Source: Asaia bogorensis
Lineage (GTDB): Bacteria > Pseudomonadota > Alphaproteobacteria > CACIAM-22H2
NCBI GenBank assembly: GCA_945901855.1
Contig: CAMDLT010000013.1
Location: 3,421 to 67,420 of the forward strand
Length of the DNA stretch: 64,000 nt
Reading direction: 5' to 3'
Both the position numbers and the translations under genes were made by a program. The notes below the pieces were generated by a model. That model searched no databases. It had not been told where the DNA came from and saw only the letters and a program-made list of their open reading frames with translations. Shown here piece after piece: positions 1 to 64,000 of this stretch. Numbering within the stretch: the stretch's first letter is position 1; every line of letters begins with the position of its first letter.

Positions 1-125
1 AACGGCGCGCTGTCGCCCGCATCGAACCCGGCCCAGGCCCGACGACCCTTCGCGCCCCACGAGTTTCCGCCAAGACACACGCGACTGACGAGCAAACCCG
101 ACCGGCCCAGCGTTCCGTATTTCAT
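1..125 (-). CDS. aldo/keto reductase family protein, N-terminal fragment (gene runs off the left edge)
   Basis: Reverse complement of 1-125 reads ATG-MKYGTLGRSGLLVSRVCLGGNSWGAKGRR..., the typical AKR N-terminus (MKYRxLGxSGLxVSxLxLG). A GGAG lies about 8 nt upstream. No stop before the window edge. Not in the ORF track because it is truncated. Confidence 0.5.
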   Translation of the reverse strand, partial: MKYGTLGRSGLLVSRVCLGGNSWGAKGRRAWAGFDAGDSAP

Positions 126-382
126 GGTCCTAATCTCCAAAAAACGTCGACGAGCGAGTATGCACGACCCGTGCCTCGAATGCCTACGACCTGCCTCCGT
201 CGACCGACAGAATATGGCCCGAGATCCAGCCCGCCTGCTCGCTTGCAAAAAAACAGTATGCGCCCATACGCCGCTCATGCTGAGCCGCAGTCCCGCCCCC
301 GACGAAATCATCACGATGTGTCCATAGCCCGCTTCGCGCATCGGGGCCACGGCCGCCTGGGCCAGCCAAAACGCGCTGTCGA

Positions 383-1267
383 CTAAAGCGGTTTGAATTC
401 GACCGCCAGCCGGTAGCGCGCGGCTTCGCCCGGCGCCAAAACGCGCACGCCAGGCCGCCGTTCGAGGGCGCCGTCGCTCGTTTCGACCTCGGCCAGTCCC
501 TGCCACGGCTCGATGCACAAAAACGGCGCACCGGGTTTGGTCCAAATGCCAAGTTGCGGGCTGTCGGGAAAACGCACCTCCAGCCCCGGCTCGCCGGGCA
601 CGCCGGGCACGCCGAACCAAATTTTGCGCGAAGCAACGGTCTCGAAATGCAAGGCGCCGGCCTCGAACAACCTGTCGTCGAGGGCCAGCGTGCGCCCTGC
701 AACCGGCGTAGCGAATGTCGCGCGCGCCAGCAAGCCGGTCGTCGGATCCGCGTGCCGGATCGGGGCCGTTTCGTCGCGCTCGAAAACGCACACATAGCGC
801 TGGCGACGCTCGGCTGCCTGCGGCCACAAAAAGCCGGGATGGTAACCAAAGCAAAACGGCATCGCTGCCGTATTGCGGTTCTCGACCGTCGCCGCCATCG
901 CGAGCCCGCTTGCGCGCACTTTGGCCTCGATGCGCAGGGAAAAGCCAAATGGAAACATGGCGCGCGTCTGCGCATCGTCGGTTTGCTCGAACGACGCGTG
1001 CGCGGCTTCATGCCGGACGAGCGCAAACGGACGATCGCGCGCAAAGCCATGCGGCGTCATCTTGAACGTTTCTCCAGCAATCTTGATGGCGTTGCCGGGC
1101 GAACGCCCGATAACCGGAAACAAGATTGGCGCGCGCATGTCCCACCACGCCGGGTTGCCGTGCCAGAGTTGTTCTTGTCCGCGAAAACGCAGACGAACAA
1201 GTTCGGCGCCTGTGGGGGCAAACCAAGCTTCGACCTCTCCGTCCGCAATTTTCACGAGTTCAGTCAT
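383..1267 (-). CDS. aldose 1-epimerase (galactose mutarotase-like) family protein
   Basis: 294-aa ORF with aldose-epimerase-like motifs (GNPAWWDMRAPILFPVIGR, FCFGYHPGF, EPWQGLAE). Sits next to a sugar catabolic locus. Confidence 0.75.
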   Translation of the reverse strand: MTELVKIADGEVEAWFAPTGAELVRLRFRGQEQLWHGNPAWWDMRAPILFPVIGRSPGNAIKIAGETFKMTPHGFARDRPFALVRHEAAHASFEQTDDAQTRAMFPFGFSLRIEAKVRASGLAMAATVENRNTAAMPFCFGYHPGFLWPQAAERRQRYVCVFERDETAPIRHADPTTGLLARATFATPVAGRTLALDDRLFEAGALHFETVASRKIWFGVPGVPGEPGLEVRFPDSPQLGIWTKPGAPFLCIEPWQGLAEVETSDGALERRPGVRVLAPGEAARYRLAVEFKPL

Positions 1268-1395
1268 AACGCGATTTTTCCTTGTCTTGGATCGCCACTA
1301 TATGGATTTTCGAGCATAAAGCGCGACCAACAAGTATCCCGATACCGATAAATTGGTCGAGAACCCGGGATTGACATGGAACAAGCGTCCATAAT

Positions 1396-3171
1396 ATGAG
1401 ATTCGAACTGGCCAAAGAGCCGGATTCGTCCGAGGGAAAACGTCGTTTGAAGAAGCTGGCGATCATCGACAACTCGGAATCGGTTGTCGATCAGGGGCGC
1501 GAAATTCCGGGCGCGCAGGCGCTGCGACGGGGTCTGTCGCTGCTCGATCTTGTCGCCGAACACCCTAGTCGGCTGCGCTTCAGCGAAATTGCGGACCGCG
1601 CAGGGCTCACGCGCGCAACGGTCCATCGCATGCTAGCCACGCTTGTCGAGGCGGGGTTGCTGCGCATCGACGAACGCGACCAGACCTACAGCCTCGGATT
1701 TCGCCTGTTCGAAATGGCGCATCGCGTGTGGGACCAGTTCGATCTGCGCTCGGCGGCGGAACCTGAACTCGAGCGCTTGCGCGATTTGACGGGCGAAACG
1801 ATCCGCCTTGGCATATTGGACGCGGGCGACATTCTCTATATCGACCAGCGCGAGGCGGCCCAGGCGGTGCGTCTTGGCAATGGTGTCGGCTCGCGCACCG
1901 CAAGCTTCGCCAGCGGTGCCGGCAAAGCCATTCTGGCGCACCTAGACCCGCTGCATCGCGAACAACTGCTCAACGCGCTTGAGCTGCGCAAATTTACGCC
2001 CAACACCATCGCCTTGCGCGCCGAACTCGACCGCGAACTCGATCTCACCAAAGCGCGCGGCTACGCCGTGTCGCTCGAAGAACAGCATCTTGGCATCAAT
2101 TCGGTTGCCGCCCCCATCCTCGACCAGCGTGCGCGCTCGATCGGCGCCATCGCGATCGTCGGCCCGTCCTACCGGCTGTCGGCCGATCGGCTGCATGCGC
2201 TGGGCCGCGAGGTGATGGAAGCGGCGCGGCGCATCTCTGGCAATGCAGGACAAGTCGCGATGTCGATCCAAATCAACCCGCGACCGCTCGGCGCCGATCG
2301 CGACGATCTGGTTTCGGCCATTCCGACCACCGCGTTTTTGGGCGAGGGACCGGTTTGGCTTGCCGCCGAAAACCGTTTGATGCTGGTCGATATTTTGGCC
2401 CCCGCGATCGTCGTGGCAGACCCCCAGACGGGTAGCTATGTCTCGCACAAGATGCCGGAGCTGGTCGGCGCGGTCGTGCCGCGTCGTCGCGGCGGCTATG
2501 TCGCGGCGATGCAAAACGGCTTTAAAGCGATCGACCTTGCGGGCGGGCGTGTCACGACGATCGCGGCCCCCGAGGTCGACAGGCCCGGCAATCGCTTCAA
2601 CGACGCCAAGTGCGACCGACGCGGGCGTTTTTGGGCAGGCACGCTCGCGATCGACACCACGCCGGGGCACGGCGCGCTCTATCGTCTCGACCCCGACGGG
2701 CGCTGCCTCAAAATGGACAGCGGGTTTCATATCTCGAACGGGCTTGGCTGGAGCCCCGACGACAAGGTTTTTTACTTCACGGACTCGGGCGCCAAACGCA
2801 TCTACGCCTACGATTTCGACATCGAAAACGGCGAACTCGCCGGGCGGCGCGCGTTCGTACAGGTGCCCGACGGCGTCGGCACGCCCGACGGCCTTGCGGT
2901 CGATGCCGAGGGTTTTGTGTGGTCCGCGCATTGGGATGGCTGGTGCGTCACGCGCTACGACCCCGACGGCAAAGTCGAGCGCGTGATCAACCTGCCTGTG
3001 CCGCGCCCGACCAGCTGCGCGTTCGGCGGCGCCGACCTTGGCACGCTTTTCATCACCAGCGCGCGCATCCGCCTGTCGGCCCAGCAATTGGCCGAAGCGC
3101 CGCTGTCGGGCAGCGTGTTCGCGCTCAATGCGGGCGTGCGCGGTCTTGCCGAAGTCCCGTTCGCGGGCTGA
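1396..3171 (+). CDS. IclR-family transcriptional regulator fused in frame to an SMP-30/gluconolactonase/LRE-like (SGL) domain
   Basis: Residues 1-288 have an IclR HTH ([43 protein letters not shown]) and an IclR ligand-binding region. Residues 289-591 have SGL beta-propeller motifs ([72 protein letters not shown]). No stop codon separates the two parts. An internal ATG at 2261 is preceded by AGGAC. Confidence 0.7.
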
Positions 3172-3184
3172 AGGAAAAACGCCA

Positions 3185-4261
3185 ATGGCCAGCGTCACGC
3201 TCGACAACGTGCAAAAAGATTTCAACGGCACAAAAGTTCTGCACGGCATCGACCTGCAGATCGACGACGGCGAGTTCGTCGTATTTGTCGGCCCCTCGGG
3301 CTGCGGCAAATCGACCTTGCTGCGGCTGATCTGCGGGCTCGACGATGCAAGTGCCGGGCGCATCGCGATCGACGGCGAAATCGTCAACGACGTGCCGCCC
3401 GCCAAGCGCGGCATCGCGATGGTGTTCCAGTCCTACGCGCTCTATCCGCATATGAGCGTGGCCGACAATATGGGCTACGCGTTGCGGCTGGCGGGCACGC
3501 CGCGCGCCGAAATCGACCGCCGCGTCGGGGCGGCCGCCGCCATTTTGCGGCTCGATGCGCTGCTCGACCGCAAGCCGCGCCAGCTTTCCGGCGGCCAGCG
3601 CCAGCGCGTCGCGATCGGTCGCGCTATCGTGCGCGAACCGCGCATCTTTCTGTTCGACGAACCGCTCTCCAATCTCGATGCGGCCTTGCGCGTCGACATG
3701 CGCGCGGAGATCGCCGGGCTCAAGCGGCGCTTGGGCACCACGATGGTCTATGTCACGCACGACCAGATCGAAGCGATGACACTCGCCGACAAAATCGTTG
3801 TCATGCATGCCGGACGCGTCGAACAGGTCGGCTCGCCGCTCGATCTCTATCGCCGCCCGGCCAACCGGTTCGTCGCGACGTTCATCGGATCGCCGCGCAT
3901 GAATCTCGTTGCGGCCCGCAGCGACGGCACCGGCCGCGTGCAGCTCGCGGACCAAACGCCGGTTCCTTTGCGCGCGGCGGCGTCGCTGACGGGCCTCGAA
4001 ATCGGCTTGCGCGCCGAACATATCCGCATTCGCGCCGACAGCAAGACGGCCGACTTCGTCGGCACCGTGCAAACGCTCGAACATCACGGGGCGGATATCT
4101 TTGCCCATGTCGTGCTGCCGGGGTCGGATGCCAAACTTGTCGTGCGCCAGTCCGGCGACAGCACGCTGGCTATCGGCACGTCAGTGCCTCTAGCCGTCGA
4201 TTGGAGCCAAACGCATCTGTTTGGAAGCGACGGCACGCGCCTCGATCTGGTGGCGGCATGA
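3185..4261 (+). CDS. sugar ABC transporter ATP-binding protein (MalK/UgpC type)
   Basis: Walker [10 protein letters not shown], signature [14 protein letters not shown], Walker [14 protein letters not shown], and a C-terminal MalK-like regulatory domain. Start chosen at [10 protein letters not shown], 14 nt after the upstream stop. Confidence 0.9.
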
Positions 4262-5025
4262 GCGCGATTTATCCCGATCTAGCTGGCATGCCCGTGCTCG
4301 TAACCGGCGGGGCGTCGGGCATTGGCGAGGCGATCGTGGCCGCTTTTGCCGCGCAAAAAGCGCGCGTTGCCGCGATCGACATCGACGGCGACCGTCTGGC
4401 CAAAACGGCGGCCAGCATCGCGGCGGCGACGGGCACGACGATCGAAACCCATGCGGTCGATCTGCGCGACATCGCGGCCCTGCGCGCCGCCATCGCCGCA
4501 CTTGCCGCTCGCACCGGGCCGTTCAAGGCGCTGGTCAACAATGCGGGCGACGATGCGCGCCATCCTTGGCGGGACGTGACGCCCGAATTGTGGGACGACC
4601 GGTTTGCGGTCAATGCGCGCCACCAGTTTTTTGCGGCGCAAGCCGTTGCCCCCGCAATGGCCGATGCCGGCGGCGGCGCCATCGTCAATCTCGGCTCCAT
4701 CTCGTGGATGTTCGGCGCGGCCGGCCTCATCGCCTACACGACGGCAAAGTCCGCCATCATGGGGCTGACGAAGTCGCTGGCGCGCGAACTGGGCGGGCTT
4801 GGCATTCGCGTCAACTCGATCGCGCCCGGCTGGGTCTTGACCGAAAAGCAGATCGCGCGCGCCAACGCCGACGATCCCGCCAAGTTCAAGGCCTATCTCG
4901 ACCGGCAATGCCTCAAAGAACATCTGGCGCCCGACGACGTCGCCAGACTCGTGCTGTGGCTTGCCAGCGCAGAATCGCGCCGGTGCAGCGGGCAGACGTT
5001 CGTGCTCGACGCGGGTGTCGTGTGA
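4258..5025 (+). CDS. SDR-family oxidoreductase (probable sugar or sugar-acid dehydrogenase)
   Basis: [11 protein letters not shown] glycine-rich NAD(P) motif, NNAG, and the YxxxK catalytic pair ([16 protein letters not shown]). The start overlaps the upstream stop as ATGA. Confidence 0.85.
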
Positions 5026-5115
5026 AGATCCGGTTCTGAATATCTGCGCAGGCGCGGCGCGCAGCAAAAAAAAACACGGACCATCCGCGAGGTCCGAACC
5101 TAGGGAGAGGACAGC

Positions 5116-6399
5116 ATGCTCGATCTCAATCGCCGCCAGTTCGGCGCTCTTGCCGCGGCGGGCGTCGCCAGTGCCGCCGTGCGGCCCGCGCGCGCGCAAG
5201 CAAGCCAGATGAACTTCATGAGCTTTACCTTCGCCGAAGAACCCAACAAACCGTTTGTCGTAAGTCTGATCGACACGTTCAAGAGTTCGAGCGGCGTGAG
5301 CGTCGAGCCGATCGCGACCGCCTGGGGCGACACCCAGCGCAACGTCATGCTGCGCCAGCGCTCGCGCACGCTGCCCGACAGCGTGCAGTTGCAGGACCGC
5401 TGGCTTCCCTCGATGGCGTCCTTGCCCGAGATCGTCGATCTCGACGCGCTGATCGGTCGGCCTGCGATCGAAGCGGCTTTGGCGCCCACGGCCTTGGGCC
5501 TGGGTCGCGTCGGCGGCAAACAGATCGGCATTCCGCTGATCTCCGGCTCGGTCGGCATGGTCGCCAATTCCGAAGTGCTGGCCAAAGCGGGCGTGGCCAA
5601 GATTCCCGAAACGCTGGCCGAATTCCGCGCGGCTTTGATTGCCGTGCGCGACCGCGTGCCCAACTCGGTGCCGTTCGCTATGGCCACCAAAAATCCCAAT
5701 TCCATCCCGCTCGACGTGCTGCTGATCTATTGGGCATTCGGCGCGCGCATGATCGACGAAACGGGCGAAGTGCATGTCGCCTCGGCCGAAGGCAAGGCGG
5801 CCATGGACTTCATCGCGGGCCTCATGAAGGACCGGCTCGTCGCACCGGAAATCGACCGACCCGATTCGCGGCGCCTGTTTGCGCAAGGGAATGCTGCGTT
5901 CTATTTCGACCCGCCTGTCGCCCGCACGTTCGCGCGCAGCTTCTCGGGGCGCGGGCCCGCGGCCGACGCGTTTGTCGTGCCGATGAAAACGCCGGTTCTA
6001 AAGGCAGGCGACGTGCCGCGCTCGGTCGAGTGGGGCCATATCGTGACGCTGTTCAACAGTCCGGCCAATCGCGACCGCAACGGCCCGGGTGCGAAGTGGA
6101 TTTCGCACATCCTGTCCGATGCCGTGCAGACGACATTCCCGCTGCAGGTTGGCGGCCTGCCCGTCACCAAATCGGGGCGTGCCGCACCTGTCGTGCAGAA
6201 CGACCCGTTCCTCAAAGCTTGGGCCGAGGCGACCGTCGCTACCGGCAAACACGAGATCGGCATTTGGGACAACTCGCCCGAATTGTCGACCATCTTGAGC
6301 GAGGAAACGCAAGCCGCCTTGCTCGGCCAGAAAACCGCCAACGCCGCCGCCGATTCCATGCAGAGCCGCATGAAAGCGTCGATGGCCAAGCGCGGCTGA
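5116..6399 (+). CDS. ABC transporter substrate-binding protein (family 1 / CUT1, sugar-type) with Tat signal
   Basis: N-terminal MLDLNRRQFGALAAAGVASAAVRPARA twin-arginine signal. About 43 kDa periplasmic protein, followed by two MalFG-type permeases. Confidence 0.8.
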   Translation: MLDLNRRQFGALAAAGVASAAVRPARAQASQMNFMSFTFAEEPNKPFVVSLIDTFKSSSGVSVEPIATAWGDTQRNVMLRQRSRTLPDSVQLQDRWLPSMASLPEIVDLDALIGRPAIEAALAPTALGLGRVGGKQIGIPLISGSVGMVANSEVLAKAGVAKIPETLAEFRAALIAVRDRVPNSVPFAMATKNPNSIPLDVLLIYWAFGARMIDETGEVHVASAEGKAAMDFIAGLMKDRLVAPEIDRPDSRRLFAQGNAAFYFDPPVARTFARSFSGRGPAADAFVVPMKTPVLKAGDVPRSVEWGHIVTLFNSPANRDRNGPGAKWISHILSDAVQTTFPLQVGGLPVTKSGRAAPVVQNDPFLKAWAEATVATGKHEIGIWDNSPELSTILSEETQAALLGQKTANAAADSMQSRMKASMAKRG

Positions 6400-6401
6400 C
6401 G

Positions 6402-7337
6402 GTGGCTCGCACGACCACCTTGGAGGAACCGCCTCTTCGCATCTCCCCCGCCGCACGGCGGGGGGGATTGAAGGCGGGCGAACGGCGCATCGGCTGGCTG
6501 TTCTTGGTGCCGGCATTGGTCGCCTTTACCGCCGTGATCGCATTGCCGTTTGTGCGCGCGCTTGGCATCGCGTTCACGCGAAACGATCTGCGCACGCCGG
6601 TGCCGCGTTTCATCGGCTTCGACAATTTCCGGACGATCCTCGCCTCGCCCGAGATCATGGGATCGTTCTTCACGACCGCCATCTATGTCACGGCGGCGAC
6701 CGCCTTTACGCTCGTGCTGGGTCTGGCATGGGCGCTTATTTTGAACCAGCCGTTTCGCGGCCGCACGGCGTTGCGCGCCGCCTCGCTGATTCCCTGGGTG
6801 CTGCCCAGCACTGTTACGGCCTTTGTCTGGGGCTGGATTTTCAACAGCCGTTACGGCGTGCTCAATGCGGCCCTGATCGAAATCGGCGCCATCGACAGCC
6901 AGCAAGCCTGGCTTTCGGACGCGACAGGCGCCATGGTCGCCGTTGTCATAACCAAAGTTTGGTTCTCGATCCCGCTCTTCATGTCGTTTTTTCTGGCAGG
7001 CCTGCAAGGGCTCGATCGCGAGCAGATCGACGCCGCGCGCGTGGACGGTGCGGGCAATTTCGCGATCCTGCGCGACCATATCCTGCCGCATCTGCGCCCC
7101 GTGACGCTGGTGGTCGTCGTCCTCGGCTTGATCGGCAATTTGCAGCATTTCGACACGATCTTCGCCTTGACCAGCGGTGGCCCCGTGCGCTCGACGACCG
7201 TGCTGTCGATCGAAGTGTTTAGGCGCGCGTTCGACCAATGGGACATCGGGCTTGCGTCGGCGATCGGACTTTTGTGGGTGCTGACGATCCTGCCGGCCGC
7301 CTATTTTTATATTCGCCACCTGCTGAAAGGCGTCTAG
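6402..7337 (+). CDS. ABC transporter permease (MalF/UgpA-like)
   Basis: Multi-TM protein with the EAA-type loop (IDAARVDGAGNFAILRDHILP). Start taken as the GTG immediately after the binding-protein stop; the real start is somewhere in 6402-6480. Confidence 0.75.
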   Translation: MARTTTLEEPPLRISPAARRGGLKAGERRIGWLFLVPALVAFTAVIALPFVRALGIAFTRNDLRTPVPRFIGFDNFRTILASPEIMGSFFTTAIYVTAATAFTLVLGLAWALILNQPFRGRTALRAASLIPWVLPSTVTAFVWGWIFNSRYGVLNAALIEIGAIDSQQAWLSDATGAMVAVVITKVWFSIPLFMSFFLAGLQGLDREQIDAARVDGAGNFAILRDHILPHLRPVTLVVVVLGLIGNLQHFDTIFALTSGGPVRSTTVLSIEVFRRAFDQWDIGLASAIGLLWVLTILPAAYFYIRHLLKGV

Positions 7338-7341
7338 GGAC

Positions 7342-8178
7342 ATGCTGGATCTCTCGTCTCTCAGGGCCCGCACGGTTTTTGCGATCGCCGCCGCTTTGAT
7401 CGGATTTTTCCTGTTCTTCCCGATCTACTGGCTCGCCATCTCGGCCTTCAAGGGCAATGCCGAGCTCTATCGCATCGTGCCGACCTTGTGGCCGCAAGAC
7501 CCGACATTGGCGAATTTTGTGACTGCTTTCACGCGCGGAAATCTGCTGCTGCATCTCAAGAACAGTCTGTTCGTCTCGGGTAGTGCGGCCGCGATCAATT
7601 CGATCCTCGCGATGTACGCGGGCTATTCGTTCGCCAAATTCCGCTATCCGGGACGGCGCGCGGTGATGCTGCTGCTGCTGTCGGCGCAGGTCTTTCCGTT
7701 CGGCCTGCTGCTGATCAGCCTCTATCCGATGATGACCGATCTCGGTCTTATCGACACGCGGCCGGGCCTGATCTTGTCCTATATCGTCTTCGCTTTGCCG
7801 GTTTCGACCTACATGCTTTACAGCTATTTCAGCCAGGTGCCGAGCGAGCTCATCGAGGCCGCGCGCGCCGACGGGGCGAGCGAGCTGCGCATTTTCCACA
7901 CGATCGTTCTGCCGGTTTCGATCCCGGCCGTCGTGACGGTGTTCCTCTACGGCTTCATGTGGTCGTGGAACGATCTGCTCTACGCGATGACGCTGATCGT
8001 CTCGGAAGACAAACGCACGGTCGGGCCGGGCCTGCTGCTGAGCTATCTCAACGAAACCAATGCCGATTGGGGCGGTGCCATGGCCGCCTCGCTGGTCGCG
8101 TCGCTGCCGATCGTTCTGGCATTCGGATTTTTGCAGCGTTGGTTCATCGAAGGCGTCACAGCGGGGTCGGTAAAATGA
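7342..8178 (+). CDS. ABC transporter permease (MalG/UgpE-like)
   Basis: 278 aa, six predicted TM segments, EAA motif (IEAARADGASELRIFHTIVLP). Confidence 0.85.
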   Translation: MLDLSSLRARTVFAIAAALIGFFLFFPIYWLAISAFKGNAELYRIVPTLWPQDPTLANFVTAFTRGNLLLHLKNSLFVSGSAAAINSILAMYAGYSFAKFRYPGRRAVMLLLLSAQVFPFGLLLISLYPMMTDLGLIDTRPGLILSYIVFALPVSTYMLYSYFSQVPSELIEAARADGASELRIFHTIVLPVSIPAVVTVFLYGFMWSWNDLLYAMTLIVSEDKRTVGPGLLLSYLNETNADWGGAMAASLVASLPIVLAFGFLQRWFIEGVTAGSVK

Positions 8179-9092
8179 GTATGCTCGAAGGCGTTTTTCC
8201 AGTTCTGCCGACGCCGTTTGCGCCCGACGGCACGATCGACCGAACTGCCTTTGCGGGACTCGTCGACTTCGTCGTCGGCGCGGGCGCGGACGGCGTCGTC
8301 TTCCCAGGCATGGCAAGCGAGGTCGAAAAACTCGCGCCGGACGAGCGCGCATTGCTCGTCGCCGACCTTGGCAAGCATATCGGCGGCCGCGTGCCGATCA
8401 TTGTGGGCGCCAGCGCGGCGACGCCCGATGCCGCCGCCGCGTTTGCCGAAGAAGGACGCAAGATCGGCGCAGTTGCCGCAATGATCATGGCGCCCGCCGC
8501 GTGCGGTGCCGACATTCCAAGCCATATCGCGTTCTACAGCGCGGTCGGCGCCAAAACCGGCATCAAACTGATGCTGCAAAACGCCCCGTCGCCGATGGGG
8601 GCAGGCCTGTCGCCAGACGCGGTCGCCCAGATCGTGCTCGCCGTGCCCGCAATTCGCTACGTCAAGGAGGAGACCCTGCCCTGCGGCCAGCACGTGACGA
8701 AGATTCTGGCGCTCGCGGGACATCGGTTGGACGGCGTGTTCGGCGGCGCCGGGGCGCGTTACGTCATCGACGAGCTGGCGCGCGGCGCGCGCGGCACCAT
8801 GCCCGCCAGCGAACTTGCGGACGTGCATGTGGCGTTGATGCGCGCGTGGCGCGACAGCGACAAAAAGCGCGCGCGCGCGCTCTATTCGCGCACGCTGCCG
8901 CTGCTGCTTTTCCAGGCGATCTTCCGCGTGCGCGCGACCAAGACGCTGCTGCGCATGCGCGGCCTGCTCGACTGCGATTTCGCGCGCGCCGCCGGCCCCG
9001 AACTCGACGCCAACGACCGCCTAGAGTTCGCGGCACTCGCCGCCGAAGCCGCCGATCTGTTCGAACGCCATCCTTTGCAGCGAGACATCTGA
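8175..9092 (+). CDS. dihydrodipicolinate synthase (DapA/NAL) family lyase, probable 2-keto-3-deoxy sugar-acid aldolase or dehydratase
   Basis: Starts MSMLEGVFPVLPTPFAPDGTIDRTAF (the N-terminal fold signature of the DHDPS family), with GTMP and YS motifs. ATGA overlap with the upstream permease. Confidence 0.8.
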   Translation: MSMLEGVFPVLPTPFAPDGTIDRTAFAGLVDFVVGAGADGVVFPGMASEVEKLAPDERALLVADLGKHIGGRVPIIVGASAATPDAAAAFAEEGRKIGAVAAMIMAPAACGADIPSHIAFYSAVGAKTGIKLMLQNAPSPMGAGLSPDAVAQIVLAVPAIRYVKEETLPCGQHVTKILALAGHRLDGVFGGAGARYVIDELARGARGTMPASELADVHVALMRAWRDSDKKRARALYSRTLPLLLFQAIFRVRATKTLLRMRGLLDCDFARAAGPELDANDRLEFAALAAEAADLFERHPLQRDI

Positions 9093-9093
9093 C

Positions 9094-10269
9094 ATGCCCC
9101 AACTCGACGCGATCGCCAAAGTCGAAAGCTTCATCGTTTCGATCCCGCGCGACGTGCCCTATCTGGGCCCGCTGCGCGAGGGCGAGCATATCAACGAAAA
9201 AGGCTATCTGATCCGCAAGGGCAACAAGTCGATCTATCCGTCGACCGACATGTCGGTGTTGATCAAGATTACGGGCGAAAGCGGCAAGGTCGGCTGGGGC
9301 GAGACCTACGGCATCGTCGCGCCGCACGCGGTCAAGGCGATCGTCGACGACGTGCTGGCACCCGTGATGCGCGGGCGCGATCCAGCCGACCCCGTCGTGC
9401 TGCACGAAGATCTCTACGACCTCATGCGCGTGCGCGGGTTTTTCGGCGGCTACTATGTCGACAGTCTCGCGGGCGTGGATATCGCCGTGTGGGATCTCTA
9501 CGGCAAACTTGCGGGACTGCCGCTGGCCAATCTTTTGGGCGGCAAACGGCGCACATCCATTCCGGCCTACGTGTCGGGGTTGCCGAAGGCAACCTTGCAG
9601 GAGCGCTGCGACCTAGCCCGCGAATGGGTCGCCAAGGGTTTCAAGGGCATCAAGTTCGCCGCCGCCATGTCGGACGACGGCATCGTCAAAGAGATGGCGG
9701 CGCTGCGCGAGGCCGTGGGCCCCGCCATCCATCTGATGGTCGATCTGCACTGGAAGTTCGAGGCAGCCGAAGCGATCCGCCTGATCCGCAAGCTCGAGGC
9801 TTACGATCTTTATTTCGCCGAAGCGCCGTGCGACCCCGAAGACATGGAAGGCCAGATCGCCGTCGCGCGCGGCATCGGCACCACGCTGGCGCTCGGCGAG
9901 GAGTGGCGCACCGTGTTCGAATACCGGCCGCGCTTCGTGGGCCGCGCGATGGGCGTCATCCAGCCCGAGATGGGCCATACCGGCGTGACCGAGTTCATCC
10001 AGATCGGGCATCTGGCGCATGCGTTCCACGTCGCGACGATCCCGCACGCGTCGATCGGCATCGGCGTGTTCATGGCCGCAAGCCTGCACGCGACGGCGGC
10101 GCTGAAGCGCGTGCCCTACCACGAGTACCAGCATTCGATCTTCGACAAAAATCTGCGCTACGTCACGGGCGATATGTCGTGCGGCGGCGGCGAATACACG
10201 CTTCCAAGCGGTTTCGGGCATGGCGTGGAGCCTGCCGACGCGGTCTTCAACCATATCGTCAAGGGCTAG
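9094..10269 (+). CDS. enolase-superfamily enzyme (mandelate racemase / muconate lactonizing enzyme family), probable sugar-acid dehydratase or cycloisomerase
   Basis: 391 aa with MR/MLE-like capping and barrel regions (AGVDIAVWDLYGK, MVDLHWKF, EAPCDPEDMEG, GIGTTLALGEEW). Lies between two DHDPS-family genes. Confidence 0.8.
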   Translation: MPQLDAIAKVESFIVSIPRDVPYLGPLREGEHINEKGYLIRKGNKSIYPSTDMSVLIKITGESGKVGWGETYGIVAPHAVKAIVDDVLAPVMRGRDPADPVVLHEDLYDLMRVRGFFGGYYVDSLAGVDIAVWDLYGKLAGLPLANLLGGKRRTSIPAYVSGLPKATLQERCDLAREWVAKGFKGIKFAAAMSDDGIVKEMAALREAVGPAIHLMVDLHWKFEAAEAIRLIRKLEAYDLYFAEAPCDPEDMEGQIAVARGIGTTLALGEEWRTVFEYRPRFVGRAMGVIQPEMGHTGVTEFIQIGHLAHAFHVATIPHASIGIGVFMAASLHATAALKRVPYHEYQHSIFDKNLRYVTGDMSCGGGEYTLPSGFGHGVEPADAVFNHIVKG

Positions 10270-10274
10270 GCGCC

Positions 10275-11210
10275 ATGGCCGTTGCGCATCGCTTTTCTGG
10301 AATCTACCCGATCCTCTATTGCTTCTACGGCGCGGACGGCAAGGTCGATGCGGGCGCCATGCGCCGCCAAGTCGAACACTGCATCGAGGCAGGCGCGCAC
10401 GGCATCGCCGTCCTGGGGCTTGTTACCGAAGTCCACAAACTCGACACCGCCGAGCGGCGCGCCCTCGTCGAGACCGTCGGCGCCGCCATCGGCGGGCGCG
10501 TTCCCTATGCCGTCACGGTCGGCGAACCGACGGTCGAGGGCCAGCTCGAATTTGCGCGCATGGCGCGCGCCAACGGCGCGGACTGGGCGATCTTGCAACC
10601 GCCGCCGGGCAAAGGCATTGATGCCGCCGCCCTGCAGCGCCATTTCGGCACGGTCGCCGATGCGCTCGACTTTCCGGTTGCGATCCAAAACAACCCCGTC
10701 AATCTCGAAAGCTCGCTCTCGCCGACCGATCTTGCCGCCCTTGTCGCCCGCCACGACAACATAGCGCTGCTGAAGGCGGAGGGCTGGTCGGTCGACATCG
10801 CGACGACGCTTGCCGCGCTCGACGGCAAGGTCGACGCATTTGGCGGCCATGGCGGTCTGGAATTTTTGTCGTTGCTGCGCAGCGGCGGCGCCGGGCTCAT
10901 CCCGGCGCCCGATTGCCTCGCGATCCAAGTCGCGCTCTACGAAGCATTCCGGGCCGGCACGCCCGAAGCGCTTGCGCACGCCGAGCGCCTGCATCGCGAG
11001 ATCCTGCCGCTGATCGTGTTCATGACGCGCGGCGTACCCGGCATTCTTTGCTACGGCAAACGCTTGATGGCACGCCGTCTTGGCATATCGGCCGTCTTCG
11101 ACCGCGCCCCGGCCTTGACGCCCACCGCCTTCGGCCTGGCCGAAATGGAGAAACTTCTGGCACACGCCAGCAGCATCGAAAAAACACTGCCAAAAATGGC
11201 CAACGCCTAA
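10275..11210 (+). CDS. dihydrodipicolinate synthase family protein (second paralog)
   Basis: 311 aa, MAVAHRFSGIYPILYCFYGADGKVDAGAMRRQVEHCIEAGAHGIAVLGLVTE. Start at ATG 10275, 6 nt after the upstream stop. The part of ORF 9489..11210 before this start overlaps the enolase gene out of frame. Confidence 0.75.
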   Translation: MAVAHRFSGIYPILYCFYGADGKVDAGAMRRQVEHCIEAGAHGIAVLGLVTEVHKLDTAERRALVETVGAAIGGRVPYAVTVGEPTVEGQLEFARMARANGADWAILQPPPGKGIDAAALQRHFGTVADALDFPVAIQNNPVNLESSLSPTDLAALVARHDNIALLKAEGWSVDIATTLAALDGKVDAFGGHGGLEFLSLLRSGGAGLIPAPDCLAIQVALYEAFRAGTPEALAHAERLHREILPLIVFMTRGVPGILCYGKRLMARRLGISAVFDRAPALTPTAFGLAEMEKLLAHASSIEKTLPKMANA

Positions 11211-11225
11211 AAAAGGGAGACAACC

Positions 11226-12467
11226 ATGGATCGCCGGACCGTTCTGAAAGGTGCCCTCGCCCTCGCCGCCGCCCCCGCGCCGGTCTTCGCCCAAGGCGCT
11301 GCCGTCACGCTCGATTTCCCAAGCTGGCAAGCCGAAGAACCCGGCGTATCGGGCTGGTGGCGCGCGCTGATTGCCGAATTCGAAACGGCGAATCCTGGCG
11401 CCAAGGTCAATCTCTACTCGATCCCCTTCACCCAATATGTGCAGCAGTTGACGGTACGGTTCGCCGGCAACAACGCGCCCGACATCGTGCATCTACCGAC
11501 GCGCAACTTCGCCGCATTCGCATCGCAAGGCTGGCTCGCGCCGATGGACGAGCGGCTGGCGCGCACCGACATCCTGCAGAACTGGACGCCGCTGCAGTCG
11601 GAGATGAAGTGGGAGGGCAAGACCCAGGGCCTGCTGCTGATGGGCTACGGAAGCTTGCTCTACTACAACGAAAAGCTTCTGGCCGAAGCGGGCGTGGGCG
11701 TACCGACCACGCCAGCCGAATGGCTCAACGCCATCGAAAAAACGACCAAACGCGATCAAGGCATCTTCGGACTCGTCGCGACATCGATCGAACATCCCAA
11801 TCTGGTCGTCGAGGCGGGCACGTGGGTGATGGGTCAGGGGCTCGATTGGTTGCGCCAAGGCCGCTACGATTTCACCAATCCGCAGCTGGTCGCGGCTGTC
11901 GAACAATATCGCCGGTCGATGCGTTTCGCCCCGCCCGGCATGAACTCGACGACCGGGCGCCAGCTTTTCATCGACGGCAAGGCGACGTTCCTGCGCGACG
12001 GGCCATGGGTTTGGGCGTTCGTCGCGCGCGCACCAGAAGCGACGCGTCCGCACCTGAAAGTCGCGCGCGTGCCCTTCCCCAAGGAAACCGGCGGCACGTC
12101 GAACAGCCTGCACATGCCCGCAAACCTCGCGGCCAACAAGCGGGAACTGGTGTGGAAGTTTGTCGAGCTTGCAGCCTCCCCCAAATGGCAGTCCGAATAC
12201 GTGCTGCAATCCGCTTCGCCAGCACCCCGCCGAGGGGCGCTCGCGGCCGATGCCGCGCAGCGCCTGCCGCATCTGAAACTCGTCATGGATGCCGCCGCCA
12301 GCGCCACGTCGGTGTTCCCCACGCATCCGAGCCTGATGGAAAGCTACAACGAATACGCCTCGATCTTCGGGCGTTCGATGATGCGGCTGATCTCGACCGA
12401 GGAGCCGACCGCGACCGTGATGGCCAATCTGCAGCGCGAGCTCGAGCGCGCCGTGCCGCTGCGGTGA
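11226..12467 (+). CDS. ABC transporter substrate-binding protein (family 1 / CUT1) with Tat signal
   Basis: MDRRTVLKGALALAAAPAPVFAQG twin-arginine signal, 413 aa, followed by two permeases. Confidence 0.8.
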   Translation: MDRRTVLKGALALAAAPAPVFAQGAAVTLDFPSWQAEEPGVSGWWRALIAEFETANPGAKVNLYSIPFTQYVQQLTVRFAGNNAPDIVHLPTRNFAAFASQGWLAPMDERLARTDILQNWTPLQSEMKWEGKTQGLLLMGYGSLLYYNEKLLAEAGVGVPTTPAEWLNAIEKTTKRDQGIFGLVATSIEHPNLVVEAGTWVMGQGLDWLRQGRYDFTNPQLVAAVEQYRRSMRFAPPGMNSTTGRQLFIDGKATFLRDGPWVWAFVARAPEATRPHLKVARVPFPKETGGTSNSLHMPANLAANKRELVWKFVELAASPKWQSEYVLQSASPAPRRGALAADAAQRLPHLKLVMDAAASATSVFPTHPSLMESYNEYASIFGRSMMRLISTEEPTATVMANLQRELERAVPLR

Positions 12468-13342
12468 GACGGCAGACCGCCATCGCCTACGGGCTGCTGG
12501 CGCCTGCATTTGTGCTGGTCGCGGCGCTGATCGTCTATCCGCTCTACACGGTGGCCGAAACCAGCCTGCGACAGGGCCGCTCGCCCAACATCGCCAGGCT
12601 CGACCGGCTGCCGCTCGGGTTCGACAACTATCTGCGTGCACTGGCGGACGAGCAGGTCTGGCACTCGGCGGGCGTCACCGTGCTGTACGCGCTGGGAACC
12701 ATCGGGCCGGGCTTTGCGATCGGTCTTGGTTTCGCCCTGCTGCTCAACCGCGAGTTTCCGGGACGGCGCTACGTGCGCAGCTTGATGCTGCTCCCGTGGG
12801 CCGTTCCCGGCGTGGTCGCGGCGATCGCGTTTGTATGGATGTTCGATGCGTCTTATGGCGTCGTCAATTCGGTGCTACGGCGCCTGGGGCTTGCCACCGA
12901 CGACATCGCCTGGTTCGTCGACGGGGACACGGCGCTTGTTGCCGTGCTGCTGCCGACAATCTGGAAATGCTTTCCGTTTTTCACGCTGACCTTGCTGGCG
13001 GCGCTGCAATCGGTGCCCCAAGCGCTCTACGAGGCGGCGCGCATCGACGGTGCCGGCGCATCCGCCGAATTCCGCTACGTTACGTGGCCCGGCATTCGCG
13101 GTGCGGCCGTGTTGGCGGTGATTCTGCAAACGCTTTGGGTGGTCAAGGATTTCGATCTGGTGTTCGCCACGACCGGGGGCGGACCGTCGCGTGCCACGCA
13201 GACGCTGTCGCTGTTCGTCTACGAAGAAGCGTTCCAGTTTTTCCGCATGGGCTACGCGTCGGCGGTGGGCGTCATGATGTTGCTGGTGTGCGCGCTGCTC
13301 GCGTTCGTGGCGCTGCGTTGGGGCAAGCGGGAGTTCCATTGA
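12464..13342 (+). CDS. ABC transporter permease (MalF-like)
   Basis: TM-rich C-terminal 293 aa of ORF 10913..13342, EAA loop (YEAARIDGAGASAEFRYVTWP). Start GTG 12464 overlaps the binding-protein stop (GTGA). The upstream 1.5 kb of that ORF is antisense noise. Confidence 0.75.
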   Translation: MRRQTAIAYGLLAPAFVLVAALIVYPLYTVAETSLRQGRSPNIARLDRLPLGFDNYLRALADEQVWHSAGVTVLYALGTIGPGFAIGLGFALLLNREFPGRRYVRSLMLLPWAVPGVVAAIAFVWMFDASYGVVNSVLRRLGLATDDIAWFVDGDTALVAVLLPTIWKCFPFFTLTLLAALQSVPQALYEAARIDGAGASAEFRYVTWPGIRGAAVLAVILQTLWVVKDFDLVFATTGGGPSRATQTLSLFVYEEAFQFFRMGYASAVGVMMLLVCALLAFVALRWGKREFH

Positions 13343-14175
13343 TGGGCCGGAAGCAAGACGGACTATGGGTTCTGGCGCTGTGCGCCACTTTGGCGGCGAT
13401 CGTGCTGTTTCCAGTCTATTGGATTGGCATGACCTCGATCTTGCCGACGGAGATCATGCTGTCGCGCAATCCACCGCTGCTGCCGCCATTGTCGCGCGTC
13501 ACGTTCGACGCCTATCCGGAAGTCTTCGCGCGCAAGCCAATGCTGCTGTGGCTCGCCAACAGCGTGACCGTCGTGCTCGGCACGCTTGCCGTCACGATCG
13601 TGGCGGCGGCGATGGCCGGCTACAGCCTGTCGCGCTATAGCACCAAAGCGCAGCAAGCGATGGGCTTCGGGCTGCTCGCTAGCAAGATGCTGCCGGGCTC
13701 GCTCGTGATCATCCCGTTCTTCATCATGTTCTCGAAAGTCGGGCTGATCGAAACCAAGCTCGGCGTGATCCTGGCCAATTCCGCGATCGCGGTTCCGTTC
13801 GCCACCTGGCTGCTCAAGGGATTTTTCGACGCGATCCCAAGGGAACTCGAGCAAGCAGCCTTGATCGACGGCTGCAACGAATGGCAGGCCTTCCGCCATA
13901 TCGTGCTGCCGATCGCGCGGCCCGGCATCGCGGCATCGGCAACCTATGTCGCGATCGTGACGTGGGCCGATCTTGTGTTTGCAAGAACCTTGATGAGCAA
14001 ACCCGAGAACTGGCTCGTCACGGTCGGGCTGCAGTCTTTCATGGGCGAGTATTCGGTCGAATGGTCGGCCTTGATGGCTGCCGCCACGATCTCGCTCGTT
14101 CCCATGCTGATCCTGTTTTTCCTGCTCGAGCCTTTTCTCGTCAAAGGCATGACGCAAGGCTCGCTCGCTAACTGA
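13342..14175 (+). CDS. ABC transporter permease (MalG-like)
   Basis: Starts MGRKQDGLWVLALCATLAAIVLFPVYW, EAA loop (EQAALIDGCNEWQAFRHIVLP). ATGA overlap with the upstream permease. No ATPase gene follows, so it probably shares the 3185..4261 ATPase. Confidence 0.8.
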   Translation: MGRKQDGLWVLALCATLAAIVLFPVYWIGMTSILPTEIMLSRNPPLLPPLSRVTFDAYPEVFARKPMLLWLANSVTVVLGTLAVTIVAAAMAGYSLSRYSTKAQQAMGFGLLASKMLPGSLVIIPFFIMFSKVGLIETKLGVILANSAIAVPFATWLLKGFFDAIPRELEQAALIDGCNEWQAFRHIVLPIARPGIAASATYVAIVTWADLVFARTLMSKPENWLVTVGLQSFMGEYSVEWSALMAAATISLVPMLILFFLLEPFLVKGMTQGSLAN

Positions 14176-14185
14176 GAGGAACGCC

Positions 14186-15199
14186 ATGCCGACCGGTGGG
14201 CCGAAAACGAACGGCAGCAAAGAACTCAAGATCGGCTGCACGGCCGGCGGCGCCACGCACAGCGACGCGCGCATTCCCGACATCGGCGAAAAAGTTCGCA
14301 TGATCAAAGAGGCGGGCGTGTTCGACTATATCGACCGCTCGCCGCCGGACGAGGAGTTTCGCGACCTGCTCAAAGCGTGCGAACGCCACGATCTGCCGGT
14401 CCGTGCCAGCGGCTGGTACTACACGCGCGGCCGCGACGAAGCATTGTTCGAACAGAACATCGTCAAGGCACGCTTGCTTGGCAGCATCGTGCACAACGTC
14501 CAGCTTCTGACGCATCATGCCGACGGCCACGCGCTCGACGACGCCGAGGTCGCCGAGACCTATCTGCGCTGGCGCGATTTTGCGATGCGCCACGGCGTCG
14601 AGCCTTCGTTCGAAATCCATGTCAATATGTGGTCCGAGCATTTTGGCCGCGTGGCGCGCGTCGGCAATCTGGTGGAAGCGCGCGGGGTGCCCTTCCGCCT
14701 CACGCTCGACCACAGCCACGTCATTTTTAAGATCGACAATCCGTCCGAGCAGGACGTGCAGCATATGCGCGCCGACGTCGAAGCGGGCCGCGTGATTCTC
14801 GATCCGTCCGCGCCCGGCAATGTCTGCGCGATGTGGATCGAGCGAAACTGGGTCGTCCACGCGCACGCGCGCGCCGCGATCCCGGCCAATCCCCTCAATG
14901 TCTGGGCCAAACATCCCGACGGCAGCTTCGGGCGCGGCATCCAATATCCGTTCGTGTCGCCCGCCCCCGGCACCTACCCAGCCCCCTGGGACGCGGCGAA
15001 GCTCGAACCGTGGAAGCGCGTGGTGCGCGATCTGCTGCGCCATCGCGCGGTCGACCCGAACAGCCCGCTTGGCCAGATCTCGTGCGAATTCATCCCGAAC
15101 ATCGATTACGGCGCCGGGCACGGCTATTCGATCTTCGACAACAACGTGGCCTGCGCGCGTTGGCTCCGGGGCGAATGGGAAGCCACGTCCAACGCCTGA
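14186..15199 (+). CDS. sugar phosphate isomerase/epimerase (xylose-isomerase-like TIM barrel) family protein
   Basis: 337 aa with TIM-barrel His/Glu/Asp metal-ligand pattern (HVNMWSEHFG, LDHSHV, ERNWVVHAHARA). Closes the ABC operon. Confidence 0.65.
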   Translation: MPTGGPKTNGSKELKIGCTAGGATHSDARIPDIGEKVRMIKEAGVFDYIDRSPPDEEFRDLLKACERHDLPVRASGWYYTRGRDEALFEQNIVKARLLGSIVHNVQLLTHHADGHALDDAEVAETYLRWRDFAMRHGVEPSFEIHVNMWSEHFGRVARVGNLVEARGVPFRLTLDHSHVIFKIDNPSEQDVQHMRADVEAGRVILDPSAPGNVCAMWIERNWVVHAHARAAIPANPLNVWAKHPDGSFGRGIQYPFVSPAPGTYPAPWDAAKLEPWKRVVRDLLRHRAVDPNSPLGQISCEFIPNIDYGAGHGYSIFDNNVACARWLRGEWEATSNA

Positions 15200-15256
15200 C
15201 GCGGCCGCTCTGGCGCTACGAATACGGCGCTCGGCGCAGATGCGGTTGACGAAAGC

Positions 15257-15270
15257 GACACGCCCGTGTC
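15257..15270. promoter_or_regulatory. 14-bp palindrome GACACG-CC-CGTGTC upstream of the TRAP operon
   Basis: Perfect 6-bp inverted arms seen directly, 41 nt upstream of the dctQM start. Candidate operator. Confidence 0.25.
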
Positions 15271-15310
15271 AACTCGTCTTGCTTGTCGGACAAAAGGACA
15301 CTCGGCGTAG

Positions 15311-17185
15311 ATGCACGAAACGGCAATCGAAGCGCCCCAGCGACGCGGGCCCCGGACGATCCCGACGGTCCTTCTCGACGCGATCGATGCGATCGTTGGA
15401 ACGCTCGCGGTCTTCTGTCTCGTGGCCATCGCGGCGACAACCTTGTCGGGCGTCGTCTCGCGCTACGTTTTTTCGGCATCCCTCACTTGGACCGCCGAAG
15501 CGGGACAATGGCTGTTCATCTATCTTATTTTTCTGGGCGTGCCGCTCGCGCATCGCGGCCGACTGCATATCGCCATTGTCGGCATCGACCGGCTGCTGTC
15601 GCCCGCGCTCAAGCGCATGCACCAGTTGCTTGTGGATGCGGCGGTCGCCTACGCGACGATCGTGCTGATGTTCGGCGCACACGAGCTGATCGGGCTGATC
15701 GGCGGCCGGTCGACCGCATTGGCTCTGCCCGCATGGCTGCAATACGCAGGCATTCCGGCCAGCTGCGCTGCGGGTTTGATCTATATCGCGCTGCGCGACC
15801 TCGATCGCGATGATAACCGGTTTTTGGGCGCATTCGGCGTCGCTCTTGCAGCCTTGGTCTACTGGGCGCTCGACGTTGCGCGCTTGGTGCAGCTGCCCGA
15901 ACTCGATCCCGTTTGGACAATGGCGGGCGTGTTCGTCGCTGGCCTGGCGCTCGGCGTGCCGGTCGCTTTTTCGATGCTGCTGGCCGTGTTTTTTGCCAAT
16001 CTTTCGGTCGATATTCTGCCCACACCCGCTATCGTGCAGAACGTCGTGCGCGGCTCCGGCCAGTTCCTGCTGCTCGCCATTCCGCTGTTTTTGCTGGCGG
16101 GCGCGCTCATGAATGTCGGTGGACTTACACAGCGCTTGATCGATTTTGCGCATACGCTCGTGCGCCATATGCGCGCAGGCATGGCGCAAGTCACCGTCGT
16201 TTCGGCCACGCTGTATGGCGGCATTTCGGGCTCGTCCAATGCCGACGCCGCGCTGAACGCCAAAATGTTGCACCCGGCCATGCTGCGCGACGGCTACAAA
16301 CCCGGCTTCTCGGCGGCAGCGTGCGCGGCATCGGCCGTGCTGCCGAATATCATTCCGCCCTCGGTCGGCATGCTGATCGTCGGCGCAGCGACCGGCATCT
16401 CGGTCGGGCAAATGTTCGTGGCCGGGATCGTGCCGGGCTTGCTCTATGCGGCGGCGCTGATGCTCGCAGTCGCCTATGTCGCGCGGCGCGACGGCTACAA
16501 GCCCTCGCAGGCGCGCGCATCTTGGGGCGAGCGCGGGCGGGCGGCCAAGGCCGCGATCCCGGTCATGCTGCTGGCGGTTTTCATTGTCGCGTCGCTGCGC
16601 TTTGGCATCGCAACGCCGACCGAAACGGGCGCCATCGCCGTCGCCTATTCGTTTGTCGTCGGCGCTTTGTGGATGCGCAGCTACACGCTGAAAGGCCTGT
16701 GGGCCATTCTGTCGCAGACGGCCGTCGACTCCGCGATGATCGGGCTGCTGATCGGCGCGGCGGTGCCGTTCGGATTCGTGCTGACGACCGAACGCGTGCC
16801 GCAGGCGATCGTCGCGTTCGGAACGGCGTGGCTGACCGAAGGCTGGGTCGTGCTGCTTTTCTTGAACTTCGTGCTTCTGGTCGCGGGCATGGTGCTGGAT
16901 ATCGGCGCGTCGATCCTGATCCTGGCACCGCTGTTTTTGCCGCTCGTCGAAAAATTCGACATCGAGCCCGTGCAGTTCGGCCTCATCGTGATCTGCAATC
17001 TGATGATCGGGGGCTTGACGCCGCCTGTCGGGATCCTTGCCTATATCGTGTCGACCGTAACAAGATTGCCGGTGATCCAGGTCTTCTCGGCGCTGGGACC
17101 GTTTCTGGTGGCACTGCTGGCAGCGCTCGCCCTGATTACCTACGTTCCCGTCCTCTCGATGGGCCTGCTTTGGCTCGGCTTCTAG
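15311..17185 (+). CDS. TRAP transporter fused small/large permease (DctQ-DctM fusion)
   Basis: 624 aa. The N-terminal ~170 aa form 4 TM segments of DctQ type. The remainder is DctM-like with about 12 TM segments (GGISGSSNADAA, GIVPGLL). Confidence 0.85.
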   Translation: MHETAIEAPQRRGPRTIPTVLLDAIDAIVGTLAVFCLVAIAATTLSGVVSRYVFSASLTWTAEAGQWLFIYLIFLGVPLAHRGRLHIAIVGIDRLLSPALKRMHQLLVDAAVAYATIVLMFGAHELIGLIGGRSTALALPAWLQYAGIPASCAAGLIYIALRDLDRDDNRFLGAFGVALAALVYWALDVARLVQLPELDPVWTMAGVFVAGLALGVPVAFSMLLAVFFANLSVDILPTPAIVQNVVRGSGQFLLLAIPLFLLAGALMNVGGLTQRLIDFAHTLVRHMRAGMAQVTVVSATLYGGISGSSNADAALNAKMLHPAMLRDGYKPGFSAAACAASAVLPNIIPPSVGMLIVGAATGISVGQMFVAGIVPGLLYAAALMLAVAYVARRDGYKPSQARASWGERGRAAKAAIPVMLLAVFIVASLRFGIATPTETGAIAVAYSFVVGALWMRSYTLKGLWAILSQTAVDSAMIGLLIGAAVPFGFVLTTERVPQAIVAFGTAWLTEGWVVLLFLNFVLLVAGMVLDIGASILILAPLFLPLVEKFDIEPVQFGLIVICNLMIGGLTPPVGILAYIVSTVTRLPVIQVFSALGPFLVALLAALALITYVPVLSMGLLWLGF

Positions 17186-17217
17186 AACAAACCCCCGCGA
17201 CACAGGAGAACGCATCC

Positions 17218-18219
17218 ATGGTCACACGCCAAAAACTCGCCGGTGCTGCCGCGATCGTCGCGGCCGCGACATTCTCGCTGCTGGCGGCCCTGCCCGATGC
17301 CGCCGCCCAGACGCGCGCCCAACCCGCGCGCATCGGCGTGGTGCAGCCCGAAACGGCGCCCAACACCGTCATGTGGCGCCGTTTCGCCGAACTCGCGCGC
17401 GAACGCACGGGCGGCACGGTCGATCTGCAGATCTTCCCGGCCGGCCAGCTTGGCGGCGAGCGCGAAAATGCCGAAGGCATGCGTCTTGGCTCCATCCAGG
17501 GCGCAGATTCGACGCTGGCGGCTCTTTCGCAATGGGTGCCCGAAGGCCAGATCTTCGACATGCCGTTCATCTTCCGCGATTGGGAGCATGTCGAAAAAGT
17601 CGTCAACGGTCCGATCGGCGAACGCTACAAAGCGCTCTATCGGGCGCAAAATTTCGAGGTGCCAGCCTTTTTCACCTACGGCGCGCGCCATCTGGTGAGC
17701 CGCACGCCGATCCTGCAAATTTCCGACGTTCGCGGCAAAACCATGCGCGTGCTGCAAAGCCCGCTGCATATCTCGATCTGGCGCACGCTGGGGGCGAACC
17801 CGACGCCGATCCCGATCACCGAAACCTACAACGCGCTGTCGACGGGCGTTGCCGATCTGATGGACCTGACCAAGGGTCCGATCGAAACGCTGCGCCTGTT
17901 CGAAGTGGCCCCGAATATCACCGAAACCGGCCATATCTGGGCCGTGGGTGCCATCGTATTCTCGCGTCAATACTGGCAACGTCTGTCGCCCGAGCACCAG
18001 CAGGCGATGACGCGCACGGCGCTTGAAATGGCGACCTTCATCAACAACCTCCACAAAGAGCAGGAAGACGCCGCCATGGGCCGCATCACCCAGCGCGGCG
18101 CCAAGCTACACAAGGTCGACCAAGGCCCGTGGCGCACGGCGTTGCAGCCGATTTGGGAGCAAGAAGCGCCAAAATTCGGCGGCATGAACGCGATCACGGA
18201 AATCGTCAACACGCGCTGA
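17218..18219 (+). CDS. TRAP transporter substrate-binding protein (DctP family)
   Basis: Starts MVTRQKLAGAAAIVAAATFSLLAALPDAAAQ (signal peptide), with an AGGAGA RBS 7 nt upstream. DctP-family motifs (QIFPAGQLGGERE, DMPFIFRDWEH). Confidence 0.85.
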   Translation: MVTRQKLAGAAAIVAAATFSLLAALPDAAAQTRAQPARIGVVQPETAPNTVMWRRFAELARERTGGTVDLQIFPAGQLGGERENAEGMRLGSIQGADSTLAALSQWVPEGQIFDMPFIFRDWEHVEKVVNGPIGERYKALYRAQNFEVPAFFTYGARHLVSRTPILQISDVRGKTMRVLQSPLHISIWRTLGANPTPIPITETYNALSTGVADLMDLTKGPIETLRLFEVAPNITETGHIWAVGAIVFSRQYWQRLSPEHQQAMTRTALEMATFINNLHKEQEDAAMGRITQRGAKLHKVDQGPWRTALQPIWEQEAPKFGGMNAITEIVNTR

Positions 18220-18247
18220 CGCCTGCCACGATCGGCGATCGTGCGAA

Positions 18248-18284
18248 AGCGGCCGTCAAGCTTGTGCTTGGCGGCCGCTTTTTG
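18248..18284 (+). terminator. rho-independent terminator after the TRAP binding-protein gene
   Basis: AGCGGCCG (18248-55), a 16-nt loop, CGGCCGCT (18272-79), then a TTTTT run. Confidence 0.5.
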
Positions 18285-18388
18285 TTGGCGGTACGGTCCG
18301 GCGGCAACAGACACGCCGAAAGCGCTTTACGGGATTATCGGCCCGGCATTAGTATGTATACGAACGACCTCGAACAAGGAAAGCGCCC

Positions 18389-19315
18389 ATGGAAGCCTCA
18401 ATGCTCGAAGATATCGTCCAAAACCCCAATCCGTATCCGATCGTTGCCGCGATGGCGTACGACGATATCTGGAAGCTGTGCGAACAGGCACGGGACCTTG
18501 CCTGGGATCCGGCCAAGCTCGATTTCTCCGACCTCAAGCGCGCCGACTTGCCCGACGAAGTGCGCAAGGCCGGCGCCGAATGGTGGTCGCTGCGCGCGTG
18601 GATGGAACACGGCGCTACGCCCTACGGGGCCGAGCGTCTGCGCGATGCGATCTTCGGCCACCAGCCGTTCGAAGTGAAGCAGCACGTTGTCAATTTCATC
18701 GCCGAAGAGCTGCGCCACCACGAAGCGAGCTTTCGCATCGCCAACGCGCTCGACGCCTACCAGCCGTCGCCGCAATCCGACTATTTCATGAAGATCATCC
18801 CGAAGTTCCACAACGAGAAGGAAGAGAAGCAAATGAGCTTCTTTGCCGGCCTTGCCGTAAACACGCTGTTCGAGCAGCTGTCGGGCGAACTGCTGCAGGC
18901 GCGCTACGAAAACGCGCGCTACGAATCGATCCGCGAAGCATGCCGCTTGATCCTTCGCGACGAGGCGCGCCACATTCAATTCGGTCGCATCGTCATGCGC
19001 CGCTTCTTCGGCGAATTGTCGGACTTCGACAAAGAGATGCTCGGCAAGAAGTTCGCCAAGAAACTGCGCGGCTCGCTGCTGAACGGCGTTTATGCGGTCG
19101 TCAATTTGCCGAGCGAAGAGCGCAAGCGCTCCTCGCGCGCGCGCCAGCTTGCCGCCGAGCACGGTCTTGGCGCAACGCACCCCGACCATGAAGTCGCGAT
19201 CATCGCCGACGCGCTGAAGAAGATCCGCGCGGACGTGGCGCCCTACAACGTGCCGATCCCGCCGATCCCGGAAATCGAAGGACCCGCAACGGGCCCTTCG
19301 GCGAAGGCGGCATGA
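18389..19315 (+). CDS. ferritin-like di-iron-carboxylate superfamily protein (putative oxygenase / oxidase)
   Basis: 308 aa with two E...ExxH motifs about 90 aa apart (FIAEELRHHEA and ILRDEARHIQFG), typical of ferritin-like di-iron proteins. No signal peptide. Confidence 0.55.
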   Translation: MEASMLEDIVQNPNPYPIVAAMAYDDIWKLCEQARDLAWDPAKLDFSDLKRADLPDEVRKAGAEWWSLRAWMEHGATPYGAERLRDAIFGHQPFEVKQHVVNFIAEELRHHEASFRIANALDAYQPSPQSDYFMKIIPKFHNEKEEKQMSFFAGLAVNTLFEQLSGELLQARYENARYESIREACRLILRDEARHIQFGRIVMRRFFGELSDFDKEMLGKKFAKKLRGSLLNGVYAVVNLPSEERKRSSRARQLAAEHGLGATHPDHEVAIIADALKKIRADVAPYNVPIPPIPEIEGPATGPSAKAA

Positions 19316-20292
19316 GCGCGCGTTCGCGCCGCGCGATTCTGATCGGCGGCGCCGCCTTGCTGGCGGCGCCCGCGATCGCTCGGGCCCAAGCGGCGTGGCC
19401 CAATCGGCCGGTGCGGTTCGTCGTGCCGTTTCCGCCCGGCGGCGCTGCCGATATTTTGGCGCGCAGCCTGGGCCAGCGCCTGGGCGAGCGCTTGGGCCAA
19501 AGCTTCGCGATCGACAACCGGCCGGGTGCGGGCACCGCCATCGGCACGGCCGCAACCGCGCAGTCCGCCGCCGACGGCTACACAATCATGATCGGCACCG
19601 TCAGTTCGCACGCGATGAACCCCAGTTTGAACCCCAAAGTCGGCTACGATCCGGTTGCCGATTTTGCGCCCGTTGCCGCGTTCGCAACGCTGCCGTTCTT
19701 TTTGGTGGCACACCCGAGCGTGGCCGCACGCGATGCGGGCGAACTCGTGGCCCTCGCGCGCCGCCAGCCAGGACGCCTCAACTACGCGTCGGCGGGCAAC
19801 GGCACGTCGAACCATCTGGCGGGCGAACTGCTCAAGCTTTCGACCCGAACCGACATGGCGCATATCCCCTATCGCGGCTCCGCGCCCGCTTTGGCGGCGG
19901 TCGTGGCGGGCGAATGCCAGATCATGTTCGATCTGTCGATCACGGCGCTGCCGCAGATCCAAGCGGGCGCGGTGCGCGCCTTGGGCGTTGCCAGCAAAAG
20001 CCGCTCGTCGCTGCTGCCCGACGTGCCGGCGATCGCCGAAGCGGTGCCCGGATTCGAGGCGAGCGCGTGGTTCGGCATTTTTGCGCCCGCGCGCACGCCG
20101 GACGCGATCGTGGCGCGATTGGCGGGCGAGATCGACAGCGCGCTCGAAGATCCAGCCATTCGCCAACGTCTGGCCCAGCAAGGGGCGGAACCGATGCGCC
20201 TTGGCCCTGCCCCGTTCGCGGCTTTTGTGCGTGCCGAACTGGCACGCTGGGGCGGCGTCATCCGCGACGCGAAGATCGAAGCCGACGGCTAA
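19312..20292 (+). CDS. tripartite tricarboxylate transporter substrate-binding protein (TctC/Bug family)
   Basis: [51 protein letters not shown] is the canonical Bug-family N-terminus. ATGA overlap with the ferritin-like gene. Confidence 0.85.
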   Translation: [326 protein letters not shown]

Positions 20293-21806
20293 TAGGCGAG
20301 CGCCAGCGCGTCGCGCCGATGGTCGGCGATGGCGATCTTCAGATCGCCGCGCACGCCGACTAGACCGATCGATCCCATCAGCCAATCCGACGGCGGCCGC
20401 AGCGCCAGCCTGTGGCCGCGCGCCGCCAGCGCATCGAGTTCGCCTGCCGGCATTCGCGCTTCGACCGCGATCTGCTCGTCGCCGATAAAACTCCAGCGCG
20501 GCGCCGCAACCGCAAGCTCGGGCCGCGCCGCATCGCGCATCAGCCCGACTGCGATCTGCAGATTCGTTTGCGTCTGCGCTTGCGCGCCCGGCGTGCCGAA
20601 GGCCCAGCAGCCTTCCTCCGCGTGCTGCATCAGCAGGCCGACCAGCGTGTGGCGCGGGCGCTTGCCGGGTGCGGGCGCGTTGGCGCCGTTCGTGAACGAC
20701 GCGCCGCGATCGTTGGAAAGCCAACCGTTGGATGCCAGCACGCGCCCGCCAAAGGGTCGGTAGAGCGAGTGGATCAACGTACACACGCCGCCTTCCGCAT
20801 CGGCGGCGGCGACTTGCGTCGTCTCGCCGTAGTTGCGCGACATGGCCGCGCCAGGCGCCGCGCGGTGGCCGATCGACTCGCGCCGCACGCGCATGCCGGC
20901 CGTTTCCAGCATCGCGGCCGCAACGCGCGTCTGGGCGCCATCGTCGCCCAGCGCCGCAAGATCGCCAAACGCGCGCTTGAACGCCTCGATCAGCATATGC
21001 GTGCGATGGCTCGCATCGTTCTCGCGAACCGTATCTGCGCCTGCGATGCCAAGGGCTGCCAAAGTGGCGCAACTCTGGCTCATCGGCGGTTGGCCGTAGA
21101 TCGTCCACGCACCGAAGGAAAGCGCCAGCGGCCTTTCGACGACGGGCGCAAAAGCGCAGGCTTCGTTTGCGCCAACGGCCGTGCCCGCCTTCAGCCAATC
21201 GTCGCAGGCGCGCGCAAGTTCGCCCTGCGGGCCCGATTTGCGCCATGCCAAAAGACTGTCGGCAAGGCCGGGGACGACAAAACGCGCATCCGTTCGCGGC
21301 AAGCGACCGCCATTGGCATCTGCCAAGGCCGTTCGCAACGCGCCGTCGCGCAATGCTTGCAACTGGCGATCGAGCCTTGCCGTCACGGCAACGCCGCGCG
21401 TGGCAAGTGCGATCGCCGGCACCAAAGCCGCCGCACGCCCCAAGCGCGAGGCTTGCGATGCCAAAAGTTCGAATGCGGCCGACGCCCCCGGGATCAGGCA
21501 GAGCCCGGCGCGATCCGCATCCGTTGCCGGATGCACGTATTCTTTGGGCGCGGGTCCGGCCCCGTTGACCGCATGGACGGCCCCCGTCGCGTCGCGCCAC
21601 AGCGCGAACAGATCGCCGCCGGGACCGCACATGTCGGGCATCGCTGCCCAGTCGCATGCAGCCATGGCAAGGCACGCATCGAGCGCGTTGCCGCCCGCCG
21701 CCATTGCCTGCACGCCCGCAAGCGCGGATGCCGGATGCCCCGCCACGGCAGCGCCGCCAAGTCCGCGTGCGGCATGGCCGCTGCCATACGCGATGTCGCC
21801 GCTCAT
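20289..21806 (-). CDS. gamma-glutamyltransferase (GGT) family protein, no signal peptide
   Basis: GGT-family autoprocessing/nucleophile region YGETTQVAAAD. Start chosen at MSGDIAYGSG (ATG 21806), which overlaps the stop of the upstream Fe-ADH gene. The N-terminal 159 codons of ORF 20289..22283 are rejected. Confidence 0.7.
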   Translation of the reverse strand: MSGDIAYGSGHAARGLGGAAVAGHPASALAGVQAMAAGGNALDACLAMAACDWAAMPDMCGPGGDLFALWRDATGAVHAVNGAGPAPKEYVHPATDADRAGLCLIPGASAAFELLASQASRLGRAAALVPAIALATRGVAVTARLDRQLQALRDGALRTALADANGGRLPRTDARFVVPGLADSLLAWRKSGPQGELARACDDWLKAGTAVGANEACAFAPVVERPLALSFGAWTIYGQPPMSQSCATLAALGIAGADTVRENDASHRTHMLIEAFKRAFGDLAALGDDGAQTRVAAAMLETAGMRVRRESIGHRAAPGAAMSRNYGETTQVAAADAEGGVCTLIHSLYRPFGGRVLASNGWLSNDRGASFTNGANAPAPGKRPRHTLVGLLMQHAEEGCWAFGTPGAQAQTQTNLQIAVGLMRDAARPELAVAAPRWSFIGDEQIAVEARMPAGELDALAARGHRLALRPPSDWLMGSIGLVGVRGDLKIAIADHRRDALALAY

Positions 21807-22966
21807 TCGGCGAAGATCGGGCGCGCGCCGCCCGTGGGCGTGCGCATGGCTTCCAGCATTTTGCGCGCGTCTTCGATCGTCGCCAGACGCGGGTTCATGC
21901 GCACTTGGCCCGACCGCATTGCGGCTTGCGCCACTTTTTCGCGCGCCGCATCGTCGGGAACGTAACGGTCGAGCGACAGATCGAGCCCGACCGCGAGGCG
22001 CAAGCGCGACATCGCATCGGCCGCCGACAGCGCGTCGAACGCCGCCGCGATTGCCTGCGCTTTGGCGCCCATTTTGGGCTCGTTGAACGCCGTCACGATC
22101 GGCAGCGCCAGCGCGTTGCCAAGTCCGTGCGCCACGTGATGCAACGCGCCCAGCGGCGCCGCAAACGCATGCGCCAAACCCAGATTGGCGCTGTTGAACG
22201 CAATGGCGGCCTGGCACGAACCGATAAGGCACGCCCCGCGCGCTTCGAGATTGCCGGGCTCGCGATACGCAACGGGCAGCCATTTGGCAAGCAGACGCAT
22301 CGCTTCGAGCGCATAGGGATCGGTCATGACCGACGACGCGTTCGAGACATACGCTTCAACCGCGTGCGTGACGGCATCGTAGCCCGATTGGGCCGTGACG
22401 ACCGGCGGGCACGAAGCGCTCAACGCCGGGTCGAGCAGCGCGATCGCCGCCGTCATCTCGGGCGACCGGAAGATGAGTTTGACATCCGAGCCCGATTTGG
22501 ACGCGATGGCGGATTCCGAAACTTCCGAGCCGGTTCCGGCCGTGGTCGGCACGCACACGAACAGCGAGGCGTGCGCGCGCAACGTCTTGCCGAACCCGGC
22601 GACGCCCTCGACCGGACCGGGGTTCGAGAGCAGCATGCGCGCGACCTTGGCCGTATCCATCGCCGAACCGCCGCCGATCGCCACGATCATGTCGGGATCA
22701 GCCTCGGCCAATTCGACGGCCACCGCCGCGATCGTGTCGGAGGTCGGTTCGTGCGTCGGCACGCCGATGGCGCGCGGAACGCTGCCCGTGCCCGCCTGCA
22801 ATGCAGCCGTCGCGCGGGCCACGATTTCGCCGCCGATGAAAAACCCGTCGACGACCAAAACCGGTCGCGTGCAGCCGAACTCTTTGGCGATCGCCGCAAG
22901 TTTGTCGAGCGCATTGGCGCCGAACACGACGCGGCGCGTCGAATGGAAAAAGACCAGATCGTTCAT
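21803..22966 (-). CDS. iron-containing alcohol dehydrogenase family protein
   Basis: Fe-ADH motifs GGGSAMDTAK, metal-binding histidines AHAFAAPLGALHHVAHG. Start at MNDLVFFHSTRRVVFGANAL (ATG 22966); a GTG at 22996 is an alternative. Confidence 0.85.
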   Translation of the reverse strand: MNDLVFFHSTRRVVFGANALDKLAAIAKEFGCTRPVLVVDGFFIGGEIVARATAALQAGTGSVPRAIGVPTHEPTSDTIAAVAVELAEADPDMIVAIGGGSAMDTAKVARMLLSNPGPVEGVAGFGKTLRAHASLFVCVPTTAGTGSEVSESAIASKSGSDVKLIFRSPEMTAAIALLDPALSASCPPVVTAQSGYDAVTHAVEAYVSNASSVMTDPYALEAMRLLAKWLPVAYREPGNLEARGACLIGSCQAAIAFNSANLGLAHAFAAPLGALHHVAHGLGNALALPIVTAFNEPKMGAKAQAIAAAFDALSAADAMSRLRLAVGLDLSLDRYVPDDAAREKVAQAAMRSGQVRMNPRLATIEDARKMLEAMRTPTGGARPIFAE

Positions 22967-23044
22967 GGGGTTTTGGGTCCAATCGCAAATTGACACGATT
23001 GTCGTAGCCTAGCCCCGCCGCAATGCCTGCGCAACCGAGATGGC

Positions 23045-23233
23045 CTAGGTCCGGGCGACCGCTTCAAGCTCGTCGATCAACGCGACGATCACGGGCATGG
23101 GCCGACAATCGCGCAGCAATCCGACGGCCGCCGCCGCCAGTGCCGGGTCATGCATCACGCTATGCGCGCTGGCTTCGGGAAAGCCCTGCACGCGCAAAGT
23201 CTCCAGGCAAATGTCGAGAATTTCAGCGCGCAT
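23045..23233 (-). CDS. hypothetical small protein (62 aa)
   Basis: An ORF that exactly fills the 20-nt-flanked gap between the deacetylase and Fe-ADH genes on the same strand. No recognisable motif. Confidence 0.3.
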   Translation of the reverse strand: MRAEILDICLETLRVQGFPEASAHSVMHDPALAAAAVGLLRDCRPMPVIVALIDELEAVART

Positions 23234-23253
23234 CGCGAGGCCTCAAAGATGCT

Positions 23254-24120
23254 TTACCGACGCCAATGATCGGCTATCGCGTCGCTGGTCGCAAGCCATA
23301 CGTCGTCGCGCCGTTGGGCCACGTGCTGCAACGCCAGGCGCAAGGCCCGAATGCGAAATGGCTGCCCCGCCACATAGGCATGCAGGGCAATCCCCATCGC
23401 CAAGGGCTGGGCTTGGGCCTGCTCGCGCATTTCGTCGAACTGGGCCACGATCATGTCGGCAAATTGTTCGGCCGTGTGGCGGCGCGCGACGATCGCGTTC
23501 GAATCGTTGAGCTCTTGCGGATACGGGACCGCGAGCAAACGACCGGCCGTTGTCGCAAGCCACACCGGCTGGTCGTCCAAGCACCAATCGAGCGTGTAGC
23601 CAAAGCCTGCCTCGGCCAAAATCTCGGGCGTGACCGGCGTTTGGGCGATCCAGGGGCCAAGCCAGCCTTGCGGCGGCGCGCCTTCGTGCCGCGCGATTGT
23701 GTCGCGCGCAGTTTCGACCAGCGAGCGCTCGTTTGCCGGATCGAGCCCGGCTTGGCTTTCGCTGTTGGTGCGGCCGTGCGCCACGATCGCGGCGCCCGCC
23801 GCGCGATAGGCCGCAACCAGCGGCGCATGGCGGTCGTAGATCGCCGAATTCACCAGCAGCGACACCGGCAGATCGAGCGCTTTGAACATCTCGAGCAAAC
23901 GCCAAGCGCCCACGCGATTGCCGTATTCGCGCCACGACCAGTTCAGCACATCGGGCTGGCCGGCGCCCGGCACGATATCCTCGCTCAAACCTACGCCAAA
24001 CGCGTAGCTCTCCAAATTGAGCGCGACGTACACGGCCAGGCGCTTGCCCTGGGGCCATAGCGGCGTTTGGCGCGCGACGATCGGCGTGTCGTCGAAGCGT
24101 CCGGGATGCGGAAGTTTCAT
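23254..24120 (-). CDS. polysaccharide deacetylase family protein (PuuE-type allantoinase-like)
   Basis: 288 aa, NodB-like fold motifs (LAVYVALNLESY, HGRTNSE, DWCLDDQP). 4-nt overlap with the upstream racemase gene. Confidence 0.75.
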   Translation of the reverse strand: MKLPHPGRFDDTPIVARQTPLWPQGKRLAVYVALNLESYAFGVGLSEDIVPGAGQPDVLNWSWREYGNRVGAWRLLEMFKALDLPVSLLVNSAIYDRHAPLVAAYRAAGAAIVAHGRTNSESQAGLDPANERSLVETARDTIARHEGAPPQGWLGPWIAQTPVTPEILAEAGFGYTLDWCLDDQPVWLATTAGRLLAVPYPQELNDSNAIVARRHTAEQFADMIVAQFDEMREQAQAQPLAMGIALHAYVAGQPFRIRALRLALQHVAQRRDDVWLATSDAIADHWRR

Positions 24121-24860
24121 TCGCCCTTCAGCCGAGCGGCCAACGCGGCGTCGAGCCCGACGGTCTCGCGGCCCTTCGGCGTCGAGAAACTGCCCACAAG
24201 CGGCTTGGCGATCTTCATGCGCACAAACGCTTCGAGCATCGGCACGCCCGTGGTGATGCCGTCGACGACCGGCACTTCGATGCGCGGCTGCAGCAAGGCC
24301 GGCACGCCTGCCATTACGGCACCGGTCAGCAAAATCGCTTCGGCCCCGTCGCGTGCGACAAGATCGGCGCAGGCAGCAACGATCATCTCCTCCACTTCCG
24401 ACTGGTCGCCGGGCGCGTAAGGTGCCGCACTGTCGATCGCGCGCCAGCCCGCAACTTTGCCTGCAAGACCGGTCGCATCGACCACGTCGCGATAAAGCCC
24501 GAGCACGCGCGAACCGAACACGATCACGCCCACGCGTCCGCCCGCGATCGTGGCGGCATGCAAGGCAGCCTCCGTCATCCCCAGAACCGGGATGCCGAGC
24601 ATTTCGCGCAAGGCTTTGGCACCCGTGTCGTAGGAAACGGCGATCAGCACGCCGTCGAACCCCGCCGCATGGGCAGCGCCCAGCGCCACGGCCGAGTGCT
24701 CGCCGATCGCATTTTCGGTACGCGAGCCGATCACGCGCGCGCCAAAGCTGCCCGTCACGGCCTCGATCTGCGTGTCCGGCAGCGCTGCTTTGCGCGCCGC
24801 TGCAAGAACCTTGGCCGTGACGAAGGCGGACGTGTTGGCATTGATCAGCAAAAGACGCAT
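24117..24860 (-). CDS. Asp/Glu/hydantoin racemase family protein (allantoin/hydantoin racemase-like)
   Basis: 247 aa, MRLLLINANTS... with the paired Cys/Ser-containing half-domains typical of the family (IAVSYDTGAKA, ILLTGAVMAG). Confidence 0.75.
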   Translation of the reverse strand: MRLLLINANTSAFVTAKVLAAARKAALPDTQIEAVTGSFGARVIGSRTENAIGEHSAVALGAAHAAGFDGVLIAVSYDTGAKALREMLGIPVLGMTEAALHAATIAGGRVGVIVFGSRVLGLYRDVVDATGLAGKVAGWRAIDSAAPYAPGDQSEVEEMIVAACADLVARDGAEAILLTGAVMAGVPALLQPRIEVPVVDGITTGVPMLEAFVRMKIAKPLVGSFSTPKGRETVGLDAALAARLKGE

Positions 24861-24867
24861 GGAATCC

Positions 24868-26187
24868 TCAGTCGAACGATTGGCGCGGCAGCCACAGCGC
24901 GATGTCGGGCCATACCCACAGCAGCCATACCCACAGCAGCCAGACCAGCAGCAGCATCATCAGCAAGAACGGCAGCGTGCCGACGATCACGTCGGTAATC
25001 AAGCCCTCGCCGCGAATTCCCTGCACGACGTACAGGTTCATGCCCACCGGCGGCGTGATCAGCGCAAGTTCGGCCATCACCACCAGATAGATGCCGAACC
25101 ACACCGGATCGATCCCAACCGCCATGACCAGCGGGAAGACAACCGGGATAGTACCGATGATCATCGCCAGCGCATCGAGAAAACATCCAAGAATAAGATA
25201 GAATACGGTCAGGATCGCGATCAGCAATCCAGGCGACGCGCCGATCGACTTGACGTACTCGGCCAGCGCCTGCGGCACGCCCATCAGTCCCAGCACGAAG
25301 TTCAGATAGAAAGCCGCCGCCGCGATCAGCATGATCATCGCCGTCACCGAAACGGTGGAGACGAAGCTTTCATGCAGCATGCTCCACGAAAGTTTGCCGT
25401 AGCCCGCTGCCAGTGCGAGCGCGACCGCAACGCCGATCGCGGCCGATTCGGTTGGCGTTGCCCAGCCAAGATAGATCGTCCCCATAACGGCCACAAAAAT
25501 AGCCATCGGCGGCAGCAAATCCACGAGCCGCGCCAGACGCACCAAAAGCGGCGCCGCCTTTTCGACCGGCCCCGACAGCGACGGCCGCCACTTGCAAAGC
25601 AGGATGACGATCAGCATGAACAGGGCCGTCAGAATCAATCCCGGAATGACGCCCGCGGCGTACAAGCGCCCGACCGACGTATTGGTCATGGCGCCATAGA
25701 TGATCATATTGATGCTCGGCGGAATAAGAATGCCGAGCGTTGCGCCCGCCGCGACGGTGCCCAGTACCAGACGGTCGTCGTAGCCGCGATTGCGGAAGGC
25801 CGGAATGGCGACCGTGCCGATCGTCGCAGCCGTTGCAACGGACGAACCCGAAACGGCCGCAAACATCGCGGACGCACCGATATTCGTGTGCAACAGGCCG
25901 CCCGGCAGCGGGTTGAGCCAGTCGGACAAAGCGCGATACATCCGGTCGGTAAACCCGCCGCGCACCAGAATTTCGCCCAGCAGCACAAAGAGCGGAATCG
26001 CGACCAGGACAAAATTGTTGGTCGCGCCCCAAAACTGATTGCCGAAATTCATTACCGCCGGCGTGCCGAGATAAAGTATCGCGCCCACCATGCTGACGGC
26101 GAACATCACGAACGCGATATGCAGGCCAAGCGTCATCAGCCCCACAAGCAGGAAAAACCCGATCGCCGCCGATCCGACATCGATCAT
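24868..26187 (-). CDS. TRAP transporter large permease (DctM)
   Basis: 439 aa from MIDVGSAAIGFFLLVGLMTL, 12+ TM segments, DctM motifs (AVSGSSVATAATIG, GVIPGLIL). ATGA overlap with dctQ. The C-terminus contains the WLLWV tandem repeat. Confidence 0.85.
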   Translation of the reverse strand: MIDVGSAAIGFFLLVGLMTLGLHIAFVMFAVSMVGAILYLGTPAVMNFGNQFWGATNNFVLVAIPLFVLLGEILVRGGFTDRMYRALSDWLNPLPGGLLHTNIGASAMFAAVSGSSVATAATIGTVAIPAFRNRGYDDRLVLGTVAAGATLGILIPPSINMIIYGAMTNTSVGRLYAAGVIPGLILTALFMLIVILLCKWRPSLSGPVEKAAPLLVRLARLVDLLPPMAIFVAVMGTIYLGWATPTESAAIGVAVALALAAGYGKLSWSMLHESFVSTVSVTAMIMLIAAAAFYLNFVLGLMGVPQALAEYVKSIGASPGLLIAILTVFYLILGCFLDALAMIIGTIPVVFPLVMAVGIDPVWFGIYLVVMAELALITPPVGMNLYVVQGIRGEGLITDVIVGTLPFLLMMLLLVWLLWVWLLWVWPDIALWLPRQSFD

Positions 26188-26771
26188 GGTTTTTCTCCAA
26201 GCTGCTTGCGCGCGTCGAGTTCGGCGTCGATTTCGTCCTGGGCCGTCGTCGGCCCGTAGAGCCGATTGAGACGCCGACGGTTGCTCGCCAGCAGCCAAAG
26301 CGCGTGCACGCAGTAGGCCGTCGCGAACGATGCGAACAGGCCCAACCCGAACAGCCACGCGCCTTGCGGCAACCACAGCGGCGTCTGCAGCGGATTGGTT
26401 GCGACAGAGCGGAACTCGATGCTCTCCAGCAGCACGCTCGATCCGCGCCAAAAGGCGAAACACGCGAACCCGGCGAGCGCAACCATCGCAACGGCATTCA
26501 GCAGCGCCTGCACGCTCGCCGGGAAGCGGACCAGAAAGACGTCGATGCGCGTATGGCCGCGCATCGCCATGGTGTAGGATGCGCCAATCGCCGACGCGAT
26601 CGCCAGCGCATAGCCGCCGATATCGTCGACCCCTTGGAGCGAAAAGGCGAAGAATTTGCGGCCCAGAACCTCGACGACGATCGCGAACGACAGCGCCAAG
26701 ATTCCGTAACCGCAAACGATCGCGGCAAACCGAGCGACGGGCAATGCGACCTTGCCGACCGGATTGTCCAT
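26184..26771 (-). CDS. TRAP transporter small permease (DctQ)
   Basis: 195 aa, 4 TM segments, adjacent to and overlapping dctM. Confidence 0.85.
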   Translation of the reverse strand: MDNPVGKVALPVARFAAIVCGYGILALSFAIVVEVLGRKFFAFSLQGVDDIGGYALAIASAIGASYTMAMRGHTRIDVFLVRFPASVQALLNAVAMVALAGFACFAFWRGSSVLLESIEFRSVATNPLQTPLWLPQGAWLFGLGLFASFATAYCVHALWLLASNRRRLNRLYGPTTAQDEIDAELDARKQLGEKP

Positions 26772-26782
26772 CGCGCGCTCCC

Positions 26783-27838
26783 CTATTCGATCTTGAAGCC
26801 GCGGGCGCGGCCGACCGTCTCGTTCCAGGCGGTCGAACAGGCCGGATCGACGCGGTTACAGGTCTGCTTCCAGATCGGCAGCACAACGGCCGTGACAGCC
26901 GCATTGATCTTGCGCTGGTCTTCGGGCGAAACCTCGACCAGGCGCATGTTGTACTTGGTGCCTTCCGTGCAGGGATCGCGACCGATATTGCAGTTGATCG
27001 CGTCGCCGTTGGCGGTTTCGGCCAGCGCCCACATCTGGTCTTCCATCTTCTTGAACTCCGCCAGCAGACGCGTCTGCGCTTGCGGCGAATAGCGCTTCCA
27101 ATGGTCCAAGTTCATGAAGTGACCCTGCACCGAACCCGACACCGACAGCGGCAGGAAGTGCGAGGTGACTTCCGGCCATTTGCCCGAATTGCCCGAGGTT
27201 GGCGAGGTCACGCCGCAATCGACCACGCCGCGCTGCAGCGACGGATACACTTCCGAGAACTGCAGCGTGACGGGAATGGCGCCCAGATGCTGCACCAAAG
27301 CCGCCATCGAAGGCGTGAAGCTGCGCACTTTGAGGCCGCGCACGTCGTCGATGCTGCGGATTTCTTTGTTGCAGTAGAAGACCTGCGGGCCGAACGGCCA
27401 CAAGGTCATGACCTTGGCATTGAAACGCTGCTGCAGGCGCGCGTCGAACGCGTCCCGATAGGCATCGACCGCCGCGCGCAACTGCTTCATGTCGGTCGAA
27501 ACGCCGATCAAATCGATGCCTTCGAAAAAGGGATCGTCGCGCGAGGCCATGCCGATCTGCACCGACATCACGTCGAACGTGCCCGAGCGCAGCAGACGCA
27601 GCGCGTCGGCGGCCTGGACGTTCAGCACGTCCATCGGGTTGTAGTTTATCGTCATCGCCACGCCCGACGTCGTCGGCAGGCTCGCGAAAAACGGTTTCTC
27701 GATGTTGTCGACATGCTTGGTGTTCGACGAAAAATTGCCTGCGATGCGCATCGAATTGGGATTTTGCTGCGCCTCGGCTCCGTTTGCCCAAACGAACAAG
27801 GCGGCGGCGGCAATGGCAGTCAAGTTTGCGTATCTCAT
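26783..27838 (-). CDS. TRAP transporter substrate-binding protein (DctP family)
   Basis: Starts MRYANLTAIAAAALFVWANGAEA (signal peptide), GAGGAAG RBS upstream. 351 aa. Confidence 0.85.
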   Translation of the reverse strand: MRYANLTAIAAAALFVWANGAEAQQNPNSMRIAGNFSSNTKHVDNIEKPFFASLPTTSGVAMTINYNPMDVLNVQAADALRLLRSGTFDVMSVQIGMASRDDPFFEGIDLIGVSTDMKQLRAAVDAYRDAFDARLQQRFNAKVMTLWPFGPQVFYCNKEIRSIDDVRGLKVRSFTPSMAALVQHLGAIPVTLQFSEVYPSLQRGVVDCGVTSPTSGNSGKWPEVTSHFLPLSVSGSVQGHFMNLDHWKRYSPQAQTRLLAEFKKMEDQMWALAETANGDAINCNIGRDPCTEGTKYNMRLVEVSPEDQRKINAAVTAVVLPIWKQTCNRVDPACSTAWNETVGRARGFKIE

Positions 27839-28623
27839 CGTATCTTCCTCTCTTTTGCGTTCGTAGACGGTTCGGGGCCAAGATCCAGCCCCGCGACAAC
27901 ATGGTCGAGATGATGGCGCATCAGCGTTACAGCGAGCTTGGCATTGCCGGCCTCGATCGCATCGACGATGGCCGAATGTTCGTCCGGCGGGCAGGCTTTG
28001 TCGTCCGGGCGACCATGGGCGAGGATGGCGAGGCACGTGATCGCCTCGATCTGCTCCAAGGTCTGCGCCAAAACCCGGTTTCCGGCGGCCCGCGCCAGGA
28101 TCAGATGGAATTCGCCGGTGAGCCTTACGAGCAAGTCCGAATCACCGCGCGTGCGCGCCTCGTCTTCGGCCTGCAAGTGTTTGCGAAGCACCGCAACCGT
28201 ATCGCTGTCCGCCCGGCACGCCACGCGCGCGACCAAATCGGATTCAATCAGCCGACGCGCATCGAACACTTCGCGCGTGCGCCGCGCGTCCGGCGTCGCG
28301 ATTGTAGCGCCGCGATTGGGCAGCATATCGACCAGACCGGCTTGCGCCAATTTGGCGATTCCGTGCCGCACGATCGTGCGGCTCACGCCAAAATATTTGC
28401 CGAGTTGCTCTTCGACCAGACGCATGCCGGGCGCCAAACGATGGGCTTGGATTGCCTCGACGACGCGCACAAAAACGGTGTCGGCGGAGGCCACGGCGCG
28501 CGGCGCAGGCACCAGCGCCCGCTTCCGGCGCGATCTGACCAATCCACGAACCGCATCTGCCTTCGAATTGAGCATCATTCCCCGGAATAGCTGCGCCGCC
28601 CGTTGCATGCATTCTGGATGCAT
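27835..28623 (-). CDS. GntR-family (FadR-like) transcriptional regulator
   Basis: HTH GVSRTIVRHGIAKLAQAGLV followed by an all-alpha FCD-type C-terminal domain. Start ambiguous (ATG 28623, 28608 or 28578). The 3' end overlaps the dctP start. Confidence 0.7.
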   Translation of the reverse strand: MHPECMQRAAQLFRGMMLNSKADAVRGLVRSRRKRALVPAPRAVASADTVFVRVVEAIQAHRLAPGMRLVEEQLGKYFGVSRTIVRHGIAKLAQAGLVDMLPNRGATIATPDARRTREVFDARRLIESDLVARVACRADSDTVAVLRKHLQAEDEARTRGDSDLLVRLTGEFHLILARAAGNRVLAQTLEQIEAITCLAILAHGRPDDKACPPDEHSAIVDAIEAGNAKLAVTLMRHHLDHVVAGLDLGPEPSTNAKERKIR

Positions 28624-28631
28624 AGATCGGG

Positions 28632-28650
28632 CCAATTTGTATCCAATTGG
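28632..28650. promoter_or_regulatory. inverted repeat CCAATT-N7-AATTGG immediately upstream of the gntR start
   Basis: An AT-rich palindrome with TGTAT core in a GC-rich background, lying in the 34-nt gap between the amidohydrolase and gntR genes. Resembles GntR/FadR-type operators. Confidence 0.3.
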
Positions 28651-28657
28651 TCGCGCG

Positions 28658-30169
28658 TTATCCTTGCCCGCCGCGCCGCTCGAGGCCGACATCGCACGAC
28701 ATTGCGCGCAGATAGAGCGCGCGGTAGTAGGGCTCGAGTTCTGCCGCTTGCGCGCGCAACGTCGCCATTTCGGCCGAAAGTTTGGGCGCCAGGGCGGCGA
28801 TTTCGGCATACAAAGCGCCTTCGTCGAGCGACAGCAATTTGCCGCTTTCGACCACCTGGCGACCGGCGACAAAAACGTCGCGCACGGAGGCGCCCGTCTC
28901 GCAATAGACCAGCTGGCGATCAAGATCGTTGAGCGGCACGTAAGCCGGATTGGCCATGTCGAGCAGGATGAAATCGGCCGCCGCGCCCGCCGCCAAAACG
29001 CCGAGCTGCTCGGGGCGTCGCGCCGCCCGCGCGCCGCCGACGTAGAGCGTTTCGAGGATCTCGGGCGCCGTGGGCCAGTCGCGCCAGTCGTCGCGCGTCA
29101 GATTGTGGACGAGCCCCGCCGCCTTTGCCGCCAGCCACAAATTATGCGTATCGTCGACCGTGGCCTCGTCGGTGCCGAGCGCAAGGGGCACGCCCGCGTT
29201 GCGCAGCCGCCGCCACGGCATGGTCCCGCTGCCCAGGCGCATATTGCACACCGGATTGTGCGCGACCGTGCAGCCCGAGCGCGCCAGTATCGCGATATCG
29301 GCATCGTCGACCCAGATCGCATGGATCACCAGCATGCGTTCGTCGAGCAGGTTCAGATCGTCGATATAGCGCACCAGCGACTTGCCGAACTTCTGCGCGC
29401 CGAACACGCGCTGGGTTTTGGTTTCCAGCACATGCACGAAGAACGGCAAATCGCGGCTGCGCGACAGCGCCGACAGACGCTTGAAATAGTCGACGGTCAC
29501 GCGGTGCGGTGCCGAACACGAGACCGCCGCCGCCAAGCGCCCCTCGGCCGCGCCGTGCCAAGTTTCGACCAGATGCGCGTAGTTCGCCATCAGCTCGTCG
29601 GCCGACTGGAGCGGCGCTTCATCCATCCTGCGGCGGAGGGACGAAGGCAGCAGTTCCGCCAAAAACGGCTGCTTGTCGTATTCGACGATGTTCTGCTGGT
29701 CGAGTGCCAGTGTCGCGCGCATGCCGCTGTCGCGATAGGCCGACATGACGGCGTCGATAGCACCGGGCGATACGGTCGGCACAAAAAATGCGTCGTCGAG
29801 CACGGTCGTAATGCCGAGCTTCAGCATTTCGATCGCGCCCAATGCCGTGCGCAGATAGGCAAGCCGCGCCGCGCTCTCGCCCGACGCCAAGGGCGGCACC
29901 TCGTAGAGCATGAAAATTTCGAGCGGATACGAATCGAGCGTGCCGCGCATCAGATTGCCGGGCGAATGGACATGCGCGTTGATCAGACCGGGCAAAGCCA
30001 GTTTTCCACCCGCATCGATGCGCGGCGCGTCGCCTGCGAGCATTTCGGCCGGCACGTATCCGACAGCCAAAAACTTTCCGTCGCGAATCGCAATCTCGCC
30101 GCTTACGATGCCGCGCGGACTTTTTGCATCGGGCAGGCGGACATTTGCGATCAGCAGATCGTTCGGCAT
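28658..30169 (-). CDS. amidohydrolase (cytosine/guanine deaminase, chlorohydrolase-like metal-dependent hydrolase) family protein
   Basis: 503 aa from MPNDLLIANVRLPD. Metal-binding N-terminus LPGLINAHVHSPGNLMRG (HxH), HAIW, and a C-terminal aspartate region GTDEATVDD. Confidence 0.8.
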   Translation of the reverse strand: MPNDLLIANVRLPDAKSPRGIVSGEIAIRDGKFLAVGYVPAEMLAGDAPRIDAGGKLALPGLINAHVHSPGNLMRGTLDSYPLEIFMLYEVPPLASGESAARLAYLRTALGAIEMLKLGITTVLDDAFFVPTVSPGAIDAVMSAYRDSGMRATLALDQQNIVEYDKQPFLAELLPSSLRRRMDEAPLQSADELMANYAHLVETWHGAAEGRLAAAVSCSAPHRVTVDYFKRLSALSRSRDLPFFVHVLETKTQRVFGAQKFGKSLVRYIDDLNLLDERMLVIHAIWVDDADIAILARSGCTVAHNPVCNMRLGSGTMPWRRLRNAGVPLALGTDEATVDDTHNLWLAAKAAGLVHNLTRDDWRDWPTAPEILETLYVGGARAARRPEQLGVLAAGAAADFILLDMANPAYVPLNDLDRQLVYCETGASVRDVFVAGRQVVESGKLLSLDEGALYAEIAALAPKLSAEMATLRAQAAELEPYYRALYLRAMSCDVGLERRGGQG

Positions 30170-30246
30170 GAATCGATTTTCCCGAAAAAGCATCGGCGAC
30201 AAGTGTGCGGGCCGAACGGCCTGCGAGGCAAGAGGACACAAGGCAG

Positions 30247-30990
30247 ATGGCATTCAATCCCGCAAACCGCAAGCTCGTCGGCATGCTGACCCCGTCGTCC
30301 AATACGGTCCTCGAGCCCATGACGGCCGAGATGCTGGCAGGCCTGCCGGACGTGAGCGCGCATTTCGCGCGTTTTCGTGTGACCGAAATTTCGCTCGAGC
30401 CCGGCGCGCTCAAGCAGTTCGACGAAGCGCCAATTCTGGAAGCCGCACGCCTGCTGGCCGATGCGCGCGTGGGCGCCATCGTGTGGAACGGCACGTCGTC
30501 GGGGTGGCTTGGCCTCGATGCCGACCGGCGTCTGTGCGCTTCGATCCGCGACGCGACGGGCATTGCGGCAGGCACGTCCGTGCTGGCGCTGGTCGATATC
30601 CTGCGCCGCCAGACCGCCAAAAAAATCGGCTTCGTGACGCCGTATCTGGACGATATCCAAACGCGCATCGTCGCCAACTTTGCCGCGGAGGGCTTCGAAA
30701 CAGTCGCCGAGCGGCATCTTGGCGACCGCGGCAATTTTTCGTTCTCCGAATACAGCGAAGAACGGATTGCCGGGCTAGTGCGCGAGGTCGCCCAAGCGAA
30801 GCCCGATGCGATCAGCGTCTTTTGCACCAACATGCGCGGCGCGCGGGTTGCGGCGGCGCTCGAAAAAGAACTCGGCATTCCGATCTACGACACGGTCGCG
30901 ACCGCCGTGTGGACCGGCTTGCGGCTGGTCGGCGCAGCGCCCCGGCGCATCGCGGGCTGGGGCAGCCTCTTTTCCAATTTCGGCGATTGA
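30247..30990 (+). CDS. Asp/Glu racemase superfamily protein (maleate isomerase / arylmalonate decarboxylase / EutA-like)
   Basis: 247 aa, MAFNPANRKLVGMLTPSSNTVLEPM...AIVWNGTSSGW...VFCTNMRGA, the two-half-domain pattern of this family. Divergent from the 10 kb operon. Confidence 0.7.
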   Translation: MAFNPANRKLVGMLTPSSNTVLEPMTAEMLAGLPDVSAHFARFRVTEISLEPGALKQFDEAPILEAARLLADARVGAIVWNGTSSGWLGLDADRRLCASIRDATGIAAGTSVLALVDILRRQTAKKIGFVTPYLDDIQTRIVANFAAEGFETVAERHLGDRGNFSFSEYSEERIAGLVREVAQAKPDAISVFCTNMRGARVAAALEKELGIPIYDTVATAVWTGLRLVGAAPRRIAGWGSLFSNFGD

Positions 30991-31013
30991 AAATGCGGCT
31001 GCGGGGGCGTCGC

Positions 31014-31394
31014 CTATAGCGTCGTTGGACGCCCGTAATCGTCCGACAGACGCTCGATATCCGACTCCGCAAGCTCTGCCCCAAGCTGGACCTCGATCAG
31101 CGTCAGCATCGCCTTGCCCGTGTTCGCAAGCCGATGCACGGTCCGCGGCCCGACGCGAACGACATCGCCTGCCGCGATCTTGCGCGTGCGCGCGCCCAAC
31201 GTTACGATGCCTGTGCCCGCGACGATCGTCCAGCGTTCGATACGCTTGAAATGCCGTTGCAACGAAAGCCGCCGCCCCGGCGCCACGTCGATACGTTTGA
31301 CGGCGTACCCCTCGCCCACCGCCAGAACGCGCCAGCTTCCCCAAGGCCGCTTGCCGGTCGCGCCCACCCGATAGCCGCGCGCTGCCGTCGACAT
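31014..31394 (-). CDS. cupin domain protein
   Basis: 126 aa, a small beta-barrel (LSLQRHFKRIERWTIVAGTG), last gene of the TRAP operon. Confidence 0.6.
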   Translation of the reverse strand: MSTAARGYRVGATGKRPWGSWRVLAVGEGYAVKRIDVAPGRRLSLQRHFKRIERWTIVAGTGIVTLGARTRKIAAGDVVRVGPRTVHRLANTGKAMLTLIEVQLGAELAESDIERLSDDYGRPTTL

Positions 31395-31395
31395 C

Positions 31396-32670
31396 TCAGC
31401 GCCCCATTACAAGTTTGGGCAGCCACGTGGTCAATGGCGGCCACAGCGTGATGGCCAGCAGCACGCCCATCAGCGGCACCAGCCACGGCACGATCGCGCG
31501 CGACATCGCCGCAAACGAAATGCCCGCGATCCGCGAGGTCACGAACAGCACGACGCCAACCGGCGGCGTGATCGTGCCGATCATCAGATTGAGCACGAAA
31601 ATCAGCCCGAATTGGATCGGATCGATGCCAAACGCGTCCGCAGCCGGCGTCAGAATGGGGATCAAGATCAGCATGGCCGCCAGCGCTTCCATGAAACATC
31701 CCACAAACAGCAGCAGCAGATTGACCGCCAGCAAAAACATCAGCGGATCGCCCACCAAATCGACGATCTGCGGACCGACGGTCTGGGGGATGCGCGACAA
31801 GGACAAGCACCAGCCCAGCGCCGACGCGGTCATCACCAGCGCCAGCACAACGCCGGTCGTCTCGACCGTTTCGGCCGCAATGCGCGGCAGATCGGCGAGC
31901 TTGAAATCACCGTACACAAAAAGCCCCAGAATCAACGCATAGACGGTCGCGACGCCCGCCGCCTCGGTCGGCGTGAAGATGCCCGCAACCATGCCGCCGA
32001 ACAGAATGACCGGCGTCATCAGCGCCCAATGCGCGCGGCGATAGGCCCGCCAAAGGTCGCCAATGCCTGGAAACGGATGGCGCGGCAGTCCGCGTTTGCG
32101 CGCGATATACGTGACCATCGCCATCAACGCGCCCGCCATCAGCAGCCCCGGAATGACGCCCGCCAGAAACAAACCGCCGATCGACACGTCCGCGCTCACG
32201 CCATAGATCACCATCGGCAGCGAAGGCGGAATGATCGGCCCGATCGTCGCCGATGCCGCCGTGATCGCAGCGGCCGTTTCGGCGTCGTATCCTTCGTCGC
32301 GCATCGCTTTGATCTCAAGCGTGCCCACGCCCCCCGCGTCGGCCACGGCCGAGCCCGACATGCCGGCGAAAATCACGCTCGCCAAAATATTCGCGTGGCA
32401 CAGTCCGCCGCGCAGCCACCCGACGCACGCCGTTGCGAACGCGAAAATTCGGTCGGTGATGCCCGCCGAATTCATGATGTTGCCCATCAAGATGAACAGC
32501 GGCGCCGCCAGCAGCGGAAACGAGTTGGCGGCCTGCGCGATCTTTTGCGGCACGATCGACGGCGTGATGCCGGAAAGCGCCACGAACGCGAGCGCCGCCC
32601 CGCCCATCGACGCGTAGAGCGGCACGCCCAGCAGCAAGGCCGCGAACCACACGACCAGAATCTGCGTCAT
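31396..32670 (-). CDS. TRAP transporter large permease (DctM)
   Basis: 424 aa from MTQILVVWFAALLLGVPLYASMGG. An alternative GTG start at 32682 overlaps the dctQ stop. Confidence 0.85.
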   Translation of the reverse strand: MTQILVVWFAALLLGVPLYASMGGAALAFVALSGITPSIVPQKIAQAANSFPLLAAPLFILMGNIMNSAGITDRIFAFATACVGWLRGGLCHANILASVIFAGMSGSAVADAGGVGTLEIKAMRDEGYDAETAAAITAASATIGPIIPPSLPMVIYGVSADVSIGGLFLAGVIPGLLMAGALMAMVTYIARKRGLPRHPFPGIGDLWRAYRRAHWALMTPVILFGGMVAGIFTPTEAAGVATVYALILGLFVYGDFKLADLPRIAAETVETTGVVLALVMTASALGWCLSLSRIPQTVGPQIVDLVGDPLMFLLAVNLLLLFVGCFMEALAAMLILIPILTPAADAFGIDPIQFGLIFVLNLMIGTITPPVGVVLFVTSRIAGISFAAMSRAIVPWLVPLMGVLLAITLWPPLTTWLPKLVMGR

Positions 32671-32678
32671 CGTTTCGA

Positions 32679-33161
32679 TCACGGGTTCGCCCCCGTCGGG
32701 ACGGGACCGCGCAAGGCTTCGACGATCTGCGCCAGCGCTTGCAGCAGAATCGCCGCTGCCGCGATCGGAACCGGCACGTACAGCAAGGCCGCCGACAACG
32801 GAACGCTGATCCACTCGACGTCCAGATTGCGCTCGATCAGCAAGGGGCCATACCGCAGCATCACCAGCGCGAGCGCCACGACGCAGGCTTGGATCGCGAC
32901 CTCCGCAATGCGGCGCGCCGTCGGTCCCAGTTTGTCGATGAACACGTCGATCCGGATATGGCTGCGATTGCGCGCGGCCAAGATCCACCCGACGAACCCG
33001 GTCCATACCAGAAGATACTGCGCCGCCTCGTCGGTCCATGGCAGCGGCGCGCCGACCTGGCGCGAGACGACGCCCGCCACCACGCTCGCCAAAAGCGAAA
33101 ACAACAGCAGCGACGCCGCGACGCGCAGCGCAAGATCGCTCGCGCGTCGCAGCCCCGCCAT
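32679..33161 (-). CDS. TRAP transporter small permease (DctQ)
   Basis: 160 aa, MAGLRRASDLALRVAASLLLFSLLASVVAG, 4 TM segments. ATGA overlap with dctP. Confidence 0.8.
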   Translation of the reverse strand: MAGLRRASDLALRVAASLLLFSLLASVVAGVVSRQVGAPLPWTDEAAQYLLVWTGFVGWILAARNRSHIRIDVFIDKLGPTARRIAEVAIQACVVALALVMLRYGPLLIERNLDVEWISVPLSAALLYVPVPIAAAAILLQALAQIVEALRGPVPTGANP

Positions 33162-34144
33162 CACAGCGCCTTCAGCGATTCGAACGTATCGCGGCCCCAG
33201 CGCTCGGCGAACTGGGCAGGCACCCGCGCCAGCACCGGGTCGCGGAACAGCTTGAGGTCCGGCTCGATGACCGTCATGCCGGCCGCGCGCAGAGTTGCGA
33301 CCAGCGTCGCCTCCTGTGCCAGCAATTCCGTGTCCTGCCACTTGGCGCCGTTGGCGATCGCGGTTTCCAGAATGTCGCGATCGGCCGGGCGCAAGCCGCG
33401 CCAGAAACCTTCGTTCACGATCACCATGCGCGGCGTGATGATGTGCTCGGTCAGAACAAGGAACTTCTGCACCTCGAAAAATTTGCCGCTTTGAATTGTC
33501 GGCAGCGGATTTTCCTGGCCGTCGACGGCGCCTTGATTGAGCGCGAGATACAGCTCGTTGAAATTGACAGGCGTGGCTTGCGCGCCCCACGCTTCGGCCA
33601 TCGCGCGGAACACGTCGACGGGCGGCACGCGCAGCTTGAACCCGACCATATCGGCGGGCGTCCGCACGGCCTTGCTGCCGGTCGTAAGGTGGCGCTTGCC
33701 GTAATAGGTGATGGCCGCCAAGCGCATGCCGCGGCGCGCCACCAGATCGTCGTTCATGCGCTTGAACTGCGGCGCGCCCGCAGCCTTCGCCATGTGCGCT
33801 GCATCGCGCCACAGATAAGGCGCTTCGACGACCGAAAGTGCGGGCAGCAATGCCGCAAGCGCGCCGGCGCCGTCGGTTGTCATCTGCAGGGCGCCGGCCG
33901 ACACCGCTTCCATCATGTCGCGCCCGGACCCCAACTGCCCGTTGGGGAAGGACTGCACGTCGATGCGGCCCGACGTCTTTTCCTTCACCTCGCGCGCAAT
34001 GCGGTCGATCATCTGCACCTGCGGGTGCGAAGGCGCCAGCATTTCGCCCCAGCGAATGGCGGTGGCCTGCGCGCGCAGGATGGTCGGTGCGGCAAGCAGT
34101 GCGCCGAGTGCCGCAGTGCCCGCTAGAAGGTTCCGGCGATTCAT
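33161..34144 (-). CDS. TRAP transporter substrate-binding protein (DctP family)
   Basis: MNRRNLLAGTAALGALLAAPTILRAQA signal, 327 aa. Confidence 0.85.
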   Translation of the reverse strand: MNRRNLLAGTAALGALLAAPTILRAQATAIRWGEMLAPSHPQVQMIDRIAREVKEKTSGRIDVQSFPNGQLGSGRDMMEAVSAGALQMTTDGAGALAALLPALSVVEAPYLWRDAAHMAKAAGAPQFKRMNDDLVARRGMRLAAITYYGKRHLTTGSKAVRTPADMVGFKLRVPPVDVFRAMAEAWGAQATPVNFNELYLALNQGAVDGQENPLPTIQSGKFFEVQKFLVLTEHIITPRMVIVNEGFWRGLRPADRDILETAIANGAKWQDTELLAQEATLVATLRAAGMTVIEPDLKLFRDPVLARVPAQFAERWGRDTFESLKAL

Positions 34145-34240
34145 GTTTTATCTCCCTTTGTTGCGACGCCTTTTGGCGCCTTTGACGCCGCCAGCGGTTG
34201 ACCCGCCGGCGATTTTGCGCTGGATCGGTCGTTTCTTTGG

Positions 34241-34918
34241 CTAGATCTCCATGGCGCGGTTGCGCGCATCGACGATGTGCGCGGCGAGTGCGGCTTGCGC
34301 GCCCGCAGGATCGCGCGCCGCCATGCGCTCGACGATGCCCAAATGCTCGCGCATCACGGTTTCGACGCGCGCGGGATCGAGACGCGTCTCGGCCTGGCGG
34401 ATCAGGCGTATCTTGATCGAGTTGACGCGATAGGCGCTCGACACGATCTCGTTCGACAGCCAGTCGACGATCGTGTCGTGCATGTCCCAATCGACGATCT
34501 GCGCGCGGCGAATGATATCGGGCGTCACGCGTTTGGACGCGTCCTTGATGATGCGCAGATGCGCCTCCTTCAAGCGCGCAATGGCCGCATCCGGCGCTTC
34601 GCGCACGAACACGGCGACCGCCTCGCGCTCCAGCATCAGGCGAAACTGGAAGGCGCAGCGAATGAGATTGAGATCGACATGCGCTACCTGCATGCCGCGC
34701 TGCGGCACGGTCACGATCAGCCCCTCGGCCTCAAGCCGCGGCACCAGTTCGCGGATCGCCCCCAGCGGCAGGCCCGTGATCTCGACAAGCTCGCGCTGCG
34801 AAACGAACTGGCCCGGCACGATCGCGCGCGACATCAGACGGTCGGTGAAGGCGGTATAGGCGCGATCGCGCAGCTTGCCGGACTCGGCGCTCGATTCCGC
34901 GATCGGCAGAGTTTTCAC
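34241..34918 (-). CDS. GntR-family transcriptional regulator
   Basis: HTH VSQRELVEITGLPLGAIRELVPRLEAEGLI plus an FCD-like C-terminal domain. A GTG start at 34918 overlaps the aldolase stop (GTGA). ATG 34834 is an alternative. Confidence 0.7.
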   Translation of the reverse strand: MKTLPIAESSAESGKLRDRAYTAFTDRLMSRAIVPGQFVSQRELVEITGLPLGAIRELVPRLEAEGLIVTVPQRGMQVAHVDLNLIRCAFQFRLMLEREAVAVFVREAPDAAIARLKEAHLRIIKDASKRVTPDIIRRAQIVDWDMHDTIVDWLSNEIVSSAYRVNSIKIRLIRQAETRLDPARVETVMREHLGIVERMAARDPAGAQAALAAHIVDARNRAMEI

Positions 34919-35823
34919 GCGGCGACCGCGGTTTTCGCCGCCTCGAAACGTGCGACCAATGCCTTGGCGCGCGCATCGTCGAGTGCGACGAGCGGCGCCC
35001 GCATGCGCAGCCACTGGGCATCGCCCGTGCGGTGCGCGATCAGCGCTTTGACAGCCGACATGAACGGGTCGGCGATGATCGCCGTCACGCATGCCGCAAT
35101 CAGCGGATCGTCCTTGCCGTCCCACACGGCAGCGCGCAACAGGTCGGGGCGAAGATTGGCAAGTCCGCAAATCGTACCCGACCCGCCCTCGCGCACCGCG
35201 CGCGCGATCAGGCGTTCGTCGCCGACCAGGATCTGCAAATCCTTGTGCGCGTCGAGAAAGCCCTTGGCCGACTCCCAACTGCCCGTGCTGTCCTTGATGC
35301 CGATCACGGCGCCCGGAAACGCCGCGCGCAGGCGCGCCATCAACGCGGGCGTGAAGCCGACGCGCGTCATGCTCGGAATATGGTAGATCAGAACGTCGCG
35401 AAGACTGCCGCCGAGCCCTTCGAAAACGGCCGCAAACCAGGCGAACACGCCGTCCTCCGACGGTTCCGGGAAATAGAAGGGCGGAGTCATCAGCAGCGCG
35501 CGGCAGTCGGCCGCATAGGCTGCCTTCGCCTGCGCGATCGCGTCGCCCACGGTCGCGGCCGTAACGCCCGCAACGATCTGTTTGCGCATCGCAAGCCCAG
35601 CGCCCGCAAACGTGCCGAGCAGCGCATGGCGCTCGCCCAAATCGAACGAAGCGCCCTCGCCCGTCGTGCCGAACAGCGTGACGCCATCGCCCCCGTTCGC
35701 CAGCACCCATTTGCCCTGTTCGAGCGTACGCACGGCATCGACGGTGCCATCGGCCTTGAACGCGGTCGACAGCGCGCAGCAAACGCCGATGCGCGACCCG
35801 GTAGCGGTTTTTTCGACTGGCAT
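34915..35823 (-). CDS. dihydrodipicolinate synthase family aldolase (probable 2-keto-3-deoxy-sugar-acid aldolase)
   Basis: 302 aa, DHDPS fold motifs (GVTLFGTTGEGASF, IYHIPSMT, IGIKDSTG containing the Schiff-base lysine context). Confidence 0.8.
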   Translation of the reverse strand: MPVEKTATGSRIGVCCALSTAFKADGTVDAVRTLEQGKWVLANGGDGVTLFGTTGEGASFDLGERHALLGTFAGAGLAMRKQIVAGVTAATVGDAIAQAKAAYAADCRALLMTPPFYFPEPSEDGVFAWFAAVFEGLGGSLRDVLIYHIPSMTRVGFTPALMARLRAAFPGAVIGIKDSTGSWESAKGFLDAHKDLQILVGDERLIARAVREGGSGTICGLANLRPDLLRAAVWDGKDDPLIAACVTAIIADPFMSAVKALIAHRTGDAQWLRMRAPLVALDDARAKALVARFEAAKTAVAA

Positions 35824-35922
35824 TTTGTTCGCTCCCCCAACAAGCTTTGATTCGAAGTTTGACGTACCAAACGACTTCAGTCAACGCTAACATGTCAGTC
35901 AGTTGAGAAACAGGAGTTGGAA

Positions 35923-36939
35923 ATGGCCGCAATCCCCTTGCGCACGCTCGGCAAAAGCGGTCTTGGCGTGTCGGCGCTGGGTTTCGGCAGCGCGCCGCTC
36001 GGCGAAATATACGCGCGCATCGACGAGCGCCAGGCGCAAGAGGCGGTTGCCGCAGCCCTCGTCGGCGGCATGACGCTGCTCGACAGTTCGCCGCTCTACG
36101 GCCACGGGCTCGCCGAACATCGTATCGGTGCTGCCTTGCGCCTGGCGCCGACGATCGCGCCGGTCATCTGCACCAAGGTCGGTCGCACCGTCGATCCGTT
36201 TGCCGCGCGCGGGGGCGAAAGCGGATTTGTGGGCGGCCTGTCGCACGCGCTGCGCTTCGACTATTCGTACGACGGCGCGATGCGTTCGATCGAGCAGTCG
36301 CTGCTGCGTCTGGGCGTGGATCGGCTCGATATCGTGCTGATCCACGATGTCGACGTGTGGACGCACGGCGCCGACGCGATCGACCGGCGCTTTGCCGAGG
36401 CCGTCGCGGGCGCCTACAAAGCGCTCGACCGGCTGCGCACCGACAAGACGATCGCGGCCGTCGGCGTGGGCGTCAACGAGGCCGACATGTGCGTGCGCTT
36501 CGCGCAAGCGTGCGATATCGATTGCGTTCTACTGGCAGGCCGCTACACGCTGCTGGAACAGCCCGCCGCCGCAGAATTTCTGCCACTCGCCCTAAAACGC
36601 AACATCGGCGTCATGCTGGGCGGCGTTTTCAATTCGGGCATCCTTGCCACCGGCGCTGTCGCTGGCGCCAAATACAATTACAAACCTGCCCCGCCGGACA
36701 TCCTGGCCAGGGTCGCCAAAATCGACGCGATCTGCAAACGCCGCGACGTCAAACTGTTCGATGCGGCGCTGCATTTTGCGTTGGCCCATCCTGCGGTGTC
36801 GAGCGTGGTGCTCGGCGCCGTGTCGGCGCATGAAGTGGCCGCCCAGATCGACAGTATGGGCGCCACGATCCCGCCCGATCTTTGGCGCGATCTCAAAGCG
36901 GCCGGATTGCTTGCGAGCGACGCGCCGGTGCCGACATGA
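35923..36939 (+). CDS. aldo/keto reductase (probable aldose / 6-deoxy-aldose 1-dehydrogenase)
   Basis: MAAIPLRTLGKSGLGVSALGFGSAPLG AKR N-terminus, LDSSPLYGHG, IVLIHDVD. CAGGAG RBS upstream. Confidence 0.85.
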   Translation: MAAIPLRTLGKSGLGVSALGFGSAPLGEIYARIDERQAQEAVAAALVGGMTLLDSSPLYGHGLAEHRIGAALRLAPTIAPVICTKVGRTVDPFAARGGESGFVGGLSHALRFDYSYDGAMRSIEQSLLRLGVDRLDIVLIHDVDVWTHGADAIDRRFAEAVAGAYKALDRLRTDKTIAAVGVGVNEADMCVRFAQACDIDCVLLAGRYTLLEQPAAAEFLPLALKRNIGVMLGGVFNSGILATGAVAGAKYNYKPAPPDILARVAKIDAICKRRDVKLFDAALHFALAHPAVSSVVLGAVSAHEVAAQIDSMGATIPPDLWRDLKAAGLLASDAPVPT

Positions 36940-37760
36940 GCACGCCGCGCATCGACGCTCACCAGCATTATTGGCGCCTGGATCGCGGCGATTACGGGTG
37001 GCTCACGCCCGAACTCGTCGCCATCTATCGCGATTTTGGACCGGCCGACCTCGCACCGGCACTCAAACGAAACGCGATCGCGCGCACCATTCTGGTCCAA
37101 GCCGCGCCCACGCTTGCCGAAACCGACTATCTTCTTGCACTCGCGGCCGAAAATCCGACCATTGCGGGCGTCGTGGGCTGGTGCGACTTTGCCGCCGCAG
37201 CGCAAGTCGAAGCGCTCGCGCACAACCGCCTGCTCGTCGGCCTGCGCCCGATGGTGCAGGACATCGACGACGACGATTGGCTTCTGAATGCCGATCTCGA
37301 TGCCGCGTTTCGCGCGCTCGAATTGCATAACATTGTGTTCGACGCGCTCGTCCTGCCGCGCCATTTGTCGCGTTTGCTCGTTCTGGCGGACCGCTACCCT
37401 GCCCTTGCCATCGTCGTCGACCACGCGGCAAAGCCCCATCTGCGCGAACGGCGTTTCGAGCCGTGGCGCAGCGACATGGCCGCGCTTGCCAAACGTCCCA
37501 ACGTGGTCTGCAAATTCTCCGGCTTGGCGAGCGAGATGGGCGCAGCCTGGACGCTCGACGATCTAGCACCCGTCGCCGACCATTTGCTCGCGACGTTCGG
37601 CGAGGCGCGTCTTTTGTGGGGCAGCGACTGGCCGGTCCTCGAACTTGCCGGCGGCTACGATCGCTGGTTCGAGGCCGCGCAAAAGCTGGTCGGAAGCTCC
37701 GACGCGATTTTTGGCGCCAACGCGAGGCGCGTCTATCTCGAAAAAAGAGGAAGGTTCTAG
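36936..37760 (+). CDS. amidohydrolase_2 (TIM-barrel metal-dependent hydrolase) family protein, probable aldonolactonase
   Basis: MSTPRIDAHQHYW (HxH metal motif at the N-terminus), DHAAKP, WGSDWP. ATGA overlap with the AKR gene. Confidence 0.8.
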   Translation: MSTPRIDAHQHYWRLDRGDYGWLTPELVAIYRDFGPADLAPALKRNAIARTILVQAAPTLAETDYLLALAAENPTIAGVVGWCDFAAAAQVEALAHNRLLVGLRPMVQDIDDDDWLLNADLDAAFRALELHNIVFDALVLPRHLSRLLVLADRYPALAIVVDHAAKPHLRERRFEPWRSDMAALAKRPNVVCKFSGLASEMGAAWTLDDLAPVADHLLATFGEARLLWGSDWPVLELAGGYDRWFEAAQKLVGSSDAIFGANARRVYLEKRGRF

Positions 37761-37762
37761 AC

Positions 37763-38212
37763 ATGCTCATATCCGTCGATCCAGTGCTGACGCCCGACTT
37801 GCTGTGGATCCTTGCGTCGATGGGACACGGCGACGATCTGGCGCTCGTCGATGCGAACCACCCGGCCGAGCGCATCGCGGCGGCAACGATATCCAAACGT
37901 CTTGTGCGTCTGCCCGGATTGACGATGGAACGCGCCGCGCGCGCGATCCTTTCGGTCTTGCCGCTCGACACTTACGTGCCCGATCCTGCGCGACGCATGG
38001 AAGTTATCGGCGACACCGCAACGGTGCCCGCCGTGCAACAAGCGGTGCAAGCCGAAATCGACCGCGTCAGCGCGGGCCCGCAGCCCCTTGTCGGCGTCGA
38101 GCGCTTCGCATTCTACGATGCGGCAAAGGCCGCATTCGCGGTCGTGCAAGTCGGCGATGCGCGCCTTTACGGCTGCTTCTTGTTCCGCAAAGGCGTGATC
38201 GCGGGCGAGTAA
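37763..38212 (+). CDS. fucU: L-fucose mutarotase (RbsD/FucU family)
   Basis: 149 aa MLISVDPVLTPDLLWILASMGHGDDLALVDANHPA...RFAFYDAAKAAFAVVQVGDARLYGCFLFRKGVI, closely matching the FucU pattern (MGHGDEI..D..FP; RFAFYERAQKAFAIV..GE...YGNILLKKGV). AAGAGG RBS. Confidence 0.75.
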   Translation: MLISVDPVLTPDLLWILASMGHGDDLALVDANHPAERIAAATISKRLVRLPGLTMERAARAILSVLPLDTYVPDPARRMEVIGDTATVPAVQQAVQAEIDRVSAGPQPLVGVERFAFYDAAKAAFAVVQVGDARLYGCFLFRKGVIAGE

Positions 38213-38291
38213 GCGGCAGTTCGGGCAAACCGCCCTTGCACGCGCCTGTTTCTTCAAGCCGCGTTCTACCGGCGGCTGCGTGCCGGCCCGG

Positions 38292-41200
38292 TCACGCCCG
38301 CGCTTGCGGGTGCGTCGCACGCACCAGCGCTGCCGCCAACTCGGCAGCACGCACCGGCTTGGAAACATAATCGTTCATGCCCGCCGCCAGATACATCTCG
38401 CGGTCGCCGGACATCGCATTGGCGGTCAGCGCGACGATCGGCACCTGGCCGAAGGGCACCGGCAGCAGACGGATCTGGCGCGTTGCCTCGTCGCCGTCCA
38501 TCTCGGGCATCTGCGCGTCCATCAAGATCGCGTCGAAACGCTTGGCGCTGGCGCGGGCGACCGCCTGCACGCCGTTCGAAACAAATTCGTGGCGATGGCC
38601 CATGCGCGCCAGCATTTCGCCGACGACCATGCGATTGACCTCGTTGTCCTCGGCAACCAGCAGGTCGAGCGAGATGCTTGCGGCAGGCACAATCGGCGCC
38701 TGCGCGGCTTCGGGCGCAAGCGGCACCAAAGCGCCGAGCGGGATCGCAAAGCGGAAGGTCGAGCCCACCCCTTCCACGGACTCGACGCTCAAATCCCCGT
38801 CCATTAGACGGGCAAGTTCGCGCGATATCGCAAGGCCAAGCCCCGTGCCGCCGAAGCGCCGCGCGATGCTCTCGTCGGCTTGGCTGAAACGCTCGAACAG
38901 CCGGTCCAGCGCATCCGGCGCGATGCCGATGCCGGTATCCACGACCGAAAACACCACCCCGGCAGCGCCCGACGCGCACCGCCCCGTCGCCAGCGCGACA
39001 TTGACGCTGCCCGTTTGCGTGAATTTGATCGCGTTGCCGAGGAGGTTGAGCAGCACTTGGCGCGCGCGGGTTGCATCCACCGCCAATGCGCGCGGAACGT
39101 CCGGCGCCGCGCTTGCGGTCAGCCTCAATCCCTTTTTATCAGCCGTTGCCGACATCAGCGCTACCGCTTCGTCGATCAGATCTACCGGATCGACGATCCC
39201 GCGTTCGAGCCGCATTTCGCCCGACTCAAGTTTGGAATAGTCGAGAATGTCGTCGATGATGGTCAGCAACGCCGTCACCGAACGCTCGACCACCGCGACG
39301 TAGCCGCGTTGGCGCTCATCGAGTTCGGTGCCCGCCAGCAACTCGGCCATGCCCAGCACGCCGTTCATCGGCGTGCGAATTTCGTGGCTCATCGTCGCCA
39401 AGAAACGCGTCTTGGATTGATTTGCCCCCTCTGCCGCATCCTTGGCCGCGGCCAGATCGTTTGCGATGCGGCGCTCGTTTGTGACGTCGCGGTAGAGCGA
39501 GACGATCGAACCGTCCGGCCCGCGCGATTCGAGCACTTCGATCGTCGCGCCGTTGGTATCGACAAAAGCGAACCGCCCCGTGGGCGCTTGGCGGCGCGCC
39601 AGACGCTGGTGCAGATACGCCTCGCGTTCCGACGCCGTCACATGCGCCATGTCGACCGCAAGTTTGGCCGCCAGCACGTCGGCATAGCGCGCACCGGGCA
39701 CAAGCGACACTTGGGCGGTGGCCTCAAACAGTTCGCGGACCTTGCGATTGGTTGCGACGATGCGATCCTCGGCATCGCACAGCAAAAATCTTTGGCCATC
39801 GAATCGAGCCCGCTGTCGAGCGTGGCGCGCGCAAACTCGGCTTCGCGCCGCAGACGTTCGATGTCGCTCAGATCCAAAAGAGTCCCGAAGACGCGAACCA
39901 GTTCGCCCGACGGCCGCCGCTCGACCAAATAGTCTTCGCGCAAATGGCGGATCGAGCCGTCCGGCGCGACGATGCGATAGCTGCAATTGCCCCGGCCTGC
40001 AGGGCACAGGGTCAGATCGGGCCGCATCGCGCGGTCTTCCGGGTGCAAAAGCTGCCGGAAGCCATCGTCGCCTGCGCGAGTCGCCGGATCGACGCCGCAA
40101 ATCGCGCGCGTGCGCTCCGACGAGACCTGTATTCCCGATGCAGCGTCGAATTCCCACCACCCCAACGAACTGGTCTCCATCGCCAGTTCCAGGCGCGCGC
40201 GAACGTCTTCCAAGCCTGCCAGCAAATCCGCCTGCACGCCGTTCGACAATCTCAAGTTTTTTTCGGCTTTGATTTGCAGGGTGATGTCGCGGTCCGCGCC
40301 GCGATAGCCCCGAAACTGCCCGGATTCGTCGAAGATCGGCTTGCCCGATCGCGCGACCCAGATCGAGGCGCGGTCGGGCAACACTATGTGGACAATACGA
40401 TCCCGAAAACGCTCATGCCGACGCATGGTTTCGCCAAGCGTCGGTTCGCTGCCGTCAACCCCGTTTTTGGTGTCCCAGCCGCCCGGATGCTTGCCCATGC
40501 GCCAGGCCGGATCGACCCCGAGCGAACGGAACGAATCCGACACGTACGAAAAACGATGCGCGGAGTCGGTTTCCCAGACCCAGCCGGAGACAATTTCGGA
40601 GAAATCTGCAAAACGTTCGCGCTCGTCGGCCAGCGCGTCCATCGCGGTCAGGCGCTCGTCGGCCGTGCGCACCAACTCGCCGTGTTGGCGCGCTTGCACG
40701 CGTGCCGTTTGCCAAACCACCGCCAACAAGGCCGTGTAAAGTCCGAAAATCAGGACCGATATCCCGTATTCAAAAACGAGCAAACTGTCGTGGATGGTCT
40801 TGCTCGTCTGCGATACGTCGAAGCAAATCTCAAAAATTGCCTCGACGCGACCGTCCGATGCGCGGATCGGCGCGTAGCTGGCAACGATTTTGTCGAATCG
40901 ACGAGGTCCATCGAAACTGTTGATCAAGCGATCCACGTAGAGCGCGGTCGCAACGCGGCCTTCCAACGCGGATTGCAGGGCATTGAGGTTCGACAAACGG
41001 CGTCCCAGATCGGTCGCGACAGGCGCGTAAATCGTGCGCCCGGCAAGATCGAAAATCTTGATCGCAACAATGTCGGTTTCGCGCGCGAAGCGTCGCATCA
41101 TCGGCGCCACCGTCGCAATTTCGGGGCGTTCGGCCAGAGCTTGGTCGGATAAATTTTCAACCCCGATCGCAATGGCGCGAATCTGGGGCCAGATCGTTTG

Positions 41201-41380
41201 GGAAAGCGCGGTTGCAATCGTTTCGCCGGCCGCTCTGCCATACTCGGTCGTCGCCGCGTCGAACTGACGGTGTTTGATCTCGATTGCGACAACGATGGCG
41301 ATCAACGTCGCGACCAGTCCCGCAACCGCGAACGGCGCAAAGAACCTGACGCGCAGCAAACGATCTTGATTTTGCATCAA
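38292..41380 (-). pseudogene. hybrid sensor histidine kinase / response regulator (TM sensor domain, PAS, PAS, HisKA, HATPase_c, REC), interrupted by a -1/+1 frameshift near 39790-39810
   Basis: ORF 39638..41380 carries a TM-flanked periplasmic sensor and a PAS domain. ORF 38292..40160, in another frame, carries a PAS domain (FLLCDAEDRIVATN), the H-box SHEIRTPMNGVLGMAELL, the HATPase G-boxes and a REC domain (LLVAEDNEVNRMV...ILMDAQMPEMDG). The two frames join at the homopolymer CAAAAATCTTTGG (39791). Confidence 0.6.
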
Positions 41381-41399
41381 TAATGGAACTCACGCGACA

Positions 41400-41670
41400 A
41401 GGTAAAGTCGGTCGAAATTTTTTCGCGGCGAAGCTAGCCCTAATATCTCCTGCCCGCAATCGGTCAAACCACAAAATTAGACATTGGGTTAAAAATCTAT
41501 GTTCTTGATAATACCCTCTTAAAATGCTTCACTTTGGCCATCGTCCTGTCCGGACGTTTGCTGTTTGAAAAGTGAATATCGTACCGATTTCCGATTTTGT
41601 CGGCGAGGCGACATGCGTTTAAAATCAAATACATAAATAGGTAACTGTCGCCTCTCGTCGCCTAGAGTCG
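41400..41670. promoter_or_regulatory. 270-bp AT-rich intergenic island upstream of the sensor kinase, with phased repeats
   Basis: Roughly 40% GC versus the 65-70% background. Contains palindrome CGAAATTTTTTCG (41401-13), three TTAAAAT motifs, tandem CCGATTT x2, and three GTCGCCT copies at exact 10-bp spacing (41647, 41657, 41667). Confidence 0.4.
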
Positions 41671-41671
41671 C

Positions 41672-41968
41672 CTATTTCGCATCGAGCAATGTCTGGACGA
41701 TCACGGTCCATTCGACATCCAACGAGCCCGAGGCTTCCGGCTTGTTTGCCCGCTTATACCAGTAGCGTGCATTCGACGCATCGCCTTCGACGCGGTGGAG
41801 ATAGGCATGCACCCAATCGTGCTGCGCATCGCCCTCTTGCTGCTGGGCCAATTCGTGCGCTTGGTTCCACGCGCCGTTTGCCGCATGCCACAGCGCGGCA
41901 AGCGGGCGCGAGATGTCCTCGGGCGGTTGGGGTTGGGCCAGAGACTGGCGAAAGGCTTCGAGCTTCAT
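41672..41968 (-). CDS. hypothetical small protein (98 aa)
   Basis: Compact ORF with a protein-like composition (MKLEAFRQSLAQPQPPEDISRPLAALWHAANGAWNQAHELAQ...WVHAYLHRVEGDASNARYWYKRANKP). No other gene explains the region. Confidence 0.45.
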   Translation of the reverse strand: MKLEAFRQSLAQPQPPEDISRPLAALWHAANGAWNQAHELAQQQEGDAQHDWVHAYLHRVEGDASNARYWYKRANKPEASGSLDVEWTVIVQTLLDAK

Positions 41969-42030
41969 CTTGACCCGCTCCGACTTTTCCTGGCGAAGTT
42001 GGTGGCCCCAAGAAAGCGAGGAACCGTAGC

Positions 42031-42903
42031 ATGAAAGTTGGATTTGTCGGCCTTGGCATCATGGGGCGTCCGATGGCGCTCAATCTTCTGAAGGCGGGCC
42101 ACGACGTGGCGGTCTGGGCGCGCCGCGAACAGTCGATGGCGCCGTTGCTCGATGCCGGCGCCGAGGCCGCCAATAATCCGGCCGACGCCGCCGCGCGGTC
42201 GCAAATCGTCGTCTCGATGGTGGGCGATGCGCCCGACGTCGCGACCGTCATGCTGGGACCCGATGGCGTCGCCGAGGCCGCAAAACCGGGGCTTGTCGCT
42301 GTCGATATGAGCACGATCCTGCCCGATGCCGCGCGCCAAATCGCGCTCGAACTTGGCGCACGCGGCATCGACTTTCTCGACGCGCCCGTGTCCGGCGGCG
42401 AAGGCGGCGCGATTGCAGGCGCGCTTACGATCATGGTCGGCGGCTCCGAGAGCGGATTTGCGTTTGCAAAACCCGTGTTCGAAGCAATGGGCAAAACGAT
42501 CGTGCATATCGGTCCCTCCGGGGCGGGCCAGGTTTCCAAGGCGGCCAACCAAATCGTCACTGGGATCGGCGTTCTGACGATCGCGGAGATGTTCAATTTC
42601 GTGCGCAAAAACGGCGTCGATCCCGCCAAGGTACGCGAAGCCGTGATGGGCGGATCGGGCGCATCGAAGATCCTGGAGAACCACGGCGGGCGCATGCTGG
42701 CGCGGAATTTCAAACCGGGCTTCAAATCGTGGATGCACCAGAAGGACATGAACATCGTCCTGCAAACGGCACACAAGCTCGGCGTGCCGCTGCCCGCAAC
42801 CGCCGCCGCGGCGCAAATGTTCAACGCGATGGTCGGCAGCGGACTTGGCGAGGAAGATTCGGTCGCAATGCTAAAATTGCTCGAACGGCTCTCCGGCGAG
42901 TGA
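42031..42903 (+). CDS. NAD-binding 3-hydroxyisobutyrate / 2-hydroxy-3-oxopropionate (tartronate semialdehyde) reductase family dehydrogenase
   Basis: MKVGFVGLGIMGRPMALNLLKAGHDV Rossmann N-terminus, catalytic Lys region GPSGAGQVSKAANQI, 290 aa. Confidence 0.85.
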   Translation: MKVGFVGLGIMGRPMALNLLKAGHDVAVWARREQSMAPLLDAGAEAANNPADAAARSQIVVSMVGDAPDVATVMLGPDGVAEAAKPGLVAVDMSTILPDAARQIALELGARGIDFLDAPVSGGEGGAIAGALTIMVGGSESGFAFAKPVFEAMGKTIVHIGPSGAGQVSKAANQIVTGIGVLTIAEMFNFVRKNGVDPAKVREAVMGGSGASKILENHGGRMLARNFKPGFKSWMHQKDMNIVLQTAHKLGVPLPATAAAAQMFNAMVGSGLGEEDSVAMLKLLERLSGE

Positions 42904-42958
42904 GGCGCTTTCGCCCGGCGCCGATCCCGCGTAGACTCTGTCGCCAAGGAGTGCTGCC

Positions 42959-43351
42959 ATGATTTGGGTCGATCGTCGAAAATTCTTGATTCTGGGCGCT
43001 ACGGCGCTGGCGACGTTACCGCGTCTTGCGGCGGCAGCAACGCCGTTTTCGGCCGCGGCATTTGCAGATGCCCAAGCCGCCGACAAGGCCATCTTGGTCG
43101 AAGTCTCGGCCCCTTGGTGCCCCGTCTGCAAAGTGCAGAAGCCGATCCTGGCGCGGTTGCTGGCCGATCCGCGCTTCGCCGAGTATGTGCAGTTCGAAAT
43201 CGATTTCGACACCCGCAAAGACGCCCTGCGCACGGTGAATGCGCGCGTGCAGAGCACGCTGATCGTGTTTCGCGGCAAGGACGAAATCGGCCGCTCGCTC
43301 GGCGATACCAATCCCGCCTCGATCGAAAATCTGCTGAGCATGGCGCTCTAG
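42959..43351 (+). CDS. periplasmic thioredoxin-family protein (SoxW-like)
   Basis: Tat-type signal MIWVDRRKFLILGATALATLPRLAAAA, CxxC active site WCPVCK, 130 aa. Confidence 0.7.
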   Translation: MIWVDRRKFLILGATALATLPRLAAAATPFSAAAFADAQAADKAILVEVSAPWCPVCKVQKPILARLLADPRFAEYVQFEIDFDTRKDALRTVNARVQSTLIVFRGKDEIGRSLGDTNPASIENLLSMAL

Positions 43352-43360
43352 CCGCAAGCG

Positions 43361-44059
43361 ATGCTCGCAACGCTTCCGCTCGCCTTTGTGGCGGGGCTGC
43401 TGTCGACCCTGTCGCCCTGCGTGCTGCCGATCTTGCCGATCGTGCTGGCCGGGGCTGCGACCGCAGGACGAACCGGCGCCGTGGCGCTGGCGGCCGGGCT
43501 CGCTTTGTCGTTCACGGCGATCGGCCTGTTTGTCGCCACGATCGGATTTTCGATCGGCATCGATATCGGCGCGTTTCGTGCCCTCGCCGGGGCGTTGTTG
43601 GTCGCCTTTGGCGCTTTGCTGCTGCTGCCAGCCCTGCGCGCTCAAGTTTCGGCCGCGCTGGGACCGCTCGGCGACCGATTGAACGCGCTGTTTGGGAGCG
43701 CCGGAAATGGTGGCCCGTTTGCGATGGGGCTCGTGCTGGGGGCCGTGTGGACGCCATGCGTGGGCCCGACACTCGGGGCCGCCAGCTTACTTGCGGCCAA
43801 GGGCGAAAATCTTGGCGAGGTCGCGCTCACCATGTTCGTCTTCGGCATCGGGGCGGGTGCCCCGCTGCTGCTGCTGGGCTTCGCCTCGCAAAAGACCCGC
43901 CGCAAGCTCGGCGAGGCCAGCCGCAAACTCGACAAAGTTTTGGGCGGCGGGCTGGTAGTCGCTGGCACATTGGTGCTGACCGGCGCCGACAAATGGCTTG
44001 AGACGCGGCTGCTCGACCTCTCGCCCGAGTGGCTCACGCGCCTGACGACGGCGATCTAG
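43361..44059 (+). CDS. cytochrome c biogenesis protein CcdA / DsbD-family thiol-disulfide transporter (SoxV-like)
   Basis: 6 TM segments with the two conserved cysteines (LSTLSPCVLPILP and VWTPCVGPTLG). Confidence 0.8.
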   Translation: MLATLPLAFVAGLLSTLSPCVLPILPIVLAGAATAGRTGAVALAAGLALSFTAIGLFVATIGFSIGIDIGAFRALAGALLVAFGALLLLPALRAQVSAALGPLGDRLNALFGSAGNGGPFAMGLVLGAVWTPCVGPTLGAASLLAAKGENLGEVALTMFVFGIGAGAPLLLLGFASQKTRRKLGEASRKLDKVLGGGLVVAGTLVLTGADKWLETRLLDLSPEWLTRLTTAI

Positions 44060-44548
44060 TCAGAACGTAATCTCGTCGACGATCGCGGCGAGACCGGCCT
44101 TGGCGCATTTGTCGTCGGCCGCGCCGCCGGGCGCGCCGGAAACGCCGATGCCGCCGAAAATCGTGCCCCCGCCTTCGACCACGACGCCGCCGCCGACCGC
44201 AACGATGCGCGGAAAACTACGCAAACCCGACATTTCGCCCGACTGCGAAAGCTGCGCGATGGCCAGCGTATCCTGGCGCAGCGTGATGGCCGTGTAGGCC
44301 TTGTCGATCGCAACGCCAACCGTGTGGGGGCCCGCAAACCGATCGCGCAGCACGATCTGCGCCACGCCCGAGCGGTCGACCACCGCGACGGCAATTTGGA
44401 ATCCGTCGGCACGGCACGCGGCTAAAACGGCTTGGGCCGCCTTCAGCGCCGTCTCCGGCGTCAAATGCCGAACCGCGAACGTGCCTTCCTGGGCATTCGC
44501 GCCGGATGCGAAGATCGCAACCGCCAAAACGACAGAACGAAATGCCAT
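44060..44548 (-). CDS. GlcG/HbpS-like (DUF336) putative heme-binding protein with signal peptide
   Basis: MAFRSVVLAVAIFASGANA signal. DUF336-type segments (AVAVVDRSGVAQIVLRDRFAGPHTVGVAIDKAYTAITL, GGGVVVEGGGTIFGGIGVSGAPGGAADDKCA). Confidence 0.65.
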   Translation of the reverse strand: MAFRSVVLAVAIFASGANAQEGTFAVRHLTPETALKAAQAVLAACRADGFQIAVAVVDRSGVAQIVLRDRFAGPHTVGVAIDKAYTAITLRQDTLAIAQLSQSGEMSGLRSFPRIVAVGGGVVVEGGGTIFGGIGVSGAPGGAADDKCAKAGLAAIVDEITF

Positions 44549-44557
44549 AACGACTCC

Positions 44558-46279
44558 CTAGCGCTCAAAACCGGGGTTGGACTCCATGCCGACCAGACGC
44601 GGCAAGTTGGGCTCGATCGCCGCGACCGTTTTGCGCGATCGCAAATGCCGCGCGACCAAATCCCAGATCGGCTCGCCGCCGGCATCGCGCGCCTCGCCCG
44701 ATACCGGCGCCCACCCGGCCACCTTGTAGCGCCCGGATGGTTCGACATCGCGCCCGCGCACCTGCATATCGCGAATGCGTCGGCCCATCGCCGCAGTCGG
44801 ATCGCAAGCGTAGGTCAGCCCCCCGACCCGCACCATGTCGCCGCCCTGCTGCTGGTAGGGATCGGGATTGAACAGATTGTCGCACACGTCCTCGAGCACA
44901 GTCTTCAATGTCTCGCCGGTCATTTCGGTCAGCGTCGAAAACGGATACGTGATTGCAGTCTGGTCCAGCAGTTGGTCCATCGTAATCGCGTCGCCCGGCA
45001 GCACGGTGGTGCCCCAGCGGAAGCCCGGCGAAAGCGCAATCTCGGCGTCTTTTTCGGCCATCAGCGCGTCGCAGATCAACTGGTCGAAACTCCCGTTGAA
45101 ATTGCCGCGCCGGTAGAGCAAGCCCTCGCTGGTCGCAAGTTTCTCGCCGAGCTTCGCTGCATGCGGCGCACGGACCTGCTCGATCAATGCCGCCATCTCA
45201 AGGTCGGCCGGCAGCAAATCTGCGAACACTGGCATTAGCTTGTAGCGCCAGCCTGCAACACCGCCCGCCCCGACATCCAGATCCAGCACGCCCAAGAACT
45301 TGCCGTTCGAGCCGGCATTCGTCACGATCGTCTTGCCGCCGCCGTTAGCGACCACCGTCGGTGCCGGCATGCCATCATGCGTATGGCCGCCCAATATCGC
45401 GTCGATGCCGCGCACGCGGGCCGCCATTTTCAGGTCCACATCCATGCCATTGTGCGAGAGCAGGACGACGACTTTGGCGCCTGCGGCACGCGCCGCATCG
45501 ACCGTCTTCTGCATGTTTTCTTCTTGGATCCCGAAGGTCCATTCTTCGACGAAATAGCGCGGGTTGGCGATGGGCGTATAAGGAAAAGCTTGGCCAATCA
45601 CCGCCACTTTGACGCCGCCAATCTCGCGCTCGACATAGGCCTGGAAAACCGGATCGTTGAAATCGGCCGTCTTGATGTTCTGCGCGACAATGTCGATTTT
45701 GCCCGCAAAATCTTTCTCGGCGATCTCCAGTACGCGCGCATGGCCGTAGGTGCATTCCCAATGCAGCGTCATGACATCGACACCCAGGAGCTTGGCCGCA
45801 TCGACCATGTCCTGGCCTTTGCTCCAAAGGGATGTCCCGGAGCCTTGCCACGTATCGCCCCCATCGAGCAGGACCGCACCGGGACGCGAAGCGCGCACCC
45901 GTTTGACCAGCGAGGCCAAATGCGCAAATCCACCAACCTTGCCGTAGAGACGAGCCAAGCGCGCAAAATCTTCGTAGCCGAAGGCGTGCGCTTCATGGCC
46001 ACCGGGCCGGATGCCATAATGCGCCAACAGTTTGGCGCCTACCAGATGCGGCGGCTGGCCCGCCATCGTTCCGATGCCGAGATTGACGTTCGGCTCGCGG
46101 AAATGGACGGGCAGCAGCTGGGCGTGACAGTCGGTGAAATGCAGCAGCGAAACTTGGCCAAAACGCGGCATTTCATAGAGCCGGTCGGCCTCGCTCTGGG
46201 CGTGCGCCGGGTCGAAGGACAGCGCCATGCCAGCTGCCGACGCAGCGCCAAGCACTTGCAGGAACTCTCGGCGGTCCAT
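44558..46279 (-). CDS. soxB: thiosulfohydrolase SoxB (5'-nucleotidase / metallophosphatase family)
   Basis: Tat signal MDRREFLQVLGAASAAGMAL, 573 aa. Dinuclear metallophosphatase motifs (LLHFTDCHAQ, GGDTWQGSG, LSHNGMDVD, GGHTHD) and a C-terminal 5'-nucleotidase domain, within a sox gene context. Confidence 0.85.
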   Translation of the reverse strand: MDRREFLQVLGAASAAGMALSFDPAHAQSEADRLYEMPRFGQVSLLHFTDCHAQLLPVHFREPNVNLGIGTMAGQPPHLVGAKLLAHYGIRPGGHEAHAFGYEDFARLARLYGKVGGFAHLASLVKRVRASRPGAVLLDGGDTWQGSGTSLWSKGQDMVDAAKLLGVDVMTLHWECTYGHARVLEIAEKDFAGKIDIVAQNIKTADFNDPVFQAYVEREIGGVKVAVIGQAFPYTPIANPRYFVEEWTFGIQEENMQKTVDAARAAGAKVVVLLSHNGMDVDLKMAARVRGIDAILGGHTHDGMPAPTVVANGGGKTIVTNAGSNGKFLGVLDLDVGAGGVAGWRYKLMPVFADLLPADLEMAALIEQVRAPHAAKLGEKLATSEGLLYRRGNFNGSFDQLICDALMAEKDAEIALSPGFRWGTTVLPGDAITMDQLLDQTAITYPFSTLTEMTGETLKTVLEDVCDNLFNPDPYQQQGGDMVRVGGLTYACDPTAAMGRRIRDMQVRGRDVEPSGRYKVAGWAPVSGEARDAGGEPIWDLVARHLRSRKTVAAIEPNLPRLVGMESNPGFER

Positions 46280-46291
46280 TGCTCGCGGCCG

Positions 46292-46924
46292 CTACTTGTT
46301 GACCGGCGATGCGGGATCGAGCAACAACGCCATAATATCCTTCAATTGCGTCTCGTTGAGGATGCCCATATGGCCCGCGCGCGGCATATTCGAACACGCG
46401 TTCGAAGATTTCGAGTTGTAGATTTTTGCCCAAGTCGCGCGCAGCACGTCCGCCTCGGTGCCGCGCAGTTTGCCGTAACCAAGCAAACTGGGGCCGATCG
46501 TGCCGTACGAAATCTCGGATGCCGAGATTTGGTGGCAATTGTAGCAATTGCCGCCGCTGACCTGGGTCGCGCTGTCGGTCCAAGTGAGTCCGCGTCCCGA
46601 TTGCGCGATCGTCTCGCCGCGCCGCCAGTCACCCAGATACTGCCCGTCCGCCGGAAACTTCACGGCGGCAAGATTGGCCTGCTCAATCGCCTCAGCGCGC
46701 TTGGCGTTCGCAGGCGCAGCCGCAGCAACCGGATCGGAACAGAAGGCCTGCGTTTCGTCCTGCTGAAGCCGATCAGTTTTGACGGCGTTGCGGTCGCGGA
46801 AGCTCGTGCGGAGCAACTCGCCGAACGTATTGTCGTTCGCACCCGCCCCCCAGGAAGAACTCTGTGCCAGCGCATCTCCCGATAGAGCGAATACAAGCAC
46901 GACGGCGTAAAAAATAGCTTTCAT
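46292..46924 (-). CDS. soxX: monoheme cytochrome c SoxX
   Basis: Signal peptide MKAIFYAVVLVFALSGDALA, single CxxCH (GGNCYNCHQ), 210 aa, GGAG RBS. Located between soxA and soxB. Confidence 0.7.
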   Translation of the reverse strand: MKAIFYAVVLVFALSGDALAQSSSWGAGANDNTFGELLRTSFRDRNAVKTDRLQQDETQAFCSDPVAAAAPANAKRAEAIEQANLAAVKFPADGQYLGDWRRGETIAQSGRGLTWTDSATQVSGGNCYNCHQISASEISYGTIGPSLLGYGKLRGTEADVLRATWAKIYNSKSSNACSNMPRAGHMGILNETQLKDIMALLLDPASPVNK

Positions 46925-46935
46925 GGACCTGCTCC

Positions 46936-47757
46936 TTAGCGCTTGATGCCAGGTGTCTGGATTTCTTCGCCGTTCGCTGTCGCCCCCATGTAGACCGAAA
47001 GCGCGATCGTCGCGTCGGACGCATAGATCGGCTCGGGGAAACGCTGCTGACGGAAGCAATCCTGCAAACGCCATTGCATCGACCACATTTGGCCTGCACT
47101 GACGCGGTAGGCAGGCCAACTCGTCCAGCCCAACGCAGCGCCCTTGGTCGAGGGAATGAAAGGCAGTTCTTGAAGGCGGATGCGCTGGCCTTCCTGTCCG
47201 TGACATGTCGCACACGAAAAATCGTGCGGGCCGCCTTGGAAATAGAACATGCGCTTGCCCAGATCGAACATCGCCTTTTCTTTGGGATGGGTCGTCGGAA
47301 CCTTAACCGGCATGCCCTTCGATTCCGCCGAGATATAGGTCGCCAACGCCACCAACTCGTTCTTCTTCGGCGTATTGAAGCTAGCCGACACATGCTCGCG
47401 CACGTCGATGCCCTGCAGCGTCTCCATGCATGTGAGCAAGCGCGATTCGACATCTTGAACACGGTCGGTATCGGCAAAATAACGCGGCAACTGTGCGAAG
47501 GCGCCCTCGACTTTGCCGGGTCCCACCCCAAGATCGCAGGCGGCAAAAGAGGCATTGCGCGGACCTGCGGGTTTTTTCCACAGTTCCTCGCCCATTGCCT
47601 CGAACAACTCGGCCGGATTGCCTTGCTTGAGCTGTTCGCGATAGGCCTCGATCCCGCGCAGCGAATCGTCTTTTTCCTGGGCACCCAGCCCCGCCGCAAA
47701 CCCGCCAACCAAAGCAATGCCCGCGATCGCTGCGATCACCTGGAATCGAACCTTCAT
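46936..47757 (-). CDS. soxA: L-cysteine S-thiosulfotransferase subunit SoxA (monoheme type)
   Basis: Signal MKVRFQVIAAIAGIALVGGFAAG, heme motif CATCHG, SoxA-typical C-terminal segment WPAYRVSAGQMWSMQWRLQDCFRQQRFPE, GGAGG RBS. Confidence 0.8.
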   Translation of the reverse strand: MKVRFQVIAAIAGIALVGGFAAGLGAQEKDDSLRGIEAYREQLKQGNPAELFEAMGEELWKKPAGPRNASFAACDLGVGPGKVEGAFAQLPRYFADTDRVQDVESRLLTCMETLQGIDVREHVSASFNTPKKNELVALATYISAESKGMPVKVPTTHPKEKAMFDLGKRMFYFQGGPHDFSCATCHGQEGQRIRLQELPFIPSTKGAALGWTSWPAYRVSAGQMWSMQWRLQDCFRQQRFPEPIYASDATIALSVYMGATANGEEIQTPGIKR

Positions 47758-47797
47758 GCGCCTTCCTCCCCGTTGCCGTCCGCCCGACAATTCCGCT

Positions 47798-48109
47798 TCA
47801 AGCGATCGTTGCCTCATCGGTGCGCGATTCGTTTTTGTTGTCGGTCCATTTCACGACGACCTTGTCGCCGGCTTTGCCGCCACTGAACTTGAATGCGAAA
47901 TAGGGGTTCTTCGAAACAGCCGGCCCCCAACTCGACGTCATCACGACCTTGCCATTATGCGTCGCCGTCACTTCATTGATGAACCAAGCCGGAACGACAG
48001 CACCGGCGGCATCCAAGCGCTGGCCCGTTTCCATCTCGTGGTTCATCAAGACGCGAACTTCAGTCACGCCGTCGCGCGTCGCTGCGCGTATGCGCATGGG
48101 ATTTGCCAT
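47798..48109 (-). CDS. soxZ: thiosulfate oxidation carrier complex protein SoxZ
   Basis: 103 aa, MANPMRIRAATRDGVTEVRVLMNHEMETGQR...VPAWFINEVTATHNGKVV, the conserved SoxZ pattern. Confidence 0.85.
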   Translation of the reverse strand: MANPMRIRAATRDGVTEVRVLMNHEMETGQRLDAAGAVVPAWFINEVTATHNGKVVMTSSWGPAVSKNPYFAFKFSGGKAGDKVVVKWTDNKNESRTDEATIA

Positions 48110-48136
48110 TGTCCGATCTCCTTCTTGAAGACAGCT

Positions 48137-48604
48137 TCAGCCGCCGCAGCCGCCGAGCGTGACCTTGATCTCTTTGGTCGCCGAAAACACCTTGCCGCCT
48201 GCAACCGCAAGCGCCACCACGTTCGACGTCTGGCCCATTTTGACCCGCGTGGTCACGTCCGCAACGGCCTCCGGCAAAATGTCGAAGGTCGCCGCCAACA
48301 TGTTCGGGTTCTTTTCGACCATCAGCGCGAGGCGCGTCGTATTCGCGATCCGGCTGACGATCTGGATGGGCACAACCGCGCCGTTCTCGGCGATATCAGA
48401 AGCGATCAGTTGCAACTCGCCCGATGCTGTTGGCGTCTCGAGGCCGAGCGCTTTGAGCGTGTCGGGAATGTTCTTGCCCTCGAACGCGGCTTTGTTCCAC
48501 TCTGCCAAAGCGGCACGGCTGGGCAAAAGGCCTAGCGACACGAGAGCGGCAAACAGCCCTCCGCTCGCCAAGACCTGTCGGCGTTCTCCATTTACGTGGC
48601 TCAT
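48137..48604 (-). CDS. soxY: thiosulfate oxidation carrier protein SoxY
   Basis: Tat-like signal (RRQVLASGGLFAALVSLG) and the diagnostic C-terminal GGCGG substrate-carrying cysteine motif. Confidence 0.85.
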   Translation of the reverse strand: MSHVNGERRQVLASGGLFAALVSLGLLPSRAALAEWNKAAFEGKNIPDTLKALGLETPTASGELQLIASDIAENGAVVPIQIVSRIANTTRLALMVEKNPNMLAATFDILPEAVADVTTRVKMGQTSNVVALAVAGGKVFSATKEIKVTLGGCGG

Positions 48605-48625
48605 TCGCTTCTCCTTCGGGTCCCG

Positions 48626-49681
48626 TCATTTTTCCGGCGCACCGGCCAGAATCCAATCCACTAGCATCTTGGTGTCGGCGTCGTTCAAGTCGGGGTGCGG
48701 CGGCATCGGCAGATTGCCCCAAACGCCCTCCCCCCCATTGCGCACACGCGCGAACATTAACCCGGCGACATCTTGGTTACGATACTTCAAAGCGATTTCG
48801 TTGTAACCTGGCCCAATGATTTTCTGGCTGACGCCGTGGCAAGCAAGGCAGCCGGATTCCTGGGCTAACCGCATTGGCGCGCCGATCTCGTCATCGAAAT
48901 CGAACTCGCCCGGCCCCGTCACGAGCCCGCGCATTGGCCCAACAATGCGGTTCTGCAGGGCCAAATTGCCGTGTGCACCGCGCGCATGGTCGGGAAGGCG
49001 CGAAGCAATTTGCGCGTCGGACTTGCAATCCTTCATGCAGGCCTGCGCATTCGTGTCGGGCTTGATCGCCGTGTTGCCGAAGCCTTTGCCCGGCCACATC
49101 GCATGTTCGGTCGACATGCCGTTGCGATTGGGCAAACTTGCTTGGACGTCGCGAATCGTACGTTCGTTGAGCTCGAATTCGGCCGGAACAATGTCGGCCA
49201 AATTAAGCATGTACGCCACGACCGCATAAACTTCGTCGTCGGTCATCGATTTGGGTGCGGTCCACGGCATGGCGCGGCGCACATAGTCGAACAAGGTGGC
49301 GATCGTAGGCAGTTTCATAAAGGTCGAGCGCTGCGGATAATCGGGGCGCGCCAAGGTGGCGACGCGTCCGGTCTCAATGTCGCGCGCAGTGGTGCCACCG
49401 ACGATCGGCGTAAATGTGTGGTTGGCCTCGCCGAATGTACCGTGGCACGAGGCGCATTTTTCGTCCCATAGAATCTCGCCCTGCGCAACGGTCCCCCGGC
49501 CGCGCGGCAAACCCACAAAGTCGGGGCGCACGTCGATATCCCATGCTTTTATTTCGTCAGACGTAGCCAGACGTCCGATGCCTGGGAAGCGGTCGGCAGC
49601 CGATGCCGCCGCGGCCAACGTCAAGCCTAAACAAACAAGGAGCAATCGGCTAAAAGATCTGAACATTGCCGACCTCGCCAT
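48626..49681 (-). CDS. soxD: diheme cytochrome c SoxD
   Basis: Signal MARSAMFRSFSRLLLVCLGLTLAAAASA, two CxxCH motifs (CASCHG, CLACHG), directly downstream of soxC. ATG 49666 is an alternative start. Confidence 0.7.
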   Translation of the reverse strand: MARSAMFRSFSRLLLVCLGLTLAAAASAADRFPGIGRLATSDEIKAWDIDVRPDFVGLPRGRGTVAQGEILWDEKCASCHGTFGEANHTFTPIVGGTTARDIETGRVATLARPDYPQRSTFMKLPTIATLFDYVRRAMPWTAPKSMTDDEVYAVVAYMLNLADIVPAEFELNERTIRDVQASLPNRNGMSTEHAMWPGKGFGNTAIKPDTNAQACMKDCKSDAQIASRLPDHARGAHGNLALQNRIVGPMRGLVTGPGEFDFDDEIGAPMRLAQESGCLACHGVSQKIIGPGYNEIALKYRNQDVAGLMFARVRNGGEGVWGNLPMPPHPDLNDADTKMLVDWILAGAPEK

Positions 49682-51020
49682 TTGCCGCGATCTGCCAGGA
49701 TTGGATTGCATTGTTGTGGTAGATCGAGCGCGTACCGCGCACCTCGCGCAGCTGGCCGTAAGAGGGCTGCACATAGCCCGTCTCGTCGATCGCGCGCGAT
49801 TGGAGCAAGCGATCGCTGCCGTCCCAAACGAAGGGCAGCGAGAAGCGCGTTAGGCATTTGGAGAGTACCGGCGTTTGCAGCGCCGCCGTTGTCCAATTGC
49901 GCCCGCCATCGATCGACACATCGACACGCCGGATCCGCCCGCGCCCCGACCACGCCAGACCGCTGATCGTGTAAAATCCTTTTTCGAGCAACGCTTGGCC
50001 GCCTGATGGCGACGTGATCACCGACTTGCATTCCTGGATCGACGTGTATTGGCGGTGCGTGCCATCGGACATCAAATCGATGTAATGAACGGCCTCGTCT
50101 TTGGCGCCGTAGGGCTGGTCGCCAAGTTCGATACGACGCAGCCACTTGACCCACGATACGCCCTGCACGCCGGGCACCACCAGACGCAGCGGATAGCCGT
50201 TTTCGGGCCGCAGCATCTCGCCGTTTTGCCCGTAAGCGACCAGCACTTCACCAGCCAAAACCGAATCGAGCGGGATCGTACGCGTCATTGACGAACCGTC
50301 CGCACCTTCGGCCAAGACGAATTTCCCACGCGCAAAATCGGCGCCGCAATCCTCGAGCAGCGTGCGCAGCGGGACGCCCGTGAACTCGCTGCACGACAGC
50401 ATGCCGTGCGTATACTGCACGGTGGGAACAGCAACGTTTCCCCATTCCATACCGGTATTAGCACCGCATTCGATGAAACAAATCCGGGATACCGACGGCA
50501 GGCGCATCAGATCGTCAAGCGTATAGACTTTTGGCCGTCGCACGAGGCCCGGCACGGCGCCAGTCACCATAAACCGATGCCGACGCGGATCGATATCGTG
50601 CCAACCTTGATGATGGCGCTCAAAATGCAAACCTGAGGGCGTAATGATGCCGAACAAGCCCTGCAACGGCGCAAACGAGACACTCGACCCGGCCGTCTGC
50701 GTCAGGCCCGGACTTTGTCGCCGACCAAGTCCGCGTTCATAGCGCGATGGCGAACCGTAGGGTGTGGTTGCGACGGGTTTGCCAAGCGACGTGCTCCACG
50801 GCGGCAAATTGAGTATCTGCGAGTCGCCCGTTGCTGCTACAGCGGGACCCGCAGCGACAGCACCAGTCGAAACGAGTGCCGTTTTCAAAAAGGCGCGACG
50901 CCCTTTGGATATCTCGGAAATTTCGAGCGGCGACAGAAAATTCTCGGGCGCCCGGCGTAGGGCGCCGCGCGTTTCCAGTCCCTCACCCGCCGGGTTTTCC
51001 CCTGACGATATCTTGCTCAT
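49650..51020 (-). CDS. soxC: sulfane dehydrogenase molybdopterin subunit SoxC (sulfite-oxidase family)
   Basis: Tat signal KGRRAFLKTALVSTGAVAAGPAVAA, 456 aa. Sulfite-oxidase family Mo-domain motifs (GLHFERHH, FIECGANTG with the Mo-ligand Cys) and a C-terminal dimerisation domain. Confidence 0.8.
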   Translation of the reverse strand: MSKISSGENPAGEGLETRGALRRAPENFLSPLEISEISKGRRAFLKTALVSTGAVAAGPAVAATGDSQILNLPPWSTSLGKPVATTPYGSPSRYERGLGRRQSPGLTQTAGSSVSFAPLQGLFGIITPSGLHFERHHQGWHDIDPRRHRFMVTGAVPGLVRRPKVYTLDDLMRLPSVSRICFIECGANTGMEWGNVAVPTVQYTHGMLSCSEFTGVPLRTLLEDCGADFARGKFVLAEGADGSSMTRTIPLDSVLAGEVLVAYGQNGEMLRPENGYPLRLVVPGVQGVSWVKWLRRIELGDQPYGAKDEAVHYIDLMSDGTHRQYTSIQECKSVITSPSGGQALLEKGFYTISGLAWSGRGRIRRVDVSIDGGRNWTTAALQTPVLSKCLTRFSLPFVWDGSDRLLQSRAIDETGYVQPSYGQLREVRGTRSIYHNNAIQSWQIAANGEVGNVQIF

Positions 51021-51066
51021 TCGTTTCCTTCCCGAATGAACATTAGCAGCATCTAATACGAAAATG

Positions 51067-51097
51067 CAAGAAATCTAACGAGGTCGTTTAGATTTCT
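51067..51097. promoter_or_regulatory. perfect 11-bp-arm palindrome AAGAAATCTAA-N9-TTAGATTTCTT upstream of soxC
   Basis: Seen directly in the AT-rich 215-bp gap between soxC (start 51020) and the upstream dehydrogenase gene (end 51236). Could be an operator for a sox regulator, or a weak U-tailed terminator for the upstream minus-strand gene. Confidence 0.4.
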
Positions 51098-51235
51098 TTC
51101 CGAGAGTCCGGATCGCAGTTTGCCGCCAGTGTGGCGGGCGTGTCCCCGCAGTCGAGTGCCCGCTCAACCGACAGAGCTTGCCGTTATGCCGCCAGGCGCG
51201 ACGCGTAGGGTCGAAGCGTTTTTTGTCAAGCGCGC

Positions 51236-52204
51236 CTAGACAACGATATCGTCGGCCGGCAGCGGCTCGCCGCGCGAGACGGCCATAATATTGGCAAACA
51301 TGCGGTTAACGGTTGGCGCGTAATTGTCGGCGGCGATTGCCGCCAGATGCGGCGTAAGAATAAGATTGTCGATGCCGACTAGATTGCTGTTGGCGGGCAG
51401 CGGTTCAACTGCAAACACATCCATCGCTGCCGCATGGATTGTGCCGTCGCGCAAAGCACGCACCAGATCACCCTCGACCACCACACCGCCGCGCGCCACA
51501 TTGACGAGGATGGCGCTCCGCTTCATCGTCGCGAGTGCTTGGAAATCGATCAAGTTCTTGGTCTCGGGAGTCATTGGACAATGCAGCGACACAACGTCGC
51601 TGCGGGCGAGAAGTTCGGACAAGGGCGCATAGCGCGCACCTAACGCCCGCTCTTCATCGGCCGAAAGTCGGTTCGGCTTGTGGTAGAGAATCGTGCAGCC
51701 GAACCCCTGCAGTATACGCGCAACTGCTTTGCCGATGGCGCCAAATCCGATCAGGCCAACCGTTTTGCCCGACAGCATAAAAGTTTCGCGCGTTTGCGCG
51801 TCCACGCCGCGCCAAGCACCGCCACGCAAATCGGCATGCCCATTGGCGATATGGCGCAGCGTCGCCAACATGAGCCCGAGCGTGAATTCCGCGACTGGAA
51901 TCGCGTTGCTGCCTGTCGTACGCGCCACCTTGATGCCGCAGGCGCGTGCGGCCTCCAAGTCGAAGTTATCGACGCCAACTCCCCATTTGTGCAGCAGCTT
52001 CAGCTTGCGCGCCGCGCGCATAACGTCGCCGCCAACGCCCACTTGGCCCGAAATCGCGTAGTCGGCGTCGGCGATCAGCTCCTTCAAATGCAGATCGCCG
52101 CGCGCAGTGGCGCAACTGAGAGAAAACCCCGGCGGCACATAGTGCCGCAGCTTTGCTAGGTTTTTTTCGGTAAGCGGATCGACGACGACGATCGATTGGG
52201 CCAT
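51236..52204 (-). CDS. D-isomer-specific 2-hydroxyacid dehydrogenase family protein (NAD-binding)
   Basis: 322 aa from MAQSIVVVD. GxGxxG NAD motif GLIGFGAIGKAVA and the catalytic Arg/Glu/His triad region (VARGGVV...EPL...LTPH). Confidence 0.85.
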   Translation of the reverse strand: MAQSIVVVDPLTEKNLAKLRHYVPPGFSLSCATARGDLHLKELIADADYAISGQVGVGGDVMRAARKLKLLHKWGVGVDNFDLEAARACGIKVARTTGSNAIPVAEFTLGLMLATLRHIANGHADLRGGAWRGVDAQTRETFMLSGKTVGLIGFGAIGKAVARILQGFGCTILYHKPNRLSADEERALGARYAPLSELLARSDVVSLHCPMTPETKNLIDFQALATMKRSAILVNVARGGVVVEGDLVRALRDGTIHAAAMDVFAVEPLPANSNLVGIDNLILTPHLAAIAADNYAPTVNRMFANIMAVSRGEPLPADDIVV

Positions 52205-52232
52205 GGCGCTTGTTCCACTTGGCTTGATGAGA

Positions 52233-53891
52233 TCAGATCGAAAAACGAACGCCCGCGCGCGCAAGTCCGCCCGAGATCGCAACAGGTGTGCCGTCCGCAC
52301 GCCAGCACGCAGCGCCGGTCATCATGCCGTCCGGTGCAAACGCAATGGCACCCATGCCGCCCGCGATACGGGCCACGCGCGCAATGCGATGGCCGCGCTT
52401 GGCAAGATCGTCCGCAACAGTTTGCGCAATGCCAGGTTCGAGCTCGAGATCCCCGCCTTCTGTCCAGACGCGCGGTGCTTCGACCGCCTCTTGGACAGTC
52501 ATGCCATAGTCGATAAGATTGACGATTGCCTGCATGGCGGACGGGAAGATACGAAGAGCCCCCGGCAAGCCCAGCGCGAACGCGATTTTGCCGTCGTACA
52601 GCGCCATCATCGGCGCCATCGACGTGTACACCCGCTTGCCGGGCTTGATCGAGAGCGCCAAACCTGGGTGCGGATCGAAATTATGCATGTAGTTATTGGC
52701 CGTGAGTCCGGTTTCAGGAATCTGCACGCAAGCCCCGAAAATACCGTTCAACGTTTGCGTGCTGGCGACCACATTGCCGGCCGAATCGGCCACCGTGACG
52801 TGCGTCGTGTTTGCGGACTCGCCGGCGGCCAAGCCAGGGCCCCAGTTTTGGCTGGCATCCATGCGGAGTTGCGCGCGCCGCTGTGCGGCGTACTCTTTGG
52901 AGATAAGTTTTGCGACCGGCACATCGACGAAAGCCGGATCGGCCGTCGCAACTGCACGGTCGGCAAAAGCGATGCGCATCGCCTCCGCCAGCAAGTGCGT
53001 GGCGTCTGCCGACCCAAAACCCATTGCGCTAATGTCGTCGCCCTCAAGTAGATTGAGCATCTGCACGATATGCACGCCCGACGACGAGGGCGGCGGCGGT
53101 CCAAAAATCTCGTAACCGCGATATGTGCCCACGACAGGTTCGCGCGTAACGATGCGGTAGTCGGCAAGATCGTGCCGATCGATCAAACCGCCCGTTCGCC
53201 CCATATAGCTTTCAAGCGCCTGGCCAAGTGTTCCGCCATAGAGCGTTCCCGGCCCTTCGGCAGCAATCGAGCGCAAGCTCTGCGCCAAGAGCGGCTGAAC
53301 GACGCGGGCGCCTGCCTGGAGCGGTGCTCCACGCGGCAAGAACAGCGCCGCCAATCCAGGATCGCGCGCCAGATCGACCGCGCAATCCTTCACACAATCC
53401 ACAAGATAGTCGGTCGCCGCAAACCCGTTTTCGGCAAGGCGGATTGACGGAGAAATCGCGTCGGCCAGCGCGATCGTTCCGTGGCGGGCCAGCGCTTCGC
53501 ACCAGCCAAGCAACGCCCCTGGTACCGCAACGGCGAGGGCGCCCAATTGGTTGGCGCGATCTTTAGTGTCGCGATAAGTTGGCAAATCGTAGCCGGTCGG
53601 CACGTACATATCCGGTGTCGCGCGGTGCGGCGCGGTACCAAGCGCGTCGATCACAGTGTGGCGCCCGTTCGCCAGCCGGATGTGCGCCATTCCGCCGCCC
53701 AGCACCCCGACCATCATCGGTTCGACCACCGACAGCGCAAAAAACGAAGCGACGGCCGCATCGATCGCGTTGCCGCCACCAAGCAAAATCTCCGCACCAA
53801 CCGCCGAGGCAAGCGGATGGTTGGTCACGACAACGCCGCGCGATCCCGACGCGGATTGCTTCTCGCACACGAACGGACTTGCTCGCGACAT
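52233..53891 (-). CDS. gamma-glutamyltransferase family protein (second paralog, no signal peptide)
   Basis: 552 aa from MSRASPFVCEKQSASGSRGVVVTNHPLAS. Nucleophile region ANTTHVTVADSAGNVVASTQTLN, C-terminal GG motif. Confidence 0.8.
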   Translation of the reverse strand: MSRASPFVCEKQSASGSRGVVVTNHPLASAVGAEILLGGGNAIDAAVASFFALSVVEPMMVGVLGGGMAHIRLANGRHTVIDALGTAPHRATPDMYVPTGYDLPTYRDTKDRANQLGALAVAVPGALLGWCEALARHGTIALADAISPSIRLAENGFAATDYLVDCVKDCAVDLARDPGLAALFLPRGAPLQAGARVVQPLLAQSLRSIAAEGPGTLYGGTLGQALESYMGRTGGLIDRHDLADYRIVTREPVVGTYRGYEIFGPPPPSSSGVHIVQMLNLLEGDDISAMGFGSADATHLLAEAMRIAFADRAVATADPAFVDVPVAKLISKEYAAQRRAQLRMDASQNWGPGLAAGESANTTHVTVADSAGNVVASTQTLNGIFGACVQIPETGLTANNYMHNFDPHPGLALSIKPGKRVYTSMAPMMALYDGKIAFALGLPGALRIFPSAMQAIVNLIDYGMTVQEAVEAPRVWTEGGDLELEPGIAQTVADDLAKRGHRIARVARIAGGMGAIAFAPDGMMTGAACWRADGTPVAISGGLARAGVRFSI

Positions 53892-53958
53892 GCCGACCTT
53901 GGCTTTCTTCGAAAACACGCACCCCATGCTAGCGAACGAAGATCGGCGTCACAACGAA

Positions 53959-55581
53959 TTAGGCGTGCAGGCCCGGCGCCTCATGGCCCGAGCGAGCCAC
54001 ATACTCCGTGTAGCCGCCGTCGTAGCGATGGATGCCCTCGGGCGTAAGTTCCAGCACGCGGTTCGACAGCGCGGCCAAGAAGCGCCGGTCGTGCGACACG
54101 AACAGCATCGTTCCTTCGTATTGCGAAAGCGCCGCAATCAGCATTTCCTTGGTCGCAATATCGAGATGGTTTGTCGGCTCGTCGAGGACGAGAAAGTTCG
54201 GCGGATCGTAGAGCATCTGGGCCATCACGAGTCGTGCTTTCTCCCCGCCCGACAGCACGCGGCATTTTTTTTCGATCTCGTCGCCCGAGAATCCGAAGCA
54301 GCCCGCAAGCGTACGTAACGACCCCTGCCCGGCGCGCGGGAACGCGTACTCGAGCGATTGGTAAACCGTCCGCTCGCCGTCGAGCAATTCCATCGCATGC
54401 TGCGCGAAATAGGCCATCTTGACGCTGCCGCCGAGCGTGACCGTCCCTTCGTCGGGCGCCGTCGTGCCGGTGACGAGCTTCAGCAGCGTCGATTTGCCGG
54501 CCCCGTTGACGCCCATGATGCACACACGCTCCTTGCGGCGCACCATCAAATCGAGATTTTCGTAGATCGTGCGGCTGCCGTAACGTTTCGAGACGCTGCG
54601 CAGATTGACGACGTCGTCGCCCGAACGCGGGGCAGCCATAAACTCGAACGAAACGGTCTGGCGGCGTTTTGGCGGCTCGACCCGATCGATTTTGTCGAGC
54701 TTTTTCACGCGGCTTTGCACCTGCGCCGCGTGCGAGGCGCGAGCCTTGAAACGCTCGATGAATTTGATCTCCTTGGCCAGCATCGCCTGCTGTCGGTCGA
54801 ACTGCGCCTGCTGCTGCTTTTCGTTCTGGGCGCGCTGCATCTCGTAGAACTCGTAATCGCCCGAATATGTCGACAACGTTCCGCCATCGATCTCGACGAT
54901 CTTGGTCACGATGCGGTTCATAAACTCGCGGTCGTGGGAAGTCATCATCAATGCGCCGTCGTAGTTTTTTAAAAATGCTTCGAGCCAGATTAGGCTTTCG
55001 AGATCGAGATGGTTGCTCGGTTCGTCGAGCAGCATCACGTCCGGACGCATCAGCAAGATGCGCGCGAGGGCGACCCGCATTTTCCAGCCGCCCGACAATG
55101 CGCCTACGTCGCCGTCCATCATCTCCTGGCTGAAACTGAGGCCGGCCAGCGTCTCGCGCGCACGGCTTTCGAGCGCGTAGCCGCCAAGCTCCTCGAATCG
55201 AGCCTGTACCTCGCCAAACCGTTCGATCGTTTCGTTCAGACTGTCCGCGTGTTCGGGATCGCCCATTTTGGCTTCGAGCGCGTGCAATTCGGCGGCTACG
55301 TCGCTGACGACGCCAGCCCCAGCAGTGGCTTCGGCCACGGCGCTTCGCCCCGACATTTCGCCGACATCCTGGCCGAAATAGCCGATGCTGACGCCCCTAT
55401 CGATTACGATTTGGCCTTCGTCGGGCTGTTCCTGCCCGCAAACCATTCGAAAGATCGTCGACTTGCCGGCCCCATTGGGGCCTACCAGTCCGATCTTTTC
55501 GCCCCTGAGAAGAGTAGCAGAGGCTTCGATAAAGAGGATCTGTTGGCCGTTTTGCTTGCTGATCTTGTCGAGGCGAATCAT
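53959..55581 (-). CDS. ABC-F family ATPase (tandem ABC domains, no TM domain; EttA/Uup-like translation factor)
   Basis: Two Walker A motifs (GPNGAGKST, GVNGAGKST) and two signature motifs (LSGGWKMRVALA, LSGGEKARLVMA), with a charged inter-domain linker. Confidence 0.85.
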   Translation of the reverse strand: MIRLDKISKQNGQQILFIEASATLLRGEKIGLVGPNGAGKSTIFRMVCGQEQPDEGQIVIDRGVSIGYFGQDVGEMSGRSAVAEATAGAGVVSDVAAELHALEAKMGDPEHADSLNETIERFGEVQARFEELGGYALESRARETLAGLSFSQEMMDGDVGALSGGWKMRVALARILLMRPDVMLLDEPSNHLDLESLIWLEAFLKNYDGALMMTSHDREFMNRIVTKIVEIDGGTLSTYSGDYEFYEMQRAQNEKQQQAQFDRQQAMLAKEIKFIERFKARASHAAQVQSRVKKLDKIDRVEPPKRRQTVSFEFMAAPRSGDDVVNLRSVSKRYGSRTIYENLDLMVRRKERVCIMGVNGAGKSTLLKLVTGTTAPDEGTVTLGGSVKMAYFAQHAMELLDGERTVYQSLEYAFPRAGQGSLRTLAGCFGFSGDEIEKKCRVLSGGEKARLVMAQMLYDPPNFLVLDEPTNHLDIATKEMLIAALSQYEGTMLFVSHDRRFLAALSNRVLELTPEGIHRYDGGYTEYVARSGHEAPGLHA

Positions 55582-55650
55582 GCGAACCCTATGTTTTGGG
55601 AACGCGGAAACTACCCGGTCCGGCCGACCGATGCGAGAGACTTTCGACGA

Positions 55651-56397
55651 TTACCCCACGGCATGGCGCGGAAGCGGAATGGCTTCGATGGCCCTGTCGC
55701 CGAAGCGCAAATAGCCCTCCTCAAGCGGCAATTCGCGCGCGACGATGAGCCCGTCGCTTTGGACGCCGTGCGTCGGGTCAAGCATCCGTCGACCTTTTGT
55801 GCCGGGCGGATCGAATGTCCATTCCTGAAATCCCAGAATGTAGAAATTCAGCATCACTGCGGGTTTGTCGTCGGCACAAAACCAGTGCGCATTGCGCGAA
55901 ACCTCGGTCGTCTCGAACCTGTCACCGATGCCGAACCAGCGGTCAGTGCGCGTGCGCAGCAGCAGCGTGTCGGGCGCGACGCGCGCAACGCGATCCCATT
56001 CGCGTGCATAAACGCGCCCCTCGAGCACGACCTGGGTTGAAATCAAATTGTGATGGCAATGCGGCGGATGCACCTCGCCCGGATCGAGATACAGAAGCTG
56101 CATCGTCCAGGATTTAGCGGGCGTCGTCATTTGGTTGAGCACTTGGTCCGTCCGCTCGTCGAGCGCCTTGCGGATCCAGGGTTTGAGTTCGGCGACCAAA
56201 TCGATCGACCGGTGCAACGCGCGAATCCGATCGATATAGTCATCGGGTGTAATCGCATGGCAGCCCAACGCGTCGATCGAGGCTTCGGCTTGCGTCCATA
56301 GACGCTCGCGATAGGCATCGACATCGGGCAGCACGGCCCCTGCGCGCGTGTTTATCTTCACGATCTTGCCGGACGCCGTTTTGATCTCTTTGGCCAT
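55651..56397 (-). CDS. cupin-fold protein (metal-binding HxH...E motif)
   Basis: MAKEIKTASG..., cupin motif GEVHPPHCHHNLISTQVVLEG. A GAGGGAG RBS lies upstream of ATG 56397; the ATG at 56412 lies inside that RBS. Confidence 0.55.
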   Translation of the reverse strand: MAKEIKTASGKIVKINTRAGAVLPDVDAYRERLWTQAEASIDALGCHAITPDDYIDRIRALHRSIDLVAELKPWIRKALDERTDQVLNQMTTPAKSWTMQLLYLDPGEVHPPHCHHNLISTQVVLEGRVYAREWDRVARVAPDTLLLRTRTDRWFGIGDRFETTEVSRNAHWFCADDKPAVMLNFYILGFQEWTFDPPGTKGRRMLDPTHGVQSDGLIVARELPLEEGYLRFGDRAIEAIPLPRHAVG

Positions 56398-56408
56398 CGC
56401 CAACTCCC

Positions 56409-57620
56409 TCAATCGACCATCGTATCGACCAGCATCCGCTGAAAATGATGGACGTTCTTTTCCCAGACCGGCGAGAAAACGACTTTGTCGGCGACTGGCG
56501 AACGGCGTGCGATCTGCTGCTGTTCCCAGATTTTCATGTCCTGGCTGCGGATGCCGCCGTAGTCGCGCATAATTCCCGTTTCGCCGAGCCAGCGCGCCAA
56601 GGTCTTTTTGCGCTGTTCGGCGAACTCAGGAGCTGTCGCCGCATCGCCGACGAAAAAATAACCCATCTTCGAGACCGTTCGGTCCGCCGCGATCGGATCG
56701 GCAATCACTGACGCAAGATGGTCGGACTGCAGCGTCAGCGTCATATTCGGAAACACGACGCTCGTACAGCGCACGCGCTTGCGACCTTCAGCGTATGGAA
56801 TTAAAGGCAATTGGCCTGCCGCCGGATAGAAATCTTGGTCGCCCCGGCGCTTCAATGTGACGACCGTGCCAAGCGGAATGGGCTCCGCAAGAGGTTGGCC
56901 CGTTGCAAGATCGAGATCGTCCGACATCTTTGTGAAGACGTTTTTATGCACCCATATATGATGGTACGTCTCCCAATTGTCGTTCTGCATTTTCCAATTT
57001 GCATTCCACGCCCAATCTTCGCGGTGCCCGATGCGGGTCGCTCCCAAATCGGCACCGTCGATCAATTGCTCGAGAGGGCGAATATGCTCGGCGAACTGGG
57101 CCGCATTGGAATCGAGATTGATAAAAATCCAATGGTGCCAAATCGCCGTCCGAACCGGGATCAAGCCCAACGCGGCAAGATCCAAACTGCCCGACCGATT
57201 GCCCTCCTTCGTGCCGTCGAAATAGGGCGTGGATTTCAAACGGCCGTCCAAATCGTAGGCCCATGCATGATAAGGACAGGCAAATTGCTTCAGATTCGAG
57301 CATGGTTCCGTCACCATCATCGCCGCGCGATGGCGACAGACGTTGTGGAAAACTCAGATCGACCCGGCTGCATCGCGAACCAGGATTAATGGAATTCCTG
57401 CGGCCATGAGGGGGATTGCGTCCCCTACCTTCGGCACGTCGCTGGCAAAGGCCAAGCACATCCATGTGCGCGCAAACAGTTTTTGCTGTTCCAGTCGGAA
57501 AAAATCGCCGTCCGTGTAGGCTAATCCTGGAAGGCCGCAAGATTGCTCGATCGGTTTGCGGATTGAGTCGATAGCGTTTTGACCGAGGATGTTTTCGATG
57601 GTGTGCAGCATCTTCGACAT
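56409..57620 (-). pseudogene. Rieske [2Fe-2S] non-heme-iron oxygenase alpha subunit, interrupted by an in-frame TGA (codon 57352-57354)
   Basis: ORFs 57354..57620 and 56409..57320 are in the same frame. The reverse complement across the gap reads GSI-TGA-VFHNVCRHRAAMMVTEPCSNLKQFACPYHAWAY. This is the intact Rieske CxH...CxxH motif with a stop where Arg (CGA) is expected. The C-terminal part has the mononuclear-iron catalytic domain (WETYHHIWVH). Confidence 0.6.
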
Positions 57621-57768
57621 AACGCCTCCTTTCGGCTCTCAGAAGAATGTATGCCAAATCTGTACCATTCGAAAGACAACGGCGGTGATTACGGTGGCCC
57701 GTATTTTGCTCTCACTATGAAACCGGAGACGCCCACACCTGCCTCCGGCTTTCGTCCGAGGAAAATGC

Positions 57769-58623
57769 ATGAAGGCGCGCTGGCACTGGGTTCTGCTTCC
57801 GTCGCTAACTTTGTCGCTGGCATTGCTGTTGGCGTCACAGATCGCTTTTTTACGCGGCAGTTTTTTCCAAGATCTTCGGCTCGGTCGTTTGGGCACGACT
57901 TTTACGATCGAAAACTACGCGCGCTTTTTTGCCGACGACATCTATTGGAACTCGTTGCTTCTCACGGTCCAACTCTCCGCGACAGTGGCGCTGCTCACGC
58001 TGGCATGCGGCTTTCCGATTGCCTACATCCTGGCTCGGATGCGCTCGCGCTGGTCATTGATGTTGCTGGCAGCACTGATTGCAGCTTCATTCGTTACGAT
58101 CGTGATCAAGGTGCTAGGGTTGATCATTATCTTCTCGAGCAGCGGCACACTTAACCGGCTCCTTGTCGGCTCGGGATTGCTCGACAAACCGCTGACGATC
58201 ATGGGGCAATCCTCGGGCGTTGTCATCGGCCTCATGCATTTCACCATGGGGTTTGCGGTACTATTGCTCTATTCGGTTGTGCGCACGATTCCACGCTCGC
58301 TGGAGGAGGCAGCCGAAATCCATGGCGCGCCGCGCTGGAGAGTTTTTCTTCGCGTCGTTCTGCCGCTTGCGACGCCCGGGATCGTCGTCACCGCGTTGAT
58401 TGTTTTCAATCTCTGCATGGGCGCCTTCACCTCGGCGGCCCTGATTGGCGGCGGCAAGGTCTTTACCCTACCGGTATTGATCCAGCAGACGGTAATTTTA
58501 CAAACACGCTACGGGATGGGTGCCACGATCTCCGCTGTTCTGATGGTGGTTACACTTGCAATCAATTTGATTTCGGTTGTGATCATGGCGCGCTTCGGTT
58601 CGCATCGCGGAACGACGGCATGA
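57769..58623 (+). CDS. ABC transporter permease (PotB / spermidine-putrescine type)
   Basis: 284 aa, 6 TM segments, EAA loop EEAAEIHGAPRWRVFLRVVLP. Confidence 0.8.
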   Translation: MKARWHWVLLPSLTLSLALLLASQIAFLRGSFFQDLRLGRLGTTFTIENYARFFADDIYWNSLLLTVQLSATVALLTLACGFPIAYILARMRSRWSLMLLAALIAASFVTIVIKVLGLIIIFSSSGTLNRLLVGSGLLDKPLTIMGQSSGVVIGLMHFTMGFAVLLLYSVVRTIPRSLEEAAEIHGAPRWRVFLRVVLPLATPGIVVTALIVFNLCMGAFTSAALIGGGKVFTLPVLIQQTVILQTRYGMGATISAVLMVVTLAINLISVVIMARFGSHRGTTA

Positions 58624-59459
58624 ACCGCTATCGGGCCATCGGCAGTTTACGCAAAACCGTTGCCGCGTTCTGGGTATTTGCCGTATTCGTATTTTTGTTC
58701 GCACCGCTCGTCGTCGTCGTCGGGGCCTCCTTCGACGGCGGCGAACGCACCTTCCTCAGCTTTCCGCCGCGCGAACTTTCGCTTCACTGGTATGGCCGAA
58801 TCGATCCAGATCTTTTTCAAGCGCTGGGTCTCAGCATACTGCTCGGCACGATCACCGCGATCCTTGCATGCTTGATCGGCGTGCCTGCCGCCTTGGGACT
58901 GGTAAGGGCACAGTTTCCAGGCAAGGCACTGGTTGCGGCTGCGTTTCGCGCACCTTTGCAGATCCCGGCCGTCGTGATCGGGGTCTCGTTTCTCAAACTC
59001 TTTTATTTGATCGGCGATGTGACCGGCATCTATATCGTCGGCACGTTACCAGGTCTCGTGGTCGCGCACACGTTCCTTGCAACTCCCTATTTGATCGGAT
59101 CCGTATCGGCCGTTCTCCTACGCTTCAATGCGCGGCTCGAGGAGGCGGCGTTGAGTCTCGGAGCGAGCCGCTGGCGTACATTGAGGCGTGTGACGCTGCC
59201 GGTGATCATGCCCGGCATCTACACCGGCGCAATGTACGCGTTCTTGGTTTCGTTCGGTGACGTGCCGGTAGCATTGTTTCTGGGCGGATCTGGTATGCAG
59301 CCTTTTGCCGCCAAGATATTCCATTTGATGGAGTTCGATTTCGATCCGTCCTTGCTAGCGATCTCGACTTTCATCATCGTCGGCTCGGTCGCCGCCATTT
59401 ATCTGCTGCAACGTGCAGTCGGCCTCGAAGAGCTAGGCCGCTCCGGCGGTGCCAATTGA
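58620..59459 (+). CDS. ABC transporter permease (PotC type)
   Basis: 279 aa, EAA loop EEAALSLGASRWRTLRRVTLP. ATGA overlap with the upstream permease. Confidence 0.8.
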   Translation: MNRYRAIGSLRKTVAAFWVFAVFVFLFAPLVVVVGASFDGGERTFLSFPPRELSLHWYGRIDPDLFQALGLSILLGTITAILACLIGVPAALGLVRAQFPGKALVAAAFRAPLQIPAVVIGVSFLKLFYLIGDVTGIYIVGTLPGLVVAHTFLATPYLIGSVSAVLLRFNARLEEAALSLGASRWRTLRRVTLPVIMPGIYTGAMYAFLVSFGDVPVALFLGGSGMQPFAAKIFHLMEFDFDPSLLAISTFIIVGSVAAIYLLQRAVGLEELGRSGGAN

Positions 59460-59490
59460 CCTCAACCTTCGCAAAATCAGGAGAATGCCC

Positions 59491-60570
59491 ATGACGACGA
59501 TCGCAAGACGACGCCTCCTCGCGGGCCTAGCCGTATCGGGCGCTGCGTTGGCAGCACCCGCCTTGCGGGCCCAGACGCCTCGTTTTGCGGGCGTTACTCT
59601 GCGCGTCGCGACCTTTGGCGGCGGCTGGGACCGCGCGGTCCACAAATATGCAGGCATCAAGCTCGAAGAACTTGGCGCCAAAGTCGAATACGTGACAGCA
59701 CCGCCGCGCGACAATCTTGCCAAGCTAATCGCGGCCAAAGGACGTCCGGCTCCATTTGACGTCGTCGAGATGGCGGACCTGACCTGGGTCGATACGTACG
59801 ATGCCGGATTTCTGCAAAAAATCGATCTGGCGAACATACCCAACCGCCGCGACCTGCTGCCAAGCCAATCCGACGAATGGAAGGTCGCAAGCTGGGCCAC
59901 GCAAGAGGGCATCGTCTTCAATGCCGATCGCTTCGCCGCCGCCGGCATTCCAAGGCCCGAACGCTACAAGGACCTGCTCGACCCGCGGCTTGCAGGCAAG
60001 CTTGCGCTGATCGATATCTCCCAGGCCGGTGCTGCCCAACTTCTCGTCGGCGCTTCGACCGACGAGGGTGGCAGCATGCGCGACATTGAAGCAGGTTTGC
60101 GGTTCGTTCGCGCAGCGAATCCGTTCCAGTTTTGGAAAGTCGGCGCCCAGGCTGTAACGCTGTTCAATTCGGGCGACATATGGGCCTCGACGATGCACGC
60201 CGGTTTTGCCGTGCAGATGCGCCGTGCCGGGTTGCCCGTGAGCTTTGCCCACCCGCGTGTGGGTCCGCGCCAGCGCGGCCTGCTCAAAGAAGGCTGGCTT
60301 GGCGTTGTGCGCGGCACACCGCAACCGCGCGCCGCCGAATTCTTCATCAACGAATACGTGTCCGAAGCCACGCAACACGGGCTTGCGACCGAACGCGGAG
60401 TCGTTCCCGTGAACGGCAAAGCGCGCGCGCGCCTGGCAAGCGATCCGATCTTAAACGAGATGTTCTTGCTGAGCGATGCTGACGTCGCGAACATGGTCCA
60501 AGTCGACTTCAACGTTTTCAACATCGACGACGCAACGCAACGCTGGACTCGTGCCGTAAGCCAACGCTAG
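59491..60570 (+). CDS. ABC transporter substrate-binding protein (PotD/PotF-like) with Tat signal
   Basis: MTTIARRRLLAGLAVSGAALAAPALRA, AGGAGA RBS 7 nt upstream, about 360 aa. Confidence 0.75.
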   Translation: MTTIARRRLLAGLAVSGAALAAPALRAQTPRFAGVTLRVATFGGGWDRAVHKYAGIKLEELGAKVEYVTAPPRDNLAKLIAAKGRPAPFDVVEMADLTWVDTYDAGFLQKIDLANIPNRRDLLPSQSDEWKVASWATQEGIVFNADRFAAAGIPRPERYKDLLDPRLAGKLALIDISQAGAAQLLVGASTDEGGSMRDIEAGLRFVRAANPFQFWKVGAQAVTLFNSGDIWASTMHAGFAVQMRRAGLPVSFAHPRVGPRQRGLLKEGWLGVVRGTPQPRAAEFFINEYVSEATQHGLATERGVVPVNGKARARLASDPILNEMFLLSDADVANMVQVDFNVFNIDDATQRWTRAVSQR

Positions 60571-60577
60571 CGCCGAG

Positions 60578-61561
60578 ATGCAGATCGCGATCGTCGGAGC
60601 GGGCGCTATCGGCGGTGCGCTCGCGCATGCGCTTACGAAAAGCGGTGCCGACCCTCTTCTGGTCGCGCGCGGCGCAGTTGCGGCTGCGATCCGTCGCGAC
60701 GGGCTGCGTGTGGACCGCATGGGCACTGCCGAAACCTCTCGGCCACGCGTCGTCGTGGATACAAACACGGCTGGCGTACAGGATGTCGTGATCGGCACGC
60801 TGAAAGCCCAAGATTGGCTAGCAGCCGCCGATCTCTTTCGACCGCTGATCGGCCCCCGCACGGTGATATTGCCAGCGCTCAACGGCGTTCCGTGGTGGTA
60901 CTTTCATGGCGAGGGCGGACGCCACAACGGTATGCACTTGGTGAGCCTCGACCCTGATCGGATTCTAGCCAATCTATTTCCAGTGAAGCAGTTGATCGGA
61001 ACAGTCGTATATATGGCTGTTTCTCGGGCAGATCCCGGTGTCTTATCGTGGCCAACCGGCAATCGCCTCGTGCTGGGACGCGCGCAAGAAGATGGCGGAG
61101 ATCCAGCGCCTATCGCCAAGCTTTTGCGGGACGCAGGAATGGCGATAGACGAAGCCGAAGACATTCGCCACGCCGTCTGGAGCAAGCTGCTCGGCAATGC
61201 GAGCCTTAATCCCGTGTCGGCGCTTTCCTTGCAGACGGTCGAAGGAATGCTCGACGACCCCGACCTACTCGCCGTATGTGCCGATGCTGTTCGCGAGACA
61301 ATCGCCCTGGCAGCGGGCGTCGGCAGACCCATCGAGACGAGCGTGGAAGCGCGCCTGGATTTGGCCCGACAGCTCGGCCCATTTCGCACGTCAATGCTAC
61401 AAGATTTCGAAGCGGGTCGCGCGCTTGAAATTGCAGCCATGCTCGATGCGCCCATAGAAATCGGACGCCTCGTCGGCGTGCCCACACCGGTTCTGGAAAC
61501 GTTGGCGCGTCTTACTCGTGCAGCCGTCTTGCGCCGCAACCGTTCCCGCTCGCCCGCATGA
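60578..61561 (+). CDS. 2-dehydropantoate 2-reductase (PanE/ApbA) family oxidoreductase
   Basis: MQIAIVGAGAIGGALA Rossmann N-terminus, ApbA N- and C-terminal domain pattern (LPALNGV, KLLGNASLNP). Confidence 0.8.
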   Translation: MQIAIVGAGAIGGALAHALTKSGADPLLVARGAVAAAIRRDGLRVDRMGTAETSRPRVVVDTNTAGVQDVVIGTLKAQDWLAAADLFRPLIGPRTVILPALNGVPWWYFHGEGGRHNGMHLVSLDPDRILANLFPVKQLIGTVVYMAVSRADPGVLSWPTGNRLVLGRAQEDGGDPAPIAKLLRDAGMAIDEAEDIRHAVWSKLLGNASLNPVSALSLQTVEGMLDDPDLLAVCADAVRETIALAAGVGRPIETSVEARLDLARQLGPFRTSMLQDFEAGRALEIAAMLDAPIEIGRLVGVPTPVLETLARLTRAAVLRRNRSRSPA

Positions 61562-61630
61562 ATGCGCACCCGCACGAGCCCGACCGAATCTCATTAGACA
61601 CGCGCGGAAACCGCCCCTAGGCTGAAGCGA

Positions 61631-62788
61631 GTGGTGGTTGCAACGGAGAAAGGGCGCGTGGTTTCGAAACTGGCATCGCCTTACGACGGACTGGCTTGGG
61701 CGACGGCGCCAATTCGTGCGTTGCCGCCCTATCGCGGTCCAGTAACGCTAGCGGATTTCCCGGATCCGACACGGTGCCCGCGTCTCATCCATCTAAACGA
61801 GTCACCGCTGCCGCCCTCCCCCCATGTGGCCGAAGCGATCCGCGCGGCGACTCACGATCTCAACCGCTATCCCGATATTGCTGGTCGCGCGTTGGCCAAC
61901 GCAGTCGCAGAGCGTGTCCAGATGCCGCGCGAAAATATCGTTTTCGGCTGCGGTAGCGACGAGTTGCTGCATTTCTCAACGACGATAACGCTGGCAGCCG
62001 GTGACGAAGCAGTGGTACCGGCCCCCGCGTTTCCGCGCTACGCGTTATCGACAAGACTGGCGGGCGCCATTCCCAGGCGTGCCAAGCTCGACGCCGAAGG
62101 AGCTTGCGATCCTGACGAGATCTTGGCTGCGATAGGACCACGCACCCGTCTGGTGTTCGTGTGCACGCCCAATCCGCCGTCCGGCGGCATGATGACTGGC
62201 GAAGCCCTGCGCGCCGTGGCGCATGGCGTGCCCGAAGATGTGCTTTTGCTGTTGGACGAAGCCTATTACGAATTCGGACACCATCGCGGGGGGCCGGATA
62301 CACTGGCGATCATGCGCGAGCGAAAAGGCCCGTGGCTCGCAACGCGCACTTTCTCCAAGGCGTACGCATTGGCCGCGTTGCGCGTTGGCTACGCAATCTG
62401 CGGCGATGCGTCGGTCGCAGAAGCGTTGCGCCGCGCCAAACTGCAGTTCAACGTCCCGACCTTGAGCCAAGCCGCCGCATTGGCAGCATTTCAAGACCAA
62501 CCCTACCTCGACAAATTGCTCGACGCCGTTTCGGCCGAGCGCGCAAATCTTGCAACCGGCCTCGCGCGACTTGGACTGCGCGTCTGGCCGTCGGCAGCGA
62601 ATTTCGTTTCGTGCGTGCTGCCAGGCCCGGCAACCCTGGCGATGGCGGCGCTTGAGAAGGACGGGATCCTGGTACGCGACTGGCGAGACCCCGAGCATCT
62701 CAACGAACTTCGCATCGGCGTTGGTATGCCGGACGACACGCACGCAGTGCTAGCCGCGTTGGAGCGCTATTTGGGAGATGCCGCGTGA
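61631..62788 (+). CDS. class I/II PLP-dependent aminotransferase (histidinol-phosphate aminotransferase-like)
   Basis: HisC-like motifs: NESP, FGCGSDE, TPNPPSGG, and the PLP-lysine region RTFSKAYALAALRVGY. GTG start; exact start uncertain. Confidence 0.8.
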   Translation: MVVATEKGRVVSKLASPYDGLAWATAPIRALPPYRGPVTLADFPDPTRCPRLIHLNESPLPPSPHVAEAIRAATHDLNRYPDIAGRALANAVAERVQMPRENIVFGCGSDELLHFSTTITLAAGDEAVVPAPAFPRYALSTRLAGAIPRRAKLDAEGACDPDEILAAIGPRTRLVFVCTPNPPSGGMMTGEALRAVAHGVPEDVLLLLDEAYYEFGHHRGGPDTLAIMRERKGPWLATRTFSKAYALAALRVGYAICGDASVAEALRRAKLQFNVPTLSQAAALAAFQDQPYLDKLLDAVSAERANLATGLARLGLRVWPSAANFVSCVLPGPATLAMAALEKDGILVRDWRDPEHLNELRIGVGMPDDTHAVLAALERYLGDAA

Positions 62789-63303
62789 GTCCGGCGCCGA
62801 TGCGCGGTAAGGCGATCATCGCGGCGCTGAAGCGCGCGGGTGTGGAATTCGTCGTGGCGTTGCCCGACATCGTAACCAGCGATGGGCTGCTATGGCCACT
62901 GTCGCGAGATCCAGACATAAAATTGTTGCGCGTGTGCAAAGAAGACGAAGGGATTGGAATTTGCGCGGGCCTGGCATTTGCCGACCGACGCGCGGTTTTG
63001 CTGATCCAGCAGACCGGCTTGCTCGACTCGATCAACGCGCTGCGCGCAGTGGGCGTGGAATATAACCAGCCGATCGTTCTCCTCGTTGGCATGCAAGGCA
63101 AGGAGCCGGGCATCGATCCTGCGGTATCCCAAAAAATATCCGTACGCATCGTCCCCCCAATCCTGGATGCGATGGGCGTTGAATATCGTTGGCTCGAGCA
63201 GCAAGCAGACGAGATGCAGGTGGAGCCTGCCATCGAAAGAGCCTATGCCATGTCGCATCCGATCTGCCTGCTGATCGGCTCCAGCCCGAGCACAGAACCA
63301 TGA
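62785..63303 (+). CDS. comD: sulfopyruvate / phosphonopyruvate decarboxylase alpha subunit (TPP enzyme N-terminal PYR domain)
   Basis: 172 aa, resembles the pyrimidine-binding domain of split TPP decarboxylases (EDEGIGICAGLAF). ATGA overlap with the beta-subunit gene. Confidence 0.7.
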   Translation: MSPAPMRGKAIIAALKRAGVEFVVALPDIVTSDGLLWPLSRDPDIKLLRVCKEDEGIGICAGLAFADRRAVLLIQQTGLLDSINALRAVGVEYNQPIVLLVGMQGKEPGIDPAVSQKISVRIVPPILDAMGVEYRWLEQQADEMQVEPAIERAYAMSHPICLLIGSSPSTEP

Positions 63304-63875
63304 TGAAACGCGACGAATGCCTGCGTGTGCTGGCGGGCCATGTGCGCGACGAAGCGGTCGTTGCGACCTACCAAGCGGCATTCGACTGGATGGCGGTAGC
63401 GCCACGCGATCTCAACTATGTTTCAATCGGCGCTATGGGTATCGCGTCGTCGCACGGGCTTGGTTTGGCATTGGGGCAGCCTGACCGACGCGTAATCGTG
63501 CTCGATGGCGACGGCAGTCTGCTGATGAACTTGGGTTCCCTTGCCACGATCGCATCAACGGCCCCGCGCAACCTGGTGCATTTGGTTTGCGTCAACGGTG
63601 TCTACGAGGCCAATGGCAGCCACCCCCTGCCGGGCGCCGCCACGCTCGATTTTACCGCAATCGCGAAAGGTGCAGGGTTGGCAGACTCAGCAACGTTAGC
63701 AACGCTGGACGAATTCAAGGCGGATATTCCCCATATCCTGTCCGGTAACGGTCCGATTTTTCGCGCTTTGATCGTAACTGCAGGTGCTCCAAGCCCCCAG
63801 AACTACGCCTACATCCATGGCGCCGAAACTCGCAGTCGTTTCAAGGCTGCGTTTACGCGGCCTTCAACCCATTAG
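63300..63875 (+). CDS. comE: sulfopyruvate / phosphonopyruvate decarboxylase beta subunit (TPP-binding PP domain)
   Basis: 191 aa, TPP diphosphate-binding motif GDGSLLMNLGSL...N. Confidence 0.7.
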   Translation: MMKRDECLRVLAGHVRDEAVVATYQAAFDWMAVAPRDLNYVSIGAMGIASSHGLGLALGQPDRRVIVLDGDGSLLMNLGSLATIASTAPRNLVHLVCVNGVYEANGSHPLPGAATLDFTAIAKGAGLADSATLATLDEFKADIPHILSGNGPIFRALIVTAGAPSPQNYAYIHGAETRSRFKAAFTRPSTH

Positions 63876-63882
63876 GACTCCG

Positions 63883-64000
63883 ATGAAACGTAGCCCCTTG
63901 CTCGATACGCAGTGGCGCTATGCAGCGCCCGGCAAGCTTGAAGATTTTACGCGCACCGATTGGGAAGTGCTCGCCGCCCAGCGCCCGCCCTATCAAGCGC
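63883..64000 (+). CDS. hypothetical protein, 5' fragment (runs off the right edge)
   Basis: ATG with AGGAC upstream. MKRSPLLDTQWRYAAPGKLEDFTRTDWEVLAAQRPPYQA... No family recognised. Confidence 0.25.
   Translation, partial: MKRSPLLDTQWRYAAPGKLEDFTRTDWEVLAAQRPPYQA

Follow-up and report, generated by a model that had tools for sequence, protein, structure and literature searches.

A probable lineage B sox gene cluster without a neighboring soxR in an uncultured alphaproteobacterium

Introduction

Does a sox gene cluster with an order unlike that of Paracoccus, monoheme cytochromes, and no regulator gene nearby encode a complete thiosulfate-oxidizing system, and is such a cluster unusual? An earlier note on this locus implied the latter. 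The window, that is, the whole 64-kb stretch of DNA analyzed here, derives from a metagenome assembly. The locus at positions 42959-51020 very probably encodes a periplasmic Sox multienzyme system that is complete and belongs to the already described lineage B; its SoxAX is of type II (two-heme), and its host is an uncultured alphaproteobacterium, probably Rhodospirillales-like.

Core Sox Components

The seven core genes follow one another on the minus strand in the order soxC-D-Y-Z-A-X-B (Table 1), and family models, matches to solved structures, and related loci agree with this order. SoxB, SoxX, SoxA, SoxZ, SoxY, and SoxC all score above the curated NCBIfam equivalog cut-offs; the seventh core protein, SoxD, matches 2XTS_B and is a cytochrome with two heme motifs. 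Thus, all core components are recognizable, as the earlier note had claimed, and the cytochromes do fall within the SoxA and SoxX families. Its reading of both proteins as monoheme also stands: each has a single heme motif, CATCH in SoxA and CYNCH in SoxX, and both match 3OA8. The axial-ligand position of SoxA is conserved, the Cys of RLQDCFRQ being aligned with the Cys at whose place 3OCD has Met. For soxX and soxA, the longest ORFs (307 and 293 aa) are too long; the gene calls, of 210 and 273 aa, agree with the 3OA8 alignments.

SoxD is 30% identical to its Paracoccus counterpart (E 2e-28), its C-terminal domain resembles cytochrome c551/552, and its gene overlaps soxC by 17 nt. Every ORF is intact, signal peptides are present, and the active-site features were found in SoxY (GGCGG), SoxA (CxxCH and the conserved Cys), and SoxC (Cys in ECGAN). 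The gene set predicted for conversion of thiosulfate to sulfate is complete and intact.

Table 1. Features of the sox locus and of the region upstream of soxC
Feature	Position	Strand	Description	Family match	Solved-structure match (E-value)
Thioredoxin gene	42959-43351	+	Periplasmic, 130 aa, TAT motif RRKFL, active site WCPVC	Pfam Thioredoxin, 2e-08	
CcdA/DsbD-type gene	43361-44059	+	Membrane thiol:disulfide electron transporter, 232 aa, SoxV-like	Pfam DsbD_TM, 3.5e-15	
HbpS-like/DUF336 (GlcG family) gene	44060-44548	-	Secreted, 162 aa	Pfam PF03928, 1e-28	Streptomyces HbpS 4BMW/3FPV, best solved relative (4e-19)
soxB	44558-46279	-	Thiosulfohydrolase, 573 aa, TAT signal RREFL	TIGR04486, 856 bits (cut-off 550)	2WDC SoxB (3e-123)
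soxX	46292-46924	-	Monoheme cytochrome c (CYNCH), 210 aa, long type II form	TIGR04485, 83 bits (cut-off 61)	3OA8_B, Starkeya SoxX (1e-46)
soxA	46936-47757	-	Monoheme cytochrome c, single CATCH, 273 aa, type II	TIGR04484, 244 bits (cut-off 110)	3OA8_A (2e-70)
soxZ	47798-48109	-	103 aa	TIGR04490, 130 bits (cut-off 76); Pfam SoxZ	
soxY	48137-48604	-	155 aa, TAT signal, C-terminal GGCGG swinging arm	TIGR04488, 150 bits (cut-off 125)	2NNC and 2OXG SoxY
soxD	48626-49666	-	Diheme cytochrome c (two CxxCH), 346 aa	Pfam cytochrome c	2XTS_B SoxD, N-terminal half (6e-22)
soxC	49650-51020	-	Molybdenum sulfane dehydrogenase, 456 aa, TAT signal GRRAFL	TIGR04555, 607 bits (cut-off 420)	2XTS_A (4e-118); Cys of EC(G/A)AN aligned
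Putative soxC promoter and leader	51021-51069	-	Read from the sequence		
Putative RBS GGGAAGGAAA	51033-51024	-	Read likewise		
-10-like TAATGT	51045-51040	-	Candidate		
Second short dyad ATTAG-N6-CTAAT	51057-51042	-	Over the candidate -10		
-35-like TTGCAT	51069-51064	-	Candidate, followed by 18-nt spacer		
Palindrome AAGAAATCTAA-N9-TTAGATTTCTT	51068-51098		Perfect 11+11 nt dyad, 48 nt before the soxC ATG		

Accessory Genes and Regulators

The plus-strand thioredoxin and CcdA-type genes converge on the minus-strand cluster, in accordance with the earlier note, which had called them soxW-like and soxV-like. The second label is retained: the CcdA-type protein has two conserved Cys (SPCVLP and TPCVGP) and is 29% identical to Paracoccus SoxV over 232 aligned positions (E 2e-10). 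The first holds by position and fold but not by sequence. The thioredoxin falls under every NCBIfam cut-off, and it is not detectable as an ortholog of Paracoccus SoxW or SoxS, having zero BLASTP similarity to both and a different active-site motif (WCPVC versus GC[IL]YC); its putative role is deduced from its position. Homologs of the thioredoxin (65% identical) and of the CcdA-type protein (54%) adjoin the sox cluster of Tagaea sp., and a partial, weaker CcdA match adjoins sox in a metagenome locus (L136).

Between soxB and the CcdA-type gene lies an HbpS-like gene that was absent from the first reading. It comes last in the probable sox transcription unit on the minus strand, and its stop codon abuts that of the CcdA-type gene with zero gap. 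HbpS-like genes recur beside sox clusters in several arrangements.

The earlier note had seen no soxRS nearby and proposed a search for soxRS and soxEFGH. Within the window, tblastn with the Paracoccus SoxR, SoxS, SoxT, SoxE, SoxF, SoxG, SoxH, and SoxW queries gave no significant match (best E-values: SoxH 0.007, SoxR 0.22, SoxE 0.23, SoxS 0.66), and no called gene of the 64 kb has an ArsR-type Pfam domain on record. No soxO is in view at the cluster. Because SoxR is missing from the 64 kb, while an ArsR-type soxR directly precedes soxC in 27 of 45 related loci, the cluster is a SoxR-less variant. Two loose ends are the absence of a regulator gene nearby and the extra uncharacterized periplasmic protein.

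Reaction Scheme and Physiological Role

The reaction steps of the Sox system are established for these protein families. SoxAX would oxidatively couple thiosulfate to the Cys in the GGCGG arm that SoxY contributes to the SoxYZ carrier, SoxB would hydrolyze the terminal sulfone off as sulfate, SoxCD would oxidize the remaining SoxY sulfane sulfur with transfer of six electrons, and SoxB would then release the second sulfate. In total, c-type cytochromes would take eight electrons per thiosulfate. Reducing power most likely crosses the membrane by way of the CcdA-type protein and reaches the TAT-exported thioredoxin, and the latter would keep SoxY reduced and active. In Paracoccus, SoxV together with SoxS or SoxW does the job of reducing and activating SoxY.

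A complete cluster may serve purposes other than chemolithoautotrophic growth on thiosulfate. The chances seem about even that it supports auxiliary lithoheterotrophy, sulfur detoxification, or the use of an intermediate (e.g., tetrathionate-derived sulfur). No carbon-fixation genes were found in the 64 kb, and the neighbors of the cluster are heterotrophic transport and catabolic genes. Published precedents are provided by Pusillimonas, whose complete lineage B cluster is not accompanied by direct thiosulfate oxidation by Sox (10.1101/708438), and by Congregibacter, which has a cluster of another lineage and does not oxidize thiosulfate at millimolar levels (PMC4003848). In Hyphomicrobium, thiosulfate is reported as a supplemental donor only (PMC12423496). 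However, the window covers 64 kb of a 223-kb contig, and genes for RuBisCO or further sulfur genes could be located outside it; the argument concerns the physiology rather than the identity of the Sox system.

Region Upstream of soxC

The palindrome noted earlier before soxC is indeed present; it is unique within the window, and 0 of 100 shuffles gave a match. Among relatives with SoxC identity of at least 89%, the soxC-proximal arm (block GTTAGATTTCTTGC, 51066-51079) alone is invariant. Transcription of soxCDYZAXB and the HbpS-like gene, probably a single unit, would start from a promoter just downstream of this block. Control of the cluster would involve no SoxR encoded within it, and the gene for the factor acting on the conserved cis-element would be located elsewhere. 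The candidate hexamers are weak, and a consensus promoter scan did not call a soxC promoter; the geometry in Tagaea is similar (TTGACA-17-AAATGT).

Tentatively, the palindrome may work mainly at the RNA level, as a hairpin that stops, or shields soxC from, transcription running on from the 2-hydroxyacid dehydrogenase gene, which lies upstream and is co-directional; only the 3' arm would double in the soxC promoter region. Among the relatives, the full form coincides exactly with the presence of this gene, in the same orientation, immediately upstream (the window, L090, L091, and L093-L095), and is followed in those loci by GCA and a run of up to seven T; in L088 and L089, which have a divergent transporter gene upstream, the 5' arm is decayed and the 3' arm is kept. 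The palindrome is predicted to fold, but with a z-score of only -1.8, and it was not called by a terminator scan. The stem is A/T-rich, with three G-C pairs in 11, and the T-run of the window has only four residues, set off from the stem by GCA. Moreover, the comparison is based on two or three sub-lineages, and a rearrangement breakpoint may simply fall within the 5' arm.

It is rather doubtful that the palindrome serves as operator for a dimeric transcription factor whose gene lies elsewhere and which would replace SoxR in control of the cluster. Such a site is suggested by the perfection of the dyad, its uniqueness in the 64 kb and absence from shuffles, its location immediately upstream of the candidate -35 with a 2-nt overlap, the recurrence of the TTAG motif in the second dyad, and the invariance of the proximal arm across three sub-lineages. 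Related clusters are controlled by promoter factors that bind palindromes, such as SoxR in Cupriavidus (PMC13122954). However, the distal arm is degraded to 8 of 11 positions in L088 and L089, and comparably in L176, and the proximal arm has not changed to compensate; therefore, selection does not keep a symmetrical site. In addition, no candidate regulator gene was found adjoining the cluster, the half-site has no further occurrence in the window, and relatives at 74-78% identity have no similar motif before soxC.

Distribution and Origin

The comparison with related loci, proposed in the earlier note, covered 80 GTDB loci found with SoxB. The full order soxCDYZAXB is present in 42 of them, mostly from Betaproteobacteria, plus Tagaea, Azospirillum, and one Rhizobiales MAG. 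Almost invariably, the related proteins share the features of those in the window: SoxA and SoxX are monoheme (71/71 and 75/75), SoxD is diheme (48/49), and SoxY ends in GGCGG (67/68). Every known type of SoxAX has a monoheme SoxX. The order and a type 2 monoheme SoxA have been described for lineage B (PMC4003848), and soxCDYZAXOB clusters without soxSRT and soxEFGH are also published (10.1101/708438). Because these are normal states of a described lineage and SoxR-less forms are on record, the implied unusualness does not hold; gene order and cytochrome type are known from many bacteria, and the cluster is ordinary.

The "non-alphaproteobacterial" order would be explained if the cluster had been acquired recently from Betaproteobacteria by horizontal transfer, but this is improbable. 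In favor of such a transfer, Betaproteobacteria account for most loci with this order, the cluster lies among unrelated sugar-acid and transport genes, its flanks vary between close relatives, and its GC content (0.60-0.63) is slightly below that of the first 40 kb (0.61-0.70, mostly about 0.64-0.66). Against it, the drop in GC is small, with still lower values elsewhere in the window, the closest SoxB, SoxC, SoxA, and SoxX are alphaproteobacterial (Tagaea, Azospirillum, and Rhizobiales UBA697; 74-76% for SoxB and SoxC), SoxA identity is 71-75% in those Alphaproteobacteria versus 46-63% in betaproteobacteria, and the host marker ABC-F has its best named matches in Rhodospirillales MAGs (86-88%). 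Since both the closest Sox proteins and this marker are alphaproteobacterial, an alphaproteobacterial sub-branch of lineage B fits better than a recent cross-class transfer.

Comparison with Known Systems

The paradigm of Paracoccus pantotrophus and P. versutus was read from P. ferrooxidans pFER4. Its order, soxTRS-VW-XYZABCDEFGH, differs from that of the window, as had been claimed. The seven core functions are shared (identity 52% for SoxB, 46% for SoxC, 41% for SoxY, and 43% for SoxZ), as are the length of the soxC/soxD overlap and a SoxV homolog. In contrast, Paracoccus SoxA is diheme (type I; 1H31/2C1D, PMC4003848), SoxR, SoxS, SoxT, SoxE, SoxF, SoxG, and SoxH have no counterpart in the window, and the thioredoxin is unlike SoxW and SoxS.

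For both subunits of SoxAX, the best solved match is the type II complex of Starkeya novella (3OA8/3OCD). The two complexes share one heme per subunit, the heme-ligand Cys of SoxA, a long SoxX with an N-terminal extension, and the lack of SoxK. The sox gene order of S. novella presumably differs from soxCDYZAXB.

Known lineage B clusters include those of Burkholderiales and Rhodocyclales (e.g., in Cupriavidus pinatubonensis JMP134, Advenella, and Pusillimonas) and of gammaproteobacterial NOR5-1 strains (PMC4003848, PMC13122954, 10.1101/708438). They share with the window the seven-gene order, monoheme SoxA, and diheme SoxD, with SoxB identity of 65-72%, and Pusillimonas and Advenella likewise have neither soxSRT nor soxEFGH (10.1101/708438). 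The characterized Cupriavidus operon is led by soxR and co-transcribed from soxR to soxB (PMC13122954). The cluster of the window differs in having no ArsR-type soxR directly before soxC, as 27 of 45 related loci do, and no soxF, soxH, or soxO in view; it differs further in the HbpS-like gene after soxB, the convergent thioredoxin/CcdA pair, and the alphaproteobacterial host.

Apart from the window's own species group, the most similar core proteins (74-78%) belong to four loci with the same order: Tagaea sp. (L004), a MAG locus (L177), Azospirillum sp. TSO35-2 (L019), and Rhizobiales UBA697 (L003). None of them shares the palindrome. In the last two, a sensor kinase with a phosphonate-binding domain and a REC-LuxR regulator precede soxC. 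In Tagaea and L177 the HbpS-like gene also adjoins sox, but divergently upstream of soxC, and Tagaea, like the window, has a thioredoxin/CcdA pair beside its sox genes.

Composition of the sox gene cluster

Ten genes were identified in the region 42959-51020, on which the ORF listing, the precomputed contig gene calls and the family models agree (see the table). Seven of them, soxC-D-Y-Z-A-X-B, lie on one strand. As the criterion of identity we used the NCBIfam curated equivalog cut-offs, which are surpassed by SoxB, SoxX, SoxA, SoxZ, SoxY, and SoxC; SoxD was recognized by its match to a solved structure and its two heme motifs, and its C-terminal domain matches cytochrome c551/552. The 17-nt overlap of soxC and soxD is identical to that in the Paracoccus comparison record. 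Thus, all parts of the Sox multienzyme system are found: SoxXA, SoxYZ with the GGCGG carrier, SoxB, and the SoxC molybdoprotein with the cytochrome SoxD. The region is predicted to encode a complete system that would support thiosulfate-dependent reduction of cytochrome c and formation of sulfate. The earlier note, made from the sequence alone, had the order, coordinates and motifs right and named the core components correctly, but overlooked the gene for an HbpS-like protein.

Features of the sox region and of related loci
Feature	Locus	Coordinates	Strand	Evidence
PAS protein pair (579 and 461 aa)	window	38292-41380	-	PAS; PAS_7-HisKA-HATPase-REC
98-aa protein	window	41672-41968	-	no Pfam match
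Thioredoxin, 130 aa	window	42959-43351	+	twin-arginine signal RRKFL; active site WCPVC
CcdA/DsbD_TM membrane protein, 232 aa	window	43361-44059	+	Pfam DsbD_TM; two family cysteines
HbpS-like/DUF336 protein, secreted, 162 aa	window	44060-44548	-	PF03928, 1e-28; last in transcription order
soxB	window	44558-46279	-	TIGR04486, 856 bits (cut-off 550); Thermus SoxB 2WDC, E 3e-123
soxX	window	46292-46924	-	TIGR04485, 83/61; c-type cytochrome
soxA	window	46936-47757	-	TIGR04484, 244/110; c-type cytochrome
soxZ	window	47798-48109	-	TIGR04490, 130/76
soxY	window	48137-48604	-	TIGR04488, 150/125; solved SoxY chains matched; C-terminal ...TLGGCGG
soxD	window	48626-49666	-	two CxxCH; N-terminal half matches 2XTS_B (SoxD of the Paracoccus SoxCD structure), E 6e-22
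soxC	window	49650-51020	-	TIGR04555, 607 bits (cut-off 420); 2XTS_A, E 4e-118
Palindrome	window	51068-51098		perfect dyad
Conserved protein, about 248 aa	window	55651-56412	-	no Pfam match
HbpS-like gene	L004 (Tagaea sp.)	4667-5188
HbpS-like gene	L177 (MAG)	9433-9939
HbpS-like gene	L078	11679-12215
HbpS-like gene	L136 (metagenome)	5433-5861
Kinase/REC-LuxR module	L003 (Rhizobiales bacterium UBA697)	2592-4866 and 17593-19886
Kinase/REC-LuxR module	L019 (Azospirillum sp. TSO35-2)	2562-5044
Short soxD	L177 (MAG)	11334-12086		250 aa
RraA-like and ABC-transporter insert	L088	1407-5845		4.4 kb; compared with window 51021-51235

The chemistry of the Sox system is established, and only the assignment of parts comes from the present analysis. 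SoxAX would join thiosulfate to the SoxY cysteine and SoxB would then take off sulfate; the sulfane sulfur would be oxidized by SoxCD, and a second sulfate would be taken off by SoxB. SoxY would probably be held reduced by the CcdA/thioredoxin pair.

Gene order and the type of SoxAX

Scanning GTDB with SoxB, one genome for each species, yielded 80 loci with 65-76% identity. The full order soxC-D-Y-Z-A-X-B is present in 42 of them, and a further 16 show just soxY-Z-A-X-B in view. The related loci belong chiefly to Betaproteobacteria (Cupriavidus, Pandoraea, Polynucleobacter, Thauera, Dechloromonas, Azonexus, and Methyloversatilis); the three closest are alphaproteobacterial, from Tagaea sp., Rhizobiales bacterium UBA697, and Azospirillum sp. 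TSO35-2. The order soxCDYZAXB was described as "lineage B" by Spring (2014, PMC4003848) and equated with type 2 monoheme SoxA.

SoxA and SoxX contain one CxxCH each, as the earlier note had stated. The best solved match of SoxA is 3OA8_A, the type II protein of Starkeya novella (E 2e-70), with type I diheme structures far weaker (1H31, E 9e-16; 2C1D, E 2e-14); 3OA8_B is the only match of SoxX (E 1e-46). The cysteine in RLQDCFRQ of SoxA is kept and aligns with the cysteine changed to methionine in entry 3OCD. A third subunit SoxK, which would mean type III, was not found: the soxA/soxX and soxX/soxB gaps are just 11-12 nt, with no additional gene called. Judging from these matches, SoxAX of the window is predicted to be of type II in the classification of Kappler & Maher (cited in PMC4003848), with a monoheme SoxA that has lost the N-terminal heme site and a Cys-ligated active-site heme. 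One heme motif was observed in 71/71 SoxA and 75/75 SoxX proteins of the related loci, two heme motifs in 48 of 49 SoxD, and the GGCGG end in 67 of 68 SoxY. In the closest complete-genome relative, the 4.09-Mb MAG with locus L177 (ABC-F identity 89%), soxD is called at just 250 aa, as compared with 346 aa in the window, and its product may end before the cytochrome c551-like domain.

Since both the order and the heme type are already published for lineage B, the departures from the Paracoccus paradigm are defining traits of a known lineage. The unusualness implied in the earlier note is thus not upheld: the order shared by 42 loci and the uniformly monoheme SoxA are typical of lineage B.

Host and genomic surroundings

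The window lies within a 223-kb metagenomic contig (ENA ERZ27280227). Among named sequences, the ABC-F ATPase adjoining the cluster is closest to those of Rhodospirillales MAGs (86-88%), Telmatospirillum (86%), and Acetobacteraceae (83-85%); copies on plasmids of Methylocella and Rhizobium are up to 82% identical. By these matches, the host is assigned to Alphaproteobacteria and is probably Rhodospirillales-like. This assignment is in line with the closest Sox relatives, and their agreement argues against a recent transfer of the cluster from Betaproteobacteria. In the plasmid collection, the best SoxB match has 55% identity and the lineage-B cluster is absent; compared with plasmids by megablast, the flank 30000-42900 gave trivial matches of 55-83 nt only. 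Neighboring genes of the cluster encode TRAP and ABC transporters and enzymes of sugar-acid catabolism, and neither carbon-fixation nor further sulfur-oxidation genes were found by gene calls and Pfam in the 64-kb window. A conserved protein of about 248 aa encoded there has no Pfam match.

Regulators and the soxC leader

With the annotated Paracoccus ferrooxidans sox region as the reference accessory set, a tblastn search of all 64 kb gave no significant match for SoxR, S, T, E, F, G, H, or W, the best E being 0.007, and no ArsR-type protein occurs among the precomputed Pfam hits of all called genes across the window. Thus, the absence of soxR and soxS, previously noticed near the cluster, extends to the entire window, and the cluster is a SoxR-less variant of lineage B. 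Regulators present in the window are those of the IclR, GntR, and LysR families, attached to catabolic or transport operons, and a PAS hybrid kinase. The latter region, 1.6 kb from the thioredoxin gene with two unrelated genes between, has two gene calls that overlap by approximately 40 nt in different frames, for a PAS membrane protein of 579 aa and a PAS_7-HisKA-HATPase-REC protein of 461 aa. These may be separate genes or the parts of a single hybrid sensor kinase interrupted by a frameshift, whether genuine or introduced in assembly.

Among the 45 related loci with sequence upstream of soxC, 27 have soxC immediately after a co-oriented ArsR/SoxR-like gene, whose products carry the two-cysteine pattern of persulfide sensors; the remaining 18 have no soxR there at the threshold used. 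In the Rhizobiales UBA697 and Azospirillum loci, soxC is directly preceded by genes for a REC-LuxR regulator and a sensor kinase whose periplasmic domain is of the phosphonate-binding type, which makes a third sort of regulatory module for such clusters. We take the architecture of this kinase to be that of the TtrS/ThsS thiosulfate/tetrathionate sensors. A search of the window for homologs of this kinase and LuxR regulator returned just a generic HATPase match.

The palindrome reported before soxC, AAGAAATCTAA-N9-TTAGATTTCTT, is real: it is perfect, unique in the window, and never produced by shuffling, and half-site matches in the window are the two arms alone. Its conservation was followed in contigs with 89-99% identical SoxC, collected via the protein cluster and homology search. 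The entire palindrome is unchanged in six contigs, five with the same upstream 2-hydroxyacid dehydrogenase gene and one (L092) that begins just upstream of the palindrome. In L088 and L089, a transporter operon stands between the dehydrogenase gene and soxC, homology to the window starts within the distal arm, and this arm is down to 8/11 complementarity. The insert in L088 (SoxC 91%) is a 4.4-kb RraA-like and ABC-transporter operon, with its right-hand breakpoint in the distal arm. L176 (SoxC 89%) likewise departs from the window in the distal arm and spacer. All compared close relatives have the proximal block GTTAGATTTCTTGC and the ribosome-binding region without change. Because the proximal block is invariant while the distal arm decays, it is the promoter-proximal half that selection keeps, rather than the symmetry.

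Below GTTAGATTTCTTGC, a putative promoter can be read: -35-like TTGCAT, an 18-nt spacer, and -10-like TAATGT, with a second short dyad, ATTAG-N6-CTAAT, over the putative -10. The -10 position reads TAGAGT in L088, the 18-nt spacing is held in L176, and the promoter geometry upstream of Tagaea soxC is alike. A consensus promoter and terminator scan of 42800-51400 called neither the soxC leader nor the palindrome, and Rfam and tRNA scans of the window had no matches. A sigma-54 promoter upstream of soxC, considered by eye, was rejected: TGGCGGCAAACTGC has the spacing GG-N9-GC, not N10, and falls within the stretch that L088 does not conserve. The exact-core palindrome pattern matched only the window's own contig among 82 loci, a scan for any dyad before soxC found nothing common to the relatives, and no upstream motif is common to the window and the 74-78% relatives. 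The protein database contains no relatives at 79-88% SoxC identity, dropping from 89% to 78%.

Two readings of the element can be considered. It could be an operator bound by a factor encoded elsewhere. Alternatively, it could form a hairpin insulating soxC from the co-directional upstream gene, which would fit the degeneration of the structure in loci with a divergent gene upstream and the longer run of T seen in relatives. A hairpin is disfavored by its A/T-rich stem, by a fold z of only -1.8, and by the negative terminator scan.

Accessory genes

The thioredoxin and CcdA-like genes are transcribed convergently with the cluster and had been described as soxW/soxV-like. The second part of this description holds: the CcdA-like protein, the sole homolog of the Paracoccus accessory set in the window, has 29% identity to Paracoccus SoxV (BLASTP, E 2e-10) and shares its CcdA family and two conserved cysteines. 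The first does not hold beyond position, since the thioredoxin shows no similarity to Paracoccus SoxW or SoxS by BLASTP or tblastn and has WCPVC in place of their GCIYC/GCLYC motif; the thioredoxin fold and an export signal are the only common features. Even so, a pair with 65% and 54% identity adjoins sox in Tagaea, and close relatives keep the pair as well, which supports a Sox-linked role. In all close relatives, a 98-aa protein without a Pfam match is encoded beside the dehydrogenase-like and thioredoxin genes.

The TAG of the CcdA-like gene (44057-44059) abuts the TGA of the HbpS-like gene (complement 44060-44062). With zero bases between the convergent stops, the two transcripts must overlap or terminate within the opposite gene.

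The nearest solved relative of the HbpS-like protein is the secreted heme-binding HbpS of Streptomyces (4BMW, E 4e-19). Its gene follows soxB in the window group and four betaproteobacterial loci, is divergent before soxC in Tagaea, the metagenome locus L136, and the MAG locus L177, and stands beside a SoxW-like gene upstream of soxD/C in L135 and L140. Identity among alphaproteobacterial relatives is 70-76%, parallel to 74-76% for SoxB/SoxC. A sox-specific subfamily was ruled out: out of 80 metagenomic homologs with 49-67% identity, approximately 70 show no sox gene nearby in the available sequence, though many of these contigs are short. We found no paper in the literature linking DUF336 and soxB.

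The occurrence with lineage-B sox clusters in at least three gene arrangements and a divergence like that of core Sox proteins make the HbpS-like protein no more than a lead toward a possible Sox accessory. A joint scenario, in which an unspecified factor at GTTAGATTTCTTGC replaces the cluster-encoded SoxR and the HbpS-like protein is an unrecognized Sox accessory, seems to us improbable as a whole. The protein would then act in the periplasm, perhaps as a helper or sensor with a link to heme or redox state, and Sox control and maintenance in this alphaproteobacterial lineage-B branch would be unlike both textbook schemes.

Comparison with known Sox systems

The observation and identification of the cluster are correct, and the system is an uncultured-lineage addition to a well-described kind, leaving the understanding of the Sox pathway unchanged. 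It is further evidence for an alphaproteobacterial branch of the "betaproteobacterial" soxCDYZAXB/type II arrangement, and provides a useful annotation of a Rhodospirillales-like uncultured alphaproteobacterium from several metagenomes as a likely thiosulfate oxidizer. Two modest leads follow: regulation of SoxR-less lineage-B clusters and a possible Sox-related role for the recurrent HbpS-like periplasmic protein.

HbpS signals to a sensor kinase in the HbpS-SenS-SenR system; going by its family, the window protein may bind or degrade heme or signal in such a way, and no SenS/SenR-type pair is adjacent to its gene. SoxA and SoxX are closer to the type II proteins of S. novella than to type I of Rhodovulum and Paracoccus. 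In Cupriavidus pinatubonensis, the SoxR-repressed lineage-B operon extends from soxR to soxB, as demonstrated experimentally (PMC13122954); soxR as the first gene is frequent in lineage B but not universal, and the window cluster is without it. The SoxR-less state is common to the window cluster and those of Pusillimonas and Advenella, where soxCDYZAXOB occurs without soxSRT and soxEFGH (10.1101/708438).

Follow-up and report, generated by a model that had tools for sequence, protein, structure and literature searches.

Does a gene for a Rieske non-heme iron oxygenase that is interrupted by an in-frame TGA still yield an enzyme, and if it does not, how did the stop arise? In the window, by which we mean the whole 64,000-nucleotide stretch of DNA from a freshwater alphaproteobacterium analyzed here, minus-strand positions 57620..56409 form one 404-codon frame including the terminal stop, with 403 sense positions and, on translation, one internal stop. 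The preliminary description had read the two same-frame ORFs at this place as pieces of one alpha subunit and had offered three origins for the stop: a fresh nonsense mutation, a sequencing error or a recoded codon. The parts of the gene are these.

56409..57620, minus strand: disrupted Rieske non-heme iron oxygenase alpha subunit gene, 403 codons, with its own stop TGA at 56411..56409
57357..57620, minus strand: N-terminal fragment of 88 codons (57620..57354 with its stop in the ORF list)
57354..57356, minus strand: premature TGA in frame at codon 89, an Arg codon (CGA) altered by C to T at 57356
57321..57353, minus strand: 11 orphaned codons, VFHNVCRHRAA, with the Rieske ligands Cys95 and His97, between the TGA and the first possible start
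56409..57320, minus strand: C-terminal ORF of 303 codons, keeping Cys115, His118 and the catalytic domain with E217, H220, H225 and D361

Base 57356 reads T on the minus strand; on the plus strand it is A, changed from G. The TGA at codon 89 lies in the context GGGUCGAUCUGAGUUUUCC, and the read-through translation there runs ...VRDAAGSI*VFHNVCRHRAAMM... The first ATG is preceded by a strong Shine-Dalgarno sequence, AGGAGG at 57630..57625, and the 88-codon fragment is the only piece so equipped; nothing resembling a Shine-Dalgarno sequence lies ahead of the ATG at 57320. From the TGA to that ATG (codon 101, M101) no ATG, GTG or TTG occurs, so the codons for Cys95 and His97 fall in no ORF. Gene callers report the 88-aa fragment as a protein, and it has no Pfam match. 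The 303-aa ORF, catalogued as P0024, matches Ring_hydroxyl_A alone.

Reading through the stop gives a protein in which Pfam finds Rieske (PF00355) at residues 52-135 (E 3e-16, 59.3 bits against a gathering cutoff of 20.3) and Ring_hydroxyl_A (PF00848) at residues 199-401 (E 3e-19, 70.3 bits against a cutoff of 24.9). The same protein aligns end to end with intact proteins of 403-407 aa at up to 99% identity and E 1e-277 (1818 hits). Given this full-length alignment with intact orthologs and the Pfam matches, the match across the junction is no coincidence. Across it runs the Rieske motif C95-x-H97-x17-C115-x-x-H118, and the earlier proposal that joining the two fragments restores the motif is thereby confirmed. 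E217, H220 and D361 are invariant in 48 homologs, and H225 is found in at least 90% of the 48 and is invariant in a 20-sequence alignment. All four of these mononuclear iron-site residues are present in the window sequence, with D361 probably the carboxylate ligand of the site. In its two-domain architecture, its CXH-X17-CXXH and E217-x2-H220-x4-H225 motifs, its D361 and its fold (Foldseek E about 1e-25), the gene is like the Rieske non-heme iron oxygenase alpha subunits and differs from them in being interrupted. As C95 and H97 are outside every ORF, no window product carries C-X-H-X(15-17)-C-X-X-H in one polypeptide. By descent, as judged from these alignments, the gene belongs to the Rieske alpha family, though its predicted products lack the complete motif.

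Comparison with orthologs, which the preliminary description had called for at codon 89, indicates that the stop is derived. The closest relative, L002 (a Logan assembly of SRR12871554), shows 8 differences from the window gene in 1212 nt, and its codon 89 is CGA. CGA is also found in L010 (SRR27945399), L007, L008 and L009, so that all five close relatives (94-99% nt identity) agree. In each of the 25 orthologous loci examined the codon is CGA, CGC, CGG, AGG or AAG, coding for Arg or Lys, and among 48 intact homologs the residue at position 89 is Arg in 27, Lys in 20 and Gln in one. These results support the earlier claim that a single CGA-to-TGA change truncates the enzyme after 88 aa. When window-specific changes were polarized against L002, L010, L007 and L003, those in the Rieske gene were R89*, V160I, P175Q and one synonymous change at T329. 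Pro175 is kept in 43 of the 48 homologs. Besides the stop, the window lineage thus has two nonsynonymous changes and one synonymous change, tiny counts for judging relaxed selection. Between the window and L003 the pN/pS of the Rieske gene is 0.09, a value that indicates strong purifying selection over the long term. We also considered drift toward AT as a sign of long-standing decay and rejected it, as it extends beyond the Rieske gene: the whole locus has lower GC than L003 and L005, with GC3 of 0.64-0.77 in all its genes in the window lineage.

The gene is thus very probably a young pseudogene, formed by a real and recent nonsense mutation in the alpha-subunit gene of a dispensable catabolic module. 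A C-to-T transition would have turned CGA (Arg89) into the stop TGA, and translation from the strong native ribosome-binding site would then end after 88 residues. The next possible start, ATG 57320, is downstream of the Cys95 and His97 codons, so a product begun there would not bind [2Fe-2S] and the enzyme would be lost. The mutation would be a recent first hit, with the catalytic motifs of the Rieske gene and 12 neighboring genes still whole. That it is recent is suggested by the lack of a second disabling lesion in the gene, by its intact motifs and by the wholeness of the importer, the ApbA-like gene and the other neighbors. Among the three origins first offered for the stop, a fresh nonsense mutation fits best, since the stop is derived and the rest of the gene is intact. 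The change is likely a real allele, fixed or in the majority in the organism, and selection on the module has likely been relaxed. Like other bacterial pseudogenes with a single nonsense mutation, this one has one premature stop, intact conspecific alleles and relatives with multiple lesions across the operon. Nothing about it is unusual in that company, though early and late stages in the decay of one module are visible together. It is an ordinary pseudogene, and annotation should merge its 88-aa and 303-aa ORFs into a single pseudogene in place of two hypothetical proteins.

It is unlikely, though not negligibly so, that the TGA is instead an artefact of sequencing or assembly, or a minority variant in a mixed population, and that the organism's gene is intact with CGA. 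The window derives from a metagenome assembly, as its MEGAHIT-style contig name (k141_1968847) indicates, CGA alleles at 99% identity or more are present in other samples, and the remainder of the Rieske gene is flawless, all consistent with an error at one base. The 223-kb contig L001 (ENA ERZ27280227, k141_1968847) matches the window without a single difference (100%) across 12.9 kb and represents the same assembly or genome, not an independent one. However, the same split gene, with its 88-aa and 303-aa products, is found on three contigs of different sizes from NCBI, ENA and Logan, showing that more than one assembler gave TGA, although the three may share one sequencing run and so possibly the same underlying reads. 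Local consensus quality also appears high. Compared with L010, no indel or anomaly is seen over 10.9 kb; the alignments have zero gaps over 6,095 nt against L002 and over 10,861 nt against L010. Across 13 genes and about 15 kb compared with L002, L010 and L007, the window has no further premature stop, frameshift or indel, so the assembly is clean locally. The private P175Q at a conserved Pro, and the independent pseudogenization of the same gene in a sister lineage (see below), which makes the loss biologically plausible, likewise argue against an artefact. A codon-position GC heuristic applied across the window for other in-frame stops could not tell split genes apart from neighbors in the same frame.

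We consider it very unlikely that the UGA is a leaky stop, read through at a low level, for instance by a near-cognate tRNA-Trp, or, as a milder version, that it is the first step of a recurrent and possibly adaptive loss of a five-gene module for uptake and oxidation in a freshwater species of Rhodospirillales. Were the stop leaky, the allele would be down-tuned rather than dead and some full-length enzyme would still be made. Were the milder version true, genes that act together could be identified from their joint decay.

Slimmer still is the chance that the UGA is decoded, as selenocysteine, under a reassigned code or by efficient programmed read-through, to give a full-length functional enzyme. 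The rest of the reading frame is perfectly preserved, and a hairpin of -23.3 kcal/mol lies 16 nt 3' of the UGA. This hairpin, however, is not significant (z -1.44, with 14 of 200 shuffles folding equally well), and the CGA alleles of L002 and L010 have the very same sequence there. A search of Rfam with positions 55500-58500 gave no match at E <= 1 and no SECIS-like signal, and the window holds no tRNA-Sec gene, nor indeed any tRNA gene. TGA is the ordinary stop of seven of the 13 neighboring genes, this one included, whose lengths match those of their orthologs. The homologous position is Arg, Lys or Gln in the 48 homologs and never Cys or Sec. The recoded stop that had been listed as an option is effectively excluded.

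A natural split, in which the 88-aa and 303-aa polypeptides reconstitute the enzyme, is hardly credible: public annotations do call both pieces as genes, but Cys95 and His97 are in neither ORF, the second ORF has no ribosome-binding site, and the naturally split orthologs that the preliminary description had said would speak against a mutation do not occur, as no other homolog among the 1818 hits is divided at this point. Some short homolog hits, on contigs of 1.4-1.6 kb, are probably truncated by the contig ends. As the stretch with Cys95 and His97 is translated by no ORF, neither fragment, nor both together, is predicted to be able to bind a [2Fe-2S] cluster.

If the Rieske gene is a young pseudogene, its surroundings bear on whether the loss is confined to one gene. 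The gene order on the minus strand is the Rieske gene and then a gene for a 248-aa protein. On the divergent plus strand it is permease, permease, binding protein, ApbA-like reductase, hisC-like aminotransferase and a two-subunit TPP decarboxylase-like enzyme.

55651..56397, minus strand: 248-aa cupin-like gene, 11 nt after the Rieske stop
57769..58623, plus strand: permease 1 (BPD_transp_1)
58620..59459, plus strand: permease 2 (BPD_transp_1)
59491..60570, plus strand: binding protein (SBP_bac_8/1/6)
60578..61561, plus strand: ApbA/PanE-like gene of the 2-dehydropantoate-reductase family, intact (NF005089, 299.6 bits against a cutoff of 223)

Both permeases and the binding protein are full length in the window, without stops or indels relative to L002 and L010. 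No beta-subunit or reductase gene adjoins the Rieske gene, and the locus has no reductase gene of the CntB/GbcB type.

Through the cluster mates P0122, P0124 and P0126 we found a sister lineage at about 96% nt identity (L007, L008, L009 and 3300059473). It was seen in JGI samples 3300003969, 3300042289, 3300035666 and 3300059473 and in a Logan run. Its Rieske gene carries Q262* (CAA to TAA) and a 1-nt deletion, together with substitutions of invariant residues: H92D throughout, and R200H and Y219N in P0124. The damage extends to further genes of the locus.

4108-9215 of L007 (JGI 3300003969): decayed module with independent lesions in multiple genes

In L007, premature stops interrupt permease 2 at codon 57 and the binding protein at codon 67; deletions have further removed 2 nt from the binding protein and 38 nt from the ApbA-like gene. 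Intact in the same contig, at pN/pS of 0.03-0.25, are the 248-aa gene, ABC-F, GGT, the aminotransferase and the TPP subunits. The 3300059473 contig shares the splits of the Rieske, permease-2 and ApbA genes, and its binding protein is still full length while these other genes are split, suggesting the decay is progressive and stepwise. The sister lineage shares no lesion with the window, and L007 has CGA at codon 89; the inactivations in the two lineages are therefore independent.

Since the sister lineage independently inactivated the same gene set, the module appears dispensable in this species complex. The co-decay suggests that the Rieske gene may be grouped with the importer that lacks an ATPase and with the ApbA-like reductase as one functional unit, as these decay while purifying selection continues to act on the cupin-like gene, the aminotransferase and the TPP enzyme. 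On the same grounds, namely its 38-nt deletion in the decayed lineage, the ApbA-like reductase is probably part of the module of the Rieske gene and the importer. The co-decay also informs on an uncharacterized Rieske oxygenase subfamily with more than 1800 homologs, and its value is mainly comparative.

The preliminary description had regarded the locus as decaying, in part because the importer beside the Rieske gene has no ATPase. Its account of the operon is correct: there are two permeases and a binding protein and no ATPase gene. The expendability of the locus gained support from the independent, advanced decay in the sister lineage, but the missing ATPase fails as a sign of decay. Intact Rieske genes are accompanied by the same ATPase-less order in L002 and L010 (about 98% nt identity), in L003 and L004 (both 92% aa identity), in L005 and L006 (both 83% aa identity) and in the Tagaea loci, and the layout is found in at least 15 loci with intact genes. 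Given this identical order around intact Rieske genes in relatives, the lack of an ATPase reflects the ancestral layout and is no symptom of decay.

The closest named genomes for the Rieske protein are MAGs of Tagaea sp. (Rhodospirillales), at 84-85% aa identity. These MAGs (L011-L022) conserve an orphan PotA-like ATPase (ABC_tran and TOBE_2) that lies 6-10 kb downstream of the Rieske gene without adjacent permeases, a candidate for a shared ATPase serving the ATPase-less importer. In the window we looked for an ATPase for the importer and rejected the sole tblastn match, 3038..4261, as it belongs to a separate MalK-type sugar transporter; no counterpart is nearby.

The region 58450-59500, covering the 3' end of permease 1 and all of permease 2, diverges from L010 and L002 by about 8% nt against a background of about 1%. 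Permease 2 has 68-70 mismatches in 840 nt to these two, nearly all of them synonymous (pN/pS 0.03-0.04). The region looks like a recombination tract or an imported allele in an otherwise near-identical locus.

The 248-aa gene is probably co-transcribed with the Rieske gene and may suffer polarity from the premature stop. Its protein had no match in Pfam, NCBIfam or PDB sequences. It has about 65 homologs in 5.8 billion proteins, some of them annotated as cupin, and two of the homologs carry PF07847 (PCO_ADO, thiol dioxygenase). The gene always adjoins this Rieske gene, yet in a contig with an inactivated Rieske gene, such as L007 (pN/pS 0.11), it remains intact and constrained by purifying selection.

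What the intact enzyme acts on was also considered, as the preliminary description had placed the locus in quaternary-amine or aromatic-amine demethylation. An AF2 model of P0001, an intact ortholog at 99%, has the Rieske oxygenase alpha fold (pLDDT 88.6, pTM 0.90). Foldseek against the PDB gave 172 matches to this model at E <= 0.001, and the best 50 of the 172 are all Rieske oxygenase alpha subunits. CntA (6y9d) ranks first with E 5.9e-26, a TM score of 0.79 on the target and 18% identity, next to biphenyl dioxygenase at 1.2e-25 and stachydrine demethylase at about 2e-24. With phmmer against the PDB, biphenyl dioxygenase (4.9e-30, N-terminal half only) ranks above CntA (7e-22) and Stc2 (8e-18). 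The best NCBIfam match is GbcA (NF058607), at 122.7 bits against a cutoff of 670 and over residues 20-230 only, below equivalog level. Assigning a substrate through these NCBIfam, PDB sequence and fold searches thus gave a non-specific result, and the demethylation label is not established, given the GbcA score and a fold search that does not separate CntA from biphenyl dioxygenase.

Like the Group V enzymes (CntA 6Y8J/6Y9D, Stc2 3VCA, GbcA), the window gene is alpha-only, with no beta subunit nearby. A Cys-X-X-Cys pair adjacent to the mononuclear iron site is found in some members of the group, CntA and Stc2 (PMC10952381). In contrast, the iron-ligand region of the window gene, N-W-E217-T-Y-H220-H-I-W-V-H225, has no cysteine, and the pair is absent. 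The bridging Glu of CntA is Glu205 (PMC10952381), and E217 probably sits at its position. The ring-hydroxylating biphenyl and toluene dioxygenases equal CntA by fold and beat it by sequence. Automatic annotation at JGI calls the relatives choline monooxygenase, and L003 and L005 carry sarcosine-oxidase-like genes at a distance of 8-10 kb. For an alpha-only Rieske oxygenase, "quaternary-amine demethylase" is a reasonable guess.

On the plus strand at 61658-63875, the hisC-like aminotransferase gene is followed by the genes for the two-subunit TPP enzyme. This enzyme resembles sulfopyruvate or phosphonopyruvate decarboxylase, with every score below the equivalog cutoffs. Taken with the PCO_ADO-like cupin, it points tentatively away from betaine catabolism and toward metabolism of the organosulfonate or phosphonate type.

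The intergenic region 51020-51236 is a mismatch hotspot relative to L010, with 13 mismatches in 200 nt. At the corresponding place L003 (16295-20733) has an extra RraA-like gene and a complete ABC transporter (binding protein, ATPase and two permeases). This extra segment lies between a 2-hydroxyacid dehydrogenase and a Mo-oxidoreductase and is missing from the window lineage. On the plus strand at 1396-3171, a 591-aa ORF has HTH_IclR and IclR_C (residues 42-281) followed by SMP-30/gluconolactonase (315-557). It is either a fusion of a regulator with an enzyme or two genes joined through a lost stop.
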